Source of the DNA: Octopus bimaculoides
Taxonomy: Eukaryota
Direction: 5' to 3'
Assembly (NCBI RefSeq): GCF_001194135.2
Contig: NC_068981.1
Coordinates: forward strand, 90,486,052-90,550,051
DNA length: 64,000 nucleotides
Made by a program: the position numbers and the translations under genes. Positions 1 to 64,000 of the stretch are shown piece by piece. The notes beneath the pieces were generated by a model. That model was given only the letters and a program-made list of their open reading frames with translations. It searched no databases and was not told where the DNA came from. Positions within the stretch are counted from its first letter, which is position 1. Every line of letters starts with the position of its first letter.

Positions 1-48
<48 letters not shown>
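1..48. repeat. (AC)n microsatellite, representative of dozens in the window: (TA)n 1978-2020 and 55388-55460, (TTA)n 17647-17724, (CAT/CAC)n 7625-7845, (GA)n 36329-36400
   Basis: Read directly from the sequence. Confidence 0.98.
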
Positions 49-53
<5 letters not shown>

Positions 54-409
54 ATCATACCCTCTCTCTTATTATAGGAGTCTTATTAAAGCCCTTTAAT
101 CTTGCAAGTTGCAAGGCAAACACACAAGTAATGGTGCCATAGAAAAAAAGCACTCAGTACACTCTGTAAAATGGGTGGCAAGCTGACACTACGAAGAGAG
201 TCAAGCTGTAGAAACCATGCTTAAACAGAAATTGGAGCATCACATGGCCCTCCAACACATTAGACTTTTTTGAACAATCCAACACATACAAACATGGAGA
301 GGGACATTAGACGATGATACCCACACACACAAATGTGTGCACCCCCCACACCATGTTCTAAAGCACCTACATTTATTTGATAACCAGCTCTTATTTTCTT
401 AATGGACAT

Positions 410-800
410 AGGTGAGTGTGGCTGTGTAGTAATAAGTTTGCTTCCCAACCACATGGTCCTGGGTTCAGTCCAACTTTGACACCTTAGGCAAGGTTCTTCT
501 ACAATAGCCTTTGATCAACCAAAACCTTGTAATTGGATTTGGTAGATGGAAACTGAAAGAAACCCATCAAAAATATATGTATGTATCTGTGTGTGTGTGT
601 GTGTGTGTGTATTTGTCCACCACTGTTTCACCATCAGTGTTAGTGTGTTTACATCCCTGTAACTTAGCAGTTCACCAAAATAAATTGATAGAATGAGTAA
701 CAGCCTTCAAAAAATAAATACTGGTATCGATATGGTCAACAAAACCTTTCAAGGTGGTGCTCCAGATGGCCACAGTCTAGTGACAAAAACAAATAAAAAT
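410..800 (+). mobile_element. tRNA-derived SINE family A (degenerate copy)
   Basis: tggctgtgtagtaa...ggttcagtcc head, internal (TG)n, tail like the copies at 6961 and 13977. Confidence 0.8.
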
Positions 801-936
801 AATAGATAAAAGACACCACACTTTCTTTCCATGAAACTGTCTGTTCTAATAATATTATGATATCATGTATTCATTTAACAATTAAACAATGATATATATA
901 TAATAAATAATAAAATATATAATTTTATTTTGACAG

Positions 937-1058
937 GATGCTACTGAAACAGAAATTGCATAAAATCAGTACCAGAGATGAACGTATCAACATTATTGTA
1001 AGATGTCAGTCCCTAAAAAATGTTGTTTTGGGATATTTCTTATATCCGGATTCAATTG
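937..1058 (+). CDS. TXNDC16: TXNDC16 exon (MLLKQKLHKISTRDERINIIVRCQSLKNVVLGYFLYPDSI)
   Basis: ttttgacag acceptor, G|gtcagt donor; resembles LLFNEVKYITTLGELQNI...NIAFAY. Confidence 0.75.
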
Positions 1059-1975
1059 GTCAGTTAATTCTCTTGTTTTTATTGCTTAGTTTATTCATTT
1101 CTTTTGTATTCTTAATGTTGCTTGAAACCACTTAGTAGAAGATTCTTACCCAGGGATTCACATAGTGGGACTGAACCTGAAACCACATGACTAAGAAACA
1201 AACTTCTTATCAATGCTGCTGCTAAAAATATAATATAGCTTCATACTCATAAACAGTGTCCCATTGTTTTTATTAAGGAAAGGACATACATTATATAATA
1301 TAGTCCTAGGAGTAAGGAGTTAAAAAGACATGAATGACCATAGAATTGCACCTAGAAAGTTACCTTCTGAGGCACAAGTCTGAGCAAGGTTCTTTATGGG
1401 AGACCAGCAGTCACCCATGCATACCATCTGCCCCTCTCCACACCACTGATGTTGTCCGAGGGGAAAGCAAAGGCTGATTACAGCTTAGCACCTGTGACAT
1501 CACTGAATGAACTGGAACAATGTGAAATAAAGTGTTTTGTTCAAGAATATGACATAGCTCAATCCAGGAATTGAACTCACAACCTCATGGCTGTAAGCTT
1601 GATACTCTAACCACTGAGCCATTGCATCTTCATGAAGACACAATATAGCCCTACATAACTCTAAAAAGATGAGATTGTCACAGTTGGAATGCCTTGGTAG
1701 AGGTTCAGTAGAGGATCAGCAACTGCTTCATTTTTCTGGTTTCCATGGTAATTCGAAAAGGTATTTCATGGTAATTCAAACAGACTAAAATTTCATAAAT
1801 AAAATAGTGATCATGATTATTATCATCTCTCTTTCATAGAACAAAGAACATTTTTGGAAGCTGCATATCAAAATAATGGTACAGAAGAATTTATCTTGAC
1901 AAACAATATACAAGTAGTCAGTGATCTGAAGTAAGTATAGGGCTATCATAGAAGTTGATATATTTTCAATTATTG

Positions 1976-2020
<45 letters not shown>

Positions 2021-2505
2021 NNNNNNNNNNNNNNNNNNNNNNNNNNNNNNNNNNNNNNNNNNNNNNNNNNNNNNNNNNNNNNNNNNNNNNNNNNNNNNNN
2101 NNNNNNNNNNNNNNNNNNNNNNNNNNNNNNNNNNNNNNNNNNNNNNNNNNNNNNNNNNNNNNNNNNNNNNNNNNNNNNNNNNNNNNNNNNNNNNNNNNNN
2201 NNNNNNNNNNNNNNNNNNNNNNNNNNNNNNNNNNNNNNNNNNNNNNNNNNNNNNNNNNNNNNNNNNNNNNNNNNNNNNNNNNNNNNNNNAACTGGAATAT
2301 CATACCGATGAGGTAATGAAGAGTTTTTCCTTCTAAACCAGAAACATGTATATGATTAACTATGACTAGTTTAGTTCGTTATTTTTCTTCTTGTTTTGCC
2401 TATGTGAGTTGCAGGTAATTGCCATCTGCTGGAGTCTCAGCAATTTAGCTGCTATTTCTGAACTTCAGTATGTGGTGAAGCAACCTGTTGCTGATCCCTT
2501 AATTT

Positions 2506-2541
<36 letters not shown>

Positions 2542-4489
2542 TTACACATCTTTGCCAGTGCCCCTGAACTGGCTCCCATGCAGGTGGCATGTAAAAGACA
2601 CCATTTCGAGCGTGGCCCTTGCCAGTACCTCCTGACTGCCCTTTGTGCCGTTGGCATGTAAAAGCACCCACTACACTCTCTGAGTGGTTGGCGTTAGGAA
2701 GGGCATCCAGCTGTAGAAACTCTGCCAAATCAGATTGGAGCCTGGTGTAGCCATCTGGTTTCACCAGTTCTCAGTCAAATCGTCCATGGAAAGCGGACGT
2801 TAAACGATGACGACGATATACATACATATATATTTGTATGTATATATTGTCTTTGTAGAAGAGGCATGAAACAATGTTTTAATTGGCTCTAAAGTACACA
2901 CTGAGTAAAACAAATTTGAGGCACTGCATTAAAATCATATATTCATAGAAAATTCAATGTAATAAAATTGCATAAAATTCATTTTTTATTTCTATATTAT
3001 CTATTTATTATTATTATTATTATTTTTTTTTTTCAGGGAGTCATCTACTCAAAATAAAAGTAGACTTGTTTGGCTACTTCATTGTAAAACTTACAGCTTG
3101 AGGTCAGGATTGAAAATCAAAGGAGTTTGCTTTACTGAAATATTTCAACAAAATATTGATGTTCCTTCCATCTTAAAAGCAATCCAAAAGATGAACATTG
3201 CTGATAATGTAATAACATTTAGTTTCTTATAAGATTGTTTATGCTATGTGTATGTATTTGTGAGTGTGTATATGTGTGTGTGTTGTTGAACAACACATGG
3301 AAAAGCAATTCCATTAGTTTTCCCACAAAATTCATAGTGTACAAGACCCTGGTGGCTTTGATCCTTCTGTATGCGTGTGAGGGATGGACTCTTACAGCTG
3401 ACATGGAGCAAAAAAATCCAGACATTTGAGCACAAGTGTTTCAGAAGGCTGCTACACATCTTGTACACAGAGCACAAAATGAACAACTTTGTCAGGCTTG
3501 AACCTAGAAAGTTACCCTCAGAGGGTAACTTTCTAGGTTCAATCCCATGGTCATTCATGACTGAAGCAGGTTTTTATTACCTTAATATATATTACTTCTC
3601 TCTCTCTCTCTCTCTATCTCTTGTTACTCGTCCTTCACCTCTCACCGTTACTACTACTACTATCTCTCTCTCTCTCTCTACCTCTCGTTGCTCACTTTTA
3701 TTCTACTTCCTCCCTTCCTTTTCCCTCTGCTACTCTTTCTCTTCACACAGCCTTGGTCACGTGTGTGCGGCTGCTATTTCTTTTCGTTCTTGGAATCACC
3801 AAGCTCGCACNNNNNNNNNNNNNNNNNNNNNNNNNNNNNNNNNNNNNNNNNNNNNNNNNNNNNNNNNNNNNNNNNNNNNNNNNNNNNNNNNNNNNNNNNN
3901 NNNNNNNNNNNNNNNNNNNNNNNNNNNNNNNNNNNTTAATGGTGGCAGCTGATGAAGGGGATGTTTCTATGTGGCCTGCTTGTTTGTTGCACCTTGTTTA
4001 CCATTTTTGTCCTTGTTCTTTTGCCACGTCATGTACCCAGTTATGTATCTATATGTACATGTGGATGAACGTATATACATACATGTACATATATATGCAT
4101 ATACTCATATATTGTTTGTATATATATATATATATATATATCTATATATATATATATATATACACACATATGTATATATATATATAAAAATCCCAATTGG
4201 TAGAGATGTCATATAAATTGCTTTGCAGCATTTGTTCTGATTCTTTGTGCTTTAAGATTAAATCTTGCTGAGGCCAACCTTGCCTTTAATTCTTTTGGTC
4301 TCAATGAATAAAATACTAGCCCTGTACTGAGGTCAATGCTGTACTTTCTTGAACTCTTTCTGTCTATCTTTCCTTCTAGAATAAATCAATTGTAGTCAGT
4401 CCTGGAGAGGGATGGGCTCTGACATCCCAAGACAAGCTGTATGTTATGATGACACCCACTACAATGCCATTAAGGAGTTGTGGTATGGC

Positions 4490-4527
<38 letters not shown>

Positions 4528-7500
4528 CATTATTTTTTATAATTTTGCTTTTGTATATCTGTTTATTTTCTTTATAAATACTTTCAGGCAATTGAGACTA
4601 AGTCAACAGAACATAAGGATTCTTCTCAAAGTGTAATGTCCTCACATGCTGATCGAAAATGTATGTAGCTCATTTATTTGTTTTCAAATGTGTTTTTGAT
4701 ACTAATGTGCTCAGAATAGTTTTCCACTTCAAGTAGTCTCTTATCATTATTGCAAGATTCTCTATAAACAGCTTCAAATATCATATTACATCCTACCAGC
4801 TTTAAAAACGAAGGACATGTTAGATACTATAGTCCTACATACAACTAAGAGATAGACAGTCCCTGGTTTGAATGTCTTTATCATAAGCCTGCTTGCTCAA
4901 GGTTGGCCTCAGGTTTAACATCAACAATAACAAATGTGTTGAGAATTAGAATGACACAAACTTGATCCTTGAGTGTGAAATTGTTTTAAATGATAGTATA
5001 TTTATGTGATTGTTATTATTGTCACCGGTTTTATGTTGAAGCTAGCCAGATCTGACTTCTCACACCTACCTTACAATGTCATTTTAGAAATAAACAGTCA
5101 CATCATCGCTGTCTCAAAGCAAAGAGATAATGCATGATTAAATCAAAACAGGGTCAACAACTAAGCATTACATTTGACAGAATAAGTTGAATGCTAATGG
5201 GCAATTCCTAGGCCATCTCTTATTGAGCAGATCTATAATCAAAGGCATTCCAGTTATGACCATCCTACCTTTCTTCAGATATAGTGTATTTAGTATGGCT
5301 GCAGCCAATATATACATTTCTGAGTGAGCAGGGTTGGATATGAGGGAAATGTTGTTGCTCTTTCTAGCAGAAAATGTAAAATCAATATAAATACAATGGA
5401 TTCCATCTTGCCCACACTCATCATGGTTCTCATCAAAGACTACAGGCATACCAAAATGAACTGGTTAAGAGAGGAAAATGCAATATTCCCATAATGTCAC
5501 ACTGCACTTTACACAATAACCTGTTGTAAATTAGAGTGCAATGTACACAGTTCCACTATACAAAAGCATACTATATACCCACATAGTACGTATGGGTCAC
5601 ACTTAAATGAAGTTGTACATTACCCAGAGAACAATGTACAATTTTTAGTTACACAGAAGCATAGTGCTTAGCTGTCACTAGCAAGATTTTAATTTAGATT
5701 ACTTTAAAGCAGTAAATTTGTGTCATAGAACCAGTCTCATGTAGGTTGGTATTAAAAGGCTTAACCCTTTCAATACCAAACCGGCTGAAACCGCCTCTGG
5801 CTCTGTAGTACAAATGTTTTGTTTTCATAAGTTTTGGATTAAAATCTTCCACCAAACTTTAGTCACGATTTATGTTCTTACCCCTAACTTAATGATATCT
5901 AAGTTATTTTACTAAATTCTTTGTTATATTTAAAATTAATTGAAAGAAACACAGAGCATCTCAAAATAAATACGGTATCAAAAGGCTTAACCTGCCATCT
6001 CCATTGAATAGTAAAAGAATAAGATAAGTTGCAATAGTGAAAAACAACAGCAATAAAAGTTTTTATAATTCCTTAGATTAGACAATGGCCCAGTGGTTAG
6101 GGCAGCGAACTCATCGTCGGAGGATCGTGGTTTTGATTCCTAGACCGGGCATTGTGAGTGTTTATTGAGCGAAAACACCTAAAATTCCACGAGGCTCTGG
6201 CAGGGGGTGGTGGCGACCCCTGTTGTACTCTTTCACCTCAACTTTCTCTCACTCTTTCTTCCTGTTTCTTGAGTAATGCTGCGATGGACTGGCGTCCCGT
6301 CCAGCTAGGGAGGGAACACATACGCCATAGAAACAGGGAAACCGGGCCCATTTAAAAGGGTGCATAAATAAATAAAAAAGACAAAAGAAAGGAGTATTTT
6401 TCAAGCAGGAACATGATATAACACTGCTGATATGATATAAACCATGAATAATCCCATCTTATGGTTAATGAGAGGTAATGTATCTAATTTATGAGCAAAA
6501 ATAAATGAATAGAATATTAATCTAGTGAACACAGTTGAAGCAATATTAAATAAAGATAGCCATTTATATACACTGTTGATAGTCAGTTACTGCAGTATTC
6601 ATCCTCTCTCTCTTTCTCTCTCTTTCTGTATGTGTGTGTGTGTGCATGTGTGACTTTGTGTTTGTGCTTGTCCCCCATCATTGCTTGACATTGCTTGTCT
6701 CTGTCCTCATAACTTAGCAGTTTCACCTCAGAGACCAACAGAATAAGTACCAGGCTTTAAAAAATGTATTGCTTAGATCAATTAATTTCTCTGAAACCCT
6801 TCAAGGCAGTGCTCCAGCATGGCTGCAGTCCAATGACTGAAACAAGCAAAATATAAAAAAAATAAAGGATGTGTAGCGGTTGAGTAGAGATCATCTGAAG
6901 GTGCTAGATAGCAGTAGCTTGAGACATAACAGTTGCAATAGTGAAAAACAACAGCAATAAAGGAGTGGCTGTGTGGTAAGTAGCTTGCTTACCAACCACA
7001 TGGTCCTGGGTTCAGTCCCACTGCGTGACACCTTGAGCAAGTGTCTTCTACTATAGCCTCCTCGGGCCGACCAAAGCCTTGTGAGTGGATTTTGTAGACG
7101 GAAACTGAAAGAAGCCCGTCATATATATGTATATATATATGTGTGTGTGTGTGTGTGTATATGTTTGTGTGTCTGTTTGTCTCCCCAACATCGCTTGACA
7201 ACCGATGGTGGTGGTGTTTACGTCCCCGTAACTTAGCGGTTCGGCAAAAGAGACCAATAGAATAAGTACTGGGATTACAAAGAATAAGTCCTGGGGTCGA
7301 TTTGCTCGACTAAAGGCAGTGCTCTAGCATGGCCGCAGTCAAATGACTGAAACAAGTAAAAGAGAGAGAGAGTATCAGTGTAATCCATTAACTCTTTTAA
7401 TCAACACAATGGCTTCGATTGTTTTCATATCATTCTGTTATTTCTTCTTTGCCTTCAGATACTGTTGATCACGATGAAGTAAGAGAAGTTGTCTTTGGCT

Positions 7501-10500
7501 CCAGATATTATCACAGTAAACCATTTAAGATTACTTCACTCACTGAAGAAACCCTGCCTGAGATTGAAAATTCTTCAACGTATACATTGATAGTTTTTCT
7601 CTTCAAATGTAAATATACATATATATCATCATCATCATCATCCTCCTCATCATCATCATTATCGTCATCTTCATCTTCACCCCACCCCCATCACCACCAC
7701 CACCATCATCATTGTCGTCATTGCTGCTGTTGCCATCATCCTTGTTGTCATGACGATCATCATCATAACCACCACCACTGCTGCTGCCGCCGGTGACACC
7801 GTCACCACCACCACCATTATCATCATCATAACCATCATCATCATTATTTAATGTCTGTTTTCTATGCTGGCATGGGTTGGATGATTTAACAGATTCAAAC
7901 AACCTGGAATGTTAAAAATTCATCATTCATCACATTTAGATTAAGAAAGATATTAATAAATTTATATGTAAACATACATACACACACACACTCTCTCTCC
8001 CCCCCTCTCTCTCTCTCTCTCAACCCTTGTGTTTGGCTGGTACTTATATTATAAACCCCAAAATTATGAAATGCCAAGTCGACCTCAGTGGGATTTTAAC
8101 TCAGAACATAAGAATGCACGAAATACTGCTCTGCATGCTAAGGATTCTGCCAGCTTGTTACTGTAAATAATATTGTAAAAGTTGATAGTTGTAATAGAGA
8201 CATTAGTCTCTCTCTATCACCTTTCAACATAATTATATATTAAGGAACAGTAGAACAATTTAATAACATAATAAAAAAAGGTTTTATTTTTTTGATGATG
8301 CTTGGTTTTATAAATCCTGTGTCACTCAGCTTAGAAGCTGCTGGTTAAGTTGTAATTTGGTATTGGAAGGTTAAGGGCTTCCTTGATGCTTGCCAGAGGA
8401 GCAAATGGCTATCATATCGATAGCATCGTGGTGAAGAGTGCTTCGTTGAGGAGCGAGGTGTTGTCACGTCGAAGGTTTTTTGCTCAACTGCCTAAGAAAG
8501 TGAAACTCACTCTTTAAGTACAAGTTTTACTACGCATGCGCACTCGAGGGGCTTCCGGTGGTGAAGTCCCTTGCACATGCGCAGAATAGTACTTCCTCAA
8601 TGGCGGCTATAATTTCGCGCCACTACAATATATAAATAGCGATCCAGTCTTCTTCATCCAGTGACATAAGTTTGTGTGGTTGATTTGATAGGGTAACAGA
8701 CAACCTGTTGAGATTTCAGCTGTTCATTTCTTATCATTGGTTCTTTATTTTGTTTATAGCCAAGCTATAACTAGAGATTACTCAGTGATGTTGTTCATTG
8801 CTGCAGTCAGATAGCAGACCTTTTGTTACCAGCATAAACAAGTATATTATCCACCAACAAACATTCATAACTAGAATACTGTTTTAGTTACACAAGAGCA
8901 AAATCTTTACTCAACATTGCTTGTCATCTAAGAAACAAATAGATATTTATAAATGCTTTGGGAAAATATTGATTTGAATTAGAAAGCTACAATCAATCAG
9001 TAAATTAGTAATCAATAAATTAGCATTTCATAACTGATAACCTGTACTTTATTGTATCCATGGCTAAGACATGGATGAGACCTTGTTCACCTGTGAGTGC
9101 AGTTGTCACATACAGAAGTAGTTTGCCATTGTAACCAAAAATGCTGTGTGCAACTCCAACTGTACATGTAACACATAACTGAAAAATGGATGAACAGGTT
9201 TGCTCAAGATATGTTTCATCTTCCATGTATGCATACTGTAATTCAATATAATATATGGAACTCAACAATCTCATATAAATCTTATTTATATTTTGACAGA
9301 TGAGCCAGTTGGTATAGCATTTGTACGTCTTCTGGAGCAATGGCAGTCTCAGTTTGGTGAAAACTACCCCACTCTTTCTTGTGCCATGGTCAACTGCTTA
9401 CACTGGAATGAGGAATGCAATCGATACAACATTACGCACAGTCCAACAATCAAACTGCTTGGAAAACCGCCTGGAAAAGATGGTCAAGACTTGATAATTG
9501 ATTATACTGGAGTTCTAAATGCCAAAAGTGCCATGAAATTTTTATACCTGTAATTTTGTTGTTTTATATCTATTTTTTTCATTTTTTTTTTTCATGTTAA
9601 ACTTAATGTATTTATATTTCTCAAAATGTAAACATTTTTCATGGTGCTAGATCAAGTGATTGTATAAAGGGAGGCAATTTCTAATCCCATGCACTCGGTT
9701 GTGCAGTAGGGATGAAACATATCAGACAGATAGATAAGAAGGGTTGTGTACCTTGCCCAAGAAGAGTTATGTACCTTGATACATCCAATGGCTGAATCTA
9801 ATTTTATCAAAATATTGTCTTTATGATTAGTAAGCTTTAGTATTTTAGTGTCATGTATTTAAGTTTATAATCATTGTACTTTGTTTTAATAAATATGATA
9901 CCCCTCCACAAACTACATTTCTTTTCCTCCAGGACAGGAGACCTTATCTATACTATTTATTTCCTCTACCAAAGTACTCCCAACAATTATTTTCTCTTCT
10001 CAATTGCAAATTACTGTCTGCACCATCTATTTATTTCTTTTTAGACTTACTCAGACTTCTAATCATATAACTTCAGCTTCTAGTGAAAGACAAATATCAT
10101 ATAGTTAACCAATGGTTTGTTGCAGGATTAAGGTTAAGGATAATATTTCACTTAGTGTGCCAGGATCTGCAACAAGTGAGCCATTTCCTTTAAACAAATT
10201 GCCCTATTTTGTAATGCAGTGAAATTGTTTCTTTTATTTTATTTTTTTTTTTTATCATAAATCATGGTTAGGAAATAATAATGATAAAGGCAATAGCACT
10301 CCATTTATAGTGATAGAGGAAAAGAAAAGAGAATATAATGGATGAACTGTTAGTTTCTGTCAAGCCGTCCAACCCATGCCAGCATGGAAAACAGACATTA
10401 AATGTTGATGATGATAATGATTGATGATGATATATATATATATGAACATGTACATATTTGCCTTTTTTTGTGTATAGAAATTGCACAAGCTTTCAACTAT

Positions 10501-12695
10501 TAACGAAACTTGCTACTTCTAAAAAAACTTTGGAAAGATAACTGAAGCTGAGAAATCCAAAAAAGTCTTGTACACATATACATATAAATACACACACATA
10601 TACACACACTGCTGAAATCCAATTTTTAAAATATATACATATCCACTTATTTAAATTTCAGTCATTCTGTGGAAGATGTAATCCAAGCAACTAAAGATGA
10701 CGTCAATAATATTTTAAATGGATCATTTCAAAGTGCAATCAACCTAACATCCATGTGTATCCTTGGATTGTTTCCTGAACAAAGCACTGGTAAGATGTGA
10801 TAAAATTTTTCTTTTTAATAATTACATCATCATCATCATCATTGTTGTTTAACGTCCGCTTTCCATGCTAGCATGGGTTGGACGATTTCACTGAGGATTG
10901 GCGAACCAGATGGCTGCACCAGGCTCCAATCTGATCTGGCAGAGTTTCCACAGCTGGATGCCTTTCCTAACGCCAACCACTCCGAGAGTGTAGTGAGTGC
11001 TTTTACGTGCCACTGGCACGAGGGCCAATCAGGCGGTACTGGCAACGGCCATGCTCAAAATGGTATTTTTTACATGCCACCTGCACAGGAGCCAGCCCAG
11101 CGGCACTGGCAATGACTTCACTCAAATATTTTTCACATGCCAGTAAAACGACGCTGGTAATGATCACGCTCAAATGATGCTACTTACGTGCCCCCGGCAC
11201 AGAAACCAGACAGCTGCTCTGGCAATAATCACGCTCAGAGAATATGAATTTTATAAAACAACATGAATTCTATGAATGGATACCATATTTTCTAGCATAC
11301 AAGTTGAATTCTTCAGATTAAAATTTACAGCTAAAAAAGTAATGTAGACATACACGTCAAATTCCATATGAAATGCAGCAGGAATTGGAAAGATAATGAC
11401 AATGTTTGAATGTTTACACTACATGTTTACACTATATACTACACTGACTTGTATACCAGAAAATTCAATATAAATTTATCATAGTTCCAAAATAATTTGG
11501 AAGTTATAATTCTTGACAACCAAAGGATTTTCCTTCCAACTTAATTGGGTTTCATTTGGCTTAAAATGTTTTAGCAGAGACATACAACATGAAATTGAGA
11601 ACCTACTAAAGCCAATGGGAGACAGGGATTCCTGATGTAGTATTATAAAATGCATCTTGGTTGTCATCACTTGAGGAAGAAGAAGAAATAACCACACAGT
11701 CTACCATTTATTACCAATAAAGATAGCAACTCACTAGACTTCTTATATGGTTTCCTTATTCTAGCTCCTAAACAGTTATTGCAGCCAACTCCATCACTAC
11801 TTAGGTAACCTTGATAACATAATCTATATCAAACAAGCCACCTGAGCAATAGATTTCATTTTATGGCACTTGTGCCAGTGGCATGTGAAAAGACATTCGA
11901 GTGAGTTCGTTGCCAGTGCCGCTGGACTGGCTCCTGTGCAGGTGGCATGTAAAATACACCATTTCAAGCGTGGCCGTTGCCAGTACCTCCTGAATGGCCT
12001 TCGTGCCGGTGGCACGTAAAAGCACCCACTACACTCTCAGAGTGGTTGGCGTTGGGAAGGGCATCCAGCTGTAGAAACTCTGCCAAATCATATTGGAGCC
12101 TGGTGTAGCCATCTGGTTCACCAGTCCTCAGTTAAATCGTCCAACCCATGCTAGCATGGAAAGCGGACGTTAAACGATGATGATGATGAATATCCTTGAT
12201 GCTAATTACTTTTGTACATTTAGCACATTTTGAAGTCTTTGTTCTCAGTCTTCTATTGGCTGGATATAAGTACTGTATTGACTTGTTACTTCATGGCAAA
12301 TAGATTTCGTGATCTCTGTTAGTACTTTCACAGTTTCTTTATTAACCATTAGGTATTTGAGTTTTGACCACTTTTCAACATGTGGATGTTGTCCACATCT
12401 TTGCCAGGTTCTGTAAATAGAGCCAAGTTTACAGCATACAAAGTCATTTATTCCTGGAATCAATAAACTTACATGTTATAAACTTCTCTTAAATCATCAT
12501 CATTATAAATATTGTTTTAATATCTAATATTCCATGATTGCATGGGTCATACAGAATTTATTTGGCAGTTTTTCTGTGGCTGGATGCATATGAATGTGTG
12601 CGTGTGTGTGTGTGCGTATGTGTGTGCGTGTGTGTGTGCGTGAATGTGTGCATGCTTGCTTGCATGCATGTATGTGTGCATGCATGCATGCGTGT

Positions 12696-12732
<37 letters not shown>

Positions 12733-15700
12733 CATATATATAGGTGTAGGCATGGCTGTGTGACAAGCAGCTGGCTTCCCAACCACATGGTTCCAGATTC
12801 AGTCCCACTGCTTGATACCTTGGGTAAGTGTCTTCTACTATAGCCTCAGGCTGACAAAAGCCTTGTGAGTAGATTTGGTAGATGGAAACTGAAAGAAACC
12901 CATCGTATAAGATGCATCAGATGTGGTGTGCAAGAGAGATGACTGCGTTGGTATGGTTATGTGATGTGTATAGACAAGGACAGCTGTGAGAAGAAGTGCT
13001 GAACGGTGGAGGGAACCTGTGGAAGAAGTAGATTCAGAAAGACATGGGACAAGGTGGTAGAGCATGATCTTTCAATGTTGGGCCTCATGTAGGTAATGAC
13101 AAGTAACTGAGACCTTTAACAATATGCCGTGCTTGAGAAGATCCATCAAGTTGAGTGAGATGGTAGTCATGGTCGATGCCAGTGTCTCGTAACTGGTATG
13201 TAAAAAGCACCCTTCAAACGCTGGGAAATATGCTGTACTTGAGAAGACCTGTCAAGCCGAAGTGGGATCATCATAGCCGGTGTTATGTAACTGGCACCTG
13301 TGCCAGTAGCACACGTAAAAAGCACCCACTACACTCTTGGAGTGGTTGGCATTTGGAAGGGTATCTAACTGTAGAAACCAGGTCAAATCAGAATGGAACC
13401 TGGTGCAGCTCCCCAGCTTGGCAGTTTTCATTCAAACTGTCCAACCCATGCCATCATGGAAAACAGATGTTAAATGATGATGGTGATGATGATGATAATG
13501 ATGATGATGATGAATGTATGTATTTATGTGTGTGTCAGTGTTTATATATGTACACATACACACATACACAATGACCATACGCATACACACACACATAATA
13601 TACACATGACAGGCTTCTCCCAGTTTCTGTCTACAAAACTGCTCACAAGTCTTTGGTCCATCTAGGGCTATAGTAATGTGCTGTGCTGGGAGACTGAACC
13701 TAGAAGCGTAGATTTAGGGAGCAAACTTCCTCACCACACACTCATGTATTTGTTATTTGAACAAGGTAAAGGTTTATCGTGACTTCAAAGTTGCAACTCT
13801 GCTGCCTTTGTTGGACTGACAACTGTGGGGTAATTTTGAAGTCACTGTCAATGATTGCCTAATAAGAATAAGAGGGATGTGATTCTCGACTTAAATGTAT
13901 TAAGTGATCCTTCAGTTAATGTTTAACTGTTTTTATATGAAAGACACATAAAAATAAACACACACACATGTATGTAAGGCGCAGGAGTGACTGTGTGGTA
14001 AGTAGCTTGCTTACCAACCACATGGTTCCGGGTTCAGTCCCACTGCGTGGCACCTTGGGCTAGTGTCTTTTACTATAGCCTCAGGCCGACCAAAACCTTG
14101 TGAGTGGATTTGGTAGATGGAAACTGAAAGAGCCTGTCGTATATATGTGTGTTTGTGTGTCTGTGTTTGTCCCCCCATCATTGCTTGACAACCAATGCTG
14201 GTGTGTTTACGTCTTCGTAACTTAGCAGTTCGGCAAAAAGAGACCGATAGAATAAGTACTAAGCTTACAAAGAATAAGTCCTGGGGTCGATTTTCTCAAC
14301 TAAAGGCGGTGCTCCAGCATGGCCGCAGTCAAATGACTGAAACAAGTAAAAGAGTAAAAGAGAGTAAAGAGTACACACACACACACACACACACACAATA
14401 AACATTCACATGCACATACACGTATACACATACATGTGCATGGTGACATGCATACAAATTCAATGGCAGTTTTAGCTAAATGTATTTAAGTGATATGTTT
14501 ATGAATCTGTTTTGCATGATTCATGATGTGAAACTGTGTGTTCAAGGTGATATTGTTATATTTCAGGGCTTTCATTTTTTTTTTAATAAATGAGTGAAGA
14601 ATGAATAGTTAGTACATGTGTTTATTTGACAAAAAAAAAAACCATCCCAAAATATAACAATATTTAAGTGATAATTCTCTAAATTTCCATTTCTCATGTT
14701 TATATTTTATTGACAGAAATCAAAGAATTCTACAAAGTTGCCAAAGCAGAAAAAGGGACAGCATTGTTTATTCTACTCACTGGTTCTGATGCAGCTTATT
14801 TGTAAGATAAGCTACATTTTCTTTCTATGAATTAAGTCATTGTATGTTAGAATTATCAGGCCTTGGTCTTATCACTTTTATTTCTTTACTGCTGGAAGTT
14901 ACTAAAACCTGTTCATTTGAAACTCAAGAAATCTTATCATACCATTCTCTCCTCCCATGTTTATGTATTTGTTTTGAAAGATTCTTGAAGTGAAACGGTT
15001 TGTTGAAACAGATATTTTTATACATGGGGATGGTCATCATTTGCCAATTTCCATTTTGTCTTTCCGTTAGAAAGACAAAATGGATATACAGGACAAAAGA
15101 AGACATATGGGACAGAAAGTTTTCGAAGAGGTCACAGAATGTACAACAAAAGAACTTAGACAAATAAACTAAAAACAGAAATAACAAGAGCACTCAGAGA
15201 TCGCAAACCTTCACCAAGGCAACACCAACGTCCTCTCAACGAATAACCAGAGATAATTTTTAATATGAGAAAATCTGAAATAAACTCAGAAATGAGAATG
15301 CTAAAAATGAACCCAGCTGCTCTCAAAAATCAAGTAAAAAAGCAGAAAAATAAATCCAGAATCCTTGCCCAGTACTGGATCGATCCCAAAATCTAATCAG
15401 TTTATGCCAAGCATAAAGCCAAACATCCCTGAAAGCTTCATCTGAATCCATCCAGTGGTTCTTGAGATATCTTGTCCACGGACAAACTAACAAACAAACA
15501 AGCAAACATGACTGAAAACAATACCTCCTCCTTTGCTAAGGCAGAGGTAATAAAGCTAAAGTGAAGACCAAATAAATAGTGTGTATGCTTAATTAAGCAA
15601 AAGATGACCATCCCCAAGCATAACATTCTCTTTTCATCTTCCAGCATTTCTCTGGTTTTTGTAACAAACTCCATTTACATCATAATCAAGTCATCCTTTC

Positions 15701-17645
15701 TTTTCTTTTACTTAACTTGTTGGTATGAAAAACATTGAAAACCAGCTAATGTATTCAGCCTAGCTGACATACCATTTCTTTTTATTTCTTATTGTTTTAG
15801 AACTCTTTTGATTCTTATTTGCCTGACACTGCCCTTGGTGCTATGATAAAAATAAAAAAAACTTTTTGCTTAGAGTGATCTAAAATAATTTGTGTTCCAA
15901 ACACCAATCCTTCATTATTTTCAAAATTGTTTACAACAAAGGCAGCATACTTCAACAGGAATATAATAACAAAAGGGATGATGCCTTAATCAGTGGTAGA
16001 AATGCAGTGTCCACACCACTTTCCAAGGCCCCTGTCATTGGCAGGAAAAGAGAAAATTATCGTTGGATCAAAGACCTGTACTGAAAATTAGAAAGACTAT
16101 TATTGTTGTTGTTGTTATTGTTGCTGTCATCGTTGTCATTGCTACCACCAATAAAATAAAGTACCAGTCAACTACTCAGGTCAATGTAATTCATTTTCTC
16201 CCCATCCCTGCCAAAATTACAGACCTTGTACTAAAAATTAGAAAGTATTATTATTTAATAATGTTGTATAATATATATTTTAAGCTAGGATATGACTTTT
16301 AAGTCACTGACCCAGAATGGGAAGATCTGTAAACAGACCTCTGACTTGTTTTGGAGAATCTGTTGCAATTGCTTCCTCCAGAGTCATATCCCAATGATGA
16401 TCATATTCATCAGAAAAAAAATCCCCAAAAATAATCACTGAATTTTGCAATTAATTTCAGTTTTTCCCAAAATTTATTTCCAAGTTATAAAAACTGTTAT
16501 ACAAAGAAATTTATCGCAAAAAATCACCAAAACCAATTGCAGTAATGAAAACTTGTGAATCCAAAATTTCAGGATTGCGGGTCCGGATTCAGATCAGAAT
16601 GCTTTTAATTTACTCAAGGAGTCGGCCTGATTCCAAAATGGTATGATATGTTGGGCTACGGTCTCTAAGAGTAAAGTTGAAAAGGTGTGGACACACTGAC
16701 ATTTGCACTTATTATATTAAAAGATGAAATATTTATTCCATTTACTTGTTATTTATTGGCAGTGGCCATCTACAACAAGTGGCTGTACCTTCTGTGTTGA
16801 CTCTCAAGTGGACAAACCAAGATCTGTCAATCAGCAAAATGGTTGACCAGTTTTCTGCACCAGCAATGACAACATTTGTGAAAAATTCTTATAAATCTCA
16901 TTTTGTAAGTATTCTTTTTATTTCAGCTTCATTCTTTAATGATCGCAGTAGAATTCTATCCATTATCATCATTATTATCCATTTATTCAAGAGATTCTCA
17001 GTGTGGGTGGTACCATCCCCAAGGGGGCACTGGACATGTCGAAGGGGGCATTAGGCTTTAGGTTGTGGTAAGGTAACATAATTAACATACTAAATTTTAC
17101 CTGTTGTAGTAATTATTTTATGCATAATAAAACTAGTGATGTTACATTTCGGGATGGTCATTTTGTTTTTCTTGCCAAATAAACACATGCACTATATATT
17201 TGTTCTTCACTCTATTATTATTCTTATTTTATCTTATGTCCAATGTCTGGAAATCTTTCATCACACATCAAGGACCTCTTCAGCAACTCTTCTATCTCAC
17301 GAAACCAAATTAGTAATGGTTATAAAAATAAAGTGAGATCACATCAGGCACAGTAAAGTTATTAACTTTCAATGTATAAAGTAAATTTAAGTGGATGCTA
17401 GGCATAACGATTACTTAAAAGGTTGGTGAAGGGGAGGGGGCTACAAAATAAAAAAAAAAAGGTTAAGAACCATTGATCTATCCAAATCTTACAGTAGATC
17501 ACCAGCAAGTCATGTGACCAATTACCTATGCATTAGAGGCCAGTCCAAACTGACATAATCTATGTATTATTCATCTTCTCAAGACTGACTAGAGTTTTAC
17601 ATAACACCACTGCTACCACCTATCACTCTCTCTCCCTCCATATTA

Positions 17646-17681
<36 letters not shown>

Positions 17682-17691
17682 NNNNNNNNNN

Positions 17692-17727
<36 letters not shown>

Positions 17728-20023
17728 AAACTTTAACGTAATTACCTATCTGAAATAGAGATATCATCAAGTTAGTGTTTATGGTTCCCATAGAAATAGC
17801 CGGTGTCATAATATATCTCCTGACTGAAATGAATTATGTAAATGAGTTATACGGTGTCACTCAAATGCCTACAACTTAGTATATGTTTTGTTTACATTAA
17901 TAAACTTTTATAAATTAAGTAAAAAAATACAATAGATGCAAAATGGGTAAATTAATGTGCAATTAATTTTCAAAAATACGTCAATGATTAAATGCATTCC
18001 ATGCATGTTTTCTATTGAAGGGGTTAGGGGTAAACCTATTCAGTAGTAGGGCATAGTGCATAAATGCTTTAATGTAATATCTAACATATTTGATATTTTA
18101 TATATAAGTAAACAAGACCATAAAGGAAAAATTTGAGAAATAAAATTTGTAATTTAACTGAGAGGGTAATGTAATGTAAAATAAAACTGTGATTAGTAAA
18201 TTCGGTGGAGAGGAAAGAAACGAAAACGGAAACTTTAATTGAAATATCAAGCACTGAAGGAACAAGCGTGAAAATATGAAAATATTTTAAAAATATACGA
18301 TAATAGGTAATAATTTATAAAAAATATATGGGAAGCTATTGCAAGTTCTAGCGAATAATAGATTAGTTAATTACTAAATTATTAAGTAAATAAATTATGG
18401 GTTAATTAAAAAAAATTAATTTAAAAATTGATGGGAAGTAAATAAAATTAAGTTACATAATTGAAGTCAATATTATGTGTTTATAGTTAAATTAAAGTAA
18501 AAAAAAAAATGTAAAAATAAAGTAAAAATACAGTAGGATAGAACATGAAAGTTAAAAGGATGAACGATAACGAAAAAAGTCAACATATTTGTTAATTAAG
18601 AGAAGGGCTTAAAAATATTTCATAAAATTTCAGAGAAAGGAGTATTAAAGCATTGCAAAATATTCTTATTCAACGTAATGGCATTAGCCGTTAATATAGG
18701 AGCATGGAAATGAACAAAAAGTCTTAAAGCATAAGAGTGATAAAGACAGAAAATAGAAAAGGCAAAATTAGGCTGGTGTTTAAAATAAAAGAAATAATTA
18801 AAAATAAGTATGAAAAGTAAAGTTGGAGATTTAGTAATAAGACACTAGAAATTGTAAGATAAATAATCTAAATAAGATATAAAAATTTAATTTAGAAGAT
18901 GCAGAAGTTAGGCCTATACATACATACATACATACATACATACATACATACATACGTACATACATACGTGCATACATACCTGCATGTATATATGTGCATA
19001 TACATACGTAGAAATACACACACACAGATAAATCTCTTTCTATGTTGAATTAAATAAGAATATGACTACTAAAGTAGCTACAAGTGCCTTAAGTGGAAGA
19101 ATGTACCAAGTCGTTTCTATTCATATAAATTTCGGTGTTCTGATTTGTGGGATTAATATACAAAAATTTCTATTTGAAGCAATTACATATTAGTAAGGAG
19201 CAGCTTAAGTGAAAATTAGTTTATTTGTGGATAGTTTACAGATTCGAAGAGAAATATTCCTAATTAAATTTTTAATAACGCTCTTAGAGTAGTTTCCACC
19301 CCGTCAGACAGTTGAAAGAATTTAAAAGAGATTTAAAGCGCCTTGTAGGTACCTGTCCCTCCATTGGTCAGTTCAGATCACATGGGTTTTTAGCCTATCA
19401 GGGCCACATTATTTCAAATTATATTTTTAGGTTGACGAGTTTTAGAAAAGATGTTGTCGTCATCTTGCCGGCATTCAGCAAAACCTGCTTATTACTTTGG
19501 CTACTGCACATGGCGGGGTAGGCAAGATGCTGGCTCGACCAGAATGATGTCTAGTTATTTGATTGGTACCAACATCTTGCCTACTCTACAATGTACAATA
19601 TTCAGTGAAATACACGTACCACTGAATATATTATCATGCAGAATGTCGACAAAGTATTGCTAACATCCTGTCTGCGATAGGTGAGATGATGTTGCATTGA
19701 CAGCATAAAGAACCACGTATCTGGAATTGACTAATGGAAGCCTAAATACTATTAACAAGCCATTATAGATTTCTTTAAATTCTATCCTCTCTGTACTCCA
19801 AACTTCTGGAGAGCTGTCCCTAATTTTCGACCACAAATTAATGTGGGCTGAGTTAAACTGTTTTTAGATACAGGTAACTCCAACCAAGCGTGTTGAGAGC
19901 TACACTCTTCCACATGTATATCCAGTAAAAGAAGTGTTCTTATTGCATGATAGCATATCATAACTGGTAACCGTAGAAAAGCTTTCAACTGCACGTTATG
20001 AGGTCATTAACCAAATGATATTA

Positions 20024-20066
<43 letters not shown>

Positions 20067-23000
20067 TGCCCAAGAATAGTATGTGTTTGGTTGAAGATAG
20101 TATGACACTAAGCCATCATCCGGTGGCTGTACTCTATCAAATGTATTGCGTAATCCTTCAAATGCAAAACTATTTTTATTACACACATACCCGCAATGCT
20201 AGAAACAGCAACCAAAATCTCATTCAAAATGTTCACTTTGTTGGAAAACTTTTGAAGGTAGGCCTCGATATGAGCCGTCTTGGGCCTAAACAATAACAAC
20301 AAAAGCAACAACCACATCTCGCCATTACCAACACCAACAACAAACACAATCACAACAACAATAATTAACAGAATTCAGTGTTTATGTGCCAAAGGGATAA
20401 TATTTTGAAGTAAAATTCTTTGACAGACAATCTGTTCGAGAATTCGATACAAAATAGATGTGTCTAATATGATGATAGATCAAATATTGACTTTATACAA
20501 GTTGTATAAAGCAATTGGAAGGATTTTAGCTCAAGAACAGCCTGGTTCGAAAAGAAAAACAGTAATTAAACTGCTCCAGCTAGGTCCGTCCTGTTTTATT
20601 CATAGTTGAAATATGGCTGTATCTAATGTATTTTTTTAATAAAGCAAGATTCTCTCTTTCCACTTTTTGACATGATGCAATACCAGTTGTTGTACAAGTG
20701 TCTCTACCACGATCCTACCATTTCTAAAACTTGTAGATTTGTGACAATGAAAAGAACTAGATTATAATGGCGACAAAAACACAGAAACGCTAGTGTGCTA
20801 AATAAAATATTTTGTTTGCCTCCCTTGACATTCTGAATTTAAATCCCAGAGAGACGAGCTTCGCTTTCATTCTTCAGTGAGTCGATTAAATATGTATCAG
20901 TAATGTAACAAGGCCGAATAAAATCATTACAATGCCAAACTTAGAAATCGATATTGGACAAAGATCAAACCAGGAATCTCCTAATGGACTTACGTGTACT
21001 GTAATTATTACAGTAAGACGACACACTCATTCGTTCGACCTGCTTAGAATGAGCAAACATACCTCCATCATACTACTCGTCATTGTCTCAGTAAACAAGA
21101 CAGTAGAGTAGAAGACGCACTAGATAATGTATATAGAAAAGAGAGGGAATAATCACGACTAGCAGGTCTTTGATCATATATGTCTAGTAAATGAGCGCTG
21201 ACGTGGGGGGGGGGGTAGAGTTAATAAACAAACTTAATTTAATTTTATCATTGAAATTATTACCGTATTTTCCATCAAATAAGTTGAATTTTTTAGATTA
21301 AATTTAGTCAAAAAATGTTAGGTCGACTTATACACAAGGACACACTTTAGAGGACCAAGTATTCGATGTGAAATACAGCTGGATTTGGAAAGCTAGTAAC
21401 GATGTTTAAATGTTTAGATATATTACATAGAGCTGTATGCAGGAAAGTACAATATCGACATTACGGCAGCCAGCTGGCATAATTGGTAGAGAGTCTGGAA
21501 AAAAATTGCTTTTCAATATTTCTCCCACNNNNNNNNNNNNNNNNNNNNNNNNNNNNNNNNNNNNNNNNNNNNNNNNNNNNNNNNNNNNNNNNNNNNNNNN
21601 NNNNNNNNNNNNNNNNNNNNNNNNNNNNNNNNNNNNNNNNNNNNNNNNNNNNNNNNNNNNNNNNNNNNNNNNNNNNNNNNNNNNNNNNNNNNNNNNNNNN
21701 NNNNNNNNNNNNNNNNNNNNNNNNNNNNNNNNNNNNNNNNNNNNNNNNNNNNNNNNNNNNNNNNNNNNNNNNNNNNNNNNNNNNNNNNNNNNNNNNNNNN
21801 NNNNNNNNNNNNNNNNNNNNNNNNNNNNNNNNNNNNNNNNNNNNNNNNNNNNNNNNNNNNNNNNNNNNNNNNNNNNNNNNNNNNNNNNNNNNNNNNNNNN
21901 NNNNNNNNNNNNNNNNNNNNNNNNNNNNNNNNNNNNNNNNNNNNNNNNNNNNNNNNNNNNNNNNNNNNNNNNNNNNNNNNNNNNNNNNNNNNNNNNNNNN
22001 NNNNNNNNNNNNNNNNNNNNNNNNNNNNNNNNNNNNNNNNNNNNNNNNNNNNNNNNNNNNNNNNNNNNNNNNNNNNNNNNNNNNNNNNNNNNNNNNNNNN
22101 NNNNNNNNNNNNNNNNNNNNNNNNNNNNNNNNNNNNNNNNNNNNNNNNNNNNNNNNNNNNNNNNNNNNNNNCAAAATAAATAAAAAAAAGAATTTTATTG
22201 GTATTATATCCAATATGAAAGCAGAATCGTTAGCACGCTGGACAAAATGCTTACCGCTATTTCGTTCATATTCACATTTTGAGTTCAAATTTCGCCGAGA
22301 TTGACTTTGCTTTTCATGTTATCAGAGTCAATGAAATAAGCACTAGCTGAACGCGTGGCCTAATGATTAATGCGTTGCATTCACAATCACCACATTATGG
22401 GTTCGATTCCTTGACCGGGTGACGTGATGTGTTCTCGAGCTAAACACTTCATTTCACGTTGCCCTAGAGCAGTCTGGGGACCGGGATGCCAAGGAATAAA
22501 CTCAACGTTTCCACTGCCTGTCAGTTAATGTGACAAAACGAGGTTGAGGTTTTAGTTGCACTCCGACCTCGTAAAATCCTCACCAGCAACGACTACCCAA
22601 GCATACCCTCTAGTTGGAGGGTTGTCACCTGAGTGCCACAAAGATGTCATCCGCTAGAAGAGTAGAGAATCACCAATAAATGGTGGATGCAGTGACGTGC
22701 TGTTACAGCGCATGCACACACACACTCCATATTACTGCTACTAGCAGTGGAGTCGATGCACTCGACTAACTAACCTCCCCAATATGTTTGGCCTTGTGCC
22801 TATACCAGAAATGATATAGTAGCTTTAATGAATACATGGATTTTAGATTGCTGACAAAAGCATCTATTAAAATTTGTTGCTTCTTTCCCTTTGACCTTAG
22901 CTGAGTTTTGAAGGAGTAAAAATGATGTTATTGTTTTATTGTGTCAGTTTATTAAACATTGCAACAGAAACGTGTCACGTATTACAGGATATCACATGTT

Positions 23001-26000
23001 GATACGATAAAGAAAACACGATTAACATCAAATAAATGAAACTGCGTGCGCTCACGTGTGTGTTAGTGTATGTGTGAAGGTGAGTCTCTAGCTCTGAGTC
23101 TTAGCTCTGAGAGCTAAAACAAAATGATCAAAAGAATGTCAGATAAATACTCGCACACGCGATTCTATGCTTACATATATATATACACACACAAACACAC
23201 ACACACACATACACGCGCACGATCACACGCACACACACACACTAACATGCACGTACACTTACATAGTCACACACATACACACAGACGGACATATATATAG
23301 AGAGAGAGAAATACTACAAACACGAAAATATCATTAATTGTTAATTGAAAAATGTTCGTATGTTTATATGAGGGATTTTGTTATAAGAAGAAAAGTGAAA
23401 GAAGATAATAGAAAGAAAAAAATAATTAATTTTAGAGAGAAAAAAATGCCCTTACAAGGGCAGCAACAATGAATAAATGTCAAAAAATAATCAAGCAGAT
23501 GTCAATTAACTGTTAAAAAGTTGAAAATTGAATAAAACTAAATATAACAAGTTATGAAGGAAGAGCTGTACTGTATTAAAGAAAACTTTGTTAACAAATT
23601 CTCATCTGTTGTTGACACATTTGAAATCCGGTGTGATGTGTTTGCGCATGCGCTTGCGTATTAATGTGTGAGAGTGCCTTAGCATTTATAAGTGTGATTG
23701 TACGATCGGACGAGGGTGTCGTTAGGTGATGTATATGTGTGTTTGTATCTTTCCACGTGTGTGACATCAAACAGACTAAAAGACACTAAATAAACAACGT
23801 GTATATGTATGAGAAAGTGTGTGCGCCCACGAGTAATTATGTGTATGCACGTGCGCGTATGTGTGCGTGTGCGTGTGTGTTTGTGTTAAGTGTTTCAAGA
23901 ATATTTTGAGCGTCTTTCATCTTTTAATTTTTACTTGTTTCACTTATTAGACTGCGGTCATGCAGGAGCACCACTTTGTCGAATGAATCGACCCCCCCCC
24001 CCAGTAAATGCCGGACTATACGTAGTCATTATAAAATGCCGGAGTATATGTAGACACTGTAAAGAGACTGTCTATATGTACATGGGATGATTAAACAGTT
24101 ACGCATAGAACCTGAAACATAAAAATGTCAATAAAAATATAGACCTTTACAAGTTAGAATNNNNNNNNNNNNNNNNNNNNNNNNNNNNNNNNNNNNNNNN
24201 NNNNNNNNNNNNNNNNNNNNNNNNNNNNNNNNNNNNNNNNNNNNNNNNNNNNNNNNNNNNNNNNNNNNNNNNNNNNNNNNNNNNNNNNNNNNNNNNNNNN
24301 NNNNNNNNNNNNNNNNNNNNNNNNNNNNNNNNNNNNNNNNNNNNNNNNNNNNNNNNNNNNNNNNNNNNNNNNNNNNNNNNNNNNNNNNNNNNNNNNNNNN
24401 NNNNNNNNNNNNNNNNNNNNNNNNNGCGAAAACACCTAAAACTCCACGAGGCTCCGGCAGGGGATGGTGGCGAACCCTGCTGTACTTTTTCACCACAATT
24501 TTCTCTCACTCCTACTTCCTGTTTTTGTTGTGCCTGTAATTCAAAGGGTCAGCCTTGTCACACTGTGTCACGCTGAATATCCCCGAGAACTACGTTAAGG
24601 GTACACGTGTCTGTGGAGTGCTCAGCCACTTGCACGTTAATTTCACGAGCAGGCTGTTCCGTTGATCGGATCAACTGGAACCCTCGACGTCGTAAGCGAC
24701 GGAGTGCCATCATGTATGTGTGTGTGTGTGTGTGTGTCTGTGTCTGTGTGTGTAAATCTCGAGCAAAGAGAATAAGTGCTCAACACCGCATTGGTGAATA
24801 AAATTTCTTTATTTGTGTATTAAGGCTATCATAGGTTTCATGTTAAAAAGATAACTTAATATCCGAACAATTTTTCAAGTCGATCATATGGAAGAATGGT
24901 GTTCGTCTCCAAAATGTGAGAATGAATAATATGCAGTGTGTTGTGCAAATCGATGTGTAATTATTTCCCTAGTTTTGTGTGAGTGTGTGTGTATGTGGGT
25001 GTATGTGTGTACGTTTATGTGCCATGACAATGGATAATGCAGCTGTATTTGTATACATATATGTGCGAGTGTGTGTGCGTGTATGTGTTCGTATGCGAAG
25101 ATCAGGGTTTGTCTGGTATTTTGTGAAAAAACTTACTACGCCTATGTATATGTATGTGGGTAAAAGTTTCTGCAGTCCTTTTTACACGTGAGTGTGTCTA
25201 AGTACGTCGATGTGTCTATGTGTCTGCATGTTCATGGATGATGTGTGTTTGTTAGTGTGTGTATGTGTCTGTGTGTGTGTGTGTGAGTGTGTTTATTTGT
25301 GTGTGTGTGTGTGTGTGTGNNNNNNNNNNNNNNNNNNNNNNNNNNNNNNNNNNNNNNNNNNNNNNNNNNNNNNNNNNNNNNNNNNNNNNNNNNNNNNNNN
25401 NNNNNNNNNNNNNNNNNNNTTGTGACTAATCATTTTTTTGTCTCTTAACTCTTAGATGGAACTTTTTCCAGACATTTTGCCCAAACTCCTACAATCTGGG
25501 CAGCCACTTGTAATTCTGTTTATAAAATCTATGGAGGAAGATTCCTATTCAAATATTCAGCAGTTGTCTATGTCTAAGCTTGGTCAAGAAATGGTTTTCA
25601 CTTGGATAAATGTGTAAGTATGCTATATTTCATCTTTTAATAACAACCACAAAATAGGCTTCATTATGGGCAGAGTGGACTTTTTAAATATATAACATTA
25701 GAAAGGGCATCCAGCTGTAGAAACCATGCCAAAACAGACATGGAGCCTGGGCAGCTCTTCAGCTGGCCAGCTCCTGTCAAACTGCCCTACCCATGCCAGC
25801 ATGGATAATGGATGTTAAATGATAATGATGAATAAGAAGTTAAACCCTTTAACATTTAGGTTACTCTGTCGAATGTAATGCTTGTCTATTCACATTGCTT
25901 TGGATTAAGCATGATTTATCTCATAGCTTTGTGATTTTGATGATGTGATTAGAATGACATTGTAGGGTAGGTATGAGAGGCCGGTCAGAACATAAAACAG

Positions 26001-29000
26001 GTAGAATATTTGGGCTGGATATGGTTGGTCGTAGCCAGTTTGAAAATAAAACAAACAGAATATTTGGTCGGTTTGAACATAAAACAGATAGAATATTTGA
26101 TTTGGATAAAGCCAGTTTGAATATAAAACAGATGGACTATATGGGCTGGATATAGCCAGTTTGAACATAAAACATGTAGAATATTGGAACCAGATATAGC
26201 CAGTTTGAAGAGAAAATAGGTAGAGAAAATATTTGGGCTGGATATGGCCAGTTTAAATACTAAATGGTTACTTCAGAATTCAGATAAAAATCCAAATCCT
26301 TGTATTTTCATCAGCCTCATTAAATTTCTCTTCTCTAATTAGAACTGCTCTCAACAATTTTGGAACTGAATTACTGGAAACATATTTTGAAAATCCATTT
26401 ACACCAGCATTGTCTGTTGTGTATTTTTCAGAGGTATGTAGAAATTTCTTTCTGGTTTACACTTGTTTCTTCATACTACTACAGTGTTTGTATGTATTTT
26501 TTGAATTCAAATTTCTATTTAAATCTGTAATGATGTAATGATGATTATGATTTGTTTCAGTCATGTGACTGTGGTCATGCTGGGACACTACTTTGAAGGG
26601 TTTTGGCCAAACAAATCACTCTAGTACTTAATTTTTAAGTTTGGTACTTATTCTATTGGTCTCTTTTGTTAAACTAAGTTACAAAGATGAAAACGAACCA
26701 ACACCATCAAACACACACACACGCACACAAAGGACTACCACACTTTCTGTCTACCAAATTCACTCACATGGCATTGATCAATCCAGCTCTAGATAAGAAG
26801 ACACTTACTTGAGGTACCATGCAGTAGGACTGAACCTGCAACCATGTGGTTGCAAAGCAAGCTTCTTAACCACACAACTATGCCGGCACCTATATGCTAG
26901 TATAAGTAAAATAAAAGACTCCCTTCTGTCGTGAATGACCATGGGATTGCACCTTGAAAGTTACCCTCTGAGACACAAGTCTGGGCAAGGTTGTTTTAAT
27001 GGAAGACCAGTAGTCGCCCATGCATACCAGCCAACATGCCACCAAGGTTATCTAAGGGAAAGGCAAAGGCTGATACAGCTAGGCACCAGTGATGTTGCAA
27101 ATCGTTTCTTCAGCTGGGTGAACTGGAGCAGTGTGAAATAAAGTGTCTTGCTCAAGAACACAGCACACAGCCCAGTCTGGGAATTGAACTTACTGCCTCA
27201 TGATTGTGAGCCTAACACTCTAACCACTGAACCATGTATCTTCACAACATTAGTATAAGTAGAATGCTTTTAATTTTTTTTTAAATTACGTAAATTTGTT
27301 GGAGTTAATAATAAACACTAAGCAAAAATTAGGCACAATATGTGGATTTTTCTTTTGATTACCTCACTCCAATGAGGTAAAGAAGTCAATGATGTTTCTT
27401 CTACTTTGCATATGTGGCTAATAACAAAATCACTTGATTTGGTGATGATCCACTATCCCATAGCCTGTTGAAGTACCACTGAAACATCATAGTAAACTGA
27501 ATTGAATCTACAGCAAGCTATTTTATCAGAGTCCTTATAATCTTTCCATGCTGAACCTACAGGAGTTGACTGCAGAAGAGAAAACCAGAGAAACAGAATG
27601 TTTTTTTTTTCTAACATAGCTCCTTTTCAGGTCTGAATCGTTATTAAATAACACAGATATGGTTGTGTAGTTAGGAGATTAAGTTCTTGATTACATGGTT
27701 TCAAGTTCAGTACAACAGCATGACACTTTATGCATGTGTCTTCTACTAAAGCCCTAGGCCAAATAAAGTCTTGAGAGCAAATTTAGAGGGAAACTAAAAG
27801 AAGCTTGCAGCATATATTTGTGCACATGCGCGTGTGTTTGTTTGTTCCCTTGTCTTGACACTGCTCAATAGTTGTAAATAAGTACCACTGTCATACAAGC
27901 AGTCTCCTTTGTTTTTATAATCTTCTGTGGAAACATGCTTGGCCTTGGAGATATATTATCTTGCTTGGAAATGAGAGGGAGTTGATGGCAAGAAGGGCAT
28001 CAAGCTATAGAAAACCTGCCTCAAAGAATTTCACTTGACTCATGTAAGCATTGAAAAATAGACAGTAAAATGATGATGATGAAGATGGTAATGATGATGA
28101 TGATGATGATGATAGTAATTCCTATTTATAGTTGGGACAGGACAGGTGGAGGGAATCATTGGGAAATTAGATGTCTTAACTATTCTCAAAGGAATGATAG
28201 TGATAGACAAAGAACAATGAAACATTTGGCTCCACTTAAACTATCAGCCCAGCTACCCATATTATCTACTTATTCTATGCCAATTCAATGAGAAAGGCTA
28301 TACATCATGGCTTCATCTACTAGAAACAGCAGCAAAACTCCATCAAATAACTTTTTACCATCTTAAAAATAAATGGTCATATTAATTTTGAATACATTGT
28401 CCGGAAAAAAAGATGGAATGGTCATGGCTAAAATGTCTTTAACTATAGACCTGTTTGATCAGATCTGACCTGGGGTTATAAATAACTAATATATGAATGT
28501 AATCAACTGATATATGAAAATCTTAAAGAAAAATAATTTTATAGAGTATGGTATATAATTATGAAGGCCGTTACATAACAGTGGATCCTGTAAGAAAATG
28601 GTTTGATGAACTGAGAAACCGAAGACATTCCATGCAACCTTCTTGTAAGTATGAACAAATAAATGTTTATTTTTTTACTTAGATACAAGACTATAAAACA
28701 TATAGAGAGGTATGAAATTAAGTTACATTCATGTCTTTCTCAAGAGCATTTATGACATAACTACTTTGTCCTCTATCAGAAATCAGAACTGTGTTGGGAC
28801 CTCCACAAGCTGTCTTATTCTATTGTGCTTGTTAGTGAAACAAATAATTAAATATTGGTCCAATCCACTGTAAAGGGTAATGATCCCCTTTGGTTATGAA
28901 TGACCATGGGATTGCACCAAGAAAGTTCCCCTCTGAGGCACAAGTCTGAACAAGATTGTTTATGGAAGACAAGCAGTCGCCCATGCATACCAGCCTCCCC

Positions 29001-32000
29001 TCTCTACACTACCAATGTTATCCAAGGGAAAGGCTGATACAACTTGACAGCAGTGACGTCACAACTCATTTCAAACAGCTCGATAAACTGGAGCAACATG
29101 GAATAAAGTATCTTGCTCAAGAACACAACACACAGCCCAGTCTGAGAACCAAACTCACTGTTTCCTGATTGTGAGTCTGACGCTCTAACCAGTCAGCCAT
29201 GTGCCTTCACCTGTACCACTTCTCTTATACTTGTTGGTGTACAACACCACCTGTTGCAATCTGAAACATTACTGTTTTGTTAGTGCGAGAGTATATGTGT
29301 TAGTGTTCTGCATGTAGCCAGTGCAGGTGTTAGTACAAGGTTTAATAGTGTTCTGTCTTACAGAGTTTAGTTGTTTGTTGTCATGTCATGTCGTGACCTA
29401 GAACTGGTTCTCAACCAATTTTTGCTTATGGACACTCATGATTTTTATTTTCCTAAGGTGCACCCACAGCCATACAATATTTAAAAGAGCCTGTCATATA
29501 TTCATAATTAAATATTATTAGGTATTCATTATCATCATCACCATCATTTAATGTCTGTTGTCCATGCTAGCATGGGCTGGCAAGCTGGGGAGCTGCACCA
29601 GACTCCAGTCTGTTTTGATATGGTTTCTACAGCTGGATGCCCTTCCTAATGCCAACCACTCCAAGAGTGTAATGGGTGCTTTTATGTGCCACTGGCATGG
29701 GTGCCATTTGTGTGACACTGGTGTCTGCCAGTTGTATAAAAAAATAGTTAGAATATTTTTATAATTAAATAATTAAAATATTTTGTGTATAGCAGAAGTA
29801 TAACCAATTTATTGTACATAAATTTTAACAACAAAATCTTATATGGACCACAAGGGCCATATGGACACTGGGTGAGAACCACTGATCTAGGATAAATAAC
29901 CTTGTGTGAAGAACAAAATATGAATGGTGAATAATATCCATTTACTGGGCTTGCAAAATCAATATGCAATCGGGCCAAGGTTCATATTTTGTAGTAGGTA
30001 GTTTCACTGCCAGCACACATCCTCTGACCAGGTTTTCAACTTCCTTGTCCATGCTTGGCCAGTATGTGAAACTTCACATCAATACTTTCATTCTAGAGAT
30101 ACCTGGGTGTCCCACATGGAACTCTTTTAGCATTCTCTTCTGTAATATCTATGATATGACCACTCTCTGAGCATACATTTGTACACCATCACATATAGAG
30201 TACATATTCACATCTTGGTGGTTCTATGCATCAGACCTTTCTTTATTTCCTTTTGTCAACCACAGTTTTCTTTTTGTCTCGTTAATAAATTTTTCATTTC
30301 TCTTTTCACTAAACATTTTGCACAAAATATCAACTGTGTTGGTGAAATTTGTCAGATGCTTTTTTTTCTCATGCTCTGCTGCTGCTAGTTTTTTAAAAAC
30401 TAGATGCGTTTTCATTTCGTCTGTCCAATCTTGACATTCTTTTTCGAAAGTAAGCCTCGAAGATTACTATTTTCTCAGGATCATATTTGAGTTCAATTAT
30501 GGAATTTGCTACATGATCAGGTGAAAATGTATTCTCTGGTTTGGTTATCAACTTCGTTAGTTGTAACATTTGCTGCTGCAATCCTTGTTGTTGTTTTTGC
30601 AACTCAAGTATCCCAGCTAACAAGCCTTCCATATTTTACAACTTTTGTTTCTTTTTTGTTGAGGTATTTAATTCTCCATGTGAATTAGTTTAAACTCTGT
30701 GTGAATGTTTTTTTTTCACTCAGTGTAAATTTGTTTTTCCTCATCACCACGGTTATAAAGCAGTCTTTTGCTACAGTTGTATCTGCCCTTTGACAGATAT
30801 TGTTATATTCCGAAGTCGTCAACAGAATGTTTGTATCTGGCACTGTACGACTCCCGGTCATACAGTGTTATTATCCTGTAAAGGTTGGATCATTATAACA
30901 TCCATTCAGTATCACAGTATAATTACTATATCAGCACAGAGACAACTATCAACAGTCTACATGTACTCTCGGCCTTCTTTTGATCTTTCTCTGTTGACCG
31001 GCCACTGGTTTATTTATAATGGCTGGCTACTACCACTTTTTACTGGGAGGGGTGTACAGTTTCACTATACAACAATGCTCTAACAATTCTGGTCTCTATT
31101 CTTGCAATTACAACTTAGGCAATGCATGTGTCTGTCTTTTAGATTTTTCATTTATTAGAAAAGATTTTAATTGTTTTCTTAATCAGATAAAATGCAACAT
31201 GCTGAAATGGGATTACCAAGAAGAGAAAATACAAAATTTTTGAAGAGCAACCAATTTCAATTCACAGGTGAGTTAATCATTTATGAAGTAAGTGGCTTAT
31301 GAGAGGAACAGTAGACAAGAAGGTGTTTTAGTTTTTTGATGTAGCTGTATGCATTATGCCTCATGAGTCATTGCCCAAGACCTTCCTGACAAGAAGTGTT
31401 GAGAGGAAGACAGCAAGAAGCTACCAAGAACATTTGTGGATTGACAACATCAAAGAATGGGTTGGTTGATTGTCAGAATGCAATACAATACAGAGGTTAA
31501 CTGGAGAATCTTGGCAAGCTGACCTCTAGTCACAGGGAAGGGACCTACCTGGCTGGTTGATGCATCATGCAAAAATATCTGAAAACCTGTACTGATGTAT
31601 TTATTTAGTGAATGATTCATCCAGCCCATATCAGCATCAAAAAGAAAATACTGAGTAAAAACAATAGTTATGTAAACACAGGCTCCTGTGCAGGTGACAC
31701 GTAAAATACACCATTTTGAGCGTGGCCGTTGCCAATACCGCTTGACTGGCCTTCGTGCTGGTGGCATGTAAAAGCACCCACTACACTCTCAGAGTGGTTG
31801 GCGTTAGGAAGGGCATCCAGCTGTAGAAACTCTGCCAAATCAGATTGGAGCCTGGTGTAGCCATCTGGTTCACCAGTCCTCAGTCAAATCGTCCAACCCA
31901 TGCTAGCATGGAAAGCGGACGTTAAACAATGATGATGATGATGCATACTTGTATATTCTTGTTGTTCTGAAATCATTTACAACTTTATCCCTTTAGAACT

Positions 32001-32403
32001 TAAAACTAGCCATATCAGGCTCAAACATTCTACTTTGTTTTATGTTCAAACTGGTTAGATTCAGCCTTTCACACCTACCCTACAATGTCATTCTAAAAAC
32101 AAGCACACAATCAAAATCTTGAAGTTGCAAGATCATGCATGATTAAGTAAAAATAATGTGAATTAGTAAGAATTACATTTGATAGAGTAATCTGAATGTT
32201 AAAGGGCTAAAATACTGATAAAGCAAACAGCCTCTGAATAAAGGACAGAAGTCAACTTGATCAGAGCAGGCCCAGGGCTAAACAAATTACTAAGGAGAGA
32301 TACGGTATACCACTCTGTGAGAGCACTCCATTACAAATAAGTATTTAATTTCTTAGATTCCACTGATGAAGGGAATTCTCTCATGGGAAAAACCTGCAAC
32401 TGA
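937..32403 (+). CDS. TXNDC16: Thioredoxin domain-containing protein 16 (ERp90), 5'-partial; join(937-1058,1840-1930,3037-3208,4588-4660,7459-7608,9300-9549,10662-10789,14717-14801,16763-16904,25456-25613,26343-26433,28545-28644,31187-31267,32357-32403)
   Basis: All introns are GT-AG with compatible phases, giving one open frame (1689 nt after the first base, 562 aa plus stop). Peptides follow recalled human TXNDC16 in order, e.g. DHDEVREVVF~DDEVAETVF, LTEET~LTEET, VNCLHWNEECNRYNITHSPTIKL~[29 protein letters not shown]~VLGLFS, QPLVILF~KPLLILF, LLETYF~ILRAYF. Confidence 0.88.
1320..1634 (-). mobile_element. tRNA-derived SINE family D
   Basis: Matches the copies at 26917, 28885 and 35392; head ggctcagtggttagag on the - strand. 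Confidence 0.8.
1840..1930 (+). CDS. TXNDC16: TXNDC16 exon (EQRTFLEAAYQNNGTEEFILTNNIQVVSDLK)
   Basis: ctttcatag / gtaagt; resembles [24 protein letters not shown]. Confidence 0.85.
2545..2817 (+). mobile_element. Young RTE-LINE 3' UTR element (family B) with (GAC/GAT)n tail
   Basis: Near-identical to 11868-12187, 31680-31943 and 58657-58856. Confidence 0.85.
3037..3208 (+). CDS. TXNDC16: TXNDC16 exon (ESSTQNKSRLVWLLHCKTYSL...MNIADN)
   Basis: tttttcag acceptor, weak gtaata donor; LHCK resembles FHCK. Confidence 0.8.
3285..3497 (+). mobile_element. RTE-clade LINE ORF2 C-terminal fragment (frameshifted)
   Basis: LNNTWKSNSISFPTKFIVYKTLVALILLYACEGWTLTADME / IQTFEHKCFRRLLHILYTEHK, the typical post-RT segment. 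Confidence 0.85.
4588..4660 (+). CDS. TXNDC16: TXNDC16 linker exon (AIETKSTEHKDSSQSVMSSHADRK)
   Basis: Long pyrimidine tract plus tttcag, gtatgt donor; phases 0/1 link the neighbouring exons; weak homology. Confidence 0.6.
5765..5986. mobile_element. piggyBac-like MITE family 2
   Basis: TTAA flanks and CCCTTT terminus; copies at 39443 and 47055. Confidence 0.75.
6083..6350 (+). mobile_element. SINE with family C tRNA head and V-domain-like body
   Basis: Head as at 43193; body contains gcgatggactggcgtcccgtccag. Confidence 0.75.
6961..7362 (+). mobile_element. SINE family A, near full length
   Basis: A/B-box-like head, internal TA/TG microsatellite, gtaaaaga tail. Confidence 0.9.
7459..7608 (+). 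CDS. TXNDC16: TXNDC16 exon (TVDHDEVREVVFGSRYYHSKPFKITSLTEETLPEIENSSTYTLIVFLFK)
   Basis: gccttcag / gtaaat; start of a thioredoxin fold. Confidence 0.88.
8531..8665 (+). promoter_or_regulatory. CpG-rich promoter-like cluster (2x NRF1-like, 2x ETS, YY1, E2F, ACTACA/ZNF143-like, TATA) inside a TXNDC16 intron
   Basis: TACGCATGCGCA 8531, GCTTCCGGT 8551, TGCACATGCGCA 8572, ACTTCCT 8591, CAATGGCGGC 8598, TTTCGCGCC 8613, ACTACAAT 8622, TATATAAA 8629. Confidence 0.55.
9300..9549 (+). CDS. TXNDC16: TXNDC16 exon (EPVGIAFVRLL...VNCLHWNEEC...AMKFLY)
   Basis: ttttgacag / gtaatt; PDI-type Trx domain with NC..W...C and cis-Pro (HSPTI). Confidence 0.92.
10662..10789 (+). CDS. TXNDC16: TXNDC16 exon (HSVEDVIQATKDDVNNILNGSFQSAINLTSMCILGLFPEQST)
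   Basis: atttcag / gtaaga; phase 2/1. Confidence 0.88.
10825..11230 (-). mobile_element. Family B LINE 3' UTR element with internal repeats
   Basis: (CAT)n followed by gtttaacgtccgctttccatgctagc. Confidence 0.85.
11868..12187 (+). mobile_element. Family B LINE 3' UTR element (young)
   Basis: Ends cggacgttaaacgatgatgatg. Confidence 0.88.
12748..13512 (+). mobile_element. SINE A 5' half followed by an RTE LINE 3' fragment and its 3' UTR (older copy)
   Basis: SINE head 12748-12905; decayed VQERRLRWYG...GRxRKTW-like coding sequence running into the family B tail. Confidence 0.75.
13977..14365 (+). mobile_element. SINE family A, full length
   Basis: ggcgcaggagtgactgtgtggtaag head to gagtaaaaga tail. 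Confidence 0.9.
14717..14801 (+). CDS. TXNDC16: TXNDC16 exon (EIKEFYKVAKAEKGTALFILLTGSDAAY)
   Basis: ttattgacag / gtaaga; b-domain F..VA helix. Confidence 0.85.
16763..16904 (+). CDS. TXNDC16: TXNDC16 exon (GHLQQVAVPSVLTLKW...KNSYKSHF)
   Basis: attggcag / gtaagt; phase 2/0. Confidence 0.85.
19520..19584 (+). ncRNA. Candidate pre-miRNA of the miR-31 family (5p AGGCAAGAUGCUGGCUCGACCA)
   Basis: 65-nt hairpin with a 2-nt 3' overhang and an extended basal stem. The first 15 nt of 5p equal recalled vertebrate miR-31-5p; the 3p arm shares CCAACAU.UUGCC with recalled miR-31-3p. Confidence 0.6.
24426..24710 (+). mobile_element. SINE family C (5' end in assembly gap)
   Basis: Near-identical to 43280-43570. 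Confidence 0.88.
25456..25613 (+). CDS. TXNDC16: TXNDC16 exon (MELFPDILPKLLQSGQPLVILF...FTWINV)
   Basis: ctcttag / gtaagt; resembles PEITVENLPSYFRLQKPLLILF...CWLNL. Confidence 0.88.
25845..26267. mobile_element. piggyBac-like MITE family 1 with internal tandem expansion
   Basis: ccctttaacattt start; about 6 copies of gccagtttgaacataaaacaggtagaatatttgggctggatat. Confidence 0.75.
26343..26433 (+). CDS. TXNDC16: TXNDC16 exon (TALNNFGTELLETYFENPFTPALSVVYFSE)
   Basis: ctctaattag / gtatgt; resembles GRGILRAYFDPLPPLPLLVLV. Confidence 0.85.
26555..27245 (-). mobile_element. Adjacent degenerate SINE A (26555-26890) and SINE D (26917-27245)
   Basis: Similarity to other copies in the window. Confidence 0.75.
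28545..28644 (+). CDS. TXNDC16: TXNDC16 exon (SMVYNYEGRYITVDPVRKWFDELRNRRHSMQPS)
   Basis: ttttatag / gtaagt; resembles QVFAF...LVLWLKKL. Confidence 0.85.
28885..29210 (-). mobile_element. SINE family D
   Basis: Similar to 1320 and 35392. Confidence 0.8.
29930..30640 (-). mobile_element. Ty3/Gypsy LTR retrotransposon remnant (gag plus integrase, internally deleted)
   Basis: gag-like YDPEK..FEAYF and EHEK..F..TVDIL; integrase Zn-binding KEFHVGHPGISRMK.LM*SFTYWPSMDKEVENLVRGC; core start ARLHIDFASPVNG. Confidence 0.88.
31187..31267 (+). CDS. TXNDC16: Probable TXNDC16 exon (KMQHAEMGLPRRENTKFLKSNQFQFT)
   Basis: ttcttaatcag / gtgagt; phase 1/1 fits; weak homology. Confidence 0.6.
31330..31570 (+). 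mobile_element. RTE LINE 3' coding fragment
   Basis: HESLPKTFL...WIDNIKEWVG motif. Confidence 0.65.
31680..31943 (+). mobile_element. Family B LINE 3' UTR element (young)
   Basis: Near-identical to the 11930-12187 copy. Confidence 0.88.
32357..32403 (+). CDS. TXNDC16: Probable TXNDC16 terminal coding exon (DSTDEGNSLMGKTCN*)
   Basis: atttcttag acceptor, phase 1, TGA at 32401-32403, AATAAA sites downstream. Confidence 0.55.
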
Positions 32404-32984
32404 TTGTTGATTTACCAATAGTGGTGTGGTAGAGGTGAATTGTCTAATGAGCTTTAAGTATTTAACTGTTAACTTCCTCTAAAACTGCATAGATCAGTCA
32501 GTCCTGAAACAAGCAATATCACAAAAATCATACTAACTTTATTTACATTCATTTTGAAAGAAGGATCTCTATAAAGTAAAGAAGAAAACTCTAATCCCTT
32601 CTATTATTCATTTCTATTCTATAACAGAATTATTACTGGAGTGGGCCTTTGATTAAAACTGAAGGACTATCACAATAAGTGTGTGAATCTGGGAGGGAAA
32701 TATGTTCAATAAAATTGTAATTAACTGATCCTGTATTTTCTTTTACCCAAAGCCAGGAACTTTTCAATACCCTGTTGTATTTTTTCTTTTCCTAGAATTC
32801 AAGTCAAAGGAATCAATATCACCATCATCAATGGGTTCCATTCCAAAGGAAGAACTCTGACCCCAGCAAGATAACTTTGAAGAATGGAATATTCAACTTA
32901 CGAATAGAATAAAACAAAATATACAAATATTCTCATAGTATGAGAAAAGAAGTCATCTTATTTTTAAATCTTAATGATACACTA

Positions 32985-32990
32985 AATAAA
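32985..32990 (+). terminator. Candidate TXNDC16 polyadenylation signal (alternatives at 32708 and 32908)
   Basis: AATAAA hexamers in the AT-rich sequence after the stop codon. Confidence 0.35.
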
Positions 32991-34354
32991 AATCTTAGTT
33001 TTACTGTCAAACAACAAAATAATGATTAAAATTCTGATATAAAACTCTCAGTATAGTTCATTTTTCCTTTTTGTGATTCAAAACATCTCTGTCTGTTCAG
33101 ATGTTGCTTTACATTGACACAGAATGCAATTAGCCTGCATCTTTATCACTTACACAGTTTCATCTTCACACCTATTGTCAGTTACCCCAGACCTTTGTCA
33201 TCTCTTTGATGAGGTTCAGAGATCAGTCTTCACCACTTTGTCCCAAGTCTTCCTGCAAGCTCCCATCCACATTAAGTGATTAGCTTTTCTTCTTTATACA
33301 GCTGTCCACAAATCCACACCAGCACAGTCTTCTCTCTTGCACACTACAACTGATTCCAGTTATGTCCAGTTTTTCTCTCAGCGCACTTCTACTATGTTAT
33401 TCAGGCACTTTTACATTTGGAGTTCAAATTCTGCCCAAAACAGATTTGCTCTTTCATCTTCTTTGGATTAATAGTAAAAAAAAAAAGTACAAGATTAATT
33501 GATAAAAGGACATGCTAGTTCATTAGCTCAACAAATACTGCAACAAAATTTATCTAACTTTAGCAATTTAGCCACTTCATAACACTTCGAAAAAAAAAAA
33601 AAAGAAGAAAACTTTGAGTTTCATAAATGAAAGAATTCTTTCTACATCTCATCTGTCATGACTGCTTTATTTCTTCACCAAGATATATTTTTTTTAATAT
33701 TTTAGTAGATATATATAAATAAAATTTATAGATGTAATTTTTTTTAAATCAATTTTTAAAGGNNNNNNNNNNNNNNNNNNNNNNNNNNNNNNNNNNNNNN
33801 NNNNNNNNNNNNNNNNNNNNNNNNNNNNNNNNNNNNNNNNNNNNNNNNNNNNNNNNNNNNNNNNNNNNNNNNNNNNNNNNNNNNNNNNNNNNNNNNNNNN
33901 NNNNNNNNNNNNNNNNNNNNNNNNNNNNNNNNNNNNNNNNNNNNNNNNNNNNNNNNNNNNNNNNNNNNNNNNNNNNNNNNNNNNNNNNNNNNNNNNNNNN
34001 NNNNNNNNNNNNNNNNNNNNNNNNNNNNNNNNNNNNNNNNNNNNNNNNNNNNNNNNNNNNNNNNNNNNNNNNNNNNNNNNNNNNNNNNNNNNNNNNNNNN
34101 NNNNNNNNNNNNNNNNNNNNNNNNNNNNNNTTAGTAATAACAGGTAGTTTCACTAGACAAACATTTGCTGTACACCAACTGACATTTTTATGACACGAAT
34201 TTTGTATTTTCTGCACTTTGAGGACATTTTTGCCAAATCAGTCTTTTTCTTCTTTATTATTATTATAACGTTCTAGTCTTTTAAAATCATATATGCTTCA
34301 GATTTAGTAATAGCAATTTTCAAATGCAACAAATAAAAAAAATATATATATTAA

Positions 34355-34536
34355 GCACGTAAAAGTACCCACTACATTCTCGGAGTGGTTGGCGTTAGGA
34401 AGGGCATCCAGCTGTCGAAACTCTGCCAGATCAGATTGGAGCCTGGTGCAGCCTTCTGGCTTGCCAGTCCTCAGTCAAATCGTCCAACCCATGCTAGCAT
34501 GGAAAGCGGACGTTAAACGATGATGATGATGATGAT
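34355..34536 (+). mobile_element. Family B element, 5'-truncated
   Basis: (GAT)n tail. Confidence 0.85.
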
Positions 34537-34904
34537 AAGCATCTAGTATGCTATAATAAACCTATATTGCCAGTTGTAGTTGGCCAACATCCCTGGTTGT
34601 GGGCAGAAACTTTCTGTCTTTTGGAAATATGACTGCTTTGAAGCTATGGATCAATTTGTGCCGACATACAAGGGGTCAGCATGGTACAGTAGAACCCAAA
34701 CTCCTCTAATGATTCCTAAACCATAATTTTCATTAGCTGTTCCTGTTGGATCAGTGAAATTAAGCCAAGATACAACTGTAGCACCCAGAGGTATGCATGT
34801 ATATACATACATGCATGCATACAAACAAAGAAACAAACAAAACTATATTTACATTTATAAAGTCAAACATAAACCTACACATTCAGTAACATCCATACTA
34901 GCAC

Positions 34905-35064
34905 ACATGTGTGGGAAGAAGCTTGCTTTCCACCCACATGGTTCCAGGTTCAGTCCCACTGCGTGGCACCTTGGGCAAGTATCTTCTACTATAGCCTCGG
35001 ACTGACCAAAGCCATGATAGTGGATTGGTAGACAGAAACTGAGAGAAGCCCATCGTGTGTGTGC

Positions 35065-35108
<44 letters not shown>

Positions 35109-35345
35109 GTTCAATATATTGGTGTGTTTGTTCCCCTCATCCATTGTTTTACAACTGATGTTGGTGTGTTTATGTCCCTGTAACTTAGTGGTTCAGCAAA
35201 AAAGAACCAATAGAATAAGTACTGGGCTTACAGAGAATAAGTCCTGGGGTCAATTTGTTTGACTAAAACCCCTTAAGGTGGTGCTCCAGCATGGCTGCAG
35301 TGAAATGACTGAAGCAAGTAAAAGAATAAAAGTGTGTGTGCACGT

Positions 35346-35388
<43 letters not shown>

Positions 35389-35725
35389 TCCTTGAAAGCG
35401 CATGGTTCAGTGGTTAAAGTGTCAAGCTCACAATCATGAGGTAGTGGCTTCGATTCCTGGACTGCGTTGTGTGTTGTTTTCTTCAGCTAGACACTTTATT
35501 TCACATTGTTCACTCAGCTGTAGAAACGAGTTGCGATGTCACTGGTGCTAAGCTGTATCGACCTTTGCCTTTCCCTTGGATAACATCGGTGGCGTGGAGA
35601 GGGGAGGCTGGTAGGCATAGACTGCTGGTCTTCCATAAACAACCTTGCTCAGATTTGTGCTTCAGAGGGTAACTTCTTAGGTGCAACCCCATGGTCATTA
35701 ATAACTGAAGGGGTCTTTACCCTTA
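34905..35725 (+). mobile_element. SINE A (34905-35330) and SINE D (35392-35725) in the intergenic spacer
   Basis: Similarity to other copies in the window. Confidence 0.8.
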
Positions 35726-36321
35726 TATATATATATATGTATATTTGCTGAGGCCTACTGGTCACGAAGACCAAATGGGCACCCAAAGCTGAAAGGGGAG
35801 AGCAACGTCTAACTGGTTGTTAACATAATATTGGCTAATAGCTCATTTTATAAAGGTAGACAAAATTCTGTAACAAATATACATAAAAACTTTCTGTTAA
35901 GTTGTGTTCGAAATAGCATTTTAATATTTTAATAAATATAAAAGTTATAGTTCTTTTACGAAAGCCATCTAAACTCACGATTACTGTAGAATTTAATAGA
36001 AACACATAGTGGGGTATTTTAGTTAGAAATATAGAAATGAAAGGGTTAAGTTACTTTTTTTTTTTTGGTAAGAGTTTAGGTTTGGGAAGAGGAAAAAAAG
36101 AAAATCTAAAACTGAAATCTATATTGTCAATAACAGGTAATTTTTCAATAGATAATTTCACTAAAATGTTAATTGTAGATAAAACATTTCAAGTGATACA
36201 AAATATACTGAGGAAGTGTCTTTACACATTAACTATTTTGTCTTACATTTTTTTTCTTCTGATGTTATTTTTTTCATACACATACAATTATTTTAATAAC
36301 ATATATACACAAGTGTGTGTA

Positions 36322-36368
<47 letters not shown>

Positions 36369-36451
36369 TAGAGAAAGAGATAGAGAGAGAGAGAGAGGAA
36401 GAGAAAAATATTTCTAAATCCCTCGTACAAGCCCACACTGGCAAAATTAGT

Positions 36452-36627
36452 TCATACATAAAGGTCTGGAGTTGGAAGGCCAGAGATGTCACACATGTTT
36501 ATATACACGAGAAATACACTGTCAGACCAATAATCGCCCTGGATGCCTTCTTTGATAAAACTTACTCCCAACTGTCGTAGACGCTCTGATGCAAGCTCTC
36601 GACCGACAGGAGTATTTGGCAGCATGT
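36452..36627 (-). CDS. FBXO38: FBXO38 last coding exon (...[21 protein letters not shown])
   Basis: attcacag acceptor; resembles IFIHYCDVNGEPVEDDYI*; TGA at 36454-36452. Confidence 0.9.
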
Positions 36628-39600
36628 CTGTGAATAGAAATAAACAAATAGATATATATTACACACACATACACAAACAGATGCAAAACAACACAGAAGT
36701 GAAATAGTCATGGAAATATAGTTTTGAAATTTCAGCTTTACAAACAGCTGGTAGTTGTTTGTCCTGCATTACTGCCAAGTCATTGCAGACTAAGGCTTTA
36801 GGTTTACAGGAGGCCTTAAGCCTAGCACCACAAATTATGAGACACTCAATTGTTCAGGACTGCCATAGCTGCTAAAGGTGGTGAGATGTTCTTCCTACTC
36901 TACAGTACTCAGAACAGCAGCACAAAAACCACATTTGGATAAGGATAAAGGCCCTTCCCAAGTCATACAGATGCATAGGGCTGGAAAGATGAAAGGCAAA
37001 GTCGACCCCAGCAGAATTTGAACTCAGAATGTAAAGACAGATGAAATGATGTTAAGCATTTTGCCTGGCGTGCTAACGATTCTGCCAGCTTGCTGCCTTA
37101 ACCTTCTTGAGTCACGCCGACTCCTAAGGGCCAGTTTCCCTGGTTCATGGTGTATAAATTCCTGACCTGGATGGATGCCAATCCGTCACAGGATTACTCA
37201 TTTTTGCCAGCTGAGTGGACTGGAGCAATGTGAAACAAAGCGTTTTGTTTCACATTGCTCCAGCCCACTCATTAGATGAAGCATGATGAAATAGAAATTA
37301 GATATATACCCTTTTCCTTTTGGTCAGAATAATTTTGCAAAAAGAACTTCAACCATGGAATGTCTGTTTTTACTTCTAATATACTTCCATCTTCATTGAT
37401 TTCTGTAAAATATGTAAATTTAACGAGCAAATTAATTTCCTAAATTTAGATATCAAGTATTGTTATGATGTACAAGCTATAAAACAGAGATGTTAAAGAG
37501 TTAAGTATATATTAGCATGAAAATGCTACTGTATTGATATCTTATAAGGCTGACACACAAATAGAAATACCCCACAAAATCAACTTGCATCTTATAAACA
37601 CAAAGTTACTGTTTGGGTGCTGTACTGCAATGTAAAATGAATTACAAACATCTGTTCTTACAAAACTGCTCTCCAGAGTTATTATTTTCAAAAGAACAAT
37701 GCATACTAATAATAATTATTTAACCCCTTAGCATTTAAACTGGCCATGTCCAGCTCAAATATTCTCCCTGTTTTATGTTCAAACTTATCAAATTCATCTT
37801 CTCACACCTGCCTTACAATGCCATCCTAAAAATAAAACAACCACATCATCAAAAGTTCAAAGCTACAAGATAATGTATGATTAACTCAAAACAACATGAA
37901 TAAATGAGCATTACATTTAACATAATAATCTGAATGCTAAAGGGTGAATATAATACCATTCAAGAAGTAAAAAGTTTTCTTACCCTCAAAATTGTGAATG
38001 GATCTTGGACATTTTTCTTCCAATGGAACCACTACATTTTCATGAGTTTTTAAAATTTCTCTCAGGCAGCTAAGAAAAAAACAGAAAATTATATAAAACC
38101 TGACATATTTCACTAATAATAATTCTTTTTTTTACTATAGGTATAATCAGATCAGATCATCATTTAATATCCATTGTCCATGCTGGCATTGGTTGGACAG
38201 TTTCACCAGAGCTGTCAAGCTGGGGAGCTACACCAGACTCTAGCCTGATTTGGCATGGTTTCTATGGCTAGATGCCCTTCCTAACACCAACCACTTTATA
38301 GAGTGTGTTGGGTGCTTTTATGTGGCACCACATGAGCACTTTTATATAACACTGCCATGAGTGCTTTAAATCAGTCCTTAGACTAGGTGAGTGGGGCTGT
38401 CGATTAGAATTGACCCTAGTGTTCAAATAGCATGTCTTTCAATGACCCTGAGAGGATGAAAGGCAAAGTCGACCTAGGCAGAATTTGAACTCAGAACATA
38501 AAGCCAGATGAAATGCTGTTAAGCATTTTGTCCAGTGTGCTCATGATTCTGACAGGACTGACATTTAGGACTACCTGTCCGTTTGGATCGTTCGCCTTGA
38601 AAAAAATCAAAAATACAGAGAATAAACTGTAACAAAATCTGAGGTAAAATTCCTAAGGCGACTGAACTGACTATTTATCGTCATTCATTCCAGCAGCTTA
38701 TGTAGTCAAATACCATGCTCTACACTAGTTTAAACTATCCCAGTAAATAGTGAAATAGAAATCTTGATGTCAAGACACCACTGTACATCCATAAGCAGCA
38801 TGTCCATTTTGTACACTCAAAATCACAGAAGTGACACAATTTATAGTTAAAAGGAAATTAAAGAAGGTTTCTCATTGCTTTTACTAGTCAAATGATAAAC
38901 GAATGGGAATATGTATCTTGATATCAAAGTCAAATGAAATTTGTGCAAAAGGGAACAAAAAAACAAAGAAGTAAACAGCTATTCAATTACCTGTTAATAC
39001 TAGGAAGTAAATCTACCAAAATCTCTGCACGTTTTCTATTCAGCACCATCATAGAAGGCTGCTTGCAATGGTCTTTAACCAGACAGTGGTAGCCACTAGA
39101 ATGATCTTCTTGACCAAACAACGATGTCATGGGAATCTGTAGCTGATAATGCAAAAAAAACTGCTTTATAGTCTTTAAAGATAAAAAGTGTTTGGAAAGG
39201 CAAGCACCATTTTTTCATACAATACAGTGTACATATTATATAAATTAACAGCTAAAATATTTTATATGCATGAAGTAAGACACTAGGAATGCCAAGGAAA
39301 AGACTATCTTTTCATGTAATATAGTGTGCATATTATATAAATTAGCAGCTAAAATGTTTTTATAAGTATGACATAAGACTAGGAACACTAATTTGAAGTA
39401 GAGCTCCAGCATCCACTAAATATAGGCCACTACAGGACTCAACCCTTTCGTTACCATATTTATTTTGAGAAGCTCTGTCTCTTTCTATTATTTTAAATTA
39501 TAACAAGGAATTTAGTAAAATAACTTAATGTAAGGAGCATAAACTGTGACTAAGGTTTGATGGAAGATTTCAATTCAAAACTTATGAAAACACGACATTT

Positions 39601-41205
39601 GTACTATAGAGCCAGAACTGGTTTCAGCCGGGTTGGTATCGAAAGAGTTGAACCAAAAATCCATCTCTTGCAGGGAGACAGCACTGCCGATGACAAATAC
39701 ATAACATCAAACAATCTGCTTAGTCAAAACAAGTACTATGAATGTTATTGGTATAAACTAACACCTCAATCTCTTTAACTCCAACATATAAAATTAATGA
39801 TTTCTAATTTTAGCACAAGATCACAAGTGTTAGTAGATGTGTGGATTTGATTAAATTAACCCAATATATTACAATCACTCATTTTTATCAACCCCAAAGG
39901 ATGTATAGCAAAGTTGACCATGGCAAGTTTTGAACTTGGAATGTAACTAAATATTACTCCATTTGTCTGAACTGTTTAGGCATTGAGCAACCATTCATTA
40001 AGAAAGGGTCATAAATCCAGGCTTTCATACTGTTAGTGAATCATCATTTAACATCCACTTTTCCTAGCTACATAAACCAACTAGACTTTATGACAGAGCA
40101 CACAGAAAAGAAAATTAACTTCAAATGTTTTCATAAGCAAAAACCAATTTACAAAATTTCCTATATTTGATTAGCACTAAATGAAAGAAAAACACCATTA
40201 TGATTATTGGTTGACAGTTATGCCCATATTGCCCTTTTTTAGTTATAAAAACTAATACAGTTTTGACTCATATATATAACCCTTTAGCATTCAGATTTTT
40301 CTGTCAAATGTAATAGCTATTCATTCAAAGGGTTTTTAATTTATTATGCACAATCTTGTAACTTAGAGATTTTGATGATGTGATTATTTTTAGAATGACA
40401 TAGGATAGGTGTGATAGTCCAGATCTAGCTGGTTTGAGCATAAAACAAGAAGAATATTTGGGTCTGATATTGGCCGGTTTAAATGCTAAAGGGTTAAACT
40501 GGCAAAAGACCAAAACATGGACACAACACACCTTTACTACCATACTGCATGCAGTACAACTACCGCACATTATGAAATATAGTACAGAATCACACAAGAC
40601 CGTGACAAATATCACTCGTCTACCTTTGAGGGATCTGTGGGTGTCACTTGAGCATTTGACAGGAATTGATAGGGCCAAAGACTGCCTTGTGCTCCAGTGC
40701 CTTCTTTGGTGTAGTTCCTATAGCTGGATGCCCTCTCTAATACCAACCACTTTACAGTGTGTACTGGATGAATAATTCATACCACCAATACTAGTGAGGC
40801 AGTCATGTAATAGTTTGTAAGACTACCAAATGTAATATAAATAAAATAAAAGTGATAATAAAATACCTGTCCATAACCAATATATTAATCTTACCTGATG
40901 CATTGGTCTGAGAAACAAAACTCGTGATATATCAGAAGGCAATGGAGAAAGCTCTTTGATAACCTGGTCTTCCAACAGTTTTTTGCACTGTGCAAAAGAT
41001 ATCCTGGACAACTTGGGACACTTCCCAATGGAGATCTTCTTCAACACACGACATGCACTACCTAAAAGATAAACAAAAAAATTATATATTAATAAGTATG
41101 GAATTTGGTGCAGCTCTGCAGCTTACCAGTTTCAGTCAAGCTGTCTAATCCATGCCAGCATGGAAAGCAGACGTAGTAAAGATTTCTATTTACAAATATA
41201 TATTA

Positions 41206-41238
<33 letters not shown>

Positions 41239-44200
41239 CTATATGGGAGAGAAGGTAAGTTGATTACATCGACCCCAGGGTAGCCACTTTTCCTTTACAA
41301 AATAACCACTTTGTATGATTTTTAGGTGTGTAACAACAACAGCTGAAACAACAGAGGGTCATTAAAGACAACACTGTTTGTGTGATGGAAAGACCTCTGT
41401 GTTGGTAAACACAGTTAGTGTAAAGAGATGACATCTACTGGGTAAAATCTTCATATGTTCAGGGGCAATACTTACAAGAGGTTAATTTTACGACATACTT
41501 TCTAAAACAGCATTTAAGTTTGCTATATTATAATGCTGAGGAAAGTGGCGAGGTGGTGGCAGACAAAACAGCAGCATTTTGTCCATCTTTACATCCTGAG
41601 ATCAAATTCCACTGAGGTCAACTTTGCCTTTCATCTTTTCTGGGTCGATAAAATAAGCACCAGTTGAGCATTTCTTCACTGAAATTGCTGGCCTTGTGCC
41701 AAAATTTGAAACACCAATATGCTGAGGATACCATTTTAAAACATTATTTAACCCTTTATTTAGCATTCAGATTACTGTAACATGTAATGCCTGTATATTC
41801 ACATTTCATATAATTGATCATGTATTATCTCATAGCTTTGACATTTCAATGATGTAATTGTATATTTTTAGAATGACATTGTAGGGTAGGTGTGAGATGC
41901 TGAATCTGGCCAGTTTGACCATTTAGGGCTGGATATGGCCAGTTTAAATGCTAAAGTGTTAAGACAATAACAATGTGAGAACACCATTCAAACAGCATAA
42001 GGATTTAGTTTAGAATGTTTTATTCTTTTATATACACCAGTATTAATGTATACAAGATAAGCTCTAAACTTACACGAGACGGTAGCCAGATTTGGACAGT
42101 CAAGAAGGCAGAGATTTGTTATTCCAACCATATGCAATGTCAGGGTTGTCAGAGTCTTGGACTGAACTCCAAGTACCTACGAAAAAATATCAGAAAATAA
42201 AAGCAATCATGTCACATTTTGAGAGCAGCATCTTATATTTTACAAGCTATGAAAAAGAGACTACTATAATGGCAAAGATATATTATATGATTTTCTTTCT
42301 CAGACACAAGTCCTTTGTGTGAAATGTGAAAGATATGATTAATAAACTCTTTACCCAATAAATTATTTTTATTCTTTTTCTTTTATTTTACTTGTTTCAG
42401 TCATTTACCACAAAGCCACACCTGTGCCTATTTGCACATATTCTATCATAACCTATTACTACCCTTTCACAAACTGCAAACTCTGCCAGTGAGAATTGAA
42501 ATTAGAAATTCTTCCAGTTTTCACTTTGCAGGGTATGTATCAACAATATAGACAATACTTTGTTGTGATGGTCAGAATGATTGGCACTATCGAAGGTAAA
42601 GATAAAACACTAATATAGTGGTAGATTCTCAGCTTCTAGGTGGTAAGTTCTAATCAGATGTATCAATATTGTTTTACTGATTACAACTTGTTTGGTTTTA
42701 GTGATTACAACTTCTGGATGAAAGTCTGTCTCTGACAGAATACTGAATTATTTTAGGGAGAGATTTCTTTCGCATTTACTTAAGGTTAAAGTTGAGCAGT
42801 AGACTAATGTTTTCTTATGCTAAGTAAACAACTAGGTCCAACAACTGAATATTCTACTGAGAAGTTGGTAAATCATATCCTGTTTTTAGCACTGGTTTGT
42901 ATCCAACACAGTTGCTGTTTAAAAATTCCAATCTTCCTAACTTTAAATAAGTACTGCACAATAAGAATATCTTATAGCTATCAGTCATGTCAATACAACA
43001 AAACTGACAAGTGCTTCGTTGACTAATAACACTGAATTCAGTATATCCTTAGAAAAAGCAGGGCCACACCATGTTGCCTTGTTTTAAATATATTATATAA
43101 AGACCCAGACTTAAGTGATGCAACCCTCTACAGATCAAATGGCTTATGAAATTCCCCAACATGTTTTCTTCTCTACTATGTTACTAGGCACAGTGGAGGC
43201 GCAATGGCTCAGTGGTTAGGGCAGCGGACTCGCGGTCATAGGATTGCGGTTTTGATTCCCAGACCGGGCGTTGTGAGTGTTTATTGAGCGGAAACACCTA
43301 AAGCTCCACGAGGCTCCGGCAGGGGATGGTGGCGAACCCTGCTGTACTCTTTCACCACAACTTTCTCTCACTCTTACTTCCTGTTTCTGTTGTGCCTGTA
43401 ATTCAAAGGGTCAGCCTTGTCACACTGTGTCACACTGAATATCCCCGAGAACTACGTTAAGGGTACACGTGTCTGTGGAGTGCTCAGCCACTTGCATGTT
43501 AATTTCACGAGCAGGCTGTTCCGTTGACTGGATCAACTAGAACCCACGACATCGTAAGCGACGGAGTGCCAACAACAACTAGGCACAAATGGATCGTATC
43601 TAATGAGCATGTCAATGCAAGGTGATCATTCCACCTATCAGAACTAGCAACCAAATCACATTTTAAATGGTGATGGATACATCAAATGAAGTGGGTCGGG
43701 ATGCACTATGTCAGAATAAAAGATGGAAGGGTCATGACTAGAATATCTTGTCATATATCTGCTCAACCAGGAAACACATGGCGCTAAACAACAACCATTT
43801 GTATTTAGTGATGGCTCACCTGAATGTGATCTTCTTCCTGTACAGGATCACTGGTGCTGGTAGCTTGGTCACAGGTGTTCATTTTACGTTTGACTGACTT
43901 ACGCGTATAGCTGTACTTCGGACCTGATCTAGCAGTCCATCCTGACTGCACTGAATTTGAAGTGGATGACGACGACGACGATGATGATGCAGTACGAGCA
44001 GAACCACTGCTTCTGCTGCTGCTGCTGCTACCGGTATTTTGAGAATTGTTGCTACTAGTTGCTGCTGCCGATGAGGATGATGATGACGACGATGATGATG
44101 ATGTTCTCTCACTTCCACTGGCATTCTCAGCTGAATGTGAGGCTGACTTAGTGGCATCCTCATTCTCTTTTGCTTTCTTTGTAGTCTCTCGAATTTCTTC

Positions 44201-45992
44201 GCTGACAGCTTGGCAAGACTGGTTCATTTTGACAGGGCCACTGCCAGAAAATGATGATGATGACGATGATGGTGATGATGATGAAGAGGAGGAAGCGGAA
44301 GGTAATGAAGATGAAAGCAATGGTAAGGGTGAACTATCACAGCCTTTTTTGGACTTAGTTGTTGTCTTGGCACTGCTCTTCAGGACTGTTCTGAAACCAC
44401 TCCGAAGGCACTTCCCTTTCGGTGACATTGTCGACACGGTCGGAATCCCATTTCCCTCACATTTTACTTCTAAGCGAGCTTCAGCAGAATGAGAGATGCA
44501 AGAACTCGAAGGCAGGTTGTTTTCATTGAATGTACAGCACTTACTACTGTCGCTATGGTTTCCGCTGACTAAGGCATCGGTATCAGCAGAAGATTGCATA
44601 TTATCCCCTATTGCTGGTGGGACATCAGCTGATTTATCACAGGTTGGTGGCGCCACATCGAACACCATGTCTGAAGATGTCGATGACGATGTAGAAGGCT
44701 GAGGTTCAGAGACAGGAGAACAACTTTCAGAGGATTTTGCATTTGCAGAATGTTTGTCTTTTTTGTAAAGGAACTTATGAAAATATTTCTTACCGGATGA
44801 GGATCCGTTACACCTGTGCATGTGGCTGGTGGTAGTGCTTGAGCTGCACTCTCCTCCAGAAATTGCAGAGGAGGCTGACAATTTTTCTGAAAAGGCTTTG
44901 TTAGATGAACGTGACTTGGCACATTCTCCTTCCGTTTCTCCTCCTGCCGATGAAGGACAGCAATCATCCAGCTCTCTCATCCTTTTCCTTTGAGCCATAT
45001 TCATTAAGTTTTTCTTGTGTTTCCCTTGTAACCACTGATTGGCACTGTTGTGACTCCTAACATCACTGACATTATTACAACAATTTCGAACATTACTACG
45101 ACTACTACTACTACTACAACAATCATCACCAATACTATTGTTTTCATTACTACTGCTACTACAACTACTACTACAATGGCCACCTATTCCATCTTTCCCC
45201 TTGCTACTACAACTATTACTACTACTGTTGCTGCTGCTGCCACCACTGTGGGTGCATTGTTTCGAGGCTGAGGATCCACTTCCAACAGATGGAATGCTAG
45301 CGTTGTTTACAAAGTCAGACTTGCAGATATTCAAGCCACTTGTTGAGGGCTGAGCAGATGATGTATCTGTGGAGATAACACGAACTGAAGGAGTGTAGCA
45401 GGTGTATGCTCCTTTGGAGTGCAGGTCAGATTTCGTGGTACGCTTACTAGTCTTCTCTGCAGAACACTTTGTCACTTTGGTGTTTTTATGACCTGAAATG
45501 AGGTTCAAAAATTCTAATTAAATAATCATTTGACTAGCGGGAATTTACCAACAAAACTGTTTCAATAATATCCTTTTTTTTTTTTTATGAGGAAAATAAA
45601 TACATCAGCGTACTATATACAGAGAAATGTGATGTCAGAGACAGGAGCAGGGCTTTGCAAGAGACGAAGTAGTGTCATGCCAGAGATAGAAGCAACAGTT
45701 TGTGTATTGTGGGGGGAGAAAGAGAGGGAGGGAGAGAGAGGAAGAGAGAGGGTGAGAGAGGGNNNNNNNNNNNNNNNNNNNNNNNNNNNNNNNNNNNNNN
45801 NNNNNNNNNNNNNNNNNNNNNNNNNNNNNNNNNNNNNNNNNNNNNNNNNNNNNNNNNNNNNNNNNNNNNNNNNNNNNNNNNNNNNNNNNNNNNNNNNNNN
45901 NNNNNNNNNNNNNNNNNNNNNNNNNNNNNNNNNNNNNNNNNNNNNNGAGAGAGAGAGAGAGAGGGAGAGAGAGGCAGTATTATACTAGAGAA

Positions 45993-46029
<37 letters not shown>

Positions 46030-49000
46030 GCTTTATGGTAGAGATAGAGGAAATTTTATGCTAGACACAAACGTGTCTTATGCTAGAGACAGAGGTAGTG
46101 TTATGCAAGAGAGAGAGAGAGAGAGGAAGTGTTATGCTAGAGACAGAAGAAGTTTTATGCTAGAGACACAGGTATCTTATGCACGCATACGAGAGAGAGA
46201 AAGAGAGAGAGAGGTAGTGTTATGCTAGAGAATGAGGATGAATTACACCAGAGAAAGAGGCAACAGTATTTAGCTAGCCTCTGTTCTTTTAGGAATACCT
46301 GTTTTTTAAATCATCATTTTTTAAAAATTTTAAATATGTCAATATACAAAATATTCTAAGATAGATTTTATATTGCATAATAAAATACATACAAAATATA
46401 TTTTAAAGCAGTTAATAGAATTTAGTATTTAGACAACATTAACAATAGCAAAATGCAAGAAGCAGTGAAGTACCAAATTAGAAGTTTTGTTGTATTTAGA
46501 GCTATGTCTGTTTATAGTCTGAGTTCATATCTGACATTGCCTTTCATCCAAATTGATAAAATACACACCAGTCAAGTACAAGAAATAAATAAAATTCTCT
46601 TCACACTTTGTGGTCTTGAACTATTGTTGAAAACCACTATTCAGACAACATAGAAAAAATAGTATTGTATGGGTAGAGGTCATGAATTCAATACAAGGTT
46701 AAACATGTTTTTGCTCTAATGTTTTCATAAAAAGTTTAAGAGGATTTGGTTTTTCTTTAGTATAAATTTACACACTATTATGTCTTCCTACTGCTAACCA
46801 CTCAACCATCAAATAAACTGTAGATGAGATAAGCAGGATAATGTAAGTATTCTGTTCATTAATACAATGAAATGACTTCAGTAAAGATTGAATGCATGAC
46901 CACAAAGTGAATAGTACAGCATATTTACCACAATTAAGCTACACTAAAACAATTGTGTGATGAGAAATGTTAGAAAATCAGGGAAAAGAACAGGTAATCT
47001 AAAATCCTAATGATCCATAATGTCAGTGCTCGGCTCTAGTATCTATAACATTAACCCTTTTGTTACTGTATTTATTTTGAGATGCTCTGTGTTTCTTTCA
47101 ATTACTTTAAATATAACAAAGAATTTAGTAAAATAACTTAGTTATTATTCAGTTAGTGTTAGGAACATAAAATGTGACTAAGGTTTGGTAGAAGATTTTA
47201 ATTCAAAACTTATGGAAACAAGACATTTGTACTCAGAGCCAGAGTTGGTTTCAGCCGGGTTGGTAACGAAAGGGTTAAACAAATGAAAGATTTTTTTTTT
47301 TCTCCAGATAGGAGGCTAATCTGTCTTAGAGTTGTTGTTGCTTATGGTGAATTTTATCATTCACAGCAGACTCAGCAGCAAATAGCCCAAAGCTATAATG
47401 GAAGTTACTTGCTGAAGGTGCCAAACAATGAATGGAATCTAAAAGCACATGGTTTTGAATCAAGCTTCTTAATGGCACAGCCATGCCTGCATCTATTATC
47501 ATCATCATTTAGCATCCGTTTCCCATGGTGGCATAGGTTAGATGGTTTGACTAGAACTGGTACGCCAGAGAGCTCTCCAGCTTACCGGTTATAGTCAAAC
47601 CATGGTTTGGTTTCTATGGTTGGATGCCCTTCATAAAGCAAACCTCTCCACAGAGTGTACTGGATGCCTTTAATGTGTCACCAGTACAGGTACCGTTTAC
47701 ATGTCACAAGTGCCATTTACATGTCACCAGCACTGGCCACGAATACAATTTCACTTAGTTCAAAAGGTCTTCTCAAGCATAGCAAATCACCAAAAGTCTT
47801 AGTTACTTGTCATCACCTCTGTGAGACTATCAACGTCTCTGCGAGACTCAATAAATAAATAAATAAAGTTAGTAATGTTCCAAATTCTTGAATTAAAAAA
47901 AATTCTAGACATGCAAAGGCATGAGATATTCAAGTAAGAAATACGGTTTCAGAAAGGGGTTTCTTAAAAAATTAAAAAAATCGTTAATTACATCACACGA
48001 ATAATGAAATACTTACCAAAATGATGGTTGACCCGTTTGTTTGCAATGACAGAGGTACAACAACAAGTATGATTAAGTCCTGAGGGACCAGCCTTAACAG
48101 CTGAGTACAAGTTGTTCTGCTCTGTCAGATAATTGTGATTATTACCCATAGCCAGTTGGTTAGGCACATGTCTGTTTGAACTGCTGTCCCCAGGTTCAAT
48201 TCTCTGCCCATCTTCAGAAGATGACTCACCATCTTGACTTTTCTTATCATTGATTTCACATGATTTCTGACCGCTGCTAGAATTTTCTTTACTACGTAGA
48301 AGACTATTTTTCTTCCCACTCTGTTTTGGAACTGAATCAGAACTGTTACCGGCAACATTGGTGGCGTAATCCTGCTGAGATGGTGCTACACAGTTCTGAC
48401 TGGTTGAAGGTGTAGAACACTGACAAGTGGAGATGGGATGTGACGAACAATGTACAGGTGATTGATGGGGGGAAGAATCTCGAGAGAGTGGGAGTGGTGA
48501 CTGTGAAGTTGAGTGTTCAGGCAATAGCGGTGGTGACAATGGTTGTGCTGATGTTGCCAATGGTGCAAGTTGGTCAGGAGGTGGTGGTAAGGGTGGTGGA
48601 GGTTGTTCCGGTGAAGGTGGCAACGGTGGGGGTGAAGGTGGCAATGGAGGAGGTGACATTTGAGGAGGAGGGGGAGGGTATGCTGCTGCTTCAGCTTCTG
48701 CATTGTTGTGTTGAGGTTCTGCTTCTGCAGGTGCTGCTGCTGCTGGAGGCACAGGAGCAGCTTGAGCTGGAGGTTGGTCCCCTTGATTATTTGCAGCCCC
48801 AGCACCTGCAGCATTTGGTTGGTTATGGGCATCGGCTCCATTATTCTGTACAAGAGCAGATGAAACTCCAAGCCCAGTCCCGGCACTAAGGCCAACTCTG
48901 TTAAAAGAAACAAACAAAAAACACCTTAACCCTTTAGCATTTAAACTGCCCATATCAGACTGAAATATCCTACCTGTTTTATGTTCAAACTAGCCATATC

Positions 49001-49445
49001 TGACCCCTCACATGTAAAAATAAACATTCACGTCATAGAAATCTCAAAGCTACAAGTTAATGCATGATTAAGTTCAAAACAAAGTGAATGAATAAGTATT
49101 ACATTTGGTAGAGTAATCTGAATACTAAAGGGTTAAGTGACATAACTAAATGCTACTTTAGTAGTTATTTAATTTATGCACATTTATTGCTATTATGATG
49201 ACACCCTTCCTTCAGATTTGAATGAGATCCTCTTTTATTTTTTATTTTTTACTTGTTTCAGTCATTTGACTGCAGCCATGCTGGAGCACCGCCTTTAGTC
49301 GAGAAAATCGACCCCAGGACTTATTCTTTGTAAGCCTAGTACTTATTCTATTGGTCTCTTTTTGCTGAACCGCTAAGTTACGGGGACGTAAACACACCAA
49401 CATCGGTTGTCAAGCGATGGTGGGGGGACAAACACAGACACACAA

Positions 49446-49484
<39 letters not shown>

Positions 49485-52400
49485 TATAAATATACGATGG
49501 GCTTCTTTCAGTTTCCATCTACCAAATCCACTCACAAAGCTTTGGTTGGCCCGAGGCTATAGCAGAAGACACTTGCCCAAGGTGCCACGCAGTGGGACTG
49601 AACCCGGAACCATGTGGTTGGTAAGCAAGCTACTTACCACACAGCCACTCCTGCGCTTATGTAAAAGTCTGCCATCCTATCAATGTTATAACTATACATT
49701 GACACTAAAAAAAAACTTAATTCTAGATCTGTTCAAATTTACACAACGAAGCCTTTTGGCCTAAGTAAATTTTGTTTTATTTTATAACAATCCATTAAAC
49801 CATTCTGCTGTAGTGAAGAGCAAAAAGTGAAACACACTTCAGGGAAATTAAGGGAGATAAAAATGAGTACAAAAAAAAAAACACACTCACCTTGCACAGC
49901 CTTTTGGTGGTTCTCTCAGCATAAATTCTAAATGTAGGGACAACAAAGATGGAAGCATTGGTATAAATGCATTTAAATCTTCAAGCCGTATTGCATGGCA
50001 TCTTCTGAGATGTAAATTTTTCAAGTTTGACCAGCAATTGGTATCTGATAAATGTAAAAGGGGGGGAAAAAAAATTGCATTTTTACACAAATTCAGAAGA
50101 CATCAACTAATATACACAAAAGTATATCTAATTAAAAGCTATCTATAATAAAGTTTATGGGAAGCACTTGAGTTTTTATAATCAATAATCATCTTCATAT
50201 GTTATGCCAACTGGTATGGATTATCATGGACTTCCATGCCCTTCTGTCTCACACTCAATTTAGTATATTATTGGGTTGGTCCTCTTTGAAACCAGATGGT
50301 AAAACCATTAATTACCAGTCATAAAGTTATTTCTTTCTTTGTCTTCTCTGATTTCTTCTTCCTTTCAGTTTCTTGGTTGTCACCAAGTCCTCAAGGTTTT
50401 TCTTTCTTTTCATATGATGTCCAGTGAACTGAGCTTGTTGTTTCTGTATGTTGTCGTGAAGCTTTCTGGTGGTCTTTGCTCATTTGCATAGAACACTTTT
50501 AGGTTTTTATTTAAGAGGCACATCTGTGCAGTATTGATGAGCTTTTGTACTTAGTTTGATAATTCAGGTTACACAACCATATGTTAGGATGGGTTCTATA
50601 TATACTAAGACGCATAAATATTCAGACTTTATATAATACAGGTAACCAATGACAGAAAATCAGCTGAACATTGCTTTGCACTATTAATAAGTACACATAT
50701 GAATGTGTCGAGCAACTATGAATATTAAGACAATTCAATTCATATGCTTCAATTGTTGTTTTTGATATTTGTTATTCAACTGTAGTAAGATTTGAAACCG
50801 AATCGACGAACTGCCAAGTTAAAATCAAGGCTTAGTAACAGCCTTTCATGTGATCAGTTCTGAGTTATAAACCAGCCAGCACTCAGACATCATGTGATGC
50901 ATCTTTCTAGAGGCCTATAAACAGGCATGTTTTTAGCACAAACTTTGCAGTGTGTCAAGGACAGCTGGGCGATAATGCACCTCCACTCTTATCAGGTATA
51001 TCTGCGCAGAGACCAGCCAATTCACTTTCACACATCTCACTTCTTCAGTTTGTGGTCAGTCACAGCTAAGCTAGTCACACTGCTTTTGCTGCTTTTAACA
51101 GTCATTATCATGGCTCTTACTCAACCCAGACATGCCGTAATGGTTCAATGACATGAATCCAGCATGGTGTATTTTCTCCTGTCTTGGCAGCATAACTACA
51201 GAGCCTTGTTCATCAACTATTTGTAAGAGCTAAATAATATTCCTTCCAGCGTGTAAACTTTGTTGTTGCAATTTCTAATTCATGATCAACATGAAAATTA
51301 TTTGTGCAGTGAAATAAAGTTCTGCTAATCATTCACAGATGTATATTCATTATACACAGCCTGAATCCAACACAACTACATCATCTCACATCTTTCATCA
51401 TTTGTCTCTCGTGACAACCATCTATTATGCCACATGACACAACTTTGAATCTTTTCCACCTCCTTTCATAATATTTGCGTAACATGACAATAAAGCTAAA
51501 TTTCACTGAAGATCTTAGATTACATATAAAAACATTGAAAAGAGTTATAAAGTGAAAATGAAATTGTGTTGATGTTCATAGTCTTTTAAAGGACATTGGT
51601 CATTTAAATGAAATGAACCTGCAAATCTGAAAAGCAGCCAACTATTTTAGAACACAAGAGTCTGACATGGACCCAAGTCTGTACAGTATCATATTAACCC
51701 ATTACCTCCCATAATTCTATTAACTGGAATTTTTTTTATGAAACTTTGATTTCTAGCATAAAACAGCCTTAGAAACACGCTGGAATGATCAAAATAACAT
51801 TTCAAAATAATATTTTAAATAGAAATAAGCGAGATTTTGGGTGAAAAATTAGCAAACCTCATTTAAATATCAGAGAAATATACCTAGCAGATATAGCAAA
51901 AAGGTTAGATATGTGTAAATATTGACAGATAATTATGAAATTTGTAATTTTTAAGTGATCTCATATGAGATCACTGGTAGGTAATGGGTTAAGGTGAGCT
52001 TTATGATAACTCAGAACACTGATTTCAAATAAGCTTATCTCACATTATACCCGAATGCTAATGTCAGATTCATTGTGCTTTAAAATATCTTTGAAACTGA
52101 ATGTGAAAAAATTGTGACATTAGAATAATATGAAATCTTTTTTGTTAAATTATGAGAAATAAAAATCAGTGAATAAAAAAAGAAATTCAATTTTAATTCT
52201 ACATTATTGTTGAACTGAAAAACAAAATGATTCACTAAATTAAATTCTAAGATAATTTTAGTTGGTTTCAAAACAATTATAATTTTTGTAAAGATAGATA
52301 AGATGATTTTGTAAGGTTAAAAGCCTTTTCTACTCAACTTCACTCAGTAGCCATAGGGTTCAATAAATTCAAAATATATTCTAATTAATAACCTAACACT

Positions 52401-55378
52401 TTTAAACTCGCAGCCACTGTACCTCTTAACTAAATTAAAAAAATATATTATCACCTGGATGAAACCAAGAAGTTGGGTAATGAAGATGAGGACAATTATA
52501 GATTTCCATATGGCTAACAGATGGAAAACAACGTCCCACTGCCTTCATCCCAATATCTGTGATCATAGCTGGATTTTCTTGTACTTCAACCAGACCTTCT
52601 GTTAGAAGTTCTTCAGCAGTCCATTTACCTAAAAATAATAAGTAAATATAGTTTATGTCTAAAATTAAAATTACAAAGAAATAGAAATGGAGGCATTCTA
52701 AAGAGTATACATATATCATATTTTTTCTGTTATTTCTATTTCTAGCTTGGTAGAATGATTGAATAACAGTACTGTTGGCTTACCTGGTTCAGGGAAAGAG
52801 TCTACAAAACCTAAAGTTAAAGACTTGAAATTTGGGAATGTAACTTCAGCCATAGTGAGGGCAGAGAAGAGGTTGTCCTTTGTTAGAGATGGCTGCACAC
52901 AGAGATCGGTTAGTCTAGAAAGAAGGAGAAAAAGTTATCAAAACATTGAAGAAAATATGTAGGGAAAAAAATGTAAGAAATAAAATATCTTAACAGTTCA
53001 TTACATAATTAATAATGACGTCACCACTTTGTGATCTCGTCCTTAAAGTTCAATGAATCAATTCCAATAGTTGTTGCTTTTTAGCTCTCCATGTCAGCCC
53101 TAGCTGAGCAGGCCTATGATAAAAAGCTATCCTTTAACAACTATCCAATTTTATCTAGGATTATATTATAGAAGGTGTCCTGCTCTTAAGATGTAGGGTG
53201 TGACTTGAAGATTTGGCTGCTACTTCTAGCAGGTCAAGTTATTATGCAATGTCTCCCTCATTGGCTCATCAGTCTCAGTGGTAGAGGACATAGATGTGAC
53301 TACTGAGCACAAGGGCTGGTTTCATAAGAGTCCGAAACAAATGATCATCTGTGCCTAAGTAAACAACAGCTTTCATTTCTTTCAAATTTCTGAAAGTCAA
53401 CCTGAATCATATTCACCAGTGTGTTCTTTATGACAGAACATGATTTGCAGAGCTTTAGCTACTATTTATAGTAGGTTGAGTGAAACATAGAGCCAGTCTT
53501 TCTATCATCAGTAGATATAACATTTCAAAAGTCCATCTTATAGCTGTTTCAATGAGTATCTGAGATGGATTACAAGATGTTATATATCTTTATGTAACAC
53601 TAGTAATTTCATTTGTACAGGAGGTTAAAATACTAAACTACTGACTACATGGTTAAGAGTTCAAACCTTACCATCAAGAATCATTAAATTAAGCTAATGA
53701 GTAAGGTACATAACTTAGAATGTTATGTCTGATAAAAAGAAATTTTAATTCTACTTCACTTTTGGCTAACAAAAAGAAAGCACCTAGTTGTAAAACATAT
53801 TTCCCCAACATTTAAAAATAACCCATCTCATTAAGCATTCACATAAAACAACATTAATTAGTTCTATTACAGTAAACCTATGGCATGGAGGCTAAAGTAG
53901 CAAGGATTCAACGAGCCATATGATTAGCATTCTTACTGAGGCCATTTCATTTTTGTTGCTGAAGATATTGTCCTTAGACTAGAATTACATAATTCATTAA
54001 AGAATCTCTGTCTTTAATGTGGTCTATGTACACTAAAGAAAATAAGGTTATTGAGGAAGATTTAGCTGTTATATTTTGAGTGCCAGAGTGCCTATGTAGA
54101 TGTTCCACTATCAACTTACAACAAGTTGATCAAATGTGGATGGAAGTTTCTAGGGCTGCTCTAGTGTCACTCAGAGAATCGGGGCTGCTAAACACAACAG
54201 CTAGAAAAATTAATAGTTTATGGCATACAAAATCAGGTAAACCTGTACACAATCTCAAGAGGAAAAAAGTAGTCAGTTCATTTAACCAATAAGTTAATAG
54301 AAAATTAAGAAAAGTGAATAAAAAACAGTAAAGAAAGAAAGGTTTCGTACTTTGCTTCACAGGTAATAATTAGAAAACCAAGATCCACTTCCAAAGCATG
54401 TTTACAGGCACCAAATGTAATAGCCTGCAGGTTTCGAAAGCCCTGTACACGCCAACTGTCATCCACAATGTGTTGAATTAGTCCACCTAGGATAAAAATT
54501 ACATAAAAATGTATTAAGATGATATATTTATAAAAGTACAGGTGAGAAGAATATCAAAATTCTCTAACAAATTCAATTTTAGTCCTTTACTAAATAATTA
54601 CCAGTTATTGGTGTTGCAGACAAAACTTCTTGAATGGTATTCAAATCTTTTCAAATGATATTCCTGTGCTATATACATACACACATAAATACATACATAC
54701 ATGTATACACACACCCACACAAATATACACAAACACATATATACACACACACATATATATACACATACACATCTACACACATATACACTTTACACACACA
54801 ATGAGGCAGAAGAGGAAACAGATGCAGTGTGCAAGAGAGATGACTGCACTGGTTTGGCTTGTGATGTGGATGGATGCCAACAGCTCCATAAAGAAGTGCC
54901 AATCTCTCAAAGTAGATGGAACATGTGGAAGTGGGAGACCCAGGAAGGCATTGGACAAAGTGCTGAAAGGGAGCACAGGATGCTGAACTTTTCAGACAAA
55001 ATGACAAAGAACCAAGATGCCTAGCATCTTGCTGTACTCAAGAAGACCCCCCCCCCCATACACCACAGCAGAAGTGCTAAGGCCACTTCCTCTGGTGAAG
55101 AGGATTGGCCTGCAAGAGTCCTGTGCCAGTGCTACGTAAACGTGCTTGTGCGGTGCCACATAAAAGCACCCAACACACTCTGTAAAGTGGTTGGCATGAG
55201 GAAGGGCATCCAGCTGTAGAAACCAGGCCAAGTCAGACTGGAGCCTGGTGCAGCACTCTAGCTTGCCAGCTCTAGTCAAACTGTCTAGCCTATGCCAGCA
55301 TGGACAACAGATGCTTAATGATGATGATGATGACAAATATACACATACATATATACACACATGCATATATGCCCATAT

Positions 55379-55467
<89 letters not shown>

Positions 55468-57660
55468 CATATACATACATATCCATATATATATACATAC
55501 ATACATATACATACGTACACACATATATATAGAAGGAGACAGCCTCAGAGAAATGCAAATTTTGATAGAAAGGATTGGGAAAATTGAGTTCTGGTATGTG
55601 AAATATGGAGGTGATGAAAGAAAGACAGATAGATATATCGAATATGTTTGGATGACAAACAGAATCCAGCTGACAAGATCAGAGGAGCAGAGGCATCTGT
55701 CTAGTGACTGCCAGCAACACACACTTCCATTATTCGCAGAGAAAAAAATTTTGAAAAACATGAAAGAAAAATACTCACCTAGAAATGGCACCCTGAGTAG
55801 CTCCAAACGTTGAAGTGACTTTGCCATAGCCAAAGATGTGATCAGCGGGACATGCCTTAGAGGGTTGATAGGTCCGGCACAATGGGCCATAACAAAAGTC
55901 CGCAGGGAGGGAGCAGCAAAGTCACGAAATGGCTGGTGTTGAGTGAGCCGTACAAATCGTAGATACAGGTGCTTCAAAGTTTGCATACGAGGTAATTCAG
56001 GTATGACAACCCCAGTGAGGTGCAAGGATGTAATCAAAGGATTTGAAAGAAGGGACAGTTTGTTGTTGCAGAAGATTGGGAAGAAACAGTCACGGTTCTT
56101 AAATGTGCCCAAAATTTCAAGCTTGGGGAGGTATTTCAAAATAGCTTCCAACAAGAAAATATCTGAAATTTCGATCCCTTTCAGTTTCGGAGCTGATGAC
56201 ATGGCATGAACGACACCAGGTATACTTAACATATTAACTCCTCGCTGTCTCCGCTGGCCGATGTAATGAGGGTGGAAGCCATAGATGTATTCCAGTTCTG
56301 TACACCGTCCGATTAAGTGAGCAAGAGTTGAGTCATGTATTTTATCTGACATCCAGCCATATATACTACCTTCTGTGAAGTCAACCACTCGTCGCAGGCG
56401 GAGATGAAGATCAACGGCCTAGAAAAGAAAAATGTTTAAAACAAGAAAAAAAAAAAAAAAATCAACTGAAGCATAAAAGGATTTTGTATCACGCCACTCC
56501 CCACTGACTTAACCCTTTAGCATTTCGATTATTCTGTCAAATGTAATGTTTATTCATTCACATTGCCTTGAATTGATCATGTATTATCTTGTAGAGTTGA
56601 GATTTTGACGCTACATTTGTTTACTTTTAGAATAAGAACAACATTGCAGGGTAGTTGTGAGAGGCCTGATCTGGTCAGTTTGAACACAAAACAGGTAGAA
56701 TATTTGGGTCCGCTATGGCAGGTTTGAATATCAAAGTGTTAATAACTATCATTTCTAATATAGGCACAAGGCCAGAAATATGGGAGGAGAGAAAAATCAC
56801 AGTTTGATGATCACTTATTCTGATGACTGCTAGCTTTTCAGTAATTATCTTTCATATAATTTGGTTTCTGTAGTTTATCACCACTTATAACTAAATATTG
56901 ACTGTTGTAAACCTGAAAGACCATAGCTTTTGTGGATAAACACTTGGCATAGGGAAGGTTACTGACCTGGTAGTTTACATTTAATGACCCTGAAAGGATG
57001 AAAAGCAAAGTTGACCTTGGCAGGATTTGAACTCACAATGTAAAGAGCTAGAACAAATTACACTTTGTCTAATGCTCTAATAATTCTGCCAGTCCCACAT
57101 CCTCTCTCCCAACTAACAAAGGCAGAAAGATACAATTAGATTATCTTCAGTACTTAACCAGTAGGGTACCGACACAGAAAGACAAATGTCAACCTTGGCA
57201 GGAATTGAATAAAGGGATGTAACTAAATTCCACAAAACTGTTTTTTCTGCTTCTTTGCTAATCCAATGCTCTTTTCTTGTTGCGGATGCTGCTACTGATG
57301 ATGATGAAGTATAAATAAACTATATCAATGACATTTTTAACTAAATGCTCTCAAAAGATTATTTACCTTATTACTATTTTGCCTTTTATAATAAAGATCT
57401 CTATCCTTCTATATTTGAAATAAACCCTGGTGTTACCGAGAGGTTTCATTGCATGTTAGTTTTCAAGACACAAAACAGTATTTACAAGATTATTACTCTT
57501 TTTGGATAGCAGTCTATTGGAGATTTTGATACGTTTTCAGTACAAAAATTAAGAAATATAGGCGCAGGAGTGGCTGTGTGGTAAGTAGCTTGCTTACCAA
57601 CCACATGGTTCCAGGTTCAGTCATCAATGACTTTTGGGACACCCTGTGTGTGCGTGTGTT

Positions 57661-57707
<47 letters not shown>

Positions 57708-59618
57708 TCAGGTAGATGGCCCTGCTCAGTATGTAGAAAAGGAGTAGGTAGTAACTCTATAAGATGTACCCGGTGCAAGCTATGGACACATAAGAGGTGC
57801 AGCAACATCAAAGGCAGGTTAACTAGCAAGTTAGTTTTTGTTTGTGGCAGATGTTCAGGTGCAATAAAGACTGCAAACAAACAGGAAACAACTTCTATCT
57901 CATTCCAGGGTGAANNNNNNNNNNNNNNNNNNNNNNNNNNNNNNNNNNNNNNNNNNNNNNNNNNNNNNNNNNNNNNNNNNNNNNNNNNNNNNNNNNNNNN
58001 NNNNNNNNNNNNNNNNNNNNNNNNNNNNNNNNNNNNNNNNNNNNNNNNNNNNNNNNNNNNNNNNNNNNNNNNNNNNNNNNNNNNNNNNNNNNNNNNNNNN
58101 NNNNNNNNNNNNNNNNNNNNNNNNNNNNNNNNNNNNNNNNNNNNNNNNNNNNNNNNNNNNNNNNNNNNNNNNNNNNNNNNNNNNNNNNNNNNNNNNNNNN
58201 NNNNNNNNNNNNNNNNNNNNNNNNNNNNNNNNNNNNNNNNNNNNNNNNNNNNNNNNNNNNNNNNNNNNNNNNNNNNNNNNNNNNNNNNNNNNNNNNNNNN
58301 NNNNNNNNNNNNNNNNNNNNNNNNNNNNNNNNNNNNNNNNNNNNNNNNNNNNNNNNNNNNNNNNNNNNNNNNNNNNNNNNNNNNNNNNNNNNNNNNNNNN
58401 NNNNNNNNNNNNNNNNNNNNNNNNNNNNNNNNNNNNNNNNNNNNNNNNNNNNNNNNNNNNNNNNNNNNNNNNNNNNNNNNNNNNNNNNNNNNNNNNNNNN
58501 NNNNNNNNNNNNNNNNNNNNNNNNNNNNNNNNNNNNNNNNNNNNNNNNNNNNNNNNNNNNNNNNNNNNNNNNNNNNNNNNNNNNNNNNNNNNNNNNNNNN
58601 NNNNNNNNNNNNNNNNNNNNNNNNNNNNNNNNNNNNNNNNNNNNNNNNNNNNNNNNAGCGTGGCCGTTTTCGTGCGGGTGACACGTAAAAGCACCCACTA
58701 CACTCTCTGAGTGGTTGGCGTTAGGAAGGGCATCCAGCTGTAGAAACTCTGCCAAATCAGACTGGAGCCTGGTGTTGCCATCCGGTTTCACCAGTCCTCA
58801 GTCAAATCGTCCAACCCATGCTAGCATGGAAAGCGGACGTTAAACGATGATGATGATAAATACATATACAAATATATACCTACACACACATAGATGCCTT
58901 TCTCTTGACACACTGTTCCTACCCCCCCCCCCCCCNNNNNNNNNNNNNNNNNNNNNNNNNNCCCCCTCCTGTATTTCCTCCTCTCTGAACTTTCTTCTAC
59001 ATAGGCAATGAAGGACTCTGCCTGAAACATCTTTATTTATAAACTTTCCATCTAAAACTTTCTTCAAGTGTCAAACTAATAATATTCATTGAGAACATGC
59101 CTTTCACTTCTGTTGTTTTTTTTGTTTTTTAATTCATTTTTGCGATCAATTTGCCTATATAAATACACACACACACAGTTTGTCTAATTTATGTAAACAA
59201 GGAAAAAAGGGACATAAAAGGTATCAACAAACAAATAACACACACATTTCAGACACTATATGTTACATATATGTACACGTTTATACATGCATACACACAA
59301 ACGTGTATGTGTTCAAGGCATTTGGTTTTCCTTTACCTGTTTGATTTTCTTGCTAAGGCATTCCATTTTAAGAACATCACGGAGTGGTAAATAATCCAAA
59401 ATACGGCAGATAATCTCCAAAGATAATTCTGCAAGGTAGTCATCAGGTAAGGGCAGCTGCATTTCATACAAGCTCCGAGATTTGGCTAACAGCTGTAAAC
59501 GTGCACTGCGACGGCGTTGGGGACATTCTGGCATTGGCTGGTCTTCGGCCAGTCCTTGACTGGGAGGTGGGGAAGTAGTAATATCGTCATCAATCTTTAA
59601 TTTTTTGCATGGAGCCAT
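36452..59618 (-). CDS. FBXO38: F-box only protein 38 (MoKA); complement join(59337-59618,55779-56418,54351-54486,52784-52914,52455-52628,49891-50044,48017-48897,43820-45492,42074-42176,40895-41061,38991-39142,37984-38069,37310-37402,36452-36627); 4848 nt, 1615 aa
   Basis: Phase-consistent GT-AG introns. F-box ([30 protein letters not shown]) plus FBXO38-specific motifs: [108 protein letters not shown]. Confidence 0.96.
37310..37402 (-). CDS. FBXO38: FBXO38 exon 13 ([30 protein letters not shown])
   Basis: ttttacag / gtatat; TDIPWL resembles SDFPWL. Confidence 0.85.
37724..37944. mobile_element. piggyBac-like MITE family 1
   Basis: ttaa-ccccttagcatt ... aatgctaaaggg. Confidence 0.8.
37984..38069 (-). 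CDS. FBXO38: FBXO38 exon 12 ([28 protein letters not shown])
   Basis: ttttcttag / gtaaga; phase 2/1. Confidence 0.78.
38575..38595 (-). CDS. FBXO38: Candidate 21-nt FBXO38 microexon (adds R-RTIQTD)
   Basis: Strong pyrimidine tract plus ttttcaag acceptor, CAG|gtagtc donor, symmetric phase 2/2, no stop codon. Confidence 0.45.
38991..39142 (-). CDS. FBXO38: FBXO38 exon 11 ([25 protein letters not shown]...LLPSIN)
   Basis: attatcag / gtaatt; phase 0/2. Confidence 0.8.
39443..39647. mobile_element. piggyBac-like MITE family 2
   Basis: ccctttcgttacc ... ggtatcgaaagag. Confidence 0.78.
40280..40493. mobile_element. piggyBac-like MITE family 1
   Basis: ccctttagcatt / aatgctaaaggg-ttaa. Confidence 0.82.
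40895..41061 (-). CDS. FBXO38: FBXO38 exon 10 ([15 protein letters not shown]...FAQCKKL...LRPMHQ)
   Basis: cttttag / gtaaga. Confidence 0.93.
41752..41958. mobile_element. piggyBac-like MITE family 1
   Basis: TTAA flanks, degenerate TIRs. Confidence 0.75.
42074..42176 (-). CDS. FBXO38: FBXO38 exon 9 ([34 protein letters not shown])
   Basis: tttcgtag / gtaagt; resembles [28 protein letters not shown]. Confidence 0.92.
43193..43577 (+). mobile_element. Full-length SINE family C with 10-bp target-site duplication
   Basis: A box tggctcagtgg, B-box-like gattccc, (CAA)n tail; TSD actaggcaca at 43183-43192 and 43578-43587. Confidence 0.93.
43820..45492 (-). CDS. FBXO38: FBXO38 exon 8 (Ser-rich disordered region ending [24 protein letters not shown])
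   Basis: atttcag / gtgagc; 1673 nt open frame. Confidence 0.9.
45975..46262. repeat. Minisatellite of about 23 bp (ttatgctagagacagaggtagtg) interspersed with (GA)n
   Basis: About 8-9 degenerate units read directly from the sequence. Confidence 0.8.
47055..47274. mobile_element. piggyBac-like MITE family 2
   Basis: Intact TTAA at 47051-47054 and 47275-47278. Confidence 0.85.
47498..47845 (-). mobile_element. Older family B element including the end of the LINE
   Basis: (CAT)n tail, then gtcttctcaagcatagc segment shared with LINE fragments. Confidence 0.7.
48017..48897 (-). CDS. FBXO38: FBXO38 exon 7 (VGLSAGTG... Ala/Pro-rich disordered region)
   Basis: ttttaacag / gtaagt; 881 nt open frame. 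Confidence 0.9.
48930..49132. mobile_element. piggyBac-like MITE family 1
   Basis: TTAA at 48926-48929 and 49133-49136; TIR ccctttag/ctaaaggg. Confidence 0.88.
49247..49657 (-). mobile_element. SINE family A, full length and young
   Basis: Reverse complement of the 13977 copy, CpGs retained. Confidence 0.9.
49891..50044 (-). CDS. FBXO38: FBXO38 exon 6 ([18 protein letters not shown]...REPPKGCAR)
   Basis: ttatcag / gtgagt. Confidence 0.95.
50215..50800 (-). mobile_element. Decayed RTE LINE 3' fragment
   Basis: [22 protein letters not shown]-like motif on the - strand. Confidence 0.55.
52455..52628 (-). CDS. FBXO38: FBXO38 exon 5 (GKWTAEELL...ITDIGMKAV...YNCPHLHYP)
   Basis: tttttag / gtgata. 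Confidence 0.95.
52784..52914 (-). CDS. FBXO38: FBXO38 exon 4 ([27 protein letters not shown]...)
   Basis: ttctag / gtaagc. Confidence 0.95.
54351..54486 (-). CDS. FBXO38: FBXO38 exon 3 ([45 protein letters not shown])
   Basis: atcctag / gtacga; strong similarity; absent from the ORF track. Confidence 0.95.
54800..55332 (+). mobile_element. RTE LINE 3' fragment plus family B 3' UTR
   Basis: VQERxLHWFG...[19 protein letters not shown] coding sequence continuing into the B tail. Confidence 0.8.
55779..56418 (-). CDS. FBXO38: FBXO38 exon 2 ([14 protein letters not shown]...RVPFL), LRR-like region
   Basis: ttttctag / gtgagt; 640 nt. Confidence 0.95.
56513..56738. mobile_element. piggyBac-like MITE family 1
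   Basis: TTAA flanks at 56509 and 56739. Confidence 0.8.
57702..58856 (+). mobile_element. Young 5'-truncated RTE-type LINE (PHD-finger segment of ORF2, assembly gap, 3' UTR equal to family B)
   Basis: 57705-57914 open frame [31 protein letters not shown]...VCGRC; N gap 57915-58656; B tail to 58856. Confidence 0.8.
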
Positions 59619-59650
59619 TTTCACATTAACACACTTTCTTTCCAGCTAGC
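59337..59650 (-). CDS. FBXO38: FBXO38 first coding exon (UTR 59619-59650; ATG at 59618; F-box)
   Basis: ttcacattag acceptor, CAG|gtaaag donor; strong Kozak context aaaATGg. Confidence 0.9.
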
Positions 59651-60391
59651 CTAATGTGAAATTGAACATAAAAGAAAAAAAATTATTTAAAATTTTTATA
59701 AATTGAATACATACACAATTAACATTTCATACTGTGAATAAAATTAATCATTAATAATTAAATAAATTATATTTGACATGAAGGTGCAAGAAACTTTTCC
59801 TAATCCCATTAAATAATTAACTCTGTGGTCAAACCGTCCAACCCATGCTAGCATGGAAAGCGGACGTTAAACGATGGTGATGATGATTTATTATTTTATT
59901 AAACTGTGAGGGTGCATGAGCTAGTGAGATTGTGGTTTTGATTCTTGGAATGAGTGGTGCATTGTGTTCTTGAGTAAAACACTTCATCCCTGCAATCTCT
60001 TTAAAATTTTATGTGTGGCATACCATGCACCTGTACAGGTAATCTCACTTTGATGTAGGGAGTGGGTTAATATGTTGTACAAACATTTGATCTTTATAAA
60101 CAAATCATCTGTGCAGGTTGTCAACAAGAAATTGCAAAACCTTTATCTGTTGTCTACACCGAGAGTCCATAATAGCACAGGAGAAGAAAAATGAGAAAAT
60201 ATAAAATAATAATACTAGTAATTTCTAGCATAAACATAAGGTCACATATTTTAGGCATGGGGATTAGTCACTACTTCAGTATTTGATTACAACAGAACTT
60301 GAACTCAGAACAAATACTGCAAAGTATTTTGTCTGACAAACGGCAATTTGGGGAAGGTGTTAGTTGATATATATATATATATACATACATA

Positions 60392-61167
60392 CTACTAATA
60401 TAAGGATAAAATTTTATTAAAAAATTTTATCAGTGGCCAACATATGAAAAATACCTTTCAAGGTAAAAATTAGAAATACAATTATAAATAAGAGAGAAAG
60501 AAAAATTTTCTTTGCCAATATGCTGAAAAATAGACTTTAGATCATCTAACCATATAAAATATTCACTTATATTATTACACCACGTGTCAAAACGAGGAAA
60601 GCAAGCTAACAGAAATTCATAAAAATATAGTTATCTCCGAATTGGTTCTGATCTCTGGATTAATCTAAAAAGGATTCTTCCTTCATCAGCGAGGAACACA
60701 AAATGGAAATAAATGAAATACTTAGACATACCCATGGAAAAGCAGATGCAAAGTCATGAATACATTTAAGTACCCCAAATATATCCAAATAGAAATTCCA
60801 TAGCAAACCTCGAAACAAGTGTAGTTGGTCAGGAAACACACACAAGTGGTTAACCAGTCCCGAAGTGAATGAGAATTAATTTACTACTAATATAAGGATT
60901 AAATTTTATTAAAACATTTTGCCAGTGACCAGCATATGATAAATACCTTTTAAGGTGAAAATTATAAATACAATTATAAATAAAGGCAAAAGCAAAATTT
61001 TCTTTGCCAATATGCTGAAAAATAGACATTAAATCCTCTAACCACATAAAATATTCACTTAAATTATTACACCATGTGTTGGGAGTGAATATTTCATGTA
61101 GTTAGACGATTTAGCATCTATTTTTCAGTATATTGGCAAAGAAAATTTTTCTATTGCCTTTATTTAT
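60392..61167. repeat. Two copies of an AT-rich element starting actactaatataagg; the second contains a long inverted repeat
   Basis: 60392-60590 resembles 60882-61075; arms 60976-61058 and 61085-61167. Confidence 0.75.
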
Positions 61168-62101
61168 CATAAATAAATATATATATATATGAACCCCAGT
61201 ACTTGACTGGTAAGACATCAGCATGATTTGAATGTTGAACAAAAAGAAATGAGTGTAATTTAGGCACAAGACCAGCAATTCTGAGGGTAGGGGTAAGTTG
61301 ATAGTATCACCTCCAATACCTATTGATAATATTTCATTACCATGAAATCACACACCAACAAGCTTCAATCTCAGACTCACAGATGTGCTTTCTCCTCTCT
61401 CTGACATTTCTACTGCTACTACAACTACACTGACTTCTCTTCCTAAACGGTTATGTCCACTTCTCCTCAAGTACTCCTGAATCTCTCTCTACTCACACCT
61501 CTCTCTTTTACTTTGTCATCCATATTGCATCCATCTCACTACATCCATTTCTACCCTCTCGGAACATCAACCTTTTGCATGTGTTTTTCTTGTAGCCATC
61601 AGCTTGCAACTGTTTAGACCTTCAAAGGCCACAGTACAATTCGCTCCTGCTGTACAATCATAAGAAGAAAAAGTCAAAGAAGTTTTCAGAAGAAGAGCTG
61701 CTGAAAGTTGATCTCAAAACACTGAGCCGCACAAAAGAGATAACAAGAGACCACAGTACACGAGGAATCGCTGTACTAGAAAAGACACATCCAAACTATG
61801 TAAGCATGGAAAAAGAGGCACAAAGCATGGATTTAACATCACCATGGAAATGAAAATCTCAACCCATTGACCATTTCTTTAATTTCCACCAAAAATATAT
61901 ATTATTCAAACCGTTACTGCCCTTGCATCAGATCTACATTTTCCTTTAAGTCTAAAACATCATCATCAACATCATTTAATGTCTGTTTTCCATGCCAGCA
62001 AGGGCTGGCCAGTTTGACATTTAATATTATAGATCAATAGCTTAAAAGCAAGACAATGTTTCTCTAGGCACATAGAGACCAAAAGAGTAAAAATGTTTTA
62101 A

Positions 62102-62322
62102 CCCTTTAGTGTTTGCATTATTCTGCCAAAATTAATGCTTTTTCAGCCACATTGTTTTGAACTAATCATGCATTATCTTATAGCTATGAGATTTTGATGA
62201 GGTAGCTGTTAATTTTTAAAACGATATTGTAGGGTTGGTGTGAGAGACCAGATTTGACCAGTTTGAACATAAAACAAGCAGAATACTTTTGGCCGGATAT
62301 GGCCGGTTTAAATGCTAAAGGG
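62102..62322. mobile_element. piggyBac-like MITE family 1
   Basis: TTAA at 62098-62101 and 62323-62326. Confidence 0.87.
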
Positions 62323-62954
62323 TTAATGTTAACACGTTAACATAATACAGAGAAGACTCAGAGCTCACTTAACATCAAATTTCATCATTGAGAACATATT
62401 GTGTAAATCATTAGATTTGTGTGTTCTGTTTTCAGTGAACATTATCATCTTCAGCAGTCTGCAAAATAACCACTTGTATTTTTATATACTTAAGTCCAGA
62501 TCATGTAACTTACTATTAACTTAAGGAGAAATTTAAAAAAAAAATGAGCATGTCAATGTCTCCATGAACACGTCTATTGAAACCAACAACCTACCTGATT
62601 AGGCACATTGCCTAAGTGCTTAGGCTGTTGGTTTCAGTATCATAAAGGCAGTATACTGTGTCCTTCAGCAAAACATTAGTTTACTAACCTAACAAATGCC
62701 CAGCCAAGTGCTGGCAAGAGCTGATGCAGTCCTCACACTCTCCAGCTTTCAAATCTTGGAAATTTCTCTTGGTAAAGAATGAGGGGAGCCAAGAGAGTGT
62801 CTGTGTTTGTTCACAATGACGTAAGCCCCTAAAACAATTAGCAAAAGCATAATACATGTTACCAGATCATGTTTGCTTGAGAGTGATGACTTCAGCTAAT
62901 TATAATTGTCTCAAATTTTAATATTACAGATAAGTTTTTGTTGTATCTTTTTAT

Positions 62955-63335
62955 CTTTTACTGGTTTCAGTCATTAGACTGCAGCCATGCTGGGGCACAG
63001 CCTTGAGGAGTTTTTAGTCGAATGAATCAACCCCAGGACTTACTTTTTAAAAGCCTGGTACTTATTCTATTGGTTTCTTTTGCCAAACTGCGAAGTCACA
63101 TGGATGTAACACACCACCAACACCGGTTGTCAAGCAGTGTGGGGGACGAATACAGACTAACACACACACACAAATATATACAACAGGCTTCTTTCAGTTT
63201 CTGTCTACCAAATCCACTGACAAGGCTTTGGTTGGCTCAAGATTATAGTAGAAGACACTTGCCCAAGGAGCCATGCAGTGGAACTGAACTGGGAACCATT
63301 GTTGGGAAGCAAACTTCTTGCCACACAGCCACATC
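62955..63335 (-). mobile_element. SINE family A (older copy)
   Basis: Reverse complement similarity to other A copies. Confidence 0.8.
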
Positions 63336-64000
63336 AACTTGTCGAATTACATAAGCACAAGCATGGCTGTAAGTAAGTGCCTTCTGCTAATGCCTTACAG
63401 GAAGATTTGATAGGTGGAAACTGCAGAAACTAGTCATATATGTGCATGCACATGCATCTTTCTGTTTGTCTCTCCACCAACTGAACATCCTGCTGTCAAT
63501 TTGTTTATAATCAAGTAAGTTAGCAGTTCACCAAAAAGAAACTACCAGACTTACAATTAGTTCTGAATAGGGAATGGTGTGCAATCTGAACCTTTTAAGC
63601 AAGGCTGCAGTCAAGTAATGCCTGAAAGAAGTACAATATATAGCTATGTCCAGTTCCTAATGTTACTATTGTTCAGCCTCATTCTTTTGCTGTCGCTGAT
63701 CACAACTAGGTTCTTTGGATTATAATCTTAAGGAACAGTCAACCATATCACCTATTTGGTTTTAAAGTTTATTAAAACAGTAGAAGCAGACAATATTAAG
63801 TTATAATTATTTTTGCTTGATATTTGTTAGAATATGTTTAACTAATGATGCATACATCCCAGTCTCACTCAGCTTCATGATGATATTTGCAAGAAAACAA
63901 CCAACTACGGGCATGCCTCGGCTTGAGTCATTTCGATTTAAATTGCTCTTGATTATATGTTGGTTTTCAAAAATAATATATGGAAAAATAAAAATCAAGT

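What the first reader, a model, noticed from the sequence alone, without database searches (positions are those of the whole stretch)
19506..19596. miR-31-family-like hairpin with a divergent 3' half and the same seed on both strands
The + strand 5p arm AGGCAAGAUGCUGGCUCGACCA (19520-19541) pairs with UUGGUACCAACAUCUUGCCUAC (to 19584): 13 of the first 14 positions pair, with one C:A mismatch, then ACCAG/UUGGU, a loop of about 20 nt, a 2-nt overhang and a basal stem out to 19506/19596. Nucleotides 1-15 equal recalled human miR-31-5p, and the C:A mismatch and the CCAACAU.UUGCC star motif match recalled human miR-31. Nucleotides 16-22 differ, suggesting a lineage-specific paralog. The antisense strand also folds (the C:A becomes U:G) and would yield AGGCAAGAUGUUGGUACCAAUC, with the same GGCAAGA seed and the protostome-type U11, i.e. 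a possible mirror miRNA. Coleoids are known for miRNA expansion; I cannot tell whether this locus is already catalogued.
Basis: partly seen in the sequence, partly recalled or inferred. Interest (0 to 1): 0.8.

Follow-up and report, generated by a model that had tools for sequence, protein, structure and literature searches.

The report
miR-31-like microRNA hairpin, divergent top
A real, single-copy hairpin carries the first 14-15 bases of the ancient microRNA miR-31 on both arms, so it is most likely an ordinary miR-31-family gene or a decaying copy of one, and the "same seed on both strands" is simply what a near-perfect palindrome gives.

Summary
The hairpin at 19498-19604 is real. It folds far better than shuffled sequence on both strands (z -5.0 on +, -8.2 on -). 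It is unique within the window. Its lower 14 positions match miR-31 exactly: AGGCAAGAUGCUGG on +, AGGCAAGAUGUUGG on -. The Rfam mir-31 model is the best hit on both strands (about 31 bits) but stays below its gathering score (51). It aligns only the base of the stem and skips the 35-nt apical part, which shows no similarity to the conserved GGCAUAGCUGA half of mollusc and human miR-31.

My best reading is a MIR-31-family miRNA gene with a replaced apical half. The strand is unresolved. A 22-nt mini-palindrome 51 nt away (GGCAAGATGACGACAACATCTT) looks like a collapsed tandem copy, which shows local duplication and decay.

The identical seed on the antisense strand follows automatically from a stem paired through the seed. 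It is not separate evidence for a mirror miRNA.

I could obtain no orthologous DNA, no small-RNA reads and no MirGeneDB sequence. Expression, conservation, copy number and catalogue status are therefore untested. The octopus miRNA paper lists a single Ovu-Mir-31. Interest is modest.

The parts
19498..19604 (.). Whole imperfect palindrome (pri-miRNA-like stem-loop), foldable on either strand
   Evidence: MFE is -39.5 kcal/mol (+) and -47.4 (-) for 19495-19605. The region 19200-19900 has no other copy in the window.
19520..19541 (+). Candidate + strand 5p guide AGGCAAGAUGCUGGCUCGACCA (seed GGCAAGA). Nt 1-15 equal human miR-31-5p; 14 of the first 15 equal mollusc miR-31.
19563..19584 (+). Candidate + strand 3p (star) UUGGUACCAACAUCUUGCCUAC, ending with a 2-nt 3' overhang past U19582
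   Evidence: The 5p/3p duplex energy is -22.6 kcal/mol.
19561..19582 (-). Candidate - strand 5p guide AGGCAAGAUGUUGGUACCAAUC. Nt 1-14 equal mollusc miR-31, with U at position 11.
19518..19539 (-). Candidate - strand 3p GUCGAGCCAGCAUCUUGCCUAC
   Evidence: duplex energy -27.1 kcal/mol.
19534..19568 (.). Apical 35 nt with no similarity to the canonical miR-31 upper stem (GGCAUAGCUGA and its partner). It is only weakly paired: a 4x1 internal loop plus ACCA/UGGU at probability about 0.4 on +, and a 12x3 loop on -.
   Evidence: (local end skipping 32 model positions and 35 bases).
19530..19530 (.). The one asymmetric position inside the duplex. C19530 faces A19572, which is a C:A mismatch on + and a U:G wobble on -.
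19448..19469 (-). Mini-palindrome GGCAAGATGACGACAACATCTT. It joins the first 9 nt of the 5p arm to the last 10 nt of the 3p arm motif, and is probably a centre-deleted tandem copy of the hairpin.
   Evidence: one match in the window, 0.01 expected. It does not fold beyond chance (z -0.07).

Best explanation
This is a member of the bilaterian MIR-31 microRNA family in an AT-rich invertebrate genome. The genome is probably an octopus, but that is unverified.

Inferred mechanism, none of it shown here:
1. A Pol II transcript through 19498-19604 folds into the stem-loop.
2. Drosha/Pasha cuts about a dozen base pairs above the base of the stem, releasing a 65-nt pre-miRNA (19520-19584 if the + strand is used).
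3. Dicer removes the loop.
4. The 5' arm beginning AGGCAAGAUG is loaded into Argonaute and represses mRNAs that carry UCUUGCC sites, as canonical miR-31 does.

What differs from canonical miR-31 is the upper third of the hairpin. Guide positions 15/16-22 and their partners have been replaced by unrelated, poorly paired sequence. Any 3' supplementary pairing would therefore differ, and processing may be less efficient.

The transcribed strand cannot be decided from the sequence. I put it at roughly + 50%, - 30%, both 20%.

The neighbouring mini-palindrome indicates that the locus once held at least two tandem copies, one of which collapsed.
For: - Sequence shows directly: an exact 14-15 nt match to miR-31 sits at the 5' end of the 5' arm on each strand. 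About 0.04 matches are expected per window even with one mismatch allowed. My own estimate for such a 14-mer plus its near-complement 35-50 nt away is about 1e-4 per 2.7-Gb genome.
- Rfam mir-31 is the top family on both strands.
- The fold is highly non-random. The MFE index of the 65-nt precursor is 0.86 (+) and 0.97 (-), and 17-18 of 22 duplex positions can pair.
- The arms are best paired in the miRNA duplex (15 of 16 Watson-Crick at 19518-19533) and worse in the basal stem (10 of 16). That pattern fits a miRNA gene rather than a fresh inverted duplication.
- It is single copy in the window, with no repeat overlap.
- On the + strand the solid lower stem spans 12 positions (19508-19519), and 22 positions lie above the proposed cut. 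This fits the 11-13 + 22 bp Microprocessor geometry known from vertebrate and fly work.
- The nearby remnant is far beyond chance. That suggests a locus where mir-31 copies have duplicated locally.
- Octopus vulgaris has an expressed Mir-31 whose target motif is TCTTGCCA.
Against: - The Rfam score of 31 bits is well below the gathering score of 51.
- The otherwise invariant 3' half is absent on both strands. Biomphalaria, Haliotis and Tegillarca all show AGGCAAGAUGUUGGCAUAGCUGA, and human shows GGCAUAGCU.
- The upper stem is weak: ACCA/UGGU pairs at probability about 0.4 and there is an asymmetric internal loop.
- No basal UG at -14, apical UGU or CNNC at +16-18 sits at its canonical position on either strand. 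These motifs are established mainly for vertebrates.
- No expression, processing or conservation data could be obtained.
- The octopus study lists only one Mir-31 despite sequencing 18 tissues. If that gene is canonical and lies elsewhere, this locus went undetected there.
Confidence: 0.6

Rival explanations
1. It is a decaying, non-functional relic of a mir-31 duplicate (a pseudo-miRNA). The lower stem is still recognisable. The apex was lost or replaced, for example by deletion at the centre of the palindrome, and nothing is processed from it.
For: - The apical 35 nt are unrelated to the family and poorly paired. Both the guide's 3' half and its partner changed together without keeping good pairing. 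That looks like segment replacement, not compensated drift.
- A second copy 51 nt away has clearly collapsed to a 22-nt mini-palindrome that no longer folds.
- The score is below the Rfam threshold.
- Only one Mir-31 is catalogued for O. vulgaris.
Against: - Fourteen to fifteen guide positions, including the whole seed, are intact on both arms, with only one non-Watson-Crick position in the duplex. A neutral relic old enough to have lost its apex should also have point changes there.
- The fold statistics and MFE index are in the range of real precursors.
- Divergent 3' halves do occur in functional MIR-31 paralogues, for example C. elegans miR-73 and miR-74 (from memory).
Confidence: 0.3
2. 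It is a mirror (bidirectionally transcribed) miRNA locus. Both strands are transcribed and processed, giving two guides with the same GGCAAGA seed but different 3' halves.
For: - Both strands fold, and the - strand folds even better.
- The Rfam scores are equal.
- Each strand has its own G:U pairs that become C:A mismatches on the other strand, so neither strand is clearly the only one selected for.
Against: - The shared seed is automatic for a stem paired through nt 1-14, so it adds no evidence.
- On the - strand the helix runs 33 positions (19600 to 19568). Eleven to thirteen bp from its base, or 22 bp from its apical junction, puts the Drosha cut at about 19587-19589. That gives a 5' end GUAGAGUAGG... 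and a different seed (inference from the Microprocessor ruler model).
- There is no evidence of transcription on either strand.
- No antisense entry for Mir-31 appears in the octopus paper's held tables.
Confidence: 0.1
3. It is a chance or repeat-derived palindrome (a MITE or foldback element) that merely resembles miR-31.
For: - Hairpins are abundant in this repeat-rich window.
- Unrelated bacterial palindromes share the same core, GGCAAGATGCTGG...CCAGCATCTTGCC. This shows the motif can arise in other contexts.
Against: - It is unique within the 64-kb window and does not overlap the window's dispersed repeats.
- The arms are only 78% complementary overall but 15 of 16 in the miRNA duplex.
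- No terminal repeats or target-site duplication are evident (read).
- The match begins exactly at the expected guide 5' end.
- The probability of the sequence match plus the fold is negligible (and my estimate).
Confidence: 0.03

Closest known systems
MIR-31 family (Rfam RF00661 mir-31; MirGeneDB MIR-31): hsa-mir-31, and mollusc miR-31 such as hdh-miR-31 and the Biomphalaria sequence named bgl-miR-72-5p
   Same: - Seed GGCAAGA, with guide nt 1-14/15 identical.
- The guide lies on the 5' arm.
- The star motif is CCAACAUCUUGCC (human: CCAACAUAUUGCC).
- The + strand shares the human C11:A mismatch.
- The pre-miRNA is about 65 nt.
   Different: - Guide nt 16-22 (GGCAUAGCUGA region) and the matching star segment are unrelated.
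- The upper stem is poorly paired.
- The Rfam score is 31 bits against a gathering score of 51.
Divergent MIR-31 paralogues in other lineages: C. elegans mir-72/73/74 and planarian miR-31b (recalled from memory, not checked here)
   Same: The family seed is retained while the 3' half drifts after lineage-specific duplication.
   Different: Those are validated by reads. Here expression is unknown, and the upper stem looks replaced rather than co-evolved.
Sense/antisense miRNA pairs such as Drosophila mir-iab-4 / mir-iab-8 (from memory)
   Same: One hairpin locus is able to fold on both strands.
   Different: In iab-4/iab-8 both strands are shown to be transcribed, and the products differ in register and seed. 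Here transcription is unknown, and the identical seed is a by-product of palindromy.
GC-rich bacterial repeat palindromes found in metagenome contigs (L004-L009, L011, L012) and the perfect palindrome in L010
   Same: They share the core GGCAAGATG(C/T)TGG ... CCA(G/A)CATCTTGCC.
   Different: - They lie in contigs of 58-65% GC (47% for L010).
- The stems are perfect, 30-38 bp long, with different flanks (GGATGAAAGGC...).
- Several copies occur per assembly.
- They are unrelated to animal miRNAs, and the resemblance is coincidental.

Membership tests
MIR-31 (miR-31/72) microRNA family | Seed GGCAAGA at positions 2-8 of the 5' arm product | tested here: met
   The sequence is present at 19521-19527 (+) and at 19581 down to 19575 (-). 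That the product really starts at 19520 or 19582 is inferred, not shown.
MIR-31 (miR-31/72) microRNA family | Score at or above the curated Rfam gathering threshold for RF00661 | tested here: not met
   31.3 bits (+) and 31.0 bits (-) against 51. There is no hit at gathering level in the whole window.
MIR-31 (miR-31/72) microRNA family | Conserved 3' half of the guide (GGCAUAGCU[GA]) | tested here: not met
   The + strand reads GGCUCGACCA and the - strand reads GGUACCAAUC. The canonical form was seen in Biomphalaria, Haliotis, Tegillarca and human.
Canonical animal miRNA gene (MirGeneDB criteria) | Hairpin with at least 16 complementary positions between the two arms and a loop of at least 8 nt | tested here: met
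   17-18 of 22 positions pair on + (10 + 3 + 4-5), and 18-19 pair on -. The loop is about 20 nt. The upper 4-5 pairs have probability of only about 0.4.
Canonical animal miRNA gene (MirGeneDB criteria) | Reads from both arms with homogeneous 5' ends and 2-nt 3' offsets (Drosha and Dicer signatures) | not testable with these tools
Canonical animal miRNA gene | Conservation of the hairpin in related species, with orthology or synteny | not testable with these tools
   - Attempts to reach orthologous DNA through ORF 'proteins' around the hairpin found nothing.
- Pattern scans of the metagenome, prokaryote-genome and viral collections gave only unrelated bacterial palindromes or nothing.
Canonical animal miRNA gene | Microprocessor geometry: about 35-bp stem, cut about 11-13 bp from the basal junction and about 22 bp from the apical junction | tested here: inconclusive
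   - On +, there are 12 well-paired positions below 19520 and 22 above. Weaker pairs continue to 19498, and an AU-rich apical helix can also form.
- On -, the 33-position helix would place the cut at about 19587-19589 rather than 19582.
- Sequence motifs are absent at their canonical positions.
Mirror (sense/antisense) miRNA locus | Transcription and processing of both strands | not testable with these tools
   Only the ability of both strands to fold was shown.
MITE / foldback repeat | Multiple dispersed copies with terminal inverted repeats and target-site duplications | tested here: not met
   It is single copy in the 64-kb window. Genome-wide copy number is not testable here.

The most novel reading that the evidence does not exclude
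This is an uncatalogued, lineage-specific MIR-31 paralogue whose apical half was swapped for new sequence and which is transcribed from both strands. Two guides with the same ancient seed but different 3' halves (AGGCAAGAUGCUGGCUCGACCA and AGGCAAGAUGUUGGUACCAAUC) would then be made from one locus.
Probability: 0.07. Interest if true: 0.55.

Novelty: new member of a known kind. Interest (0 to 1): 0.3.

Why it matters
miR-31 is one of the bilaterian miRNAs whose full 22 nt are almost invariant from molluscs to humans. If this locus is expressed, it would show a copy that keeps nt 1-14/15 but has exchanged the rest. That would be a small, clean case for asking how much the 3' half of a deeply conserved miRNA matters, and how hairpin apices turn over. 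The adjacent collapsed copy illustrates how miRNA palindromes die. If it is simply the species' catalogued Mir-31, or a dead duplicate, it is routine annotation.

Tried and rejected
1. Rfam at gathering thresholds over the whole window gave nothing. The mir-31 hit appears only with permissive E-value thresholds.
2. I looked for other miR-31-like sites. GGCAAGATG at 5404 (-) has no hairpin. The site at 19461 (-) is the mini-palindrome and does not fold beyond chance.
3. I looked for a miRNA cluster across 12-27 kb. Only microsatellite-driven mir-297/466/3149-type hits appeared.
4. I tried to fetch orthologous DNA in several ways:
   - Exact look-ups of the two ORFs spanning the hairpin failed.
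   - Two chimeric ORF queries, covering the hairpin +/-300 nt and then 14.5-28.7 kb, found no homologue. This also argues against conserved coding exons of 50 aa or more near the hairpin.
5. Collection scans with a palindromic mir-31 pattern gave 9 metagenome hits, all GC-rich bacterial palindromes. The prokaryote-genome and viral collections gave none.
6. A literature search for the exact guide and star strings found no papers. The octopus miRNA paper and its preprint hold no Mir-31 sequence. The MirGeneDB 3.0 paper and the WGD preprint have no held supplements.
7. I tried to decide the host gene and strand:
   - An FBXO38-like gene lies on the - strand at about 40.8-59.6 kb.
   - Its 3' exons could not be traced towards the hairpin, because the relatives' contigs (L013, L014) end too early.
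   - There is no PDB homologue.
   - The hairpin is at least 21 kb beyond the last recognisable exon, so whether it is intronic or intergenic stays open.
8. Strand arguments cancel out:
   - U11 on - is the ancestral state, but mammals made the same U-to-C change.
   - Positions 13-16 match 3 of 4 on each strand.
   - Flank matches to the Rfam consensus are 15 of 25 on each strand.

Full report
**Observation**

The sequence at 19498-19604 is an imperfect palindrome.

On the + strand:
- AGGCAAGATGCTGGCTCGACCA (19520-19541) faces TTGGTACCAACATCTTGCCTAC (19563-19584).
- The pair table shows 19520-19529 paired with 19573-19582, a C19530:A19572 mismatch, and 19531-19533 paired with 19569-19571.
- Above that comes a 4x1 internal loop, then ACCA/UGGU at a pair probability of only about 0.4.
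- Below 19520 there are 12 mostly paired positions down to 19508. Weaker pairs, interrupted by mismatches, continue to 19498:19604.
- The fold is -38.9 kcal/mol against -23.1 +/- 3.1 for shuffles (z -5.0).

On the - strand:
- The fold is stronger, at -45.7 kcal/mol and z -8.2.
- The reason is that C:A mismatches in the + strand's basal stem become G:U pairs, and the C:A in the duplex becomes U:G.

The one exception is the G19542:U19563 pair, which is not in the preferred fold.

**Is it more than chance?**

Hairpins alone are not special here. A sliding 100-nt scan finds dozens at or below -33 kcal/mol, mostly (TA)n/(TG)n microsatellites.

The sequence is what is special:
- AGGCAAGATGYTGG occurs once on each strand, exactly at the two arms. 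About 0.04 matches are expected, even with one mismatch allowed.
- The 25-mer around the + arm is unique.
- The 700-nt region has no other copy in the window.
- Rfam's mir-31 model (RF00661) is the best family on both strands, at 31.3 and 31.0 bits (E about 5e-5 for the 501-nt search, about 1.5e-3 for 15 kb).
- It does not reach the gathering score of 51, and nothing in the window does at gathering level.
- The alignment explains the shortfall. The model matches the basal stem and GGCAAGAUGYUGG / CCARCAUCUUGCC, then uses a local end to skip 32 consensus positions and 35 bases. The apical third of the hairpin is not homologous to the family.

**Comparison with known miR-31**
- Mollusc miR-31 is AGGCAAGAUGUUGGCAUAGCUGA. 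This was seen in Biomphalaria (listed as bgl-miR-72-5p, PMC7328434), in Haliotis (hdh-miR-31, PMC11989308) and in Tegillarca reads (PMC3972184).
- Human miR-31 is AGGCAAGAUGCUGGCAUAGCU, with star UGCUAUGCCAACAUAUUGCCAU.
- The + arm here equals the human form for nt 1-15 and shares its C11:A mismatch.
- The - arm equals the mollusc form for nt 1-14.
- After that, neither strand resembles GGCAUAGCUGA. The + strand reads CUCGACCA and the - strand reads UACCAAUC.

**The "same seed on both strands"**

This is a direct consequence of the stem being paired through nt 1-14. The antisense 5' arm is the reverse complement of the sense 3' arm, so it reads the same as the sense 5' arm wherever pairing is Watson-Crick. 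It tells us that either direction of transcription could give a GGCAAGA-seed RNA. It does not tell us that both happen.

**Which strand?**

The evidence is balanced:
- The Rfam scores are equal, and flank matches to the consensus are 15 of 25 on each strand.
- Guide positions 13-16 match the canonical GGCA at 3 of 4 on each strand.
- Each strand owns about three G:U pairs that are C:A on the other.
- The single duplex asymmetry can be read two ways. It is a neutral star-arm A-to-G change if the - strand is functional. It is the same U11-to-C change that mammals fixed if the + strand is functional.
- Geometry leans slightly to the + strand. There, 12 solid positions lie below the proposed cut and 22 above, close to the 11-13 + 22 bp Microprocessor rule (established knowledge from vertebrate and fly work).
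- The - strand helix runs uninterrupted for 33 positions (19600 to 19568). Both rulers would cut near 19587-19589, giving GUAGAGUAGG... rather than a miR-31 5' end.
- Canonical UG, UGU and CNNC motifs are absent at their standard positions on both strands.

My estimate is + 50%, - 30%, both 20%.

**Surroundings**
- The window is about 35% GC, with ten N gaps and many microsatellites.
- A dispersed repeat of about 300 bp is present in at least 12 copies. I recall this repeat as an abundant octopus SINE, but that is memory, not a test. The organism was not established by any tool.
- An FBXO38-like gene lies on the - strand. Its F-box exon is at about 59.3-59.6 kb. Further exons lie at 55.8-56.4, 54.35-54.5, 52.4-52.9, 49.9-50.1, 48-49 and 43.8-45.5 kb, and probably at 42.0-42.2 and 40.8-41.1 kb.
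- The hairpin is at least 21 kb beyond the last recognisable exon.
- ORFs of 50 aa or more between 14.5 and 28.7 kb have no homologue in the 5.8-billion-protein index, so no conserved exon is evident nearby.
- No other conserved miRNA lies within 12-27 kb.

**A neighbouring remnant**

Fifty-one nt from the hairpin, at 19448-19469 on the - strand, lies GGCAAGATGACGACAACATCTT. It joins the first 9 nt of the guide arm directly to ACAACATCTT, which matches 9 of 10 with the star motif CCAACATCTT.
- The pattern GGCAAGATG-N(0-30)-CATCTT is expected 0.01 times per window. Being this close to the hairpin makes chance negligible.
- It does not fold better than shuffles.
- I read it as a tandem copy whose centre was deleted.
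- Together with the non-homologous apex of the main hairpin, this suggests a locus where mir-31 palindromes duplicated and lost or exchanged their centres.

**Interpretation**
- Most likely (about 0.6) this is a MIR-31-family miRNA gene with a replaced apical half that still yields a GGCAAGA-seed guide.
- The main rival (about 0.3) is a non-functional relic. Supporting it are the weakly paired, unrelated apex, the dead neighbour, the sub-threshold Rfam score, and the single Mir-31 in the O. vulgaris catalogue.
- That catalogue entry (PMC9699675) has target motif TCTTGCCA and expression in visceral ganglion and intestine. No -P or -as variants appear in the held tables.
- Against the relic reading: the seed and 14-15 guide positions are intact on both arms, and the duplex has only one non-Watson-Crick position.
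- A true mirror locus (about 0.1) and a chance or repeat palindrome (about 0.03) are less likely.

**What could not be done**
- No small-RNA reads and no MirGeneDB sequences were available.
- No cephalopod genome could be searched by DNA.
- Efforts to reach orthologous DNA via ORF-derived "proteins" failed.
- Collection scans returned only GC-rich bacterial palindromes that coincidentally share the core motif, or nothing.
- Expression, processing precision, conservation, genome-wide copy number and catalogue status therefore all remain open. Each is cheap to settle with public data (see next steps).

**Verdict**

The feature is real and correctly described. Its identity as a miR-31-family hairpin with a divergent upper half is supported. 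The "mirror miRNA" idea adds little. Novelty is at most a new member of a known family, and the locus may already be catalogued. Interest is 0.3.

Noticed in passing
window 19448-19469 (-): The mini-palindrome GGCAAGATGACGACAACATCTT lies 51 nt from the hairpin. It looks like a centre-deleted tandem copy of the mir-31-like hairpin. The pattern is expected 0.01 times per window, and it no longer folds.
   Followed up: partly
L004-L009, L011, L012 (ERZ1066118/120/136 metagenome contigs) and L010 (Ga0209824_10033557): A family of perfect 30-38-bp palindromes (GGATGAAAGGCAAGATGCTGGAT...ATCCAGCATCTTGCCTTTCATCC) sits in 58-65% GC, presumably bacterial, contigs, with several copies per assembly. It resembles a REP/terminator-type repeat and shares the miR-31 core only by coincidence. 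L010 (47% GC) is a separate perfect 32-bp palindrome.
   Followed up: partly
window about 40800-59650 (-): An FBXO38-like gene lies here. Its F-box exon is at about 59316-59645. A large conserved exon lies at 55771-56418, with further exons at 54350-54493, 52447-52916, 49890-50102, 47991-48989 (proline-rich) and 43808-45517 (serine-rich), and probable LRR-like exons at 41991-42176 and 40826-41122. Close relatives occur in Logan runs ERR12921338-41 (93% aa identity), and one near-identical ORF is P0015.
   Followed up: partly
window 2549-2805, 10830-11140, 11879-12189, 13292-13496, 25698-25831, 29526-29706, 31681-31943, 34355-34536, 55153-55333, 58670-58857 and others: A dispersed repeat of about 300 bp (core ...GTCCGCTTTCCATGCTAGCATGGGTTGGACG...CCAACCACTCCGAGAGTGTAGTG...) is present in at least 12 copies at 75-93% identity, in both orientations. 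It is probably a SINE, and no tRNA-like gene was called by ARAGORN. A second short repeat translating to ...[18 protein letters not shown]... also recurs.
   Followed up: partly
window 19600-19631 (+): A perfect 10-bp inverted repeat, ATATTCAGTG ... CACTGAATAT, with a 12-nt spacer lies immediately 3' of the hairpin. It is too short for a miRNA (weak mir-881 hit, E 1.6).
   Followed up: no
window 12580-12760, 13510-13610, 18915-19030, 23040-23225: (TG/TA)n-type microsatellites give sub-threshold Rfam hits to the repeat-derived families mir-297, mir-466, mir-3149 and mir-568 on both strands. These are false positives of composition.
   Followed up: yes
window 30227-30635 (-): Two overlapping ORFs (79 and 80 aa; ...FSPDHVANSIIELKYDPEKIVIFEAYFRKRMSRLD...) look like a retroelement gag-like fragment. 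This was not tested against any family library.
   Followed up: no
window 2021-2289, 3811-3935, 17682-17691, 21529-22171, 24161-24425, 25320-25419, 33763-34130, 45763-45946, 57915-58656, 58936-58961: There are ten runs of N (assembly gaps). The nearest to the hairpin are at 17682-17691 and 21529-22171, so about 1.8 kb on each side of the hairpin is contiguous sequence.
   Followed up: yes
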